A stretch of 64,000 nucleotides of DNA from Lepidodermella squamata (Eukaryota > Animalia > Gastrotricha). Positions 1 through 64,000 of the stretch are shown in pieces. The stretch lies in the NCBI GenBank assembly GCA_047495785.1, contig JBLDXI010000042.1, forward strand, positions 2,356,001-2,420,000. Direction: 5' to 3'. Made by a program: the position numbers and the translations under genes. How positions within the stretch are numbered: position 1 is the stretch's first letter; each line of letters opens with the position of its first letter. Below the pieces are notes generated by a model that saw only the letters and a list, made by a program, of their open reading frames with translations, was not told the origin of the DNA and searched no databases.

Positions 1-350
1 TTGACTTTTATTTATATTTGCTGGTGGTGGTAAGACTTTTGTCGCCTATGTGTAGTGGAGGAAGATACTTCACGCGACAAATCAATCAGAATAAATTTAT
101 AGGCGACATGCGTCGCGCAGATGGTAAACATTGTTTCGGCTAAACATAATTGACCTTTTTATTGTTTTTATAGGCGCGCGAGAGACAGAATAATTTTTAT
201 CAGCTCAAATGTCTCCCATTGACAAATTTGCCATCGTTAAAAAAATCGTCGATTTTTATTAGATCTATTGCCATGTCGACGGCAGGATGAAGACGGCCGC
301 GTTACTGCGCTGATTTTTCCTGCTGCTACTGCTGTAAAAAAATAACCAAA

Positions 351-3300
351 ATGATGCCGATTTTTCTATTACTGCTCCTGGCAACCGTTTTGCCGCAATC
401 AACGCGGGCCCTCGACTGCACAGCACCAGCTTACAATTTAGCCGACCGAGCTACCTTACGGCGGTTTGTTGAACAAGCTGATTTGGTCGTAGTCGGCACT
501 GTATTAGACCTCAACCGGAAAATGATACCGTTCGAGATGGGCCCGGATGAAATGTCGTCAGGTCGCGAAGGCCGCGTCCTAATTCGTCGCGTTTTCAAGG
601 GCCAACAATTTTTATCGGCTCGTTTCAACGAATTAGCTACAACCGCGCGAATTCAGTCGCGAATTCCTACGATTATTCTAGGCTCAGATGCTGAGGGCAT
701 CTTACAGGTTCGAGGCAGAACAACGTCGCCTGAGGACGATTCCTACGCGATAGACGACGCGACTCCGAGCAGTGATTTAGCCGCGCCGTTTCGGAAGGAA
801 AAGCAAGCCCCGGTCCAAATAAGTAACAACGCGATAGTCGACGAATTTGTCGCGTATCTACGCGAAGGTTTGCTCAACGTCAACGGGTTCCACTCGCCCG
901 GTATTTGCAACTCGGCGGCTGAGCGATTTGATACACGAATTTTGCTGCTGAAATTGCTGCCGGATAAATCAGCGCGGGGTAAGGCGATGAGGACGTCGTT
1001 TCGTTGGCGCCTCGTAGCAGCGCCTGTCCCACTGAATTGGCGAACTATTCAAGCGATTGAAGGCGTTGTTTCTGCAAACCAAGCTCGCCCACCGCCGAGT
1101 GGAAATTTGATATCAGCAACCGCGGCTCCAGTGACTACCCGGAAAATGGCTCCTACTACGCCTAGATGGACCTACGGCAAGTCGTCTACTGTACCAATCA
1201 TTCAATCAGTAAGGCCGACTTGGACTATGACCGCAGCGAAATCGACGACTACGCCAGCCACTCGGCGGCCAGCAGTGACTTGTGCCGAATATCGCTGCAC
1301 GGGGCCGGGCGAGGTTTGCACAATGTTCCAGGGTGTTCCTCGTTGCGAATGTCCCAACAATTGCGCAAGCCCTTCAGTGCCAGACTCATCCGGGGCAGAT
1401 ATCAGCGAAACGCCTACCAGTGTTTGCGGGACAGATGGTCAAACTTATGAGTCGATGTGCCATCTTGCCAAGGTTAAACTTAATTTATCCGATTTTCAAT
1501 TATTTTATTATTATTATCGCTTCACAGGCTCAGTGCGAGACCAAGTCGCGAACTTTACGGTTGAAACACACCGGAAACTGCGATGTGCCTGATCCGTGTT
1601 TGAATATGAATTGCACGTACGGTGCGATTTGCGAGCGTTCGCTAGACGGGCTCACCTCGAGGTGTATCTGCCCGCGCCAATGCCCTACCCCAGGATCCCC
1701 GGGTGCCAATGTCGCACTCTGCGGCAGCGACGGTCGTGATTATACGAGTCTTTGCCATCTTCGCAAATCCGCGTGCGAAGGCATGCGAGATGTCCAACCT
1801 GCTCGGCTTGGGAAGTGCAGTAAGTTTTTTTGAAATTTCAATTAATCCACACGGTCTTTTAGAAGAAATCAAATTTAATTTTCAGGATTATTTTTTTTAA
1901 TTCAAGATTTTTGGAAAAAATTGAAATTTTTGAAAAAAAAGAAAAATATATGAAATTTTTTAAAATAATCTGTAATAATCTGTTTCGAAAATCTTTCATT
2001 GATATAATATTGAAATATTTACTTTTTGCAGATCCATGTGAAGGAGTGAAATGTCCAGTCAAAAACCAACAGTGTATTGTGGAACCTACCTCACATCAAC
2101 CTCGTTGTGTTTGCATCGATAATTGCTCAAAACTGGTACCTATTAATAATATTCGTCCTTAATTTTAATCTAAAAAAAATATTTTTTCACAGCCATATTC
2201 GCCTGTTTGTGCCACGAACGGGAAAACGTATTCAAACGGGTGTTACCTCCAGCTGGAAGCTTGTCGGCTAAACATGACCTTGACGATTTATCAACCAGAT
2301 GTAACGAGTTGCCGCCAGACCAGTATATCCTGCTCGCCGTCTACTTGCTCAGGGCCTGGTGAAGAGTGCGTTGTGATGGGTCGAAACAGCCGACCCATCT
2401 GCACGTGCCCTTTCACCGAGATACAAACCGGGCGAAAACAACGCCGGTATCAACGGTCCTTAATGACAGGGGTCATTGTTGCCCCACCTTCCTTATGTCC
2501 CAATATCGTTGACACGGTTTGCGGCGATGATAATATAACCTATACGAATGACTGTGAACTAAGAAGATCGGCCTGTCTACGCCGCCGTAGGGTGGACATT
2601 CGGTTTTACGGGTCGTGTGACGACAACTCGCTTTGCTCTTCAATCCGGTGCCACCATGGCGCAAAGTGCAGCATTTTTCGGCAGAAAATCGACCGGCAGC
2701 AGATTGACGTCGACATACCGGGCAGCAGTTTGTCCGCAAAACTGCTCAGCGTGTCGCCTGTTGTCACGTGCCGGTGTCCAGAATCGAATTGCCCTTACAA
2801 CTACCAACCAGTTTGCGGATCTGATGGCAAAACTTACATTAACAAGTGCCAGCTGGAGGCGACATCTTGCCGACTTCAGACCTCAATAACCGTTTTCCAT
2901 AAAGGCCAATGCGGTATGGGAATGAACCAAATGTTCGATAAATTTTTTATAAATTGATTTTAAAGGTGGGTGTGAAGATATGATTTGCCCTTTCTACGCT
3001 AACTGCACGATAGACCCGATCGAAGGCCAACCTCAATGCGTTTGCCCGGCTTCTTGTCCAAAGGTGAATATTTTAAAATTCAGTGTAAAATTATTATAAC
3101 AAATATTCGAAATCAGCTGAACTTTTGGGTTGGTTCTGCAGTGACGGAAAAATAATTAATATTTTTTAATTTCAGCGCACATTATTTTTATTTGAATAAT
3201 TGACCTTTAGAAGCACTTAATATGCATGTGGGAATTTTGAAGACAGGTGTTTTATTTTATTTGTATTTTGATAGGCTGATGCTGTAGTATGTGGATCTGA

Positions 3301-6300
3301 CAACCGAACTTACATAAATTATTGCGAACTGACTGTTGCGGCTTGCCGATTAAACATGAATATTTCGGTTGCTTACGAGGGCTACTGCGGTAAGTATTCT
3401 CATTTTTCTGATGATTTTGGGATTTTTTTAAAAAATTAAAAAATTTAAAATTTAAAAATTAAAATATTCTTTAATTTTTTCCCTAATAGATCGATGCAAA
3501 TCTATGACGTGTCCTGTCGGTAAAGTTTGCATTCACGGCCGATGCGTTTGCCCATCCAACTGCGTCGATATAGACGCGCCAGTTTGCGGAAGTGACGGCC
3601 GAACCTACCGAACCGAGTGCCATCTTCTCCTCAATTCGTGTGAAAATGGAATTCAAAACTTGACCGTCGCTTATCGCGGCGCTTGCGCAGCCGCTGTCGC
3701 CCAGATCCGACCCACCCCGACATTTGTCGAGAGCGGCTGTTCGCCATTGACGTGCCGATTCGGCGGCAATTGCGAGCTCGACGTGTCGGATGGTTTTATT
3801 AAATGCCTCTGTTCAAACTTCACTTGCCTCGAAATTCGCGACCCGGTTTGCGCTTCTGACGGCAAATTGTACGGAAATTTGTGCGAGATGCATAAAGTCG
3901 CGTGTCAACTTCAAAAACCTATCACTAAAGTACCTCTCAGCGAGTGTCAAAGTGAGTGAAAAAATGTCCGAAAAATCGCTGTTTTTTTACCCATGCTTTT
4001 GGCTGATTGATATTGCATGCGCTTTTTATTTATTATTTTTACTCAAATTTTCCTGTCAATTTTTCCCAATTTATATGTAAAGATCTTGAACCGTTGCCTT
4101 GCAATGGCCGCCATGCTCCGCTGACCGATCCTTTCGGCGTTGAGTATGACTGCCTTGATTCTGCTTCGTCGTCATCGCCGTCGACTTGCCCAGCTAAATC
4201 TTTCTGCCATCGCGGACCTACTTTCGCTGTTTGTTGTCCCGAAGGTATGTGATGCTTTCAAATTAAAAATTCAGGGTGATTCAAAATTTTTGTCTGAATT
4301 AAACAGAAAAAGGTTTTTAGCTATACAACCTTTAAATACCCGCTTATAATTGTAGCCCTAAAATAATTAAATTATATATCCACCTTAAATATTTTCAGTT
4401 TTGCTTATTTGAATTTTACCTTATATAACCGGCTAACAGAATCTATGCGGGAAATATTGTCACTATCGACCAGTAGAGTGTCGATGTCAACGCGGCGCCC
4501 GGCTTCACCGACGCCCACGCCCCGTGACCTTCTCATGATAATGAATATCGTTTCCGAACCACCGGTAACGCCGGTTGCGCGCCGTAGTAGCAGGCCGTTC
4601 ACAACGAGCCTGTTAGACGGCCCACCGGTTCGAAGCATTAAAACACGCCAGCGCAAACACGTTCACTCCCGGCGCCATCAAGGTTTTTTCGGCTAAAAAC
4701 AAAACTTCTATTATTTCGTAGCGGAATGAGAACGAATTACCTCCTGTAGAGATGTTATCATTTTTTTGGTGTCCGAGTCGAATTTCGCCTTTAGAGAGCT
4801 CGCGCGGTGAAGGAATGGGGCCGCTCCTGTTTTATTTTCATTTGTTGATATAAATCCGAGTTTAACTCAAAGCCGATTCATTTGGTTTTATATTATAGCA
4901 TGTCTCGGGCTCCAGAAATATTTATTTTCGCATGAGTTTTGAGGACAAATCTTTTTAATGGTGCACTTTCGGAATAATTAACTGTATATTTCTATCTTTT
5001 TTCGCACACATTTGTCTGCTGTTTTGTCTCCTTATCATTTTCCGGAAAATTCTAATAATTCTTTTCTTTGCTATAAAATTTCCCTCCATCGTTATTTCAA
5101 GTTATTTTTACTTAATTTTCTTATTTTTTTGTACAGGTGCTACTTCAGTGAAAACGCTCTGTGAATCGACTGATTATGGATGTTGCAGAGATGGTGCCAG
5201 TGTAGCCCATGGACCTCAAGGCGAAGGCTGCCCAGGTAATTTGAATACCAAACTTGATTTTTATGGATTTTTACAATTTTGATTGATATTCGGAATTTTC
5301 TAGAATGGTGTCGATGCGACCCGATCGGCAGCTTCGGATCGCTGTGCAGCTTGCCTAGTGGGCAGTGTATGTGCCGGCCTGGCGTGGCCGGGCTCAAGTG
5401 TGACCAGTGCATGCCCGGCTTCCACTCGCTCAGTCCAAACAATCACCCACGCGGTTGCATTGGTAAGTTGTTTTAAACACCTTCACCCTCAAATCGCGGT
5501 GACCTAATGTTTACCAATCATTTATTCTCAAGCATAATATTTACCACTCCACCTATAGACCAGCAATAGCTTGTTATTTTGGCCGGGGTTGATCTATTAT
5601 TCATACAGATTGAGGGGAGTTATTACACCTAATTTGTTCTCAATTTAGCGTCTTCGAGATCTGAATCTTTAAAACTATTTAGTGGGCTCGTAATTTTTGT
5701 TAGAAATCCCTCGCAAATATGGGCCAAAAATGGGCTGATTAATAGGCGAAAACAAGGCTTGATGTAGCTGGAAAAAAGAATAATTTGGGAAATTTTGAGC
5801 TGAAGCCTGAATTGCGGTGGTGGAATATTAACGGTTAAAGGTCAACCAAAGGTTCAATTAAAGGTGTGCATTTGGCGCACCCATAATTGATTTGTCAATT
5901 TATTTGAATTTCATTGATGTGAAATTTGGGTCGCGTCCTCGGCCCTACCGCAATGGGCCCAAATTTTGGACACCTTAAATTGGGACGCTTTGAGCTTTGG
6001 CTCTGAATATCAATTTGTGCATAACTGATAAAAATTGAAAAATTGCACTGGAAAATATCTCACCTCTTGGGCTTTCCAGCGGTACCAAATTTGCCCATAA
6101 TTTCATATCCTATCGATTCTCAGAAGGTGTAAATTTGAGGGAAGCCCATTTTATTCTTTTTGTCTCATTTTGGCAGCTTGCGACTGCGATGCTAGAGGTA
6201 CCGTCGCCAACGCAACTTCAGACTGCCACCCTCAGACCGGGCAATGCCTCTGCCGGCCTAACGCCATCGGCCGTCGCTGCAACAGATGCGCCGCCCCGAA

Positions 6301-9300
6301 CCAGGTGCTGGCCGATGATGGTCGTTGCATAGTTCCATCAGCCGTAGCCCCGGCAACAGGTGTTGACGACGAAACCCCACCCGAGCAGTACTGCAACGGC
6401 GTCATCTGCCAGTTCGGCGCCGTTTGCGCCCGGTCACCGTCAACTGGCGCCGAAACTTGCTCATGCGAGGCGCTGCAATGTTCAAACCAGCTTCGCCCGG
6501 TCTGCGCCTCAGACCGGCGGTCCTATGCTAATAAATGCCACATGCGCTTGTCCGGGTGCCGAAGCGGGCGCAGGTTACATGCAATAACGTTCGGTTATTG
6601 CCGCGACTCGGACCAGAAAGCTAACTTCGCCGAGAATCCGAGCAACGACGAGGGCGATGATGGCCTGCTTTTGCCACTTGGTGTCACTGTCCAACCCCCT
6701 GGCGCATCGGGCCCGTTGAGCCCATGTGACCAGCGGTTGAATTTTCGATGCCTCCACGGCGGAACTTGCTACATCGACGACAGCAATTACGCAAGGTGTC
6801 TATGCCCGATCGGCCGCTCGGGCACTTACTGCGAGTTGGGTATGTTTACCACCTGAAAATCATGACTATAGCTGCTTTTTCTATATCTCACCTTACCCGC
6901 ATGCTGTTGCTATAATTGTGATTAATTGCATGTCTGTGAAAACTTTCAGAAGATCCTAATACTACTACTTCATCGTCCGAAACTCCTTTGTCTGACGCTT
7001 CTTCTTTCCGAGCCTCCCCAACGCTGATTTCCGAGCCTCAGGCATCAGCTTCTTTCCAAGCTGGTAAGGTTCTAGGTCAAATTAAAGCTAGATTAACCTC
7101 GAAATTTTGAAATTTTAAAGACTCTAGATATTTCGTCCCGTCTTTTGGGCCGAAATCCTATGTGAAGTTAAAACGGCCCCGCGATGTTTCGACCAACTTG
7201 ACAATCGAAGTTGAAGTCAGAGCTGTTAAGCCTTCTGGAACCATTTTATACGTCGGTCAAATGGAACCTTCGAAACAGCAAGGCCAGCAGCGTGGGTCTA
7301 CCCAGCAGCAGACCGACTACGTCGCCCTCGTGCTTCGCGACGGCTTTGTCGAGTTCAGATTTGACGTAGGTGGGGGTATGATGACGATTCGAAGTACGAA
7401 ATCAGTAACATTACGCCAATTTCACGTCGTCACGGCTCATTGGTCCGTTATCGAGGGCAGTGCCTATCTTCAACTTGATGACAACAAATGGCAAATGGCG
7501 ACCCCTGCCAACCCAATGAAGGGCTACTATATCGAATCGAGGCAAAATCACACGTTGGAATTGTCTTTACCAGTCGTCCTTGGCTATATTAAGGGTTCAG
7601 ACCAACGCAGTGAGGCTTTGAATGACAGGTTCGGCGGGCTTCGAAACGGATTTGTTGGGTGCATTCAATCACTTCGAATCGCGAATTCGGCGGGGCATAC
7701 AAAAATGTACAGCCTTCTCAGCTCGTCAAAAGATGTCCTTTTCGGTCGTGATATTGGTACGTTTTTATACCTAATTAAAATTTGATTTTTATTTGGTGTA
7801 ATTTAGATGAATGTGGCCGGACTGGGCCTTGCGTTGACTCGCCTTGTCTAAATCGAGGAACTTGCGTTTCAACCAACAACAAAACATCGGTGGCTGGTTA
7901 TTTCTGCGCCTGTGCACCCGGCTATTCGGGTCCTCGCTGCGAGATTACCGCGAAATGCGACGCGCATCGATGCAAAAACGGCGGAACTTGCCAACTCGTC
8001 ACCGGGTCGTACCCGGTTTGCGCCTGTCCCAACTTCTGGACCGGTTCGCATTGCCAAATCGAGAAAGGAAATGGAACCTTCATACCAATGTTGACCGGGC
8101 GAGCTTTTATCGAACGGCCTCCGATCGGAGACTTGGCTATTCAATTCAGAATCGAGATTTGGTTCCTAGCTACTCAGCCTAATGGTGTGTTGCTACTGGC
8201 TGCTTCACAAAGATATGGCCGAGGTGATTTCATCACAATAAATCTGGCTGATGGTTTCGTTCAAGGTCATGTTCGACATGCTAATTGGGCGCAGCAAATC
8301 TCGTAATAAAAACTCCACCTTAATATTTGCGATTTATAGTTTTTCTTGCGTTTCAGATCTGACGAACGAATACCTTTGAACGTGTGGACGAAGCTTGTAA
8401 TTTTGCGGCAGAAGCGTGACGAGTTGATTCTGTCGATTAATGGCCGCCGATCTCGAACGCAACTCGGGCGATTTATAGCCGGAAATGGCCGGAATAACGA
8501 AGAAAACAATGTTGCAATTAGCATGAAAAGTAAACAGGCGCTGCTGTTAAGAACTCGAACACGTGGCCTTGTTACTGCGTCATCGGCTGACCAATCACTG
8601 CCTTCTTCTCCACTGCAATTACCCCTTCCGTTTTTCATCGGCGGTTTCCGCCACTTCTACGACGTCCCAGCTGAATCGAATGTTTTGCACCACTTCGAAG
8701 GCTCAATTCAAAAAGTCACGATTGATGACGTTGAAATTACGGACATTCTAGCCGGATCGCTAGCGATTGGCGGTGATATCCGCCCGTTTGCTGGGCCGCC
8801 TTGTACAGGTAACCCGTGCCTAAATGGTGGTCACTGCCAGCCGCAACTCGCCGACTTCCGCTGCGCATGCCCAGCTTCGAAGGTTGGCGATTTGTGCGAA
8901 TTCGATCGTCGGGAATTGGCCTCGCTACAACAAAGCAGTGGCCCTGATTCACTGGCGATACGCTTCAATGGCTCGACTATTCTACGGTTCTACAATGCTA
9001 TTAAACGGCGCGAGAGGCAGCAGGAGACTAATAAGCTGAAGCTAAGGGTTCGATCTCTTGCGAGAGATGGAACCCTGGCGCTGATACGAAAGTCGACAAC
9101 TGCCTCTGCTGATTTTTTGATAGTGGCGCTTCGAGATGGCTATGTTGAAGTTGCGCTAAATCTCGGAAGCGGCCAGCCAACTGCGCTTCGAAGTAACAGG
9201 CGAATTAACGATGGATTCTGGCATACGGTATAAATTTCAGCATTCAGCTTTCAGATTTATCGCATTTTTTGTCATTGATATAGATTATGATGAATCGGCA

Positions 9301-9592
9301 ACGCCGCTCGGTGACTCTGCTTGTCGATTCTGAGCCGGAGATAACGGTATTCGCGCCGGATGGCACTTCGCAGCTGAACAGCAACGGCTATCTGGTAGTA
9401 GGCGGCATGGACTCGCGCATCAAGGGCCTGCCCGCAGCGTATGCGGCGCCGTTCGTCGGCTGCATGACCGCGCTTGAGGTCGACGGCGCCGACCTTGAGC
9501 TGCATTCGGGCCGCCGCGGCTCGGCCCGGCACCCGCTTTCATTGTGCTCGGCCACCGACGACCAGCTGCAGTTCAAAAATTCCAACAGCTGA
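351..9592 (+). CDS. AGRN: Agrin (secreted NtA form). Multi-exon: signal peptide, NtA, 8 follistatin/Kazal repeats, lustrin/WR1-like Cys module, 2 laminin-EGF, 9th Kazal, EGFs and 3 laminin-G
   Basis: Exons by GT-AG and phase: 351-1472, 1528-1819, 2032-2135, 2193-2913, 2966-3063, 3275-3389, 3490-3951, 4083-4244, 5137-5236, 5304-5462, 6177-6839, 6950-7063, 7121-7756, 7807-8302, 8357-9227, 9284-9592. Motifs: repeated VCG(S/T)DGxTY Kazal cores, [20 protein letters not shown], laminin-EGF [15 protein letters not shown], LamG (GFVGCI, DGFWHTV). Domain order is diagnostic of agrin. Confidence 0.93.
4440..4696 (+). CDS. Candidate alternative terminal exon of agrin (Ser/Thr/Pro-rich, basic tail)
   Basis: Acceptor ctaacAG at 4438-4439 is phase-1 compatible with the donor at 4244/4245. 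Reads [12 protein letters not shown]...HQGFFG*. GC-rich open frame inside an otherwise AT-rich intron. Confidence 0.45.
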
Positions 9593-10111
9593 AGAAGAGC
9601 AGCGGCGAAAAAATGTGTTCATTCTATAGCGAATAATTTGCAATTGTAAATTGTTATTTATATACAGATAAAATTCCTATCTATTGTTATGTTTTTACGA
9701 ATCATTTTTCTTCTCTATCTCTCAAAAATTCTCTCTTTTAAAACGATGAATTTCATTTCTTATACATGGCAAATGCTGCGCCAAGAAAATTTAAAACAAA
9801 TAAAATGAAAACTGCCTCGAAGCTCGAGTTTTATGTTGGTTTTCCCCGTCGAGACGTCAGAGATTTAACAAAATGGTAAACAAAAACGCGAGAGCGGGAC
9901 GCACATTGTAACTGCAAGGTATTTCAAGTCCAGTTGCTGTTGTCACTGTTTACAGCGAGCTTTGCGTACCTCGCTATTAGCCATTTTCGCCATTGTTCTT
10001 GGAACATTTTTGTTTCCTTAAATTAAATAAACCCGTTTTAGTAACGTGCAGCAGCCACAGCAGCTTAATTCTCGCGTAAATAACACTTCAATTTAACAGA
10101 TCATCCGCGCG

Positions 10112-10340
10112 ATGGCCAATTCAGGTGTTTCGAGCAACACGATCGTAAGATTTCATCAAAATCTCGGGATAGCAATCTAATCAAAAATTTTCGTAGACGA
10201 TCGCCGTTATTTTTTGTGTATTCGGCGGAATGATGGCAGTTGGTAATTAGGTGAAAAAAGCCACCTTAATATTTCTGATTTTTTTTATTTCAGTTATAAT
10301 TTTGTCAACCCTTCGAATCATTCCTTTCTGGGGTCAATAA
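10112..10340 (+). CDS. Single-pass membrane microprotein, paralog 1 (41 aa: MANSGVSSNTITIAVIFCVFGGMMAVVIILSTLRIIPFWGQ)
   Basis: Exons 10112-10144, 10197-10242 (46 nt), 10294-10340; GT-AG introns of 52 and 51 nt, phases 0 and 1; same structure as three neighbours. Confidence 0.8.
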
Positions 10341-11174
10341 ACAATTCTACCGATATACCGTCAGTCGAGACTCGAATTTGCTCAATCAATCGTTTGATGC
10401 CACTCTATAATTATTCGCTTTCACTTCTTGGTTTGGAAAAAATGAACTGGAAATACAAGCAGCAAGTGAATAATTTTATGTAAATAGAACAGATCATTTA
10501 ATAAACAAGACGATTTGGGAAATTTGCTTCTTTTACATCATCAAGGTAACAGAACCATAATATACTCCCACTCGACACGCGAAATCACTGCCGTGTGAGA
10601 AAAAAGCCCGTCGTTTTCGGTCATTGAGAGAAACTCTTATTCATGCGCGAAAAAGGAAATGTTCAGCAGTTCACGAGTCCGTGTGGGTGAGCGCAGAGTG
10701 TGTAAAAACCCAGTGCCAATATTAAGTGAAACATTTTATACGACACTATATGAATCGCAAATAATGTAACCCTCTTTCAAAGAATTCGAGGCGATGTTTT
10801 CATAAAAATAATAATGAGTGTGGCAGCGAATAAAACAATAATTAACAGCGACCCCTGCTTTTTTTTCGTCAACCGCGTGAGAAACGTTGTAGTGACTACG
10901 CGTGCGCGCTCGCTCTTTTGTCGCTACGTTACAACACTCGCTTGTATTATTTTTTCTCTTTCCCGCCATGCCTAAATGCCGCTCGCGCTTATAATATACG
11001 GCTATACATATAACAGTCATTACCTTGCGATTAAAGTGACATGACTCGCCAACTTTTAGCATACAAATCTAGTTTGATCAATTTTATCCATCTCTCTTAA
11101 TTTCAATGATGATGCTATCAATTTTTAATTGAACTTTATAGGCGAATCTTTACTCCAAGCAAAATTCAAGTAAA

Positions 11175-11407
11175 ATGAGTCAGGAAAGGTGCGACGCTTC
11201 GCAATCTACCATCGTAAGTGATCTTGACCTTGATAAAAATATACCTAAAAAACGTCATATATCTTCCAGACTGGAGCTGTGCTGACCGTCTGTCTTGGAG
11301 GAATGGTTATCATCTGTAAGCTACATTTGCCTCGGTTGAGCCATATAATTTTTATTCGAAATTTAGTGTTTTTGCTGTCCTCAACTGGGTTAATCAAATG
11401 GTTTTAA
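11175..11407 (+). CDS. Single-pass membrane microprotein, paralog 2 (41 aa: MSQERCDASQSTITGAVLTVCLGGMVIILFLLSSTGLIKWF)
   Basis: Exons 11175-11213, 11270-11315 (46 nt), 11367-11407; gtaag donors, cag/tag acceptors, phases 0 and 1. Confidence 0.8.
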
Positions 11408-11667
11408 CGATCTTCTGCCCTTTGGCGATCTGCCTATCAATCGAATTTATCCGCTCATTCGAACCTTCAAATAACCTTGCTCAAAGCAACTTATAGAGAA
11501 TCTTTCTACTGCCTGAATATGTTTAAGCTCATTGGAAGCCTCAAAGATGTAATCATAAGTGTTATTCACTGATATGCTCACAAGTTTTAAAATCGCTACT
11601 CATCCTCTCAGAAGATATGATAACAATCAATTTGTTATTTCAATTTTTAGGATTTTAATTCAATTGA

Positions 11668-11896
11668 ATGGCTGGTGGCCAATATGACATCACTGCGGTA
11701 AGATATCCAAACAAAAAAATTAGCCGAATTTAATTTCTAAATTTCAGCTGGTAGCGACTGTGATATCTATATGCGGAGGAGTACTCGTTATCAGTGAGTT
11801 GACCTTTGGTCATTCAATTTGTCATTTTTTTTAATTATCTATATTTCAGTCGTGTTACTTATAACGAACGGCATTATTCCATCGTCACCATCCTGA
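11668..11896 (+). CDS. Single-pass membrane microprotein, paralog 3 (40 aa: MAGGQYDITALVATVISICGGVLVIIVLLITNGIIPSSPS)
   Basis: Exons 11668-11697, 11748-11793 (46 nt), 11850-11896; gtaag/gtgag donors, tttcag acceptors, phases 0 and 1. Confidence 0.8.
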
Positions 11897-13045
11897 ACTA
11901 GCCGATGCTCGCCGCTGTTCTCTAGCTTTATATCTCACTTTTGTTGTCGTGTTGTGATCCTCTGGCAATTTTTACACGTTCGAATTCAGCATTGGATGAC
12001 TTACCCTGTCAACATCCCCGATTTTTCTCCCGTGTGCTTGTCCCTGAACAAATTATTTTGCTAAATATTGGAGAAAACAGAAATGTCAGGAAATAAAATC
12101 GAAACGACTACAAATTGTTTGTTTCCCGCTATAACAAGACATTTCGCGATATAATTTCTATCGCTGCTTTGGTGGCGTCGCTCAAATTTACAGAGGTGTC
12201 ATCAACATTTCTTACTACAATTTTCTGGCAACAGAAGCATTCGCTTGTCTATAGTTTTTCCGAGTCATTTATTTGTGCGAGAGACAGCCTTATATATTGC
12301 AAAAAGGAGTGAACCGGAAAATTGTTTTTGAAACGAGACGCTACTACATATATGCGATTGAGACGACATCGCTTTATTACAACCGCGATCCAATCGCGTA
12401 GATTCTTGGTTGGCCACTCTCTGTATAGATACGAGTCCCACTGCGAACGGTCCGTAAAATATATAGAAGACAACAATAAATCGAAAATGGCAGATAGAAA
12501 ATATCAATAATATCTGAATCGCAAACAATTCTTATAACATTATATTTGCAAAATAGTATGGCTAGTCTCAGCAGCTATAATCGAGAAAGCTCATAGCTCA
12601 TCATGAAAAATCCGCCAGAAGCAATCATTTTTTCACTCTAAAATCACATTGAGTAATAATGCTATCGGAAATCATCTTACTTGAATGTTGTAAAACACAT
12701 GCCGATATTTATCCTCATTATTCAGACACATTTTTTCCACCATTTTTAGTCGTTATAATCGAGAATTTAATGAATGAGTGCCGGGCAGTTTGACACATCA
12801 ACGGTAATTTTTTTCTTGCTTTTATTTATACCTAGCCTCTAATTACATTATCACTAAATGTTCATCCTCTCGCTGGTCTCAACCCTGTTTCAGGTTCAGG
12901 TTCACAGAAAATCTTTTTGAAATGGGAAGCGGTGCAAAATATCAATAAAATAAGTCGAAGAATTTTTGGCAATCCTTAGGAAATTACGTTTGACCCAGAT
13001 TTCTCACGGCGATTTTTTGTGTCATCACTAGCTGATTGCTGAATA

Positions 13046-13307
13046 ATGGCTGAGGTTATACTTAGCGGAAATAACGCTCAAGTAAGATCTCACATATGAA
13101 CATGAGGACCATAGAGATCTGCCAATTTACTCTTCGATTTCTTGTTTTTGATTCAATGTATAGTTGTTGGCGATGGTTATCACGATTGCGGCCGTTCTTC
13201 TGGTAATAAGTGAGTTTTAACCATTCCAATTTTGAAGTACTTATGCCAATTTTTATGTTTCAGTCGTCATTTTGGTTGCTAATGGCGCTTTCGAAATGGA
13301 GCAATGA
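13046..13307 (+). CDS. Single-pass membrane microprotein, paralog 4 (41 aa: MAEVILSGNNAQLLAMVITIAAVLLVIIVILVANGAFEMEQ)
   Basis: Exons 13046-13081, 13164-13209 (46 nt), 13264-13307; gtaag/gtgag donors, phases 0 and 1. Confidence 0.8.
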
Positions 13308-13781
13308 CAGTCGCGCAGAGATTTAAAAAGGATTTCCAGCCAAATTATCGGCTATCCTGAATTCCGATTTGCTCATTGCCAGATAATCTCGAATACTGAT
13401 CAAAAATCACAAATATAATGAATGATTTCACACCTCGAATTATGAGGAAATAATCTTAGCAAATCTCAAAATTTTCCTAAATAAAATCGAAAATCGTGGA
13501 AAATTTTTATCAATTATCGTTATTATGTCGAAAACTGCTGACCTGAAATGGGGTTAAGACTTATCACTGCGATACCCAACAATTTATCAAAATCTCTTTA
13601 TTCATTGCCGTTCTATAAAAATGAAAATTACAACACTCCACACATTTGCCAACTACAGGTAAAAAAAATAGCTCAACGCATATTTCAACAAGAACAGGGC
13701 TGTTGATGGTTTATAAACCGGATTTCAAGGTTTAAGAAATGAAACGTAATAAAAGTTGAGTTGACTTGAATGGTCCGCGCT

Positions 13782-15495
13782 CTACGGCAAATCGAACTCT
13801 GATTCGCGAGTATCTACAGGCAGCGTATCGTTACGCCCGCCCATCGATGAGATGAAAGCCTCGAGAAACCTTATCAGAGCTGCGTCGTTCCGCGACGCCG
13901 GCGTCGACGTCATTCGGTTATTATTCGACAGCGGATTGTTGTTAGGCCGACCGGGTAAATTCGGCTGCCACGGCGGTCTAGTAGGTACAGCTGCTGGGTA
14001 CCTAGCCGGGGCGGGCGCGTATCTGCCCGGTTGTTGTTGCTGGGGTGGATTGTTGTATATGCTATTCACGGACGACGACGGCGGTGGTGGCTGCAATCGG
14101 CTGAGGCCCGATGACGCTAAGCCCATGCTCTGCATGGTCGAAGTAATCCAAGTTAGGTAATAAGAAATAGTGGTGTAAGCGCCGGGCACGCTTGAATCGG
14201 CACAATGCTCGCCACCGAACGAAACGACCCCAGATAACTCCCACGCGCCATTCTCCTTTTGGCAAATTGTTGGACCACCACTGTCTCCCTATAATAACAG
14301 GCATAATTTCATAAAATTTCAAAAAATTTTAATTACCGCGCAAGAGTCCCTGAGACCAGCAGGGTCGCCAGCGCAGAACATACGACCATCGTGAGCGATT
14401 TGCGGAATTTCAAGAGTGCTGTAGCAGGTATTCGAAGCTGAAGCTGGTAATGTCGTGATTCTAGGATAGGCACTCAACCGCGTTCCTTCCTTATTAATCG
14501 AACCCCATCTGTGAAAAATTAATATAAGAAATTATATTCAATTTTTTGCCTCATACCCAGCCACGAGACATGGTGCACTCCAACGTGGAACCGCAGAACC
14601 GGCCTCGGGCAAACAAGCCGGCTGAGTCCAGTCATTGAAGGCAACAGGGCGTTCTAGTTTAGCTATCGCAATGTCGTAGCCATTTTCGACAGTGTCATCT
14701 GCAAAACCAAACAAAAATTATATGAGCTGAATTCTTGAAACAAATTAAGGCGGATATGAATTTGCTATATAAACTTGCAGCTGAATCCAGGATACGTCCG
14801 ATAGCTAACAATGCGCAAGGTGACTGCAGTTGGCACGCTTTTCTTGACTAAATCATAGTCGCCAATACGGGCCACGAAGCTTGAAGCGTCTAGAAACCGC
14901 CAGGAATAATTGTTCTCGTCCACAAAGCAGTGAGCAGCTGTTAAAATGAATTGCGGATGTATCAGCGTAGCGCCGCAAACCAAGTCCCAATATTGCCTAG
15001 AAAATAATTGAATAATTATTGCAAATGAGACGAAAAAAATCCTAACCCATTATATTGAAGCGTGTCACCGGTTACCAATAATGCGACTAAAAAGGGCCAT
15101 GCCTTGGGTGCCAGCGGGGTTCCACCAATGATATTTCGAGCAACGGGGCGCTCATCTTCGTCGTTCGATGCGTCAGACAAATTCGATGCAGGAGGGTCTT
15201 CGAATCTCACGTCTGATTGAGCTCGTTTCGGCGGCCTGGCAGGAGTTGGCCGGCCTCGTCGGACAGCTCCGTCCGCTTCCCCTGGTACCGAAGCGTAATA
15301 ACTATTGCTGTACGATGACGTCGGTTGGTTCAAGTAAATGCAGTAGTCTTGAGTGAGCGAAATATAATTAATTAATTATTTCAATTAATTTCAATTGTAT
15401 TAACCTTGACTTGATGTTGAAGCAGCACTGGTCCGGTGCAAAATTACAAGCAGTAGCAGCGACAAACCGGCTGCTAGTCTGCTATAGGATAACAT
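13782..15495 (-). CDS. Secreted trypsin-family (S1A) serine protease, paralog A, with Pro-rich C-terminal extension
   Basis: Signal peptide [19 protein letters not shown]; RNIIGG; [17 protein letters not shown]; NGYDIAI; RDSCA|GDSGGP across an intron; multi-exon; ends EFDLP*. Confidence 0.9.
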
Positions 15496-16062
15496 CTGAT
15501 AAAAAATTAATCTCTACGATCTTTTCGACCTTGCCGAATTTTTGAATAATTAAAAAATCGAGATCAACGAAAAAAACATAAAAGACAGAAGATATCAAGT
15601 ATCATATGCGACAAGGGGTGTATTGTAATTATCACGTTGGTAAATACTATATCGTGTAAAATTCATGCTGGCAAGAGGTACTCTTAGCATTTATGTATAG
15701 TAAGAACGTGCCGCTGAAACACGAGTTGAGGGAGGCGCGAAAAAAACGAACCGATGAGAGCTTTGTCTTCAAGCGTCACTATAGTATGTGTGATAATGAT
15801 GGCAGAATAACCAACTTATTAGAGTAGAAAAAAACGTATGAAACAAAAGGTGGAGGTGTTATATAGAATAACCAATCAAAACCAACATTGCGGTGCATCC
15901 TTTTTCAGTCGAGCGTGACCCTGACCTGATTCCCTTTAGCGCAAGTAAACATTTATTGTCACTTTATAGCGACGCTTTATTTCATGGTAAGCAATGTTTC
16001 AACAGTTGAAACACCACCCAAAGCAAAGAAAAATCATGAAAGTCGAATTGAAAGTTGTTTTT

Positions 16063-17966
<1,904 letters not shown>

Positions 17967-18821
17967 TTTTGAATGCTTCAAAAACCAGCCAGGTGGATGT
18001 TTGTGCGCACAAAAACCAGGGCACCTCCGGTGCCAACCTTTTGACCCGGCAAACAAAGAACATGGCTTGCCTTGCGTGGGTGCAAGAGCACGAAAACCTA
18101 AAATCTCGCTCGCACTTTTCAATATGTGCCCCTAGATACTTCTGCATTTTTATTCCATTTCATTTTTTTTGTGTTATTCATCATTCCTTTGTCACTTATG
18201 ACTTGATAACAAGAGGCTGGTAACAACAACGCAGACGCCGTTGCATCGAGAACATATAAAACAGTTATTTTTGAAATTTAAGAGAAAGCTTTGAAGTCAC
18301 TCCAGTGAGAGGCGCGAACAACTTCACGTAAAATTGCGGACAAAACACACCAAAAATTCAGCGTCATTTAAGGTCGGAGAAAATGTTGAAGTTACAACAT
18401 CTGGAGTTTGATAGTCATCGAAGGTTTTTTTGAATAAATAAAATAAACAGAAAAAATAAATAATATTAAATGGTGCTATTATAACAGATTCTTTTTATAA
18501 AAAATATAGACACAGTGCACACACCGGCGGCAAGATAAAATCATTATTCGCTTCCTTCATTTTATATAAAAACCGCTCATCAGTCAGAGAGAAGATGAAG
18601 ATACTACAAGACATCATGCCCTATTTACGGAAAGAGAAAGATATTAATGAATTATTTCTTCGATTTTTCATAATTTTATACAAAAATATTCAGAGGTTAC
18701 GTCACTCTCAACAAATCAGACAAGACCACTTTTCAATTATCAGCTTTCATCTAGATAAATTCGAAATGTATCCTGTCTGATTTGTTTATAACAACCTTTC
18801 AAAAAGTTAATTATCGCGTCC

Positions 18822-21117
18822 CTATGGTAAGTCAATCTCTAACGGGTACAAGCGCGCTGTGGTCGATTCGACGTCATAGCCAGCATTTTGACTACCACTG
18901 GCACCAACGCCGCCGCCAAACGAGTTCAGCAGCAGTTGCAGCAAATTCAGAAGGGCCGCTGGTGATTTCGCCCCTTCTGGAGTTGTACTTTGATTGCTGC
19001 TATCCGCGGGTGGCAGCGCGACGCTTGCCGACGGACTTCGGGGCCCAGCGGCGCCAATTCCGGGTAGACTTGGCTGCCAGTTGTTACTGAACCGTGACGG
19101 GGCTGGTAGTGGAGGCGGAGGGGGCGGGGCCTGGAAAGCCGGCCGCCGGGTCGCGTAAACGTTAGTGGCCGGTATCAGCGGGTAGAGTGGTTGTTGGTGC
19201 GGAAGAGGGGCCGGCGCGCTTCCGACGCTGCCGCTTTGCGCCAGCATGTTCTGCATCGTCGACTGGATCCAACCGATGTAGTAAGCTATCGTCGTGTAAG
19301 CACCTATGTAAATGTCAAAAATTGACAGGAGGCGTGTAAAGATATGACGTATTTTTTCAGCGGATAGGTATTATTGTTATTTATTCAGGTTCGGACTTAC
19401 CGGGAATGCTCTGCTGCGCGCATCGCTCGCCGCCGAATGACACGATGCCGCTAAGCTCCCACGCGTTGTTCTCGCGCAGGCAAAATATCGGACCGCCACT
19501 GTCACCCTTTTTGCGAGAAAAATAGTAGTCAAGTGCATAAGCAATAAGTTCGTTCTGTTGGCCGCCCTACCGAGCATGAGTCTTTCTTGCCGGTGAGATC
19601 GCCGGCGCAAAATAACCGGCCGTCGCGGGCTGCTGGTGGCACCTGCAGGGAGTTGTAGCAGAGCGACTGGCGGGATGATGGCAGAGTCGTGAATCGAGGG
19701 ATGGGGCTGAGGCGACCAGCATTGTTAACAGCACCCCAGCTGCCAAATTAAAATCGGTCAGGAATATTTGAATCAATCAGGGTCATCAAAAGCTGGTGGG
19801 TTTTGTTAAACCGGGAAAAACCTAAATTTCTCTCAAGAAAAACGGAATGAAATTTTTTAGGAGAAACAAAAAGGCAAATATATCGATGGTATATAATTGT
19901 CAGCGAACCCTGCGACTTGGCATGGAACATTCGGCGGTGGGATTGAAGAGCTGCCGGTTGAATTTTGAGGTGGTGGCAAGCACGCTGGTTTTATCCAGTC
20001 GTTGTATTGAACCGGCCGATCGAGTTGGATGAGTGCTATGTCATAGCCATTTTCCACAACTTTGTCTATATGGAAAAAAATTAAAGAATATCGTAATAGT
20101 GCTAAATAAATTCATAAAATAATTCTAAAAAAAATGAAAATTTAACCTAAAATATTTTGGATAATGGCTGCATAAAAGAATACATACGGTCATAACGGGG
20201 ATGCGCTGTGTAACGAAGTACTCGAGCGTCAACCGCAGCAGGAACGTCATGCGGAACCAGCAAGTTGTAGTCACCGATGCGAACCCGAAATTCTGAGGCC
20301 TGCATAAATTTCCACGTGTAAATACCCTCGTCCCTATAAAAAGGCATCAATCAAACAAAAATGTCTTAAATTTCAGGGTCAAAACCAACACAAAGCAATG
20401 GGCTGCTGTGAGAATGAACTGAGGGTGAATCAAAGTTCCGCCGCACACCAAATCCCAATATTCGCTAAAAAAATTAAAATTTGATGAATATTTTTTTGAG
20501 AAATTCGACAAATTTTTACTTGTCGATTTTGATTGTATCTCCAGTGGTGAGCAGCGCGATGAGGAACGGCCAACTTTTTTGCTCAATCGGGTCTCCCGAA
20601 ATAATGTTACGAGAAACGGGCCGATCTTCCGGCGCCAACACCTCATCGGTATCATTGAGGCCGAATTGCGCCAGAGTGTCGCGAATAAACCGCTGATGAC
20701 TCTGCTGCTGTTGCGAGTAGTAATACGGCGAGGCGTAATTGTTACCCCGCAAGTAGTAGGACGGGTAAGCGGGCGCGTAGGACGGCCGTTGCGTCGGGCG
20801 CTGCATCGGCGCCGGCGCGTTCTGTTGCCAACCCTGGCGCTGAATTTGTGGCGCAACTTGCGCCTGACCAGATCGCCAATTCGCGGCATTAAATGAACTA
20901 GACGAGATCGAGTAAGGAAGACTGGATCCATAATTACTCGCCGAAGAGGAGAAATTTGCGTAAACGCAATAATCTAAGAGATTTTTCGGTGAAAAAAATT
21001 ATACGAATAAATGTGAATTTTTATTATCTCACCTTGTAATGGAGTAGATGCTGACTGTGTTAGAGGTGCGAGCATCGCAATGAGACCCGTTAAAATCGGG
21101 TAACTCATTTTAAGCAT
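18822..21117 (-). CDS. Secreted trypsin-family serine protease, paralog C
   Basis: Signal peptide (MLK)MSYPILTGLIAMLAPLTQS; RNIISG; [17 protein letters not shown]; NGYDIAL; KDSCS|GDSGGP; ends EIDLP*. Start could be 21108 instead. Confidence 0.9.
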
Positions 21118-23655
21118 GCTTTTCGTTTTTTAGCGCCGTTCGTTTTGTTTCGTTGAGTGCAATAATAAAAAAGTCAATTAACTAAGAGAGCGGCAGGCAA
21201 TTAGCTTTGATTACAATGAAAATATTGATGGAGAGTATTAAGGTGTATTATACGGCCAATGTCCGCGCCGCAAATCTCGACGACATGTCAAAGGTGTTTT
21301 GTCATATCTGCTATGCAGACATATAAAGTCAATGTTATTACTAATAAGAAAAACGAGGCAGAAAAAAAACACATTACAATAGATGCCGTAAAAATCTCGG
21401 TGCACGCACGTGTTTTTGGGCGCGCGCATTATCTTATTACCTATTATTACCTTGCTATTAACTCTGCTAAAATCTGGACGTATTTTCGGCTATTGTTATC
21501 TTAGCTGCCGTGTCATCATTAGCCGGCTTATTGTTTTGTGGTCGCTAATCGCAAGCAGGCCGCGCGCTGACCCACATCTTGAGCCGCTTGTCAACGCCTT
21601 TTTGCGCCGCGCCTCGCTCAATGGCTGTACTATTATGCTATAATAAAAAGCGGCGACACGGCACACCTTTTTGTTTTGTTATGCCGCAGCGCTGTATCAA
21701 AACTGCTGCCTGATGTCGCGCGCTCCATCTTCTTTCAGCATGGCTAAAACACATCCCGATAAACACGAGTCCACTCAAGGCGGAAGCGCGGGTATATAAA
21801 AAACCAGAAACGAAGTAGTACCATGTAAACGCACTGGTTTTTAAACTGAAGGATGCGCCACGGTAATAAGGCGTTGTTATACTATAATATACCTGTAAAT
21901 GCTCGCATGCGGTCGATAATATATGGCTACAAAAAAGGTGTGCTGTCCACACACGTAACACACGCGCCTATTTGCTTTTGGATGATGATACTTGATTAAC
22001 GCGCCAGTACAAAAAAGCTGCCGGTATGCGGCCGGCTGTACACAGCGTGCGCACTTTGTCACCTGAGCGGCGGCGATACTTACTTATACCTAGTGACGGT
22101 TTTCACGCGCTGGTCAGTACAGGTAAATGAACATCTCGAGCCGGCAGATAACTCTATTGCATGGGCAGATACATTGTCATTACATCAGGTAATATGTATC
22201 GCAACGGTGAACACGTTTCAAGCAGCATACTCCATCTATAAAGTAGCGCGTCACGCTTTTGTACCGATCACCCCCTCATCACGCCTCTGTGGTATATAAC
22301 GAGATTGAAACGACCGCCAAAAAGTAAGCAGTTGTATTTACCACGACGCAATTTCACTTTCCCGCATTTCTGTTTTGGTACGCGCTATTTTTACGCGAGC
22401 GCAAAACCGCCAATATTATTTTACATGTTTACTCTCCAAAATGATTGAGATACTGATGTATATGGAAGAAATCTTCAAAAAAACGCACCTCAGCAGAGTG
22501 GGGGGTTTCCTAATCAAACATTGTGCAGAATATTGGAGAAACGTTTATTTTATGTCGACAATTAGCCTTGAGAAGTGCAATCCTATTGTCGCCGATTTCG
22601 CAGAATGTTTAATCGCACGCGCTTCGGGTACCGGGTACCAAATTGGTCCATAAATAATGATGTATTTAGTGCGCAAGTTTTTACTGCATAAATTATCCTA
22701 AGTTTTTCCATAACAAATAGTCGGCGATCTTCCAAACAGCATATAGGTAATTTCTTTTCGAAATAAATAAATAGTAAATGGAAATCGTTGCCATGGCCCA
22801 GCTCTCACCGGGACCCGAGCCAGCGCATCCCCTAGGGCAAAGCTGAGCAAAAGTTGAAAATTGGAAGAGGTTAAAGGTCGGTTGAAAACAACTGGAATGG
22901 ATAATGCTAGCAAAAATTCTTGATGTTTAAGGTAATTAAGGTGGATACGGCTATTTAAATTTTTTAGGCGACCCAATTTCTCGTACAGCTGATAATCTGA
23001 CTAATGGTCAATGATCATCATTGGTTCCAGTATGGCTGGTTCCGATCTTGGGACCGGTTCGAAGTTACAAACTTCGAGCCTCGAGCCTTAAGAATATGCG
23101 CATGGCCCGAAGTCTCACGAAGAAATAATTTGAAGAAAATTGGTTCCAAGTTCCAAGATTCAAAATATCTTACAAATGAGGGATTATGGAGCGAAAATGT
23201 CCAATGCCGGAAGCAACTAAACTGGAACCAATGATAAAGATTGGCCAGGTTAGTCTAGAAATCGAGTTTTCTAAAAAGTTCCACTGTGAAAGGTACGGAT
23301 CAATTCTGAATTTCTTATTTTCCCTGATTAAACCTCTCACTTAAAGATTTCAAACACGTAAAAAAGTTAAACACTGCTACGCGTTATAAGTCGTCCCCCT
23401 ATTTTAGCTCATTTCATCCATCCACCATTATATCTACGCCAGCCTCGTGTATAAGATCCAGCTTATTTCGTGTCGTAAGATCGACCGCATATTGGCTACA
23501 ACAACCAACCTTTAAACGTCCAATAGTAAGGAAGCAAACCAAATTTTTATTAAAAATTAGGCCATTTACAGATTGACATTGTAGCAAAAAATAGTGGCAA
23601 AGTTCACGTTTAATACAACGCCAAGTTCGTGATGTGACTACGTAAATGTTTTATC

Positions 23656-24964
23656 TCATTCACCCTTGGCATTAGCAGTAAGTTTCTCTGCCGCCAAACG
23701 TATAACATCAGGTGAGAGCAGGCAGTCTAAAATATCATTAGTCAAGCTTTTCCCTTCATTTTCATCATCGTCATCATCATCGCTATCTGAGTCATCGCAG
23801 GCTGATAAAAACGCACTCGTGAAGTCAGAAAATGTCATTGGTTTCAGCAATTCGATGTTCCAGTTTTTGCTGCGGGCTGTTTCGACGATCTTCCTAGCGT
23901 TCAATGAATCATCGCCCGATAAGGGTTCAGCGTGATATTTGTTCAAAGCATTCTTAAGAACTCCCTCGCTTTCCGCCAACGTCAACAGGAGCTAATCAAA
24001 AGTTGAATGATTGATAACATAATAGACTGATAAAAATTGTTCCCGTTACCTGCTCGGTGTAGTTAATTCTGACCTCACTTTCGTGAGACGAGACAATCCA
24101 TCGAACAAGAGCCTCCTCAACTCGATTGAAATTGTCCAAATGAGGCTGAATTGATTTGAAATGAGATAAAAAACGTTAAATAAATTTGATAAAAATTACG
24201 ACATCAATCCAGGTATTTAGAGCTAACGCCGTGTCGAGGCAGCTTACGAAATGCCACCATCTCGGGGGCACATAAAGGATGTCCCCTGGTTTCAGGTCAA
24301 AGACATAAGGCGTTGTGTTTTGCAATTTCGGGTAATTTTTAAACAAAGGCAGCGCGCAACGGCTGAAAACGCTAGATTCTTCGTACGGCTGCCGCGTCGG
24401 ATATAAATTGCCAGTCTGGTTCGGAGGGAACAAAACCCAACGCTTTGAACCGAAAATTTGAGCAACCACATTGCAGCCGTATGAATCGAAATGGCCCGGG
24501 GTGTAAGCACCCGCTGAACCAATCCATAGAGTCGTATGTTGAGGGCCTCGTCCCTCTAGCCCTACTTCTGTCCAATCTATCAACTTGAAATAATGAAACA
24601 AAATGCGGTTAAGGTGGATTTTTGGACAAACTTGTAGCAAGTCTGGGCAGTTTTCAAATGTTTCGTGGACGTACTGATAGGCGGAATATAACGCAAAATC
24701 GTCGGTAGAAGCATGACCTATGACTTCATGAGTCGATTTGTGAACGAGCCATGATCGAAATTCTTCCGGGGTCAGCTCCAATCTCGGCGCCTCATCTTCC
24801 CATTGGATGCGATTTTCATGGCGGCTCAGAAGCCGGAAACTCAAAGGAATGTCGCAGAGCCCAGAAAACGAATCCAGATCTCTCAACTTTGACAAGAGAG
24901 GCCAATCTTTCGAGTCATTTAGGTGGATTACGAACGGTGAATTATAGTCAAAACCTTCTGCCAT
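23656..24964 (-). CDS. HSPBAP1: JmjC-domain 2-oxoglutarate oxygenase, HSPB1-associated protein 1-like
   Basis: Exons 24964-24200, 24145-24050, 23991-23656. TLWIGSAGAYTPGHFDSYGCN, YPTRQPYEESSVFS, PPRWWHFV (HxD...H triad), RVEEAL and C-terminal ILDCLLSP match HSPBAP1. Confidence 0.88.
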
Positions 24965-25349
24965 CTAACTCGAACCAAAAAATATCAGTTTCAATATTCC
25001 ACATTATCGCCGTTTATTCATCTAGGCAATTTTTAGAACACAGTCAAAGAAAATTGGATCGCAGTAGTAACAATATCATTATTAAAGTAGACAGTCACCG
25101 TGTTGAATGCGAGTGATTTGTCAGCAACAAAACGCACGTTGAGAAATTATTTTAAATTCGTTAGTCAACAAGCCAAAATTAAAATGGCTCAGCTCAACGT
25201 TGATCACAATAAGAATTTAAAAAGCTTGGCAAACGACGAATAATAAATCAACATTACAGAGGGCAAGCGGTGAATTTTTGCTAAACAAAAACATTCCCAT
25301 CACCTAAAATTAATCTCAAATTTCGAATTTGTTTTCACGGCTAAAATAT

Positions 25350-27153
25350 TTAAACAGCTAGCGCGTCTTCGATGACTTGCTTGACGAAATCAACCACAAC
25401 TGTAAAGAATTGAACATTAGGGAGGAATTTTTCATGAATGATGCAACTTACTTGAACGATCTGGAATAGATTGGGTGGTGCCGTACAACGCAGCTGTACC
25501 CATTTTCGTGTTTTCCTTGCCAGACGCAATGGCCTCCAGCGTTTCCTTGGCCGAATCTTCAAGATCTTTGCAGAAGTCGTTAACAAAGCCAGGTCGAGTG
25601 TGAGCATCAGTTAACGCAATGTGAAGAGCAGGCGGGTTCTGAAGGGCGTTGATGTGCCAGCCTCGTTTCGTCATGCGGTCATAAACCAGGTAAATGCAGT
25701 TGGCCATCGAGTCGTCAGCCATAGCCCAGGCGATGACCATCAATTCGCCACGGCCGTGCAGACGAAGGCCGGGAATTTTCTTGATTCTCTCGCGAATTTC
25801 CTTGCCAGTCTGCAGAATTTTCTTAGTTGCGTTGACGTAGCCATTGAAACCGACAGCTAGAGCAGAAGCCCAGGCACAGACAACAAGAGCACCACTTCGA
25901 CTGCCCGAGAGACCAGGTGTGGCGTAGACACCTCCAGGCCAGTCAGGGGCGACGAAGAGCTGGTAGGCACGCAGCGAGGCGTCGCGGTACAGCACCAGGG
26001 ACGAGCCTTTCGGGGCGAAACCGTATTTGTGGGTGTCGACTGAGATCGTTGTAACACCTTTAACGCGGAAATCAGTCGGGCCATGGGTGAATGGGAAGCC
26101 AGCTTCTGCCGCAAATGGAACAATGAAACCACCGAGGCAACAGTCGCAGTGAACGGGGATGTCGTACTTCAGGCCAAGAGCGCCGATTTCAGAAATAGGG
26201 TCAACAACGCCCCATGGGAAACTGGGAGCGCTGCCAAACAACATGCAAGTATTCTTCGTGATCGCACGTCGAAAGCCGGCAACATCAGCCTCGCCGCTAG
26301 GCATGAGCGGTTCGACTTTGACAACACGAATTCGAAACATTTCAGCGGCCTTTTCCAACGCACAATGAGCAGTGGTGCTGCAAACGATTTCCGGCCATCT
26401 GACACCGCGATCTATTGCCCGATTTCTGCAAGCCAAAATAGCCATGACAATTGACTCAGTTCCACCTGATGTAACAGCTCCGCATGGTGGTTGATCTTCT
26501 GGACCGTTATACAAACGCCAGACCCAAGAGACCAACTCAGCTTCGCAACGACGGGTATCGCCGAAAACGTCGAAGTGAAGCGGATTCGCGTGCAGCTGAT
26601 GGCGAAATACTTCCACAGCTAAATCATCGAGATCGTCACGAATGTGATAAACGCCACCAGAGAGTTTGGAATTACGCCAGGTCGCACCATCCTTAGCGAA
26701 TACATGGGAGTATGCGTTTAGGCGAGTCATGATATCCTTAGTTTGCATGGCGTCAGCTGGAAGTCTCGGGAAAATTGAGAGTAATTTCTTTTCCTCGGGA
26801 GTGCAACCAGCATCGGTTGCTTTCTGCTTATCAAGACCTGCTTTGGCCTTGGCTAGTTCTGTCTGGATTTTCGCCTTGACAGGCGGTAAACTTTTGACGA
26901 ATTTGAAGACGGAAGTACGGAGGCGAGTATAAGGAGTATCAATATGGTCAAACAAGTATGACCTCAGTCTCGCGAGAAGGTAGCCGATTCCAAAAGCTAG
27001 CACAACAAGCGCCAGCCGAGAGATCCCCAGAGAGGTCAAACGGTCGTCCAGTTTCGTGGCAATATTGCACAACAATGCTGTGAACCATGCCAAGTTTTCT
27101 GCCGCTTCCTTGCCCAGATACTTATTAGAAATGTCGTGTATTATATTCGACAT
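25350..27153 (-). CDS. SGPL1: Sphingosine-1-phosphate lyase (PLP-dependent)
   Basis: Exons 27153-25452 and 25399-25350. N-terminal TM, SGGVY, NPLHFDVF, TSGGTESI, VHCDCCLGGF, SVDTHKYG (PLP Lys), GSRSG, AALYG. Confidence 0.95.
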
Positions 27154-27258
27154 TTCAATTATTAAAATTCCTAAAAATTGGTAGAAATATATGTTAACAA
27201 GTTTATGCCGAGATGGGAGAAATAATTATGATAGATGGCGTATTAATTATTAAATGAC

Positions 27259-28072
27259 TTAAGATTCTCCATCCTCTTCTTCCTCCTCCGACCTGCAACA
27301 AAAACGAAGCATAAACGGATTGTATTGAAACAAATACTTACGAAGATGGCGGAAGGTCATAGTTTCGATTTTGAGGGCGCATTCCAGATGGCAACACTTT
27401 ATTTGGATTGTATGAAAGGCCTTCATCTTCTTCACTCTCCAAGGAAGGTAAGTCGGGCTGATCTTTCTTGTCCTTGGAAAAATTATCCAAGTACCGAGTC
27501 TGCACTTCTATAACCTCAGCAGCACTTTTGCAGGCTGAGTACGCTTCAAGAAGCTCGGCATTGAGCGTAAGAAACTGCTCGCCCCATTTAAAAGGACGAA
27601 GAACGATTTCCGCATCATTCTTCAAACCCACGATGGCTAATGCAGCAGCGAAAGCTTCGGCACAAGACAGCTTACACGGGCGCCCATAGTTTATAGGATT
27701 TGCAGCAACCAAGTAAGGAAGCAAGCGCTGAATGGGCGCTCGAAGGCGCCTTATGCTAGGCATGCTCTCAGGAATTTTCGCCCAGGAGCAATCAACTACG
27801 CCCAAACCATGCAGCTCTATTACATCCCGATCAATAGGGCAGATAGTAGAAGACGCTGTAGGAGATAGCACGACACCTTTGCAGGAGTCTCGAATGCGCA
27901 TTTCACGACACATTCCCATACGCACTAGTTTCCGACCACTGCACTTTTTTATATCACATTGACCCAGATCCCACATCGCCAAACGACAGCTTGGTTTGCT
28001 CAGCTCTTCTGATTCATCCTCCGGATCATGAGGCGGCCAGTGCACCGAAGATTCTTCAAATTCAGACGCCAT
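27259..28072 (-). CDS. TSR3: 18S rRNA aminocarboxypropyltransferase
   Basis: Exons 28072-27342 and 27292-27259. AMWDLGQCDIKKCSGRKL, VDCSWA, RLLPYLVAANPINYGRPCKLSCAEA, FKWG; acidic tail. Confidence 0.95.
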
Positions 28073-29317
28073 TTCTAAAGCAGAGTAAACAATTCACAGA
28101 TAAGTGAGAAACCTAGTAAATATAATTCACGTTTCACGCCTCAATCCCGCATGTCGAAGCTACAAAATAAGTATAAAACTTGATCGCAATAGTTGCCTAT
28201 TTTGAGGTGGACAGTGGACACAACACATTAGTTCACAAAACTAACATTCGATTCATCTGATCAAATCCTGCCTTCTCAAGTCTGGCCTTTCACATTTAAC
28301 CCACGCTCAAGCGCAAAAAACGAAGAAGCAGAGTTAATTCAACAAGATAAGAATAAAAAAGACGACGGTTTCGTGCTTCTTAACTAGTCTTAAGCAGAAA
28401 AGAAGTTGATAAAAATCGCACACCGCTTTAAACCGCATTAATTCTACCAGATAAGATAGTGGTAGTAAGGTATATTGTGGCCTAGCTTTAGCTACTGCAT
28501 CACAGACATGCACAACTAAACCTAAGCGCTCACTTACTCGCTTTAGCGTGACCTTTGAGCTGATGCAAAAATAGCGGGCAAATTTAAATTTTTTTAAATT
28601 ATTATGATGAGAATGGTTGAAAATTGAAACGTATATTGTTTGGGACGTTAGATGAGATTAAATGTGAAACAAAAGAATGTGGCAAAATAATTTTTGACGT
28701 TTTAGGCTCGGCGCAACTGGCTGGGACCTCCAATTGACCGCTGCGGGTGCCAAGAGAAACTCAAGTGCCTTGATTTCCTTTCTCACTTCCTGATTTATGC
28801 CGGTTTAATATTATGCGATAGGTTATAATAGGTGTGACCGATTTCGCTTTACAACATGCCCAATAGTAATTTTGATGTGTTCCGTCTTTGGTTTCACTTA
28901 GAAAAAAATCCGGAAGAGCTATCAAATCGCCTATGTAAACATATCAACTACTTTCATAGGCTTATTTACCTGGATTATAATGCCAATGCTTGAGAGTTGG
29001 AGTGCACAAAATGATTGGTGTTTTTTATGTGCTTATTTTTCCGAGTAATTAGCTCTCTCTTTAGATTAAGTGCCATGCTATTGTCCTCATATTTCACTAT
29101 TTAGATCTGATATACCCTCATTTCCTAGTGTATAGTCTTTATTTGAAGATGACTGATATCTACTACCTTCTTTGGTGTAATTTAATTATTTTAATATGTC
29201 TAGATAACGATTCTTTCTGTTTTAAATGTTTAATTTATCGAAACAACTTGGGTATGAGGTATGAATACGTGCCAGGAAGTTGAATTCGATCCGCTGGCCC
29301 AAGAGGGCCTAGGTGCC

Positions 29318-32300
29318 ATGGAATCGACGGGCCAAGAAGAAGATGAAGTGCTATTTGACGACTTGTATGAGCTTCATGAAGTCGTGGGGAAGTGAGTTGA
29401 ACTGTTGATTGGTCCAATAAATAAACATCCGTTTTTTACTAGGGGTCCGTTCAGCGTTGTGCGTCGATGCGTTCACCGTCAAACAGGACGACAATTTGCA
29501 GTTAAAATTGTTGATGTGGCAAAGTTTGCTTCTAGTCCCGGATTATCTGTCGATGGTTTGTTGTCTTCAATTTACGTCACCTTATACTATCTAATTTCGT
29601 CTTACAGATTTGAAACGAGAGGCAATGATATGTCATATATTAAAGCATCCGCACATCGTGGAATTACTGGAGGCTTACAGTTCCGAAGGAATGTTATATC
29701 TTGTATTCGAATATATGGAAGGCGCTGACCTCTGCTTTGAAATTGTCAAAAGAGCAACTGCTGGATTTGTGTATAGCGAAGCTGTAGCTAGCCATTACAT
29801 GCGACAACTTTTACTTGCCGTTTCTTATTGCCACGACCAAGACGTGGTACATCGAGACATTAAACCTCACTGCGTTTTACTCTCTAATCGAGAAAACTCA
29901 GCTCCTATTAAACTCGGTGGCTTTGGGCTAGCCGTTCAGCTGCCACCCAATGGTGCTTTAGCGGGATCTGGAAGAGTCGGAACTCCGCATTTCATGGCTC
30001 CGGAAGTCGTCTTGAGGCGGCCGTATGGGAAGCCGGCTGATATGTGGTCTTGCGGTGTGTTACTGTATGTGTTGCTTGCTGGTCGTCTTCCATTTCACGG
30101 CACCCGTGACCGGCTTTTCGATCAAATCGTGGCAAGGCCACCGCGGCTTTCTTTTTCGTATCGCTCGTGGCAGCACGTATCAGACGCTGCGAAAGACCTA
30201 GTATCTCGCTTATTGGACTCCGATCAGTCGAGCCGTATCACGGCACGTGAGGCTCTTGATCACCCATGGGTCCGTGACCGCGGACGCATTCCTCGGTTAC
30301 ATTTATACGAGACCATCGAAGAAATGCGGCGGTTTAACGCGCGCCGAAAGCTGAAAGGCGCGATTTTAGCTGCTGTTTCTTCAGATCGGTGGGCAGCCCT
30401 TCCTCCGATACCTATCAACGTCTCCAGCCCCACGAACGAACAGTCAGATGATCCCAACGCTGTGCCCAATGACGACGAAGCTACTGCTTTAGGTAATTTA
30501 GTTGCATTTTTTATTGTTATTGTTATGATCATCGGTGAATCATACAGCTGTTGGAGCTATTCTTGATTCTTTGGAAGATACTCAGTATCTTGTCGATCCC
30601 ACCTCTGCTGATCAGCAACTCACGGAAGAACTGCTTAGTGACAATCAGCTCCATTCTCTGCTACAGGTTTGATGCATCGTTAACAAATATTTGTTTCGCA
30701 ACGTTGTTTTTCTGCAATAGCTTTACGATTCTATCGGCACTCGGCAGTTCTCAGCTCACAGAGCACCACCGCCGGAGTCTACATATCGTGCGAGAGAGGT
30801 ATGTTTTTTCGCAATGTTCGTTCTTACGCTGAGATTGCTCTCGCCCACATCGCTCGTCTAACGCATCCATCTATCATAATCCGAATTTGTTGCCAATATA
30901 TGTATGTACACATACGCCCTATGTAGATACACGCAATTATTTTACCGCACAATTTGTATATTTACTATGCATGCATCGCGACGTTGATAACGTAATGCTA
31001 GAGCTGTGGGCGCCCATGAATCCGCAGCCGTATCTATTCTACAACCATTACTACTACTACTACTACTGGAGAGAAATAAATAAATTGTCCCAGTACGTAG
31101 TCACTACAATGCAGTCGCAATTGAATATGCGTAGCGCTTCGCAGCTCCTTAAAATAGGCCACCTACCGACAACAGCGCTCGGCACGGTAATTTAATAACG
31201 AGTCATGAGATTTCGCTTCTCGTCACTGCCGATCTATATTCGATGCCCAATCGAAGAAATCTCGCTTTAGTGTGACAATGGGTAAGTTTTAGCTGATATT
31301 TACTGAGCCATTAACCTCTTGAAAGGCCGCTAAATTCTCGGCGATGACACCACAGTCTTAAGGCATAAGCTAAATCGCGTATGGCTGACTGCGCGTTTAG
31401 GCGATGCGAACTGTAGATATTTCTCGAGAGCTCTTCTTACTGGGCATCGCGTTTCATCGCGTGGTGTGCACGGGCGCGAACTGCAAACGATCGCGCCTTT
31501 TTTGCACCCCGACATCTATCGATCGGGCGCGCGTGCGCCTACAAATATGACTCTTCCGAATGAGCTGCTCACTCAAGTAATTATTACAGCTTTTGATATA
31601 CCGTAGCGCGTATGAAAACTAATAATAAGGTCAATTACCGTCTTTATTTCTCGTCTCATTATGCAGCGGATAAGTGATCTGATTCCTATTTACAAGTACG
31701 TACTCGAGCACTTTCGTTGCTTTTTAACCCCCCAGCAGCAGCCCTAATCGATTTCCCGTGAAACGGCCTAATTTTTTGTTATTGTAAATTACAGGTTTTG
31801 GAGCTACTAGTCGATTTGGTCGGGTCTTCCGCTGACGTCCATGAGTTGGTTACGATACTCACATCGCCGCACATTGTCGTACGTTTTTTTCCTTGTATTT
31901 TGCGCACATTTTACCGAGGCCGGAAGCTGATCGCTGGCTTTTGACTTGTGCGTGTGGCTATACTTGACAAGGCCGGTATAACTTTTAATGCCATTATTAT
32001 TGCGATGCGAAAGTTATTACTTATTCAAAAGCGCGCGTTTTTTTCATTCGCGGCAGCAGGTCGATGCGCGCGACGAAGGTTTAGAGGCTTTTAGACCAAA
32101 AGGCAGTCAATAAATAAGTAAAATGCATGTTCTCATTGATTGTGTGCATGCGCGCTTCTCGTGATCATTTTTATTTCCTAGATTTCTAGGGTGGATTGTT
32201 TTATTTTTGAATTTTCCTGCTGGTATTTTCATCGCTCGGCGTAAATTTGTGGCTTATTCCTGACTTTATGTGTTGCTGCTTCTCTACCGCCCATTATTTA

Positions 32301-35300
32301 GGTGGTAATTCTTTTTTTTATCCGCGGCGCGCGCGGAGTTTTCAAACACTGGTTAGTGACACCAGCGCCACTTTTCGGCCAGCGGCGCTCGCCTTGCCCG
32401 ACCAGGCAGTGGCGCTTAGTAGCATTGGTGGTAGTAGTAGTAGCAATAGTAGTAGTGAGCTATTTATCGACCGCTCTGGTGTTTGGGGGTATTTGAGGCG
32501 AAAACCGCGAATAGAAGCGACGGAAATCTATAAAATTCGCAAGCCGCAACGGCGCCATTTAATAATTCTATTCGCATACACGCCCAAATGTGTGTATATA
32601 AAGCGAGGGGAGCTGGAAGCGCGATGAGTCTGATGTTTCTACTTGTTGCGATGGTAGTATGAATTTTGGCAGTTGCTCGAGTTAGTTGCTAGTGTCTCTC
32701 GAGAGTCGTTTTATTCAATTTAATTCGAAAGCGCCACTACATGCGCGCGATCTCGGCGCCGGCGATCGGCCAACAACATAATGCACTAGTCGACTAGGGC
32801 GCCCCTTGGGGCGTTGCGATCAAGCGTAGTTATTGCAGCTATTAAATATGTGTTCGGCCGACGCGCAACGGCGAGCACAGCTGCGTTCTTTTTTTCGCGT
32901 TCTATCGGCGATGATTTGACGCTTCATTGATGATAATCGTAATCGCATGGTAATTTATTGAGATAGCGATCTGCGTTTTAAGCGATACACGACACGGATT
33001 AGTAGTTGACACTTCGATCAATCAATGAGAATGTCTCGCGGCTTATTTGCCATCCCGGCACGCACTGTTCATTGCTAGGAAAAAAAATACCAGCTCAGGT
33101 GCGCCGCCGCACTACTTGTCATCCGCGACCTGGAAGCGCGTTGATACCGCCTGCGATGAGACCCGATTCACGGCTTATATTCCGTTTTTTATCTAGGCCC
33201 TTATGCAAGCCTACGACATTGTGGCTCATGAAGTCTACGGGGTGAGTTCAATTTGACATTTCATCTTTTTTCATTAATTTTCAAAACCAGGGGTTTTATC
33301 TCCCATTAATCTTTATCTGCTATTTAAAGAATATTGATTTCAATGAAATTCCTGGAAAAAAACTATTTTTGCGTGGAATTTAATTAAATAGGCATCAAAT
33401 TTATTATTTTTATCTCGTTATATCCCCGTGATATGCCGGCAAAATTTGATTGATTTTTGGACTATTTTTTAAATTTATGACCTAAAGAAAATCTTGAATT
33501 GCGATAGTTTGAAGGAATTTTCCCTTTTATTTCATAAACTTTTTTCTTTTCAAAAAAAGAGCTCATCTGTCCTATTCGAGTTGGGTAGCATTATTTACAA
33601 AAATGTCCATGTTTAACGTGAATTTTCAGTTTGTTTTCCTGGACATGAGCGTAGTCTGGGTTGTTTTATCGATTGGGCCCAATTAAGTCGTCTGCGTAGG
33701 AATAAACATGTACGAAGCCGACGATTTCAAAACTTCGTTTTTTTCTACCAATTTTTAGGAAGATGCTGTTCGCGTAACTCCGCCGCCTATGCCAGGTGGT
33801 CTGCCCAACAATATGAATGGAAACAACGGAAATGGAACTGCAATGGGGCCGGGAAGTGGCCCGGGCTCGGACGACGGCTGCGTCGTGATAACCGGCGGCA
33901 TGGGTCCTGAGGGCCACATGAACGCCGATATGACGCCGAACAGCGGCATGATCGGGCCGGACGGCATGCCGTGCAGCCCTGGCGACGGCTCATCGATGAT
34001 GACTCGAATCCGGTTAGTTCAGTTTCAACGCAATACGGACGAGCCGATGGGTATCACCCTGAGGGTGACCGACGACGGCCGGTGCTACGTGGCGCGCATC
34101 ATGCACGGCGGCATGATTCATCGCCAGGGGACGCTCCACGTCGGCGACGAAATTCGCGAGATCAACGGCCTGGTCGTGCGGGGCCAGTCGGCCGATGCGC
34201 TGCAACGATTACTGCGAGAGGCCCGCGGGTCGGTCTACCTTAAAATTGTGCCCTCTTACCGGCCGCCGCCAGCCCAGTGCGACATCTACGTTAGGGCGCT
34301 TTTCGACTACGACCCGTCTGGTGACGAGTTGATACCCTGCCCACAGGCCGGTGTGCCATTTCACATCGGCGATATTCTTCAGGTAACATAGAAACGAATT
34401 TACGGCTTTGATAAATGTTTACTTGTTTGGTCATTCACTTTGCCAATAATTTCGGGCCTCGTTTCTCTAGCATTTATATTGCGATATAAATTACACTCGG
34501 AGAGTCCTCGATGAACGGAGAAGAAGGAAATGTTTGCAGTTTTAGCTATAAAGCACGCAAAGCAGAACGCAAAACGTTTACATTGCGCATATGTATATAG
34601 AAATAATAATAATAATAACCCGTCGATTTGCTTTCTAATAATCGCGCTTTGCTCAATCAATACGGAAAATAGCGCGATCGAGCGTACCACCGTGTTTGTT
34701 TTGACACACCTGGATCGGCGCAGGCAGTTCGATTTTTACGCGTTTTTTTCTTATGCACATCGGATATTTTTTTACTAGTCTAGTAAACACGGTGACACCA
34801 AATCAATATTCTAGAGCGTTTAGGGCGGACGATTCCGCCTCAATCTATAGTGCTTTATTAGAATCGAACATGGCGTTTTGAATCGATTTTTTCATCGAAA
34901 TTTTTCGACTTTTTAGGTGATATCGAAAGACGATCACAATTGGTGGCAAGCGCGGAAATGGTCGGCGCCACCTTCGATGCCGGCCGGGCTGGTGCCATCG
35001 CCCGAGCTGCAGGAGTGGCGCGTCGCTGTGGCGGCGATCGAACGGGCGCGGCGCGAACAGGTGAGCGTAACGGCGAACTGTTCGTGGCTGCCCGGTTCGG
35101 GCTCGTCGTCGAGTAAACGCAAAAAGCTGCGCGACAAGTACGTCGCGAAGCACAATGCCGTCTTCGACCAACTCGATGTTGTGACTTACGAGGAGGTGGT
35201 GCGGCTCGCCGTCTTCCGGCGGCGCACCCTCGTCCTGCTCGGTGCCCACGGCGTCGGTCGGCGGCACATTAAAAACACCCTCATCAGCCTGCACCCTGAA

Positions 35301-35958
35301 AAATTCGCCTACCCGATCCCGTGCACCACCCGGGCGCCGCGGCGGGGTGAAGAAAACGGCCGCAGCTACTACTTCGTATCCAGAGAGCAAATGCTAGCCG
35401 ATATTGGTAATTGATTATAAAAATATTCAAAAAATCCTCCTTAAATTTAATGAAATTATAAAATTAACATATTTTATTTTATCCCCTCAAAATTGATTTT
35501 CGATTAATTTTTTCTAGCTGCGAATGAATATCTGGAATATGGTACTCATGAAGACGCGTTATACGGCACAAAAATCGACACGATTAGGAAAATCCACGAA
35601 CGTCAGCTCATCGCAATATTGGACGTTGAACCGCAGGCGCTGAAAGTGCTGCGGACGGCTGAATTTGCGCCTTTCGTCGTCTTTATCGCCGCGCCCACCA
35701 ATCTGGCGCTACTCTCTGAAGTGCAAGACGGCAGTCTGGAAAGACTGGTCCGCGAATCGCAACTGCTCGAACAGGCCTATGGCCATTACTTCGATATGAA
35801 AATTGTCAACAACGATATTGGTAATTTTTTAGTAAATTAATTGAAATTAAATTAATTTTTTCCCCAATTTTTTAGATGAAACTATTCGAATTCTCGAAGC
35901 TGCCGTCGATGAAGTACAGTCGACTCCTCAATGGGTGCCAGTTTCTTGGGTCTATTAA
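29318..35958 (+). CDS. CASK: CASK/LIN-2 MAGUK (CaMK-like, 2x L27, PDZ, SH3, guanylate kinase-like)
   Basis: First exon [24 protein letters not shown]; HRDIKPHC and KLGGFG pseudokinase motifs; L27 exons near 30549-30798, 31796-31878 and 33197-33241; PDZ EPMGITL; SH3 [10 protein letters not shown]; [12 protein letters not shown]; ends QWVPVSWVY* at 35958. Confidence 0.96.
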
Positions 35959-37318
35959 TTAATTTTATGCCTCAGATGTATTCTAAAAAATAATCGTTGA
36001 GGATTACCTAATTTTGAGCTGATTTTTGACCACTTTTGATGACAAAGAATTATAATAATATATGTTGAGATGGAAGGGAATAGCAGTGTGTAAAGTAGGA
36101 TAGCTTCATGTACAAGTCGATCATCTTCTTCCAGTCCCGTTTGTTATGCCATTTCCTTTGATCGATTATATGTGCTTAGACATTGAAAGCAGCCCGTTTT
36201 AGCCTGAAATTTCATCAGAGTGTGTTAAATTCTTCACTTTCATTTCTTCTTCTTTTTCCCTTGGAAAACGTGAGTTTTAACTTATTCCTGCCACTCGTAT
36301 TTCGTTCCTCAATTCTCCAGTCCGGCTTCGTTTTTTTGATACGTCGTCCGAGCATGCTTTCCCATCGTGATTTCTTTTTATAATTATTTTGATTGATTTT
36401 AATAATATAGAATGAGTTTTTTAAGCCTGTGCTGGAGCGATGATGATATAGATGACACGATTTTAGATATCACTCACATCTCACAACTCACTAGTCCACC
36501 TTGATAATCAGAATTTTTGCGAGTAATGAGTAAATTTAGTCACCTGTGTAGTTGCCAGAGTTGTAAATAATAGTATTTTGAAATCACTCGTTATGAAATG
36601 TATTTCCTCCTATTCCTGCTGTGCGAGCTGTCGCTTCCATTCGTCGTCTCAAAGCACTGAAATATCGCATTATAGGCGTTTTCTCTCTCTATCTCTCTCG
36701 CGTTCTTCAATTCCTTGAATCTATGCAGTTTTCGCCTTGAAAAACTCCGTTCTGTCTCTCGCTCTCGATATGTCTATACTACCATGAATATAGTTTATCA
36801 TTGTGTTTTTCACTTGTGCTATTTTTTCGGCTACTGTTGATTTGAAAGATGAATTCGAGCCGACTGAATTTTTGAATCGCAATCTTTGAACTTCTATGAC
36901 ATCATGGTTTATTTGGCCCTGTAATCTGTACGGTGTTTTTAGTTTGCGTTTCAAAATGATTATTATTTGCGAAAAGTAAAAATCGATTTCTTGGTATCAG
37001 ATGGCATTTTGGAGCATCGATTGCTTCGTTTCGAAACCGGTTTTATTGTAAATCTCTATCTCGCTCTTTTTTCTTCTTCTCTCTTGTTGAAATTTGGATC
37101 TGCGTCTCGACACAGAACTTTTGCAGGCTCATTTGTGTAAAAAAAACTACGATGGTGGTAACATTTTGTTGGGTTGCCACGACTCGTCCTTATCGCAGCT
37201 TGTTGCATACGTTCATGTTTTTGATTTTACGATTGTAATAACGATTCTTATTCGAAGCAAAACAAACAAAATTTTGCGTGTCTGTGTGTGAGAGTATTTA
37301 AATTATTACTATTGTCAT

Positions 37319-37655
37319 TATATACTGCGCTCCGTATTGTTGTTATACCTTGAAATTCGGCAATTGTTCTCATTCAATCTTCAATCGATAATAACAACTA
37401 CAATTATGACATCTAAATTATAATAATTAAAGCGGGATGCAATAAAGAAGTCCCTATGAAACAAAACTTACGCCTTTTGCATGTTTTGCCTTGTCAAATG
37501 AGCAGAAAATCGATCCTGATCAGACATCGCTCCATATGCAACACCGAATATTCCAGAAATTAAGTTGGAATCTGGGCTATCTGAAGTCGATATTATGGCA
37601 GTTATAAACCGGAAAACTAAAACCATCAAACGTAGAATGAAAAGTGTATCGGGAC
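37319..37655. repeat. Direct-repeat copy 1 of a ~340-390 bp segment (copy 2 at 41529-41918)
   Basis: Near-identical sequence tatatactgcgctccgt...aataaagaagtccctatgaaacaaaac...gtagaatgaaa at both sites. Confidence 0.85.
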
Positions 37656-37970
37656 AGGTAAATACGGTAATGCTAAACCACAGATTACACTGATTAATAG
37701 GGGAAATGAAAATTAATAAATACGAAAATCAAATCGATCCTGCCTTCAAGGATACTCCTGGCTAAGATTAATTTCTCGTCACAGTGTGCGTCACAGTGTG
37801 AAAAACCTGTTGCAACTAGCCCTGCAAGCTGCCCGCCAAAGCCCTATGTAAAAGCCCGCCTAATGGACCTTTCTGCTGCCGATTTTATTGAAGGCGAGAA
37901 TATGATATGGTTGGAAAATAGAATTCGGAAGGGTTTGAAAAGAAGTTGCATAGCTTAATCGCCATTGATA

Positions 37971-38171
37971 CAGTCAACTTGGGGTGACTTTAGGAGTGGG
38001 GTCACTTTGACATGGCAAAATGGGGTGACTGTGGCCTACCAAAAATCGAAGATGGTAGGATAAAGAATGGGGTACTGTTGGATAACCCAAGGAAAGTCCA
38101 GTACATAAATGTACACAAATACAACCCATATTGGGTCATGAAATAACAGGTAAAGTCACCCCAGTTGACAG
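37971..38171. mobile_element. Tc1/pogo-type MITE (~200 bp)
   Basis: TA|cagtcaacttggggtgacttta ... taaagtcaccccagttgacag|TA imperfect terminal inverted repeats. Confidence 0.7.
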
Positions 38172-38274
38172 TATATTATGAGATTTTTCCAAGATTTCAT
38201 GATAGCTCTGCTGCTGTAATCAAATCAAAGAAAAAGTTTCGACTAGCGAAATAAAAAAAATTAAAAAAAAACGA

Positions 38275-38572
38275 AAAAAGATTTACGTGCTTCTGAACCG
38301 ATGGGCTGGCTAAGGCGCACATTCACAAGCACTGTCCCGGTACCGCTCACCACGCACATCGTTAGGCTGCTTCCGTTAGGACCTGACCTTTGACGTGTCA
38401 CTACGCAACCTGGGCAGCACGGCCTCCACCGCGCCGACCATGTTGATGGCGTACTTACACGGGGCGCTCGATCGACATGTGACATCCAGAGACAGGGCTC
38501 CCACCGGCCGGCCGTTCGGCAAGCCCGGCTCTCAAGTCGCTGAGTTACAGAAGCACGCCACTGCTTCCAGCC
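38275..38572 (-). ncRNA. Signal recognition particle RNA (7SL), ~300 nt
   Basis: Minus strand: Alu 5' GGCTGGAAGCAGTGGCGTGCTTCTGTAACTCAGC; GATCG..TAAGTACGCCATCAACATGG; helix 6 GCGCGGT-GGAG-GCCGTGC; CCAGGTTG; helix 8 GGTCAGGTCC-TAAC-GGAAGCAGCC; GGGA..GCTTGTGAAT; Pol III T-run terminator. Confidence 0.9.
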
Positions 38573-38595
38573 ATTAGCTCAGCTCGCGAGCTCGC

Positions 38596-38602
38596 TTTTA
38601 TA
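38596..38602 (-). promoter_or_regulatory. TATA box of the 7SL gene
   Basis: TATAAAA at about -30 to -24 from the inferred 7SL start. Confidence 0.6.
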
Positions 38603-38982
38603 GTGCTCACACTTCTTTGTTCGCAGTGTTATTAACATTGGCTTTTATTAAAAACCCAAGGTAGCAACTTGAAGACACCAGGAGCCAGAAGAATGGTACC
38701 GTTTGATAGTCCAAGAACACGTCAGCTTGGATCTGCGCCATGTACGACAATGAGACACATTTCCGGACATGATATGACAGGAGAAGTGTGAAGCTATGGG
38801 GAAATGTATATTTTCGGTAGAACTTGGGCGATGGCTAAACGGAACCCTTGTAATCATGGATAGGAAATAGTGTATAGTGAATTCATTACCAAATTATTGA
38901 GTTCAGTCAAACATTCAGTACCAAACATCATTGAATTTCGTACCAAATTATTCTAATCAGTTCCAAATTCAAGTCCCAGCCT

Positions 38983-39022
38983 CTAACCCTAACCTAACCC
39001 TAACCTAACCCTAACCCTAACC
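38983..39022. repeat. Interstitial telomere-like repeat, mixed CCCTAA/CCTAA units
   Basis: ctaa ccctaa cctaa ccctaa cctaa ccctaa ccctaa cc, preceded by degenerate taccaaa repeats (38887-38970). Confidence 0.8.
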
Positions 39023-39264
39023 ACTTAAATAACCGAATTGTTACGTATTGAATTAAATTAAATCTGGTACCGCCGAAAGATTTTCGCTGTAATCAAAATG
39101 GAAATTGTAAGCCAGTTTCGGATTGCTTTTCCTACAAGCCATATCCAACGGTGCCACTCACAGAGTCATTATGTTGCCACTTTCCATTTTTGATAAAAGC
39201 CAGCACGTCGCCCCGTTTTACGGCACATCTATAATTCAAATAAGTACTGAATTTTTAGAGTTTT

Positions 39265-39299
<35 letters not shown>

Positions 39300-39599
39300 A
39301 ACGAACTCCCTATGTACCAAGCCTGATGGTGTTCATTTCCAGTTTTATCAACTGCTTGCATCTTGAATCGCAATATTTGCCGCAACAGGGGCATCGTATT
39401 ACTCAGCCATTACCGATTCTATTAAAGTTGACAGCAGTCTTACCAAATAACATTACATATTTGAGAAAACCGTTTTCACGCGTAGAAAAACTCCCGTTTA
39501 TTAGGAGAACATTTGCAACTCAGACGAAGTTTCAAAATTTTCCAACAACTCAATTTGACCAGTGCATTCATCAAACAAATACAGTAGCCATAAATCCAA

Positions 39600-40277
39600 T
39601 CACGAATAATCAAAAAAGAAAGCAAAGAAGTTAGTTTCACGTCTAGCTGTTGCAAACATGGAATTTCCGTCGTAAGAAAGAATACGGAAATCGCTAATAA
39701 CAAATGATTTCCCAAAATGCGCATCCTCCGCATCAGCTCTACAGTCATCCTCTATTTCATCCCGACCAAATATTTTCATCATAATTCGGTAAAACAGCTC
39801 CGGTTCCAGCATCTTCACGGACTTTTCGTTCTCCGAAACTGCTCTTTCCAGATCCGTGGCGAGATCATTGCGATTGGCCAAATAATGGTCCATGTTGCAG
39901 GAAAATGACACAAACATAGCCCGAACTGCTTTCCTGATCGATATTTTATCAGCCTCAATACAATCAACAGTTTTTCTCCGGTCCCACTTTTCAAGGATCT
40001 GATCATCGAAGGCTTCTCGAGACTCGAAGTAATCGACAGGCACAACGATAGCGCGAAATTGCCAATCACCCGCCGCGCTGGCTTTCAATCTCGGGTTAGG
40101 CGTGCGTTCGTAATCCTCCCCTGTCCATTTACGCTCGAATTCTGCGACGACGTTGATGTTCGAAGCCGAAACTCTTTCGTTGACGGAAACTCCATGGCAA
40201 TCCATGAATAAAACAGCGGGCATCGAGTAAAGTTTGTACGCATTTTTCGCGAATTTCTCCCTGATTACGGAAGCCAT
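39600..40277 (-). CDS. Intronless hypothetical protein (~225 aa, acidic/aromatic, globular-looking)
   Basis: Long open frame with protein-like composition; first ATG at 40277 preceded by an acceptor-like tttgtatAG; no family recognised. Confidence 0.6.
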   Translation of the reverse strand: MASVIREKFAKNAYKLYSMPAVLFMDCHGVSVNERVSASNINVVAEFERKWTGEDYERTPNPRLKASAAGDWQFRAIVVPVDYFESREAFDDQILEKWDRRKTVDCIEADKISIRKAVRAMFVSFSCNMDHYLANRNDLATDLERAVSENEKSVKMLEPELFYRIMMKIFGRDEIEDDCRADAEDAHFGKSFVISDFRILSYDGNSMFATARRETNFFAFFFDYS

Positions 40278-40637
40278 GTTTCTATTCAATAAAATTTTCT
40301 ATACAAATAAAAAATTTAAGAATAAACTTTAAATAGAAGAATTTAAACGCGGAAAAAGGGCACAAATGCTTTTTAAATAACAAAAATTGGCAGTTTTTAT
40401 TACAGTTCACTGAGATGGTGGCAGCGGCTATACCATATCAATATATATATCAATATATATGTTTTTGAATGATCCCTCTATACACCTGTAAATGTATTGC
40501 AGCAATTGATAAATAATACTGTTGGAACAAAATCCTAGACTTATGTATGCACCCCAGCTAGTGGCTATAACATACTGCCGATGGCAAATGTAGTTAGCTC
40601 CCACGCCCGGGTACTATGTAAAATCGTTAAATCATTG

Positions 40638-40699
40638 CATAGAGAATAGAGTTACCTCTAGGTAACTCTAGGTACCTCTAGGTAACTCTATTCTCTATG
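40638..40699. mobile_element. 62-bp palindromic MITE, P-superfamily-like ends
   Basis: TIRs CATAGAGAATAGAGTTACCT/AGGTAACTCTATTCTCTATG; 8-bp flanks aatcattg/aattattg (7/8 match). Confidence 0.65.
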
Positions 40700-40743
40700 A
40701 ATTATTGTAAATACATAAGGTTCAAATAAAGAAGATTTTGTTT

Positions 40744-41490
40744 TTATTTGAAAACCCCGAATTTCTTCTTACCATTCGGGTCAACTTCATAGTCTGGCTT
40801 TTGAACTGGATTTTCACCCAAGTGCGTGTAAGTTTTCATTGAATCCGTCAAATGTTGCTGCTTTTCGGCCAGCGTCAACAGAGGTTCGCCTCCGATCTTG
40901 CGTCTCCGTTCCGCTTCATTGGCCTTCAAATTCGCAAAATCTTGCCGGTTACTGTCGTCAACAAATCTCTCCTCCAAAGCCGACCCTGGATCGTCCAAGA
41001 GAAGTTTTTTCTGAGCGTCCGGGCCAGGCGTCACGTTCGCCTTTGACCATGCATAGGTTGCTTCAATCGCATCGCCAACTGTGCCTTTTCTTTCATTCTC
41101 AGGAACGGCAATGAACTTTAAAATGAAGGGTTTAACTTCAGGCCGATTCAAATGATCTTCGACAATTTTTATTCGCTGTTCCAACGGCACACCAGTACCA
41201 GGATCCGAGAACCTTTCCAACATCCCTCTCACGCTTTTGTACGAAAACGTGTGGTGAAGAGTAATTAGAGACTCGAACAACACAGGGTTCACTTTCTGAA
41301 GAGCTGGCGGTATTTGACTCGGCGGCAGAACAGTTCCATCTGAAGCAGTGACCTGGATTCCCGGGTTAGCAGGGTCGCTGCTTTTTTTCACGTAGTAACG
41401 CGCCACATCCTTGCCGTTTTCGTCCTTTTTAACCAGTGTATAGGTAGTAACGCCCTTCATCAAGGCATCAATAGTTTTCGAATTGAGCAC
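40744..41490 (-). CDS. Orphan duplicate of the C-terminal domain of the giant SecA-like protein (intact frame, no clear start or acceptor)
   Basis: From TYTLVKKDENG onward paralogous to 42123-42826; 248-codon open frame that abuts the repeat at 41529. Confidence 0.6.
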   Translation of the reverse strand: MLNSKTIDALMKGVTTYTLVKKDENGKDVARYYVKKSSDPANPGIQVTASDGTVLPPSQIPPALQKVNPVLFESLITLHHTFSYKSVRGMLERFSDPGTGVPLEQRIKIVEDHLNRPEVKPFILKFIAVPENERKGTVGDAIEATYAWSKANVTPGPDAQKKLLLDDPGSALEERFVDDSNRQDFANLKANEAERRRKIGGEPLLTLAEKQQHLTDSMKTYTHLGENPVQKPDYEVDPNGKKKFGVFK

Positions 41491-41528
41491 TTGCTTTTCC
41501 GAAATTTTGCAAAACAGCCCAGCGACCG

Positions 41529-41918
41529 TTATATACTGCGCTCCGTGTTGTTATACCTTGAAATTCGGCAATTGTTCTCATTCAATCTTCAATCGATAAT
41601 AACAACTACAATTATGACATCTAAATTATAATAATTAAAGCGGGATGCAATAAAGAAGTCCCTATGAAACAAAACATACGCCTTTTGCAATCGTTGCCAT
41701 GTCGAATATCACTCGATCCTGATCAGACATCGTCCCCATATGCAACACTGAATGCCTGTTTTACATAGTCCGCAGTTGACCTTTCCGATATTAAAATTGA
41801 TACCTTATATTCCAGAAATTGAGCTGGAATCTGGGCTTTTTCGTGTCGATTTCATGGCAGTTGTAAACCGGATAACTAAAACCATCAAACCAAATTACGT
41901 AGAATGAAAGGTGTATCA
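41529..41918. repeat. Direct-repeat copy 2 (see 37319-37655)
   Basis: Same sequence as 37319-37655 with small indels. Confidence 0.85.
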
Positions 41919-42122
41919 GTAACCGAAATTGGTTTCAGTAACCGAATTGCCGTTATTCATGTTTCAATTCAATTGAAAGTTTCTAAATAAAACCAAAATT
42001 TCAAGAGTAAAATTTTAATAGCAGAATTGAACTCTTGACAACAACCGGTATGCAATTTAAACGCTGGAATTAATGGCACACAATTTGTCACGTTTTGATT
42101 ACAGCTCACTGGAGTAGAGCGG

Positions 42123-45100
42123 TTATGTAGTTGGTTTGGCAACCCCAATGTTCCCCCCGTTATTCGTGTCGACTATATAGGGTGGATTTTTAACTGGATG
42201 TTGACCCAAGTTCGAGTAAGTTGTCATTGAAGACTTCGCTATCCGTTGCCTGTCGTCCAGTGTCAACGGAGGGTCATTCCTACTCAATGCCGCTTCATTG
42301 GCCTTCAAAGTATCAAAATCTTGCCGGTTACTGTCGTCAACAAATCTCTCCTCAAGAGCCGACCCTGGATCGTCCAAGAGTAGATTTCTCTGAGCATCTG
42401 GACCTGCCGCCAAGTTCGGCGGGTATAAGGCATAGGTTGCTTGAATCGCATCGCCAACTGTGCCTTTTCTTTCATTCTCAGGAACGGCAATGAACTTTAA
42501 AATGAAGGGTTTAACTTCAGGCTGATTCAAATGATCTTCCACAATTTGTATTCGCTGTTCCAACGGCACACCAGAATCCGGGTCCAAAAACCATTCCAAC
42601 ATCTTACACAAGCTACTGTAGGAAAACGTGTGGTGAAGAGTAATTAGAGACTCGAACAACACAGGGTTCACTTTCTGAAGAGCTGGCGGTATTTGACTCG
42701 GCGGCAGAACAGTTCCATCTGAAGCAGTGACCTGGATTCCCGGGTTAGCAGGGTCGCTGCTTTTTTTCACGTAGTAACGCGCCACATCCTTGCCGTTTTC
42801 GTCCTTTTTAACCAGTGTATAGGTAGGTGGTGTAAGTGATTTTTTGTCGGCTTTACTAGGACCGCTGCCTCCGTTTTCGTTAGCAGTGTTATTGGGACCG
42901 CTGCCTCCGTTTTCGTTAGCAGTGTTATTGGGACCGCTGCCTCTGTTTTCGTTAGCAGGGTTATTGGGACCGCTGCCTCCGTTTTCGTTAGCAGGGTTAT
43001 TGGGACCGCTGCCTCCGTTTTCGTTAGCAGTGTTATTGGGACCGCTGCCTCCGTTTTCGTCAGCAGTGTTATTGGGACCGCTGCCTTCGACAACTAGAAA
43101 GTAGCCATCGTCCAGATTTACGGTATACTCGTTGTATTTTTTATCGCTTTTAATCATCATCTGGAAATATACAAGAAGCATTGCCTGTGAACTAGAAGAA
43201 TATACTGTATCAGTGGTGAGGCGCCTCGACCCTTTTTAATTGCTAAACGTCGCGAGACAAATTCCAGAAATAATTCATTGTATCAGAGTATCAGTGTGAT
43301 TGCTTTCTGAAAGCAGAGCATTTCACAATTAAATTACACATGAATTCAGGTTTAGTTTTTTTAACTCGTTTATAAACTCGTTTTTTGCAACCAGGTAAAG
43401 TACAGGGTGTTCAAGAAATAATAGCCAGGCTATTTTTAGCGTTGGACTTCAGCCGGACGACTCGCGACTTTTCTAACACTGAAGACGCGAGTCTTAACGG
43501 CGTTTTTTGTAAAAGCGGGAACTTTTGTTTTGACCTTGATTTTTTTTTATTCCCACCTCAAAACCAAAAATTGAAAAAAAATCCAAACCAAAAAGAAGAT
43601 GACGTCAGATGACGTCGAAACGTCACAATCTCAAATAAAAAAGGAAAATGGTCGCAAATTCTTCGCGCTGTTGTTCACATTAAAAATGAAAAAAAAATCG
43701 TCGAGGAAATAGCATCATCAAAAATCACATTTCGTGAATCGGAACTGAAAGGTATTGATTACAATAGCCAAGTTGATGAAAAATGATAGGTGAAATATGG
43801 ACCAACAGTTTCCGGCTGGACATTTTAAGATTACTCAACCAATTTGTGGTATTTTTGTTTCTGATTAATTATTCAAAGTAACGCGTCTTACTGTAGTTAC
43901 TGTACTTACTAAAGTTGGGTTTTTGGACCTTTTTGCTTTATATATGGGCGGAGAAGTAACAGCTTGCTATTGGCGGGAAAAAGCAATCGCCGTACATAAC
44001 TTTTAGGAACGAACGCGATGGGAAATGGGAATTGTTTTCCTGAATCACATTAATATGCTGATTTTCAATAACCGCTTTCGAAGTAACTCGGCGACGCAAA
44101 AAATTGAGCCATTTTCGCAAGTCTGCGCGGAAATGTTTCCTCTCACACTGGCTTTCATTTTTCATGGTGACAGTTACCCCGAATGTCATCGGGAAAAGTA
44201 AAACGAGGTATTGAGCTGAGAGCTGAGTAAAATGGCAAAGCAGCAAATGAAAGTTGGATTGGAATGTTTTCGTTATGAATTTCATAAAATTATAAAGTAT
44301 TCAAAAACCGAATTGAGAGATATATTTTTTAATTTTTCCATCTATTTCGACACGCGATATTGAAAACTGAAATCGGTGGGTTGATTTGGGCTAGATGGTT
44401 CAGGATCCAGCTTGACATCTTGCTCGCGTGTCGTCTGGCTTAAGTCTAACGCTAAACATAGCCTGGCTATTATTTCTTGAACACCCTGTATGAGCCTTTC
44501 TCAACTTCAAACGTAAAATATTTTGAACAAAAAATTTGCAATCCCTTCCAAGTACGTTTCGGGTTGGCATATTCGCGCTTAAATAAGTACGCGTTTTCAA
44601 CTATTCAACGAATAGACACACAGCGAACTGACACAACGAATAGTTGCACGAAATAAAATTTTCAATAATATGTTGTTTACATTAGGAACGGGTTTTATTC
44701 GTTTATTGGGCAAAGATGAGGCGCGCAGCCGTGGGCTCGTTCTTTGACGTTTCTATGGCTCGCATGGAATGAAAATGATTCGCTGTGTGTCTTAGTTCAG
44801 TTGCTGGTCGTGCAGCTACTATCGAAAAAATGTGGACCCGATCAGCTGAGGCGATGTAACAGGGCAGTTAACGTTGAGCGTCGCGCTCAGGTTCGAATAA
44901 AAACCGCACGGATGGATCAAAATTGATCCGACTAGCACGCACGAGAAAACTTAACATTGTTTAAATCGAAGGGTCGACCGACGAAGGAGACAAATATAGC
45001 ATTCGTTTTAAAAATATAGTATTAGTAGATGTGCTCATGCAATATTTTTTGATACAGCACTCGTAAATCGTTTATATCTGAACTCGCCGTACTCGATTTA

Positions 45101-48100
45101 CTCATCTCCACTCGTCTTCGACTCGTTCCGATTCGTAAATCTCGGCCGGCTCCGTTGAGATATAGACTCTTTACTCGTGCTATATCAGACAAATATAGAA
45201 TTGTCCCCAGAAACATAGGTCGAGTAGCTTTGACAATTCGATATTTTACGGTATAACATACGTAAATCGTTTATATCTGAACTCGCCGTACTCGATTTAC
45301 TCATCTCCACTCGTCTTCGACTCGTTCCGATTCGTAAATCTCGGCCGGCTCCGTTGAGATATAGACTCTTTACTCGTGCTATATCAGACAAATATAGAAT
45401 TGTCCCCAGAAACATAGGTCGAGTAGCTTTGACAATTCGATATTTTACGGTATAACATACGTAAATCGTTTATATCTGAACTCGCCGTACTCGATTTACT
45501 CATCTCCACTCGTCTTCGACTCGTTCCGATTCGTAAATCTCGGCCGGCTCCGTTCAGATATATACTCTTTACTCGTGCTATATATTATATAATATACGGA
45601 AGACAAGAAGGGTATATGGGTTTATAATCGCCTGAAGGCTTATATTTCGGCCTGAGGCGCAGCCGAAGGACGAAATATAAGCCTGAAGGCGATTTTAAAC
45701 CCATATAACCTGATTGGCTTCCGTATATGTGTGTTATCCGGGTCGTATCGTAAAATTTTCAGGGTTACTAGTATTGTATGGTACACTCTCGCTGAATTTC
45801 TATTGATTTGATTTGAAATTAAAAGATCCAACTTAAAAAAATCATGAAATTTGTTTCTCGTTCATTTTTTTCTCGCATTCTTCATTTTGCGAGGTTTTGG
45901 TTTGTTTTTCACATCGAATTTCCCGCATTTCTCGCATGCTCAACAAATTGCTGCTACTGAATCACAAAATTGGGCTGTCGGATGCAAGATGGTTCTGCTC
46001 GGTTGGATTTGGATGGCTATCAATGCGACTTTCAAGCGACGCTTCGACTTTCAAACGAAAGGCTGCTATTTGCCATGGTGTCAGGAATCGCTCGATTTTC
46101 GAACCATGCCGTTCTGTATCTTCTAGCTTTCAATGTCGCAATCGATGCCCTGTTGCGATTTCTCGGATTCTCGGATCCAATGCTGCCTGAGCTGTCTTCG
46201 ATTTCATCGAAAGCTGGCCGATCGTTGCTTGATCCCCGCGACATCCTGGACGAATTCTGCCCGATTTTGCGAATCTCTGGACGAGTTCTGCCCGATTTTC
46301 ACGAGCTCATGGCCAAGTGCTGTTCGATGGAGGTGAATGCTGCCCGATTTGATACCGGTCCCGCGCTTTTTCTTCCGGAGTTCTGCCCAATTTTCACCCC
46401 ATTTTTGTGATTTTCAATAAAATCGTTTTGAAGTGTTGCTTGAGCTTTTTTGGGTTTCTCTTGTGTGTTTGACAAGTGGGGTTTTTGGTGATATTTTCTG
46501 GACAAGCGGGCATTTTTTGATATAAAAATATCAAAAAATCCCTGCCTGTTTAGAAAATATCAAAAAATCCCTGCTTGGAAGAAGGTTTTATGAGTTTATA
46601 ATTCGGCCATTAAGAAGGCATATTTTACGATACGATCCGGATAACAGACAAATATAGCATTCGCTCAAAAAATATAGTGTTAGTACCCTTGCTCATGCAA
46701 TATTTGTATGGTATAACATGAGTAAAGAGTTCAGATATAAACCTCCGGAACCTGATTTTTAGAAAATTTTCAAAGGACGAAAATTTTACGAGACATTTTG
46801 CCTGAAATTCCGCCAGAAAAACCCATATCCCCCGGCTTATTTTGGACAGCCTCCAACTACAGAAAATTCAATCGAACCTTGACAGTTTTTAACCCTCTAA
46901 TGCCGAAAACGTGTATACTCAAACTGGCGCTATTCACCTTGAATTTTCATACTTCCCGATTTTTGCCGGCCTAGCCGCTTGGCAATTTTTTAGTTGGCCA
47001 TCAAGGCTCCCCGATTCCGAAAACCGCAAAGTCGGCGCGTTGATTGCGTAACACAGGTGAGTGCGCGCGTCAGGTGGTCGGATGATTTGTGTGTATACTC
47101 AATCAATTTTTTGTATAAACACATGGCGGCCGCCCGGACGGCCGGTTTTGAGTGAATGATTAGACTCCGTTGTGTGTAAAGTCAGTTGCCAATTGAGTTT
47201 ACTCATGCCGGGCGCCGATAGCTATAATTTACAGTCATTTTTTAAATGTTTTGTGGTAAATAATAATTATTCGGGGTGACCAGCTTTTAGGTGGCGGTCT
47301 AGTGTTGCGCCACACACTGTTGCGTAACAACAATCAGCTCGCAATTGTTGCTCAATACTGAGCTCTTTCTCACAATGCTTGCTCGGAAATAAAAGGCAGC
47401 CAGGCAGAGCGCAAAATAACACATCAATATTACTTAGTTTAAGGTTTTATCTGGATACTATTAGCCTATTTGCAAAAAATTGCCCATACCTGTCGCGGCT
47501 TCGCAGCGATTTTCGTCAGCGCGCCGCAACCCCGCCGATTGCCGAATCTATACCCGTGCTGTTTAGCTGCTGGTCGTGCCGGCGAATCATGTCGACCTTT
47601 GGTTTAGGCTACTCACGGCAATTTCTTTAATTTTTTCAAATTTTTTCAAATTTCATGAATAAAATACATGTGGTGTTGCGCTCTTCCGGTGTTAACTCAA
47701 GTGCGTATTTATACAATTTTTTTTGCACGAGTAAACTCAATTGGCACAGGTGTATACTCAGTTTCATAATTCAAAGTCCAAAAAAGGAGGTCCCGGTTGA
47801 GTAAACACACGTAGATAGCTGTATATACTCATTTTGAGTCAGTTTTGACCGATTGAGTAAACTCAGTTTGTATAAAGCCGAGAAGCTGCCGGCATTAGAG
47901 GGTTAAACTTTAGTATTTTAGTGAGAATAGCACTGAACTGCGTTGAGAGCACCAATTCGTTATCGGGGTTTCAAATCCCTCAACATGCATTTCACTTTTT
48001 TATTTTTAAATCTGCTCACAAATTGTATCTCGCTTTAATGTGAACTTCAGCCCTAATCTAAATATTCAGACTAAGCTGTCCGAAATTATCCCAGTTGTAT

Positions 48101-51100
48101 CCGAAATTAGCTGATTCAGTTAGCTGTGAATACCTGTGCACATCTTGGAGGTTTATTACACTTTGATAAAAGGATGAATCATAACAAGTTTTTTTGTCGA
48201 TTTTTTTGCCTTCGCTGCTGCGCTGCTCTTCGAGAAAATACGCCAAGTCAGAGATTTCAACTGAAGGCTGACAGGACAAAAAATCACACAGACCCTATGA
48301 CAATACTTAGCCCCATTACCATGCGAGCGGAGCGTGAGCCGGTCTTGGTAGTTTTTTCAAATCAAAACCGCCCGAGTCAGCCATTAACCCGCCAACGCCT
48401 ACGACGTGTATACACGCGTTTTTCACTTATAATACCCGACAAATTCAGATTTCATCAATCAGCCTTTTCTTTCCACCTGATAATTTATTTCACTATGATT
48501 GCGATAAAAAACATCGACCTCGAAAATTTTTTGCTAAGACACCTGTGCCCTCTGTCGACGCAAAGTTGGCAACTGCCTAAACGCTGGTTTACACGCTTAT
48601 GGTGCGTCTTAACACGCCACAATGTTCACACTACTAGTGCGTGTTCACACGCGAACGACTTTGCGTCACAACACGCCAAAGACATTAACTAGGGCAAAAA
48701 TAGCTATAAAACGCGAGCTGAATGCATTGAAAAAAATCAGAGTTTCATCGATACGTAGTTTTTGAGATTTTCTGATCTTTTTCTGGCAATTCAACTGGCA
48801 TTTGCATGGCTTCTGGCGAAAGGGCTAGGTAAACCTGCTGAATACCGCGCTGGCTATTAATACCGAAAACAATCAAATTGATTGCGCAAGCGGCCTGATT
48901 TCGGCATCGCGCGCTACCTTGTCAATTCAATCACTAATCAATGAAAACCTGAACTATTTAATTTTATCATTTTAAATTTTTTTCATAATTTGCAACCTGA
49001 ATGATTGATTATTGTTGATTTTAGCAAAGATCGTTGACATTCCTGCAATTTCCGAATAAAAGTGGCGGAATGTCTATTCGTACATAGTATGTACGCGAAA
49101 ATTGCTATTCGTACATAGGTATGTACGCAGAAATTGCTATTCGTACATAACTATGTACGCGAAAATTGCTATTCGTACATAGTTTCGATATGCTTTTTTC
49201 TAAGATAGACAACTTCCTCAATTTTCACCCCATCAATCTAATTTTTTGCGTGCTGATAGCTGACCATCAGGCCTATCTCCCCTCAAAAAATCACCATTGG
49301 ACCCCCTAAGGTAGATTCGCAAAATGGCATTATTTGAATTGTTTTTCACGACCCTAGCTTGAATACTTTGGAAGATAATCTGACGAAATTTGACCACTAG
49401 ATAGGCCTCACTTTGCTGCATCTCCCTGTGAAATTCCATGCGAAGCGACCGCCTCTTTCAGCTATATGCGGCTAGTCTTAGATGGTCGACGTCCGTAATT
49501 AACACTACTTTATTTTTATAAACAACACTAGCCTGTTCAACCAGCGAACACCAGGGCATGACCGGCCCTCGACTCGGGTTTCTCACAGGCCCAGCTGGTC
49601 CTCTGCTCTGGTGGTTTTACTAAGCCACTAGTTTTCTCTTTTCATCCGGTAAGATCCGCTCAAGCCCGTACCCTAGCACTCGGTTTCGTGAAGCTGGGGC
49701 GGGGGCCTTAGGCAAGCCCACTCAGCGTGGATCTGCCAATTGTTAATTCATCGGACTGGATCCATCCATAGCCGTACCCTCGCACTCCGTTTCGTGATGC
49801 TTGGGCGGGGCCTTAAGCAAGTCCATTCCGCGTGGCTCTGGATTCGGTTTCGAGATCGTTGACCAGTCTAGGCTACAATCCTTGGATGCCCGGCCCTGGA
49901 TGATCTGCTTTCAGAGCATTCAAAAAGGGTGCCCACTTAGACGGTTAAGGCCTGATATTTTTGCAAACACACTTAACACGCAACGGACGTCGAAAATTCA
50001 AAAATATATGGTTAAGGACAGTAAATTTGTCATGGCGAAAGCCTGGATGATGAGGACGCACGTCTGATACCATTATGGTTCAGGCCAGTCTGTGATCCCC
50101 CGATTGCAGTGGCACTGTAGGGGCCGGTTTGATGGCCCGATCGGCGTGGTTTCTGAGCCAAATGCCCCAGTAAGTTAGGGGGAGGAGGGGGGGGGGAGCC
50201 GCTTTTCCGATTCAGTAGTATGAAACTAGCGCAGAGACACGCCCCGGACCCCTGTCGGACCCGCGTGAAATTGGCCGGTTTCCTAGGGTGTTGGCCTAGG
50301 ATTCGGGGCACATTTTTTCACTAGTTTCAATTAAAACACCATTTACTATTTAGAGTAGCGGGGTATAGTTAAATAATGTATCCAATATTAAATATGTACA
50401 ATCAAGTAGCTGAACACCGGTAAAAAAAGGAATGCAGTCAAAAATTTTCGCAAGAAGGGGAAAATTCAAATACCTATATTTAAAATATTATCTGAGCGCT
50501 CACCTTCAATTCATCGCCCAATCGACCAGCACGTTTTCTTGTTTTGATTGATTTTCTAAGTGATTCCAAATCTTCCTCAGCCGTTTTCTTCTCTTCCTCA
50601 GCCATTTTCTTCTTTTCCTCAGCCGTTTTCTTCTCTTCCTCAGTGGCATTTGAACTTAGTGACTTCCCAAGCTTGGCGGTTCCATTTTCATGTTTGTACA
50701 TTCCGGCACTGAACAGCAGCGTGTTAGCATCAAGAGGGTACCTCTCCCGAATCCAAGACGCAGCAGCCATAGATCTCGAAAAATTGGACGCGTTTTCGCG
50801 AATTTCATCCGCGGTCTTCGTTCGAAGATTTTCAACGTCGACCGTCTTACCAGTTTGTTCGTAAAGAATCTTGCTGTAAACCGAATAGAAGCAGTCATTC
50901 GGCTTCGATTCAACATTCACCCGCTCGCCTTTCGCATCGATGTAGAAAGCATGGCCGACTTTATCGCGTCCCTGCTCGTCCTTACCACCGGGTTTAATGA
51001 CAACCACTGTGATACCCTGCGCTTTCTCCTCATCTGTCGGCTTGTAGTTCTCATCTGAGACGACTTTCAGCTTCAAACCGTACTTTTTGTTAAGAGTCGC

Positions 51101-54100
51101 CATCTCCGCAATGTCGGCTGGCTTGTCCTTCAGAACGTCCTTCATAAGCTGCTCAAGTTCGGGAGTAACCTTGCCGCCACTCGCCTCAGCCTGCGCATGA
51201 TGCAGCTGAGCAAGCCGCTCGTAGTCGAGGCAGTAGGCCTTTGCGTTATAATTGACCTGTTGGCCGATAGTTCGGTACTCGCCGAATCCTTGCATGAACG
51301 ATTGCTCGTCTGCGTTCAAAGGCTCTCCTTTTTCTTTCCGCTCCTTCAGCTTGTCATACCTGAAAAATTAATAGCACGTGGAATACAACGTCAAAGCTTG
51401 GAAATTAAAAAAAAAATCAATCTTTTAGCAAAAGGAGCCTATTTCAGGCCTAATTTCCAAGCTAAGAATAATGTGTCTATGTTGATATCAACGCCGGTGA
51501 CAACGAAATAAGAGTAGTTACTGCCAGAGGCGTAGCCAGGATTTATTTTTGGGGGGTGATAATTTTTTTACCTGCGGCTTCGAAAATTTCGGGGTCTAAA
51601 AACACCTAAAAAGCCTATTTGCGAGCGAAGCTGACGCTTTTTCGGGCATTTTCAAGCTGAAAATAGCCTTAGATTGCATTAAACGTTGCATGGTTCACAG
51701 AAAATTTGTAACCGAAGACCACTTTCAGGATTTCTTTGGGGGGTGTTTAATACCCAAACCTCCCCCCCCCCCCCCCCCCCTGTCTACGCCTCTGGCTACT
51801 GCCTATTGTCCAAATCAAAATACCCCTATGACACAAAATGCACTCGACTACTTGAAAAGATGGTAAGACTTTACTTTGCGTGGACTTTTGAATGCTAAGC
51901 ATCAGCTGTTCGGCTGTCGGTCCCGAAACGCTAACGGGCTCAAACTCTCTCATGCACGACAATAATCTGAAAATGCTTAGCAAAGGGGCCATTACTCATA
52001 TTTCTCCGATTGGTATGGACGACCAGCTCGATGTTTTCATTTGCTCACAGGAATCGGAAGATTACTTCTCTTCTCCGAAGGTTTTACCTAGCGTGGGTAG
52101 TGACCATCTCCCAGTCACAATATAATATGAAGCGCTGACTTAGGTAACGAAAAGAAAAAATGGATATTTCCCAGAGTTAAGATACGACTATCGAAATGTT
52201 GAATGGCCTAGATTTCAGTCAGCACTGGATGAACTAGCAGATCGCCTTTTACGCGAAGTCCCAAAGTCTCTCTCCTCCCAGATGGAAATGGATATTTTCT
52301 ATGACCGTGTTGAAGATGCATTTGTCAAATCGCGAGATCAAAACATTGCCAAAATCCCAGCTGCCAAGCTGAAGATATGCAAAACAACAAAAGACATTGA
52401 ATTCGCGACGAGAAGACGCAATTGGCTCCAACGGCTCTCCAAACGATACCAAACTGTTTCCGTTCGCAAAGCTTACTAATCAGTCAGGTCAAAAGTAAAT
52501 GCAATGTGGGAAAAAGCCTCAAACTCTTGGCTCAGGAAAAAGCAAATATGCGCTAATGGTCATTTTGGTCTCTTTTGGAAAGCTATCGATTCGTCTATGA
52601 AAAAAACAGCATCCTCAACCACACACGTGATGACCGACCTGGAAGTAAACGGCCGTTCCATCAATTCCGACGTTGAAAAAGTTACTGTCATGAGCAACCA
52701 CTTGGAAAAAACGTTCAGTAAGTGCAACGATTTAAATTTCTCAGCAGACGATCTCGCTTTTCACGAACAAGCCAAGAATTCACTCTCAATGCCGTCGCGT
52801 TGCGTTTGAAAGGGGCCGCTAAGTTTCTATTATTATTGCAATATAATATGAAAAACCAAATATTACCCCAAATTTACGTCGTTATGCTCCTCTGGAGATG
52901 ATCTATCGAATTATGCAGGTGGTATAAACATGACTACTTTCGTGGTCATTAAAACTTTTATTTTATTTAAATGGTGTTTCTTAAATATGATCACAACGAG
53001 TATTTCTATTATTCCTTCTCTCGAAAACCGTTGAGCCCAATGGGAATCAGCAAATAAACTGCCGCTTTTATTGATATGATGGCTCTCGCTTAGCTGATTA
53101 TTTTGGATAGATCATTTCGAGATCGGCCCCTTTCAAACTCGACTCCTTGCGTTACGCGACGATGCGTTGCGTTTGAGTTGCGTTTGAGCAAGGAGTCGAA
53201 GATAACAGCGCAAATAACATGTTATCGTTCGAAGAAATCAAACGGCATATCTCGGTTCTAAAAACGAAAGCTCCGTGGCACTACAACCTCCACTATACTC
53301 TGCTCAAAAAAGCGGGTGAAAAAGCTCTTCTACTTCTTCCTTTTTCATTTACAAGTGTTTTGACTTACGGTTTCACTCCTTCGAAATGGAAAATAGCAGT
53401 CATTACCCTTATTCCGAAACCAAGTTAAAAACCATCGTTCCCCGAAAGCCGAAAGGTCACCGTCCGATATCTCTTCTGCCAAACTATTGGCAAATTATTT
53501 GACAGAATTATCAACGAGAAAGTTTTGAAAATTTTAGTTCTGGCTGAGGGGTTGCGTTTGCGAATTTCTCAGTTTAAGATATGTCTCGCCCTCTACTTGC
53601 TCGACGCGAACCCTAAAAGAGCTTGTGGCAAATTGGACTATGCACGAATCGCCGATGTGATTCGGGGTTCATACACCTGGTTTTTCACTATCCTAGTCAT
53701 AGGCTCAATAAAGCGACGATGTTGTTTCGAGGTGGTGGGCTATTTGAACCACCTTGTCAAATATGAACGTGAAAACCATCTAGTGGTCAACAAGAAGAAA
53801 ACTAATGCTGTTTGGTACGGACGACGATGACAAGCCCCTCGAACTTAGGAGTTTGGTTCAGCAGCGACCTATCTTTCAAAGAATCCATAAGACAATGCCA
53901 CTTGAAAATGGCTAGAATCGCTGGAATGCTACCGACCCTTGAAAAATTCGATGATATAACTATTGTAAGCTTGAGTTTATTGTAACGCGGGGTGGTTCTA
54001 GCGGCTGGCCTGTACTGAGCTGAACTGTGGGAGCTTAGATCGTCAGAAGGCTGCGCCATCAGTTCAGTTGCAACTCTTAAAACAAGCGCTGAAGCTACCG

Positions 54101-57100
54101 ACATGCACGAGTCATAGATTATTAGCCAGAGAAATTTGGAAGCCGGATATACCTGGCGGGCCCGTCTCTTGGGCGTCACGCAAACAGCCGTGTGTCGCTC
54201 GGTCAACTCTGGAATCGGAAGTCATCGCGTTATCCTACCGTAAATACCGAATTACTAGACATCACCTAAATTTAAGGCAGGACCGGAATTGAGGGCAGAG
54301 GTCAGAGGTCAATTGAAATAATATAAGGCAGAACCGAAATATAAGGCACGTGCCTCTTATTCCGAGCACGCCGCCATATTTTATTATGGTGGCTGCTATT
54401 AACACATGTTTTCATCCTCTATTTTTTCATTCGCTCATCAATTATGGTCAAGCGTAGGTTGTCATCGTCGCCAGCCCAAACTCCTAATCTTAAAAAAGTG
54501 AGACGGGCGTGGTCTGTAGAGCACAAAATTGAAGTTCTTACCTATGAACAAACTCACTCACTTTCTGAAACGTGCGCCGAATTTTCGGCTTGAGTGAGCG
54601 TCAGCTGTGCAAATGGAAGAAGCTTAATCTGGCGCACTTGATAGAGCGTAAGTAGTACTTAATCCACCTGTGAGGAATTTAATCCCTTGTTTACACACAG
54701 TCGCTAGCAGCAAAGGAGGTAAAGAACGCAAAAGAGGCGCATGTGCCGAGTGATGACGAAGAAAGTGACGATGAGGTTGAAATTATAACTGGTGATGATG
54801 ATGAATGAATTTCTCGTGCTCGGTAAAAATAAATATAAGGCAGACCCGAAATAAAAGGCAGACCCGTTTTACAAGGCAGGACTTTTGGGGCATTTGAAAT
54901 TATTATAAGGCACTTTCTTATAATTCGGTATTTACGGTATTTCGTTGTCGAGGTAAAATCAGGGTTCCTTGCCGAACTATCCAGCAACGTAATGCTGGTC
55001 AACGACGCGGTGCTTCAAGGCGCATGTACGCTTCAGGCTATTTTCTAGGATAATCGAGTTGGTCTAGGATCAATCGGTGACAGTGAGGTGGCTGTCCACC
55101 AAGGAAATGTTGGCCGAACTCTTTACGAAGCCGAATTAAATTTCGAAACATGCGTGAAGGCCTGTTTTGCATTGATGATCTTGGGCAGGCGAGCAATAGA
55201 AAGCAATAGAAAAAATAGAAGGCAGTGCCTTATAATTCGGTTAAGGCATGTTTTACTTCTACTTTAGGGGAGACACGCATCTACTGAATAAATGTGGTCA
55301 ATTTATTTATGTTGGTCGGATAAAAGTAGGCATGCGTTGGATGACAATATTCCGGCCGAATTGTTCAGATTTTAATAAAATTTTTGAATAATTTCATCGA
55401 TTACGGCCAACTTTTCAGCACGAAAACTTGAAAAATTCGAAACAGTCATCAATTTGTGAGGTCCTATAAATAGTTAATGTGTAATAGAACTCACTTTTCC
55501 TGATCAGCCTTCATACCATCGGTATCCTCATCTCTATTGACCAGGTAATTGTGCTGGACGCGCTTCGAAATCGAATCAGTTAGACCACTGACAGCAAGCG
55601 TGGACCACGGCGAGATGAGCTGCGAGTCGATGATTCGCGCAATCTGATCCGCCATCTTATCAGACACCGATTTAATCACCGTATTCACCGAGTGAATATA
55701 TGACTCCTTCGCCGCCACAAGCGCGTTGAAGAACTTGGTCAGAAACCCAGCTACATCCTTGTTATTCGGCGATTTTCCATACTCGGCAATTTTGTTTTTG
55801 AGCTCGGATATAGCATAACTGCTGGAGTCTTGCATGTTCTCATCGATAACTCGAACAATACTAGCGACGTCGATTTTCGCCAAGCTCAATTCAGCAGCAA
55901 TATCTCTGGCTTTGTCTCTATCCAAATTCAGGTGAGTTTCGAGGAGCAAATTCGTAGTCAGCATATCTTCGTCCGACTGGGTGAGTCTTTTCAACAACTC
56001 CGAGTAGACATCGTCCAAAATTGCGCCCAGCTGGTACAAACCGTGCAGCGTGCCACCGATTCGAATCGCCATACTGATAGCACTGCCGTAATTTTCGCTA
56101 GTTGCTAGGACACCCTTGATCAAAGGTTGGCCAATCGAGTCCCAGTTTTTGCGCAGGGAGCTTCGCTCGGGGCTTATTGCAGCCATAACAATCCTGTTGA
56201 CTTTGTCTTGCATCGATTTCTTTCTGCAATAAAATTTGATTGAAGGCTGGTGATAGCTGAAATAATTGCGAGCCCTAAACGATTTTTTGTTATTTTATAC
56301 ATGCGAAACGCTAAATTTTCGGGAATTTGTCCTCCCCATTTTTCCGTCAATCATGCAAAATTGACGGAAAATTCAAAATAATAAAAAGACGACGCGTTTT
56401 GCATTAGGATATATTGTTAAAGTTATTTGATTAAAAAGCTTTAAATTACCCAGATATCGTGTCCAATGCGACCATTTTTCGAAGCAGTGAACTGAGTTCC
56501 ATAGTGCAGAACTTCGACCGAACCCGTTGTTCGATATCCGTGCATATATGAGGTTTCACCGAATCCATGGAGATATTGACTAAAAACTGCACGCCCGAGT
56601 TCAAGCCCTCGCGAGCAACAGCTTCGCCAGCCTTCACCCCAACGAATTTCACAGCCAAACTCTTGAGGTTCTTGCCAGTTTTCAACACCTCCTTGCCAAT
56701 AGTTTTGCCATGCGATATGGCCTGGGTTCCGCCGGCTTCAAGCCCTTCTTTTAGTGCAGATTGGGCCAATGTTGCCGATTCTCCAGAAACAGCATTCGAA
56801 ACACCCTTGCCAGCGTCTTTCAATTTTCCGAATCCCATCGACACGATCGAAATAGTGACACTGACGGCCTTTTGGGTGGCCCAGTCTGACCAGCTGAACT
56901 GACGGCTGCTGTAGGACCGGTAAGCGTATAGCATATCCGAAATTCCCTCAGAAATCAAACTCATGCCAACTGTCGCCCCGAAACCAGTTGTAATCAAGGC
57001 GGCCCCAATAAGCAGCTGGAAAGTCGCGATTCCGACCAAGCAGCAGATACTGCGCCAGGGTATGAAAGCGTTTTCGCTGATTTCCAACAGGTACTCAATG

Positions 57101-60100
57101 CCCTTAGCGGCGAACTCGGCCAGTTCAATGTGCGGCAATTGGCTCTTCATGAAAAGTTCCGTCAAAGATCGAACCTTATTGATTTTGATAGCTTCCTGGC
57201 CCAAATCGGCATTTTTGATTAGGCTAATCGCTTGTTTTTTCGAAAGATCGGAGAAGGTCAGGCGAAATTCGAGATTTTCCTTGCGTAGAGCGCTGATTAG
57301 AATTTTTGCGTTCGCGCAGCTCAAGCACTCGAATTCGAACAATTGGGCGGTCTTTTTCAGTTCTTTGCGATCGGAAAGAAGGTTCCACAGTTGAGGGAAC
57401 GGAATGCCAGAGAAGACAACGTTGAAGAGAGAAGTGTCAGGGAACAGCTCCAACAAGGTGGTTATTTTGTCAGCTGGGACCTTCACCTAAAAATATAAAT
57501 AAATTCATTAGCATTATAATTAATATATGTATAACGTTTCTAATAAGCTAAGAAAATTTCCGACCGTGAACCACACTGATCACTTCCATCTGCGTTATTA
57601 TTTCCACAAACATTGACCCCATCCTCTCAGCTCAAGCCGATCCGCGTCGTCCGCGTCGGTTTTATCGATCATCCCACTGAGCATATTTTTGCTGACATCA
57701 AAACGAAGAAAGGAATTGTGCGAGTTTTCTCAATCAATGGGCCTCAAGACCATCCCAATTCGAAGATATGCAGCGCGCGAAAAACAGCTTCTGACTTCCG
57801 TTACCAACATCCTGCGGGATGAGCGCTCGAAATCCGAAGGGCAAGATCGTTTTAAGTTCGAAAGACCTTGAAGAACTGCGCCTCGCAGATCAGAGGCTTG
57901 CTGCTGCCGAAAACTACGATGCAAGTTCTAGCGCATCTGCTATCAAAATAGCCCCATTACCCTACCCTCCCTTCGGCAATATCTATCTGGGTATATCCCC
58001 CAGACCAGCCTCATGAACTTGCCTCACCTTAGCATCATCCACCGTACCTGGTCCATCTCGGATCACTTGGGACAATCTAAGTGGTCAACACTGTCGTTGA
58101 GCTCACCAGGTTGCCACGTTTTCAAAGGCTATAAATACACAGTCTCCAGAGCGATGGCGAAGTCAGAAACTCCCGATTTCTTATATCACCCGATTTATAC
58201 GTCATTTTCAAAATCCGACGTTTCTGGTCGTCGGATTTACGGTCTTCTCGTTGGCTACTACCGCGATTTCTGGGTTTGGTTACCCGTTAGGCTACATCTT
58301 TTTCCGTACAACGCAACAATCTTTAACATATAATTTCCACTACGTGGTCGAATATTGGGCCATACAACACGGGCACGGCCGGTCGAATCGGCCTGATTAT
58401 GACGGTAATCAGATAAGTGAGAACGAGCCGCAAAGATAATTGGACAATTTTGGGATGATTGACGATCGTCTGTTTCGATCATTGAAGAAAAGGGAGGCCG
58501 CAAAACGATGCGGCAAGCGATGCGCGAAAATGTTCTCATTTGTAAAGAAGCGCCTTCGTCTGAGTCAATTGTCACGAGACTTGGCCGAATTTCGTATGTT
58601 GACCAGTCTTTTGATGAGCGAGCTCTGGACCTTCGTAAATCGACCGCAATTTCGCGCACAACGTCACGCTCATCTGCTCCACAGAAAAACTCGCTTAAGC
58701 CTCACGAGTGACAGAAGTATAGAAGTCGGCATTGGATTTCAAGACTGATATGACTTCAATGACGTTATTCTGCATCATTCCAAATGCTATTACGCCGTGA
58801 AGTATTACGTCACAATACTTCACACTATGTGAAATATGTATCATGATTGCAGCTTATTCCGCTTTTTGCTTATTTTGCTGAAATTTGAGCTTCAGAAATG
58901 ATTTCTTGTTCAAAGCTCACGTGAAAAGTATCGGTAGTTACGATATGTGGCGAAGCCACCTGTTGAGTAAATGTTTGAATTTGGCGGCCGACCTTGACCG
59001 AACCTGATGAATACTTGGAGGAAGTTAACGTGACAAAAGGATTGGTCGAATCCTTGCATATAAACCTTCTGTAAATATGTAGCCGGGATTCGAGAAATAA
59101 ACTAGAGAGTAATATTGACTTGTGTTGTTGTTGCCAGTAGAGACATAGTGCCTTGGTCTTCTCCGCCACACGATACAGGGTGTTTCAGAACTCGCGCACT
59201 ATATGAATAGCATGCGGCAAATGCGCGCGCATTGTTATGCGCATACACTATTATACGCGTATACTATTTTACCTATAAATGTACCACACACTACTGTAGT
59301 CAGCGTATAAAATATGCGTAATACATAAATGTACAGCATACATAATAGCACTGCCGTAGTTATTTTCTGGTGGAAACCTTCGAGCCTCGATAAATTTGAG
59401 CCGAGTTTCATTGAATATCTTTTTTATTTCGAGGATGATGTCATGTTTTTCTGAAACATGCTGATTGATTGGACTCTGAAGCGAGAGGTTTCAAAACAAT
59501 TTCTCAAATTCCGTGGCTGGATATTTCAGAAATTGATGATTTCTGAGAAAATTCTGATTTTACTTGATGTTGAATTTGTCGAAAAATCGTTGGTTAATTA
59601 GTCTCCTGCCTTGGCATCAAAATTTCTTTCACGTTGCATTAATTCAAGGCCCCGACTGCACATGTTGATAAAAAATGACGTTGATCTAAACCACTGGCGA
59701 ATGTTATACATCAAGCGAAGACAGAAAATGAAGGTTTGCAGTTCATTACGTGGACTTAATGTAGCAATCTGATTTCGAGGATAACTAATCGAAATTTCCT
59801 CGAAATTGCTATCAAGAAATCAGGAGCAAAATGTTGAAGGATAAAAAGCGAACAATTCATGGCTAGATTTTATACAATCTTCGAAAAACCCAAGAAAAGG
59901 TGAGAAATCGGCATTTTCCAGCCTTCAGGCTGCCGCATCTCCAAAAATCCGTGGATGCGAATTACATATTTTCACATCACTAAACAGCCAGAGGTGAGCT
60001 CTACAAGGCTAGTTGGTCGCGCCGAAAGTCTATCCACGGACATCGCAAGGAGACGCATGTCAAACGACGCGTAAACCGTCGTAGAGAGGCCGTTTTTCGC

Positions 60101-63100
60101 TACAACCGGGTCAACTTTACCACCCTCCCTCTTGAATACCCGTGGATGGATTTTTGATTTCTTGACATCGTTGGATAGCCCAAGATGAGCTCTACAAGGC
60201 TGGTTGGTCGCGCCGAAAGTCAATCCACGGACATCGCAAGGAGACGCATGTCAAACGACGCGAAAACCGTCGTAGAGAGGCCGTTTTTCGCTACAACCGG
60301 GTCAACTTTACAACCCTCCTTCTTGAATACCCGTGGATGGATATTTGATTTCTTGACATCGTTGGATAGCCCAAGATGAGCTCTACAAGGCTGGTTGGTC
60401 GCGCCGAAAGTCAATCCACGGACATCGCAAGGAGACGCATGTCAAACGACGCGAAAACCGTCGAAGAGAGGCCGTTTTTCGCCCGCAAACGGGTCATCTT
60501 CGGGACCCTCCCGTGGATGGATTTTCGATTTCTTGACATCGTTAGAAAGCCCAAGACCTGGTTTACCAGGCTGGTTTGTCGCGCCGAAAGTCTATCCACA
60601 GGGTTCGTAAGGAATCGCATGTCAAATGTCACAAAAATCGTCGTAGTTGGGCCGTTTAAGGTAACGTCAATGTTTTTGCGTCCATTCTTATGCAAGTGGT
60701 AAACGACATTTTCCCGTGGAAGCGACTGAGCTTTTGCTTTCAAATTTTAGCTCACAGAAATTTTTAACTTAATCAGAGTGTTGCAACATTACCTTTACTC
60801 ACGACTTTTTTCACTTCCTCTCAATTTTTACTGCTCTTTTCAAGAGTGAATGAACGTGAAATCAAATTCATGGAATAAAACAACAGCAACGGCGTAAAAA
60901 TCACATTGTCTGGAATAATTTTCATCATATTTGTATTGCAAACTCGAAATTTATTCATAGCCGCATTAAGAACATGTCCTGTTGGAGGTTTCTTCATTGA
61001 GAAATCGGCAAATTTCCAGATATTTTGCAAGAACAAGTCTTATTTCCTAGCGATATCCCCATTACTGCAGCAGCGTAACGGTATATACGAGTTCGATTTG
61101 CGCATGTTATAATGCGCGCATACCGCTTGCACGCCATATGGGACGTGTAACGCCAACTACATAGCATATACGCATTACACGCATTACCGTTTGCGCTAGC
61201 CGCGCCTTATACTATGCAAAAATATAAACATATGTGCGCGGAATGTATGCGCCGCGCGCGCACGTTTACTCTGGATACCAAGGCAACCATTTGCCGCAGG
61301 TTATTTTAGTGCGCAAGTTCTGAAACACCCTGTATATGGTTTCGAAATGGTGTGCCGAAATACTGTTCCTACAAATCTTGCAGTGATTCCGTCTAGTGCT
61401 ACTGGAAAATTTCGAAAGTCAAGGTTCTTTTTGGTTTAATTTGGGCACTTCAAGTGTTAAATCAATGACATGTTTACATTTTTACAAAAAAGTCATTAGA
61501 CGGTGGCAAAATTAAGGAACACGCTATGAAACCAAAATAATTCGAATTCGTATATTCTTAAAATCAGGAAAAATTAAGTTTACTGCTAATAAAGCTAGTG
61601 GATGTCTTACTCTGATTGCGATTGATTTCTCATCATTTTCCAGTTCGCCAATTCGTTTCGAAAGTGCAGCTTCATTGACATGAGCGTACTTCTTCCGCTC
61701 AGTAACGCAGACGCTGACCTCCTTGGTGATTTCGAACAAATCGCCGAACTTTGAATTGTCGTCCTCGGGCTCTTCAGACGGCTCGCCAGCCTCGTCACTA
61801 AAGAATAAGGATTGCTTTTTCTTCTTGCGATCAACTTTGCGCGATTTCTCGGCAGGCTGAACAGCCGGGTGGTCCTCCGGGTAGAAGAATTCACTTTTCT
61901 TGACAATCAAATCCACCTCAGCTTCAGCAGAGCTGAGAATTTTTGCCACATTAGCGATACATTCGCGATTCAAACCGTCGAGACCAATGGCGAACTTCGT
62001 CGAATGTTTCTTCTCATGTAACTTAGCCTGATCATTGGTATTGTTGGCTTTTTTGATGACGAAACTGTATCTCAACGCTTTGCTGACGTCATCTGGTTGC
62101 AAATTGTTTTCTTCGACGATTTCAATGGCAGCATTTATCTGAATGCCGCGCTTCTTCTCGATCTTACCATCCGGATGAATGGTTTTGAAGTCGACGTCGT
62201 AAGAATCAGTCAAATCAAACGCATTGCAGTAGGTTCGTTCTTTCTTCAGCACAGCTATTGCTGTATCGGGGCTCATTTCGTCTTCGTATTCCTTGTCTTT
62301 GCAGAACAGAGCTCGAAGTCGCGTCAAATCAATTTGATTCAAAGTCAAGCCAACACCCTCGTAGACGTTGCTTTTCATAAATTTCGGCTTGAATTTACTC
62401 AGCACGCCAGCTTCAGACTTCTCAAACGCAGCGACTGTATTCGAACCCTGGTCCTGGTCACCGGAATCTTTCAACAGGGTCAAATTGTTGAATACCAACT
62501 TGTAAGACACTTCGTCGTTGTCTTTGGCTTTGTCCCAATCAAACGTATTATTCGCTTGATACGCCCGATCGTAGTCTTCAAAATTTTCGGTAAAGCCATC
62601 CTTTTCATCAGTCACAACCACATCGACTAGCCGAAGCGATCGTTTGATAACTTGCACACATTGCTGGATGCTGTTCAAATACGACCCGAGAATTGTTGCC
62701 TTGACAGTCAGTTGTTTGTCCAAATCGCTGTGCGAGAAGGTACTCGACTGATCAGCTTTCGATAGAAGACCTTGAACCGACGTCAAAGAGGCGTATTCGC
62801 TTGAAATCACGTCAATTGCCTTGTTGAAAGAGGCCATCAGCTCATGCTTCGATTGGCTGGTTTTCGGCGAGTCTGCCAAGATCGAACTCCAGGCAATTCC
62901 GACATGAGCAGCTCCACAAAATTCAGACGCGATCGCCTTTTCGAAATGTTCTCGAGCCGTCGTGCCATCTGACTCGTTTTTCAAATAATCGTTACCGATG
63001 ACGACGTGGTAGAACAAATTTTTGACGACTCTATGCTCTTTGTAAGCTTCGCGCAACGAATCAAGCAATGCCTTGCATTCCGCCTCGGCTTTGTCTATCG

Positions 63101-63796
63101 GAATTTCTCTATCGTTGACCTTCTGTAAGAACATGGCCCACTGTTCTTCAATCGCGTTCAACACATTCGTTTCGTAAACCGTAGGCGTGAACTTCGTGAA
63201 GAGTTCTTTCAGCTCTTTGAATTCCCTCTTGAAAAACGACGTAATTTTCGACTTCCAGGAGCCCTGGTTCGTGTAAACTCGAACACGTAAATCGCAACGA
63301 ATTTCTTCGTTGAGAAATTTGCAGAATTCGGCGAAAAGTTTGTCCTTTTCCAAGATCAGTTTCAACTCATCGCCCTGGAACTGGATCAATTGCTGCGATT
63401 CGATCTCATCGCGTTGACTCTTCACCCGGCTCGGGTCGACGTTTTCGTAGTTGACCCCTAAAGCGGTCACGTTGAGAATCATCTGGCCAGTACCGAGTTT
63501 GCCCTGCCGAGCGGTTCGACCAAATGCCTGATCTTCGACACGTTGGTTCTGCGGCATGAAGGTGACGAGCACGTGAAGACCGCCCGATTTTTCAATGGCG
63601 TCCGTGTGGATATCGGTGCCACGTCCGGCTAAATTCGTTGCGATGATTATATCGCCGGGCTGGACTCGCTCGATTTGCCTCTCCTGGTCCATATTGTTCA
63701 TGGTGTAGAGTTTGATGGCGCTCGGGCGGTAACAGGCGCGCAATCGATCGTTCAAGACATTCGCTTGCTCGATTGTCTCGCAAATGATCAATACAC
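42123..63796 (-). CDS. Giant SecA-helicase-motif protein, 3' portion (5' end beyond window)
   Basis: Exons 63796-61611, 57486-56450, 56223-55495, 51359-50504, 43160-42123; all junctions GT-AG and phase-compatible (0,2,2,0), ~1950 aa. SecA-type motifs GVLIICETI, IIATNLAGRGTDI, GGLHV, RVEDQAFGRTARQG in the first exon. Further exons within the long introns cannot be excluded. Confidence 0.8.
42859..43086 (-). repeat. Coding 36-nt tandem repeat, ~6.3 copies (GSGPNN[T/P]ANENG)
   Basis: Unit ggaccgctgcctccgttttcgttagcagtgttattg on the + strand, in frame in the last exon. Confidence 0.95.
43403..44488. mobile_element. Non-autonomous Tc1/mariner element
   Basis: TA|CAGGGTGTTCAAGAAATAATAGCCAGGCTAT... 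and its inverse ending CACCCTG|TA; ~60-bp TIRs. Confidence 0.88.
45062..45582. repeat. 199-bp tandem repeat, ~2.6 copies
   Basis: cgtaaatcgtttatatctgaactcgccg recurs at 45062, 45261 and 45460; related degenerate sequence at 44988 and 46646. Confidence 0.9.
45591..45728. repeat. Long imperfect palindrome, probably the end of a non-autonomous element
   Basis: atatacggaagac..tatatgggtttataatcgcc..ggcttatatttcg / cgaaatataagcc..ggcgattttaaacccatata..gcttccgtatat around a central cctgaggcgcagccgaagg. Confidence 0.7.
46893..47902. mobile_element. Non-autonomous piggyBac-like element
   Basis: TTAA|CCCTCTAATGCCG ... CGGCATTAGAGGG|TTAA; internal repeated tgtatactca/gagtaaactca motifs. Confidence 0.88.
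49074..49181. repeat. ~32-bp minisatellite with palindromic unit, ~3.5 copies
   Basis: ctattcgtacata(g/gg/ac)tatgtacgcgaaaattg repeated. Confidence 0.85.
51525..51794. mobile_element. hAT-type MITE (270 bp)
   Basis: TIR CAGAGGCGTAG/CTACGCCTCTG; 8-bp TSD gttactgc/gctactgc; subterminal G/C runs. Confidence 0.8.
51900..53520 (+). mobile_element. Degenerate LINE (APE endonuclease plus RT N-terminus) remnant
   Basis: GSDHLPV endonuclease end (~52096-52116); KAP...LLKK...PSKWKIAVITLIPKP..GHRPISLLP RT domain 0/1 (53219-53500); stops and frameshifts. Confidence 0.75.
54150..55135 (+). mobile_element. Ty1/copia RNase H remnant, split by a pogo insertion
   Basis: GGPVSWASRKQPCVARSTLESEVIALS before the insertion and STKEMLAELFTKP after it. 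Confidence 0.75.
54238..54937 (+). mobile_element. Internally deleted pogo/Tigger-like DNA transposon
   Basis: TA|CCGTAAATACCGAATTA ... TAATTCGGTATTTACGG|TA; subterminal ataaggca repeats; remnant N-terminal HTH (RRAWSVEHKIEVL..AEF) and acidic C-terminus. Confidence 0.85.
59176..61332. mobile_element. Non-autonomous Tc1/mariner element carrying an internal satellite
   Basis: TA|CAGGGTGTTTCAGAACTCGCGCACTA ... TAGTGCGCAAGTTCTGAAACACCCTG|TA. Confidence 0.85.
59996..60660. repeat. 191-bp tandem repeat, ~3.5 copies
   Basis: gagctctacaaggct at 59996, 60187 and 60378, plus a diverged 4th copy near 60560. Confidence 0.92.
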
Positions 63797-64000
63797 CTGG
63801 AAAAGACGAAACGTGAATAAATATTGGAAAAGAGGGTGCAAAGCACAAGCCCTGAATATAGGGTCCCAGCATTAAACTACGCCAAAATAAGGCTTTTTGA
63901 GTTTTACTTTTCACGTATAGGAGATAAATGAAGTCAAAGTGACGGCCCTCGTTCGAAGAAGCGTGAAGAAATGTCGCCATCATATTCTTTATGAGCGATG

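What the first reader, a model, noticed from the sequence alone, without database searches (positions are those of the whole stretch)
10112..13307. Hidden tandem family of four ~40-aa single-pass membrane microproteins with a conserved three-exon structure
Seen: an apparently ORF-poor stretch holds four spliced genes, each with a 30-39 nt first coding exon, a phase-0 intron, an exactly 46-nt middle exon, a phase-1 intron and a short last exon. They give 41, 41, 40 and 41 aa peptides with a polar N-terminus, a ~22-aa hydrophobic helix (C-x0-2-GG in three of four) and a short tail (LRIIP/TGLIK/NGIIP/NGAF). Nucleotide sequences have diverged strongly while length, intron phase and hydropathy are kept, which argues for selection on the peptides. 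Established: single-helix micropeptides of this size regulate pumps and membrane complexes (sarcolamban/phospholamban-type regulins, OST4). Inference: this is an unannotated, possibly lineage-specific family; I recognise no known family.
Basis: partly seen in the sequence, partly recalled or inferred. Interest (0 to 1): 0.88.

Follow-up and report, generated by a model that had tools for sequence, protein, structure and literature searches.

The report
Conserved orphan membrane microprotein gene cluster
Four tiny three-exon genes next to agrin in a small invertebrate (probably the gastrotrich Lepidodermella squamata) encode 40-41-residue one-helix membrane proteins that are kept by selection, matched in a distant relative and (shown for two genes) spliced; they fit no described family and their partner is unknown.

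Summary
Observation confirmed. Four genes lie at 10112-13307 with exons of 30-39, exactly 46 and 41-47 nt. Shuffled DNA gives 0.007 such models per region against 4 seen. A cDNA run shows both g1 introns and g3 intron 2 spliced at the predicted GT..AG sites. A distant relative (neighbouring proteins 60-73% identical) has three syntenic counterparts behind agrin, each with the 46-nt exon. Silent sites are near saturation while 58% of residues are kept. g4 is a g3-type duplicate absent there. Sarcolamban/regulin, FXYD and OST4 features were not met. Best reading (about 50%, inferred): accessory single-helix subunits that pack on a larger membrane protein. No partner, translation or localisation is shown. 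The scan noted other membrane-microprotein arrays elsewhere in this genome; kinship with them is untested.

The parts
10112..10340 (+). g1: exons 10112-10144, 10197-10242, 10294-10340; 41 aa
   Evidence: Both introns spliced in a cDNA contig spanning 10040-10385; 0 changes in 126 coding nt vs 9 substitutions and 1 indel in 103 intron nt in DNA run X2; ortholog at L004 9524-9767
10040..10111 (+). 5' UTR of g1; cDNA begins at 10040
   Evidence: Template-switch adapter is the loose end before 10040 (table 7); one contig only
11175..11407 (+). g2: exons 11175-11213, 11270-11315, 11367-11407; 41 aa
   Evidence: Ortholog at L004 10544-10786 with 16/27 identical residues over exons 2-3; all X2 indels here are intronic; thin cDNA cover, junctions not seen
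11668..11896 (+). g3: exons 11668-11697, 11748-11793, 11850-11896; 40 aa
   Evidence: Second intron spliced in cDNA, 3' UTR to at least 12051; ortholog at L004 11040-11259, 24/37 identical, exon 1 9/10
13046..13307 (+). g4: exons 13046-13081, 13164-13209, 13264-13307; 41 aa; g3-type duplicate with Ala-Ala in place of Gly-Gly
   Evidence: Groups with g3 and its ortholog at 96/95 support, on a long branch; X2 indels fall outside its coding exons; splicing not shown; no copy in the relative's cluster

Best explanation
An old, lineage-restricted family of single-pass membrane microproteins acting as accessory subunits. Shown: the genes exist, g1 and g3 give spliced RNA, and three paralog types have been kept separately since a deep species split. 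Inferred: each peptide is too short for co-translational targeting, so it is inserted after translation like a tail-anchored protein (topology open). One helix face carries small residues (exon-2 positions 3, 10, 11, partly 14) and packs closely on a helix of a larger membrane protein such as a pump, channel or transporter, perhaps also on a sister paralog. The bulky face meets lipid. The short, paralog-specific tails contact the partner outside the membrane and give each paralog its own effect or tissue.
For: Codon-position mismatches 36/16/54 over 85 ortholog codons, p=4e-9 for position 2 vs 3; agrin control 21/9/60 over 86. pS 0.62-0.86 vs pN 0.27-0.32. Ala at position 3 is invariant and position 10 is Gly/Ala in 7 of 7; both lie on one face (180-240 degrees) with positions 7, 14 and 21; Leu19 is invariant and Gly23 is in 5 of 7. 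Tails are conserved within but not between paralog types: g1 C-tail 7/10, g3 N-tail 9/10. A generic lipid filler would not need that. Precedent: sarcolipin acts through a short conserved luminal tail (PMC8396278); FXYD paralogs tune one pump by tissue (PMC10406431).
Against: No partner, localisation or translation data. No polar or charged intramembrane residue and no basic flank of the kind regulins and FXYDs use. A small-residue stripe fits self-association equally well. Neighbours (agrin, trypsin-like proteases, a mucin-like gene in the relative) point to no partner. Only two independent species were available.
Confidence: 0.5

Rival explanations
1. Self-assembling proteolipids: the peptides oligomerise with each other through the small-residue face and act structurally in a specialised membrane (for example the lamellar outer cuticle of gastrotrichs, recalled from own knowledge) or form a small leak pore.
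For: Very hydrophobic, almost charge-free helices with an i/i+7 small-residue stripe. Other scan notes report several further arrays of one-helix microproteins in this genome (unchecked).
Against: Paralog-specific tail conservation suggests specific contacts. No pore-lining polar residues. No paper found tying such peptides to gastrotrich cuticle. Low copy number and no sign of homogenisation.
Confidence: 0.25
2. Highly diverged members of a known regulator family (sarcolamban/regulin, FXYD, OST4 or another small membrane family).
For: Size and layout (about 10-residue head, one helix, about 10-residue tail) match that class; short hydrophobic sequences lose homology signal fast (paralog-to-paralog scores only 6-18 bits).
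Against: No WLL/Trp in the helix, no Asn34-like polar residue, no FXYD motif, signal peptide or RRR tail. No Pfam match near a cut-off.
Confidence: 0.12
3. Minimal precursors: the helix is a signal sequence and the 7-10-residue C-terminal piece is released as a small peptide.
For: The g1 C-tail is better conserved (7/10) than its helix; small residues follow the helix in most members.
Against: The hydrophobic stretch (21-28 residues) is far longer than a cleavable h-region; no basic n-region, dibasic sites or amidation signal; face-specific conservation inside the helix and the conserved g3 head would be unexplained.
Confidence: 0.07
4. Chance or non-coding: the models are artefacts, or the RNAs work without their peptides.
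For: Junctions of g2 and g4 not seen; no protein-level data.
Against: Null of 0.007 models, spliced cDNA, frame, exon length and amino-acid conservation across species.
Confidence: 0.02

Closest known systems
Regulins (sarcolamban, sarcolipin, phospholamban, myoregulin, DWORF)
   Same: 30-50 aa, one helix, short head and tail, encoded by small ORFs that annotation misses; a conserved tail can carry function (PMC8396278)
   Different: No polar residue at the Asn34/Asn11 position, no WLL, no basic residue at the helix start; central Gly-Gly and a G-[IVL]-I-P-like tail instead; coding sequence split over three exons
FXYD proteins and Dmist (Na,K-ATPase regulators)
   Same: Small single-pass paralogs; small residues on one helix face (own knowledge)
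   Different: No FXYD motif, signal peptide or basic C-terminal cluster; Dmist has no non-vertebrate orthologs (PMC10406431)
OST4 (oligosaccharyltransferase subunit)
   Same: About 37-40 aa, one helix with Gly near the middle (own knowledge)
   Different: No Pfam Ost4 hit; OST4 is normally a single conserved housekeeping gene, whereas these are four paralogs at 11-48% mutual identity
Other membrane-microprotein arrays noted in this genome (s1-384305, s1-404885, s1-430002)
   Same: Tandem mini-genes of about 40-44 aa, one helix, matched in a relative, per unchecked notes
   Different: Sequences not available to me; common ancestry untested

Membership tests
Sarcolamban/regulin | Polar residue at the position of PLN Asn34 / SLN Asn11 near the helix start | tested here: not met
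   Helix cores hold no Asn, Asp, Lys or Arg in any of 7 peptides (feature). Register without an alignment is approximate.
Sarcolamban/regulin | [quoted passage not shown] | tested here: not met
   No Trp within the best 21-residue segment of any member (feature)
Sarcolamban/regulin | Binds SERCA and changes its calcium affinity | not testable with these tools
   Needs co-precipitation or reconstitution
FXYD | FXYD motif before the helix, signal peptide, basic C-terminal cluster | tested here: not met
   g3-type heads have Tyr-Asp only, without the Phe; at most one basic residue after the helix (features)
OST4 | Match to the Pfam Ost4 model | tested here: not met
   Not listed at E up to 10 for g1-g4; HMMER filters hide weak hits and the relative's peptides were not scanned
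Any Pfam family | Score above the gathering cut-off | tested here: not met
   Best were FUN14 14.2 bits (cut-off 22.5), ERGIC_N 12.7 (27), HA2_C 12.9 (21.3), Osw5 13.6 (30): generic hydrophobic matches
Unannotated small-protein clusters in the large databases | Profile hit with the joined peptides | not tested
   Left out under the operators' rule; single exons are too short and the g2 read-through is blind (ortholog E 3.6e3)
Single-pass membrane microprotein (general class) | Under 100 aa, one helix of 15-25 residues, coding constraint, transcript | tested here: met
   class described in PMC13240139. Membrane insertion itself is predicted, not observed.

The most novel reading that the evidence does not exclude
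The cluster is one branch of a lineage-wide expansion of one-helix proteolipids in gastrotrichs that hetero-assemble through small-residue faces to build or tune a membrane system special to this phylum, a role with no counterpart among known microproteins.
Probability: 0.12. Interest if true: 0.75.

Novelty: new variant of a known kind. Interest (0 to 1): 0.45.

Why it matters
It shows that real, old and separately constrained genes of 40 codons, split into exons of 10-15 codons, hide in apparently empty DNA of a little-studied animal group; gene callers missed them in the relative's contigs too. If they are accessory subunits, they add an independent origin of the regulin/FXYD design and give a small testable set (three paralog types, a defined packing face). 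Without a partner the functional gain is modest.

Tried and rejected
Pfam, PDB sequence and ESM Atlas searches by contiguous reference found nothing usable; these queries carry intron-derived residues and have little power. JGI metagenome scans with the agrin last exon and with g1 exon 3 confirmed no locus; a 14-residue query can fail the tblastn step, so this is weak. A closer relative in Logan (L007, 84% identical agrin piece) ends 180 nt after the agrin stop. Nothing similar lies in the 10 kb behind ostracod agrin (L008); two other ENA contigs had no DNA. No further member in the window by exon-level profiles. Shared non-coding 8-mers between the species did not exceed shuffles and muscle-type MEF2/CArG sites are not conserved. 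Rejected: alternative 3' exons of agrin (own ATG, own cDNA 5' end, agrin stop at 9592); Schistosoma-type micro-exon genes (those have symmetric exons, own knowledge; here phases are 0 and 1); a Cys motif. Structure prediction was not run because it needs the joined peptide.

Full report
Setting. The window is animal DNA of about 44% GC with introns near 50-60 nt. The cluster sits 519 nt behind the stop of an agrin gene (NtA, Kazal and LamG domains; best named hits are agrins) and before three trypsin-like protease genes on the minus strand. The nearby sphingosine-1-phosphate lyase has its best named hit in the flatworm Macrostomum (45%) and no rotifer among 120 listed hits. The scan counts 147 pieces and 1993 windows, close to the published Lepidodermella squamata assembly of 122 Mb, 157 contigs and 43% GC (PMC11660948). 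The host is therefore probably that gastrotrich. This is inference; some scan notes say rotifer.

Observation. A generic finder for ATG exon, hydrophobic middle exon of 37-55 nt and short last exon returns exactly these four models in 128 kb of both strands, against a mean of 0.007 and a maximum of 2 in 1000 shuffles of the region.

Transcription. Run X1 behaves as cDNA: it has a template-switch adapter at 10040 and a poly(A) end at 13700 for the opposite-strand protease. One contig covers g1 from 10040 to 10385 with both introns removed at the predicted sites; another skips g3 intron 2. g2 and g4 have only thin cover. A loose end at 11196 is the reverse complement of a variant of the g2 stop region, which suggests a fold-back cDNA of g2 but shows no junction. 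For g4 one contig lies inside intron 1, so its splicing is unproven. Contig depth cannot rank expression, and this is one study.

Selection, close range. Run X2 is genomic DNA of a sample about 98% identical. Its contig over 9299-11012 has 26 substitutions and 7 gap letters, all listed: none in the 126 coding nt of g1, nine substitutions and one indel in its 103 intron nt (Fisher p about 6e-4). All indels in the contigs over g2 (to 11379) and g4 lie outside coding exons. For g3 the list is incomplete.

Selection, long range. Following agrin led to three ENA metagenome contigs of a distant relative (lyase 60%, agrin pieces 63-73% identical; CASK-TSR3-lyase-JmjC order kept). Directly behind its agrin stop lie three genes in the same order and at similar spacing, each with a 46-nt middle exon: L004 9524-9767, 10544-10786 and 11040-11259. 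Each is closest to its positional partner (16, 16 and 15 of 27 residues over exons 2-3, against 3-11 for other pairs apart from g3-g4 at 13). Over 85 ortholog codons, mismatches at positions 1, 2, 3 are 36, 16, 54, and 30 of 49 identical residues use different codons; the agrin control gives 21, 9, 60 over 86. Two samples of the relative differ at 0 of 369 coding and 4 of 338 intron positions. g4 groups with g3 and its ortholog (96/95; the g1/g2 side is unresolved) and is missing from the relative, where a Thr/Ala/Pro-rich gene follows. The three samples are one species, so only two independent species are compared.

Anatomy. Each peptide has a polar head of 9-12 residues, a helix of about 21-24 and a tail of 7-11. 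Numbering from the start of exon 2: Ala3 is invariant, position 10 is Gly or Ala in all seven, 11 is small in six, Leu19 is invariant and Gly23 occurs in five, followed by hydrophobic-Ile-Pro in four of seven. Positions 3, 7, 10, 14 and 21 fall on one face. The cysteines are not aligned and are absent in the relative, and its g3 ortholog has Ala for Gly-Gly, so smallness is what is kept. Heads and tails are conserved by paralog type (g3 head 9/10, g1 tail 7/10). Flanking charges are too few to fix topology.

Mechanism. A conserved small-residue face is the usual sign of close helix packing, and conserved tails point to contacts outside the bilayer (established knowledge). With about ten residues after the helix, the chain ends before the helix leaves the ribosome, so insertion should be post-translational (inference). 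I put 50% on accessory subunits of a larger membrane protein, 25% on self-assembling proteolipids, 12% on unrecognised members of a known family and 7% on cleaved mini-precursors. Nothing here identifies a partner.

Comparison. The class is known: regulins are tail-anchored peptides that need a polar residue at the Asn34 position, and sarcolipin needs its tail (PMC8396278); sarcolambans share a WLL motif and a basic residue at the helix start (10.1101/2020.07.19.211243); FXYD and Dmist have a signal peptide and basic tail (PMC10406431). None of these features is present. No Pfam family reached its cut-off. The peptides may work like these regulators but are not filed as members. A paper search on gastrotrich transmembrane families found no description.

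Limits and verdict. The sensitive joined-peptide search was left out by rule, so absence from other phyla is not shown. Other notes of this scan report several similar arrays in this genome; I could not compare sequences. Verdict: real, conserved, undescribed family of a known kind of molecule; interest 0.45.

Noticed in passing
window 11141, 11650, 10099; L004 about 10995, 9493: T-rich acceptor-like AG sites lie shortly before the ATG of g2, g3 and some orthologs with no donor found; g2 stop to g3 start is only 260 nt (253 in the relative). Could be UTR introns or leader trans-splice sites; the g1 cDNA reads through its site unspliced.
   Followed up: partly
window 13782-21105, minus strand: Three tandem trypsin-like proteases, each with a long Pro/Asn-rich C-terminal extension that ends in the same short acidic-Leu-Pro motif before the stop. 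The relative keeps trypsin genes next to the JmjC gene (L006).
   Followed up: no
L005 4195-5082 and L004 12241-12336, minus strand: In the relative a mucin-like gene of Thr-Thr-Thr-Ala-Ala-Pro repeats stands where the window has g4 and the proteases.
   Followed up: no
window 23656-28072, minus strand: TSR3, sphingosine-1-phosphate lyase and a JmjC gene are packed tightly on one strand, head-to-head with CASK; order kept in L001, L002, L006. Possibly an operon.
   Followed up: partly
window 61524-63983, minus strand (and 50480-57486): Very large, nearly intronless gene with a SecA-type P-loop/helicase domain.
   Followed up: no
window 40744-43181, minus strand: Two related orphan ORFs sharing a duplicated block, one with short Gly/Asn/Pro repeats; no Pfam hit for the longer one.
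   Followed up: partly
window 12764-12938: DNA run X2 has two haplotype contigs here, one identical to the window and one with 16 substitutions and 7 gap letters, pointing to a locally very heterozygous intergenic patch.
   Followed up: no
window 10336-10341: The g1 stop codon is part of an AATAAA signal.
   Followed up: no
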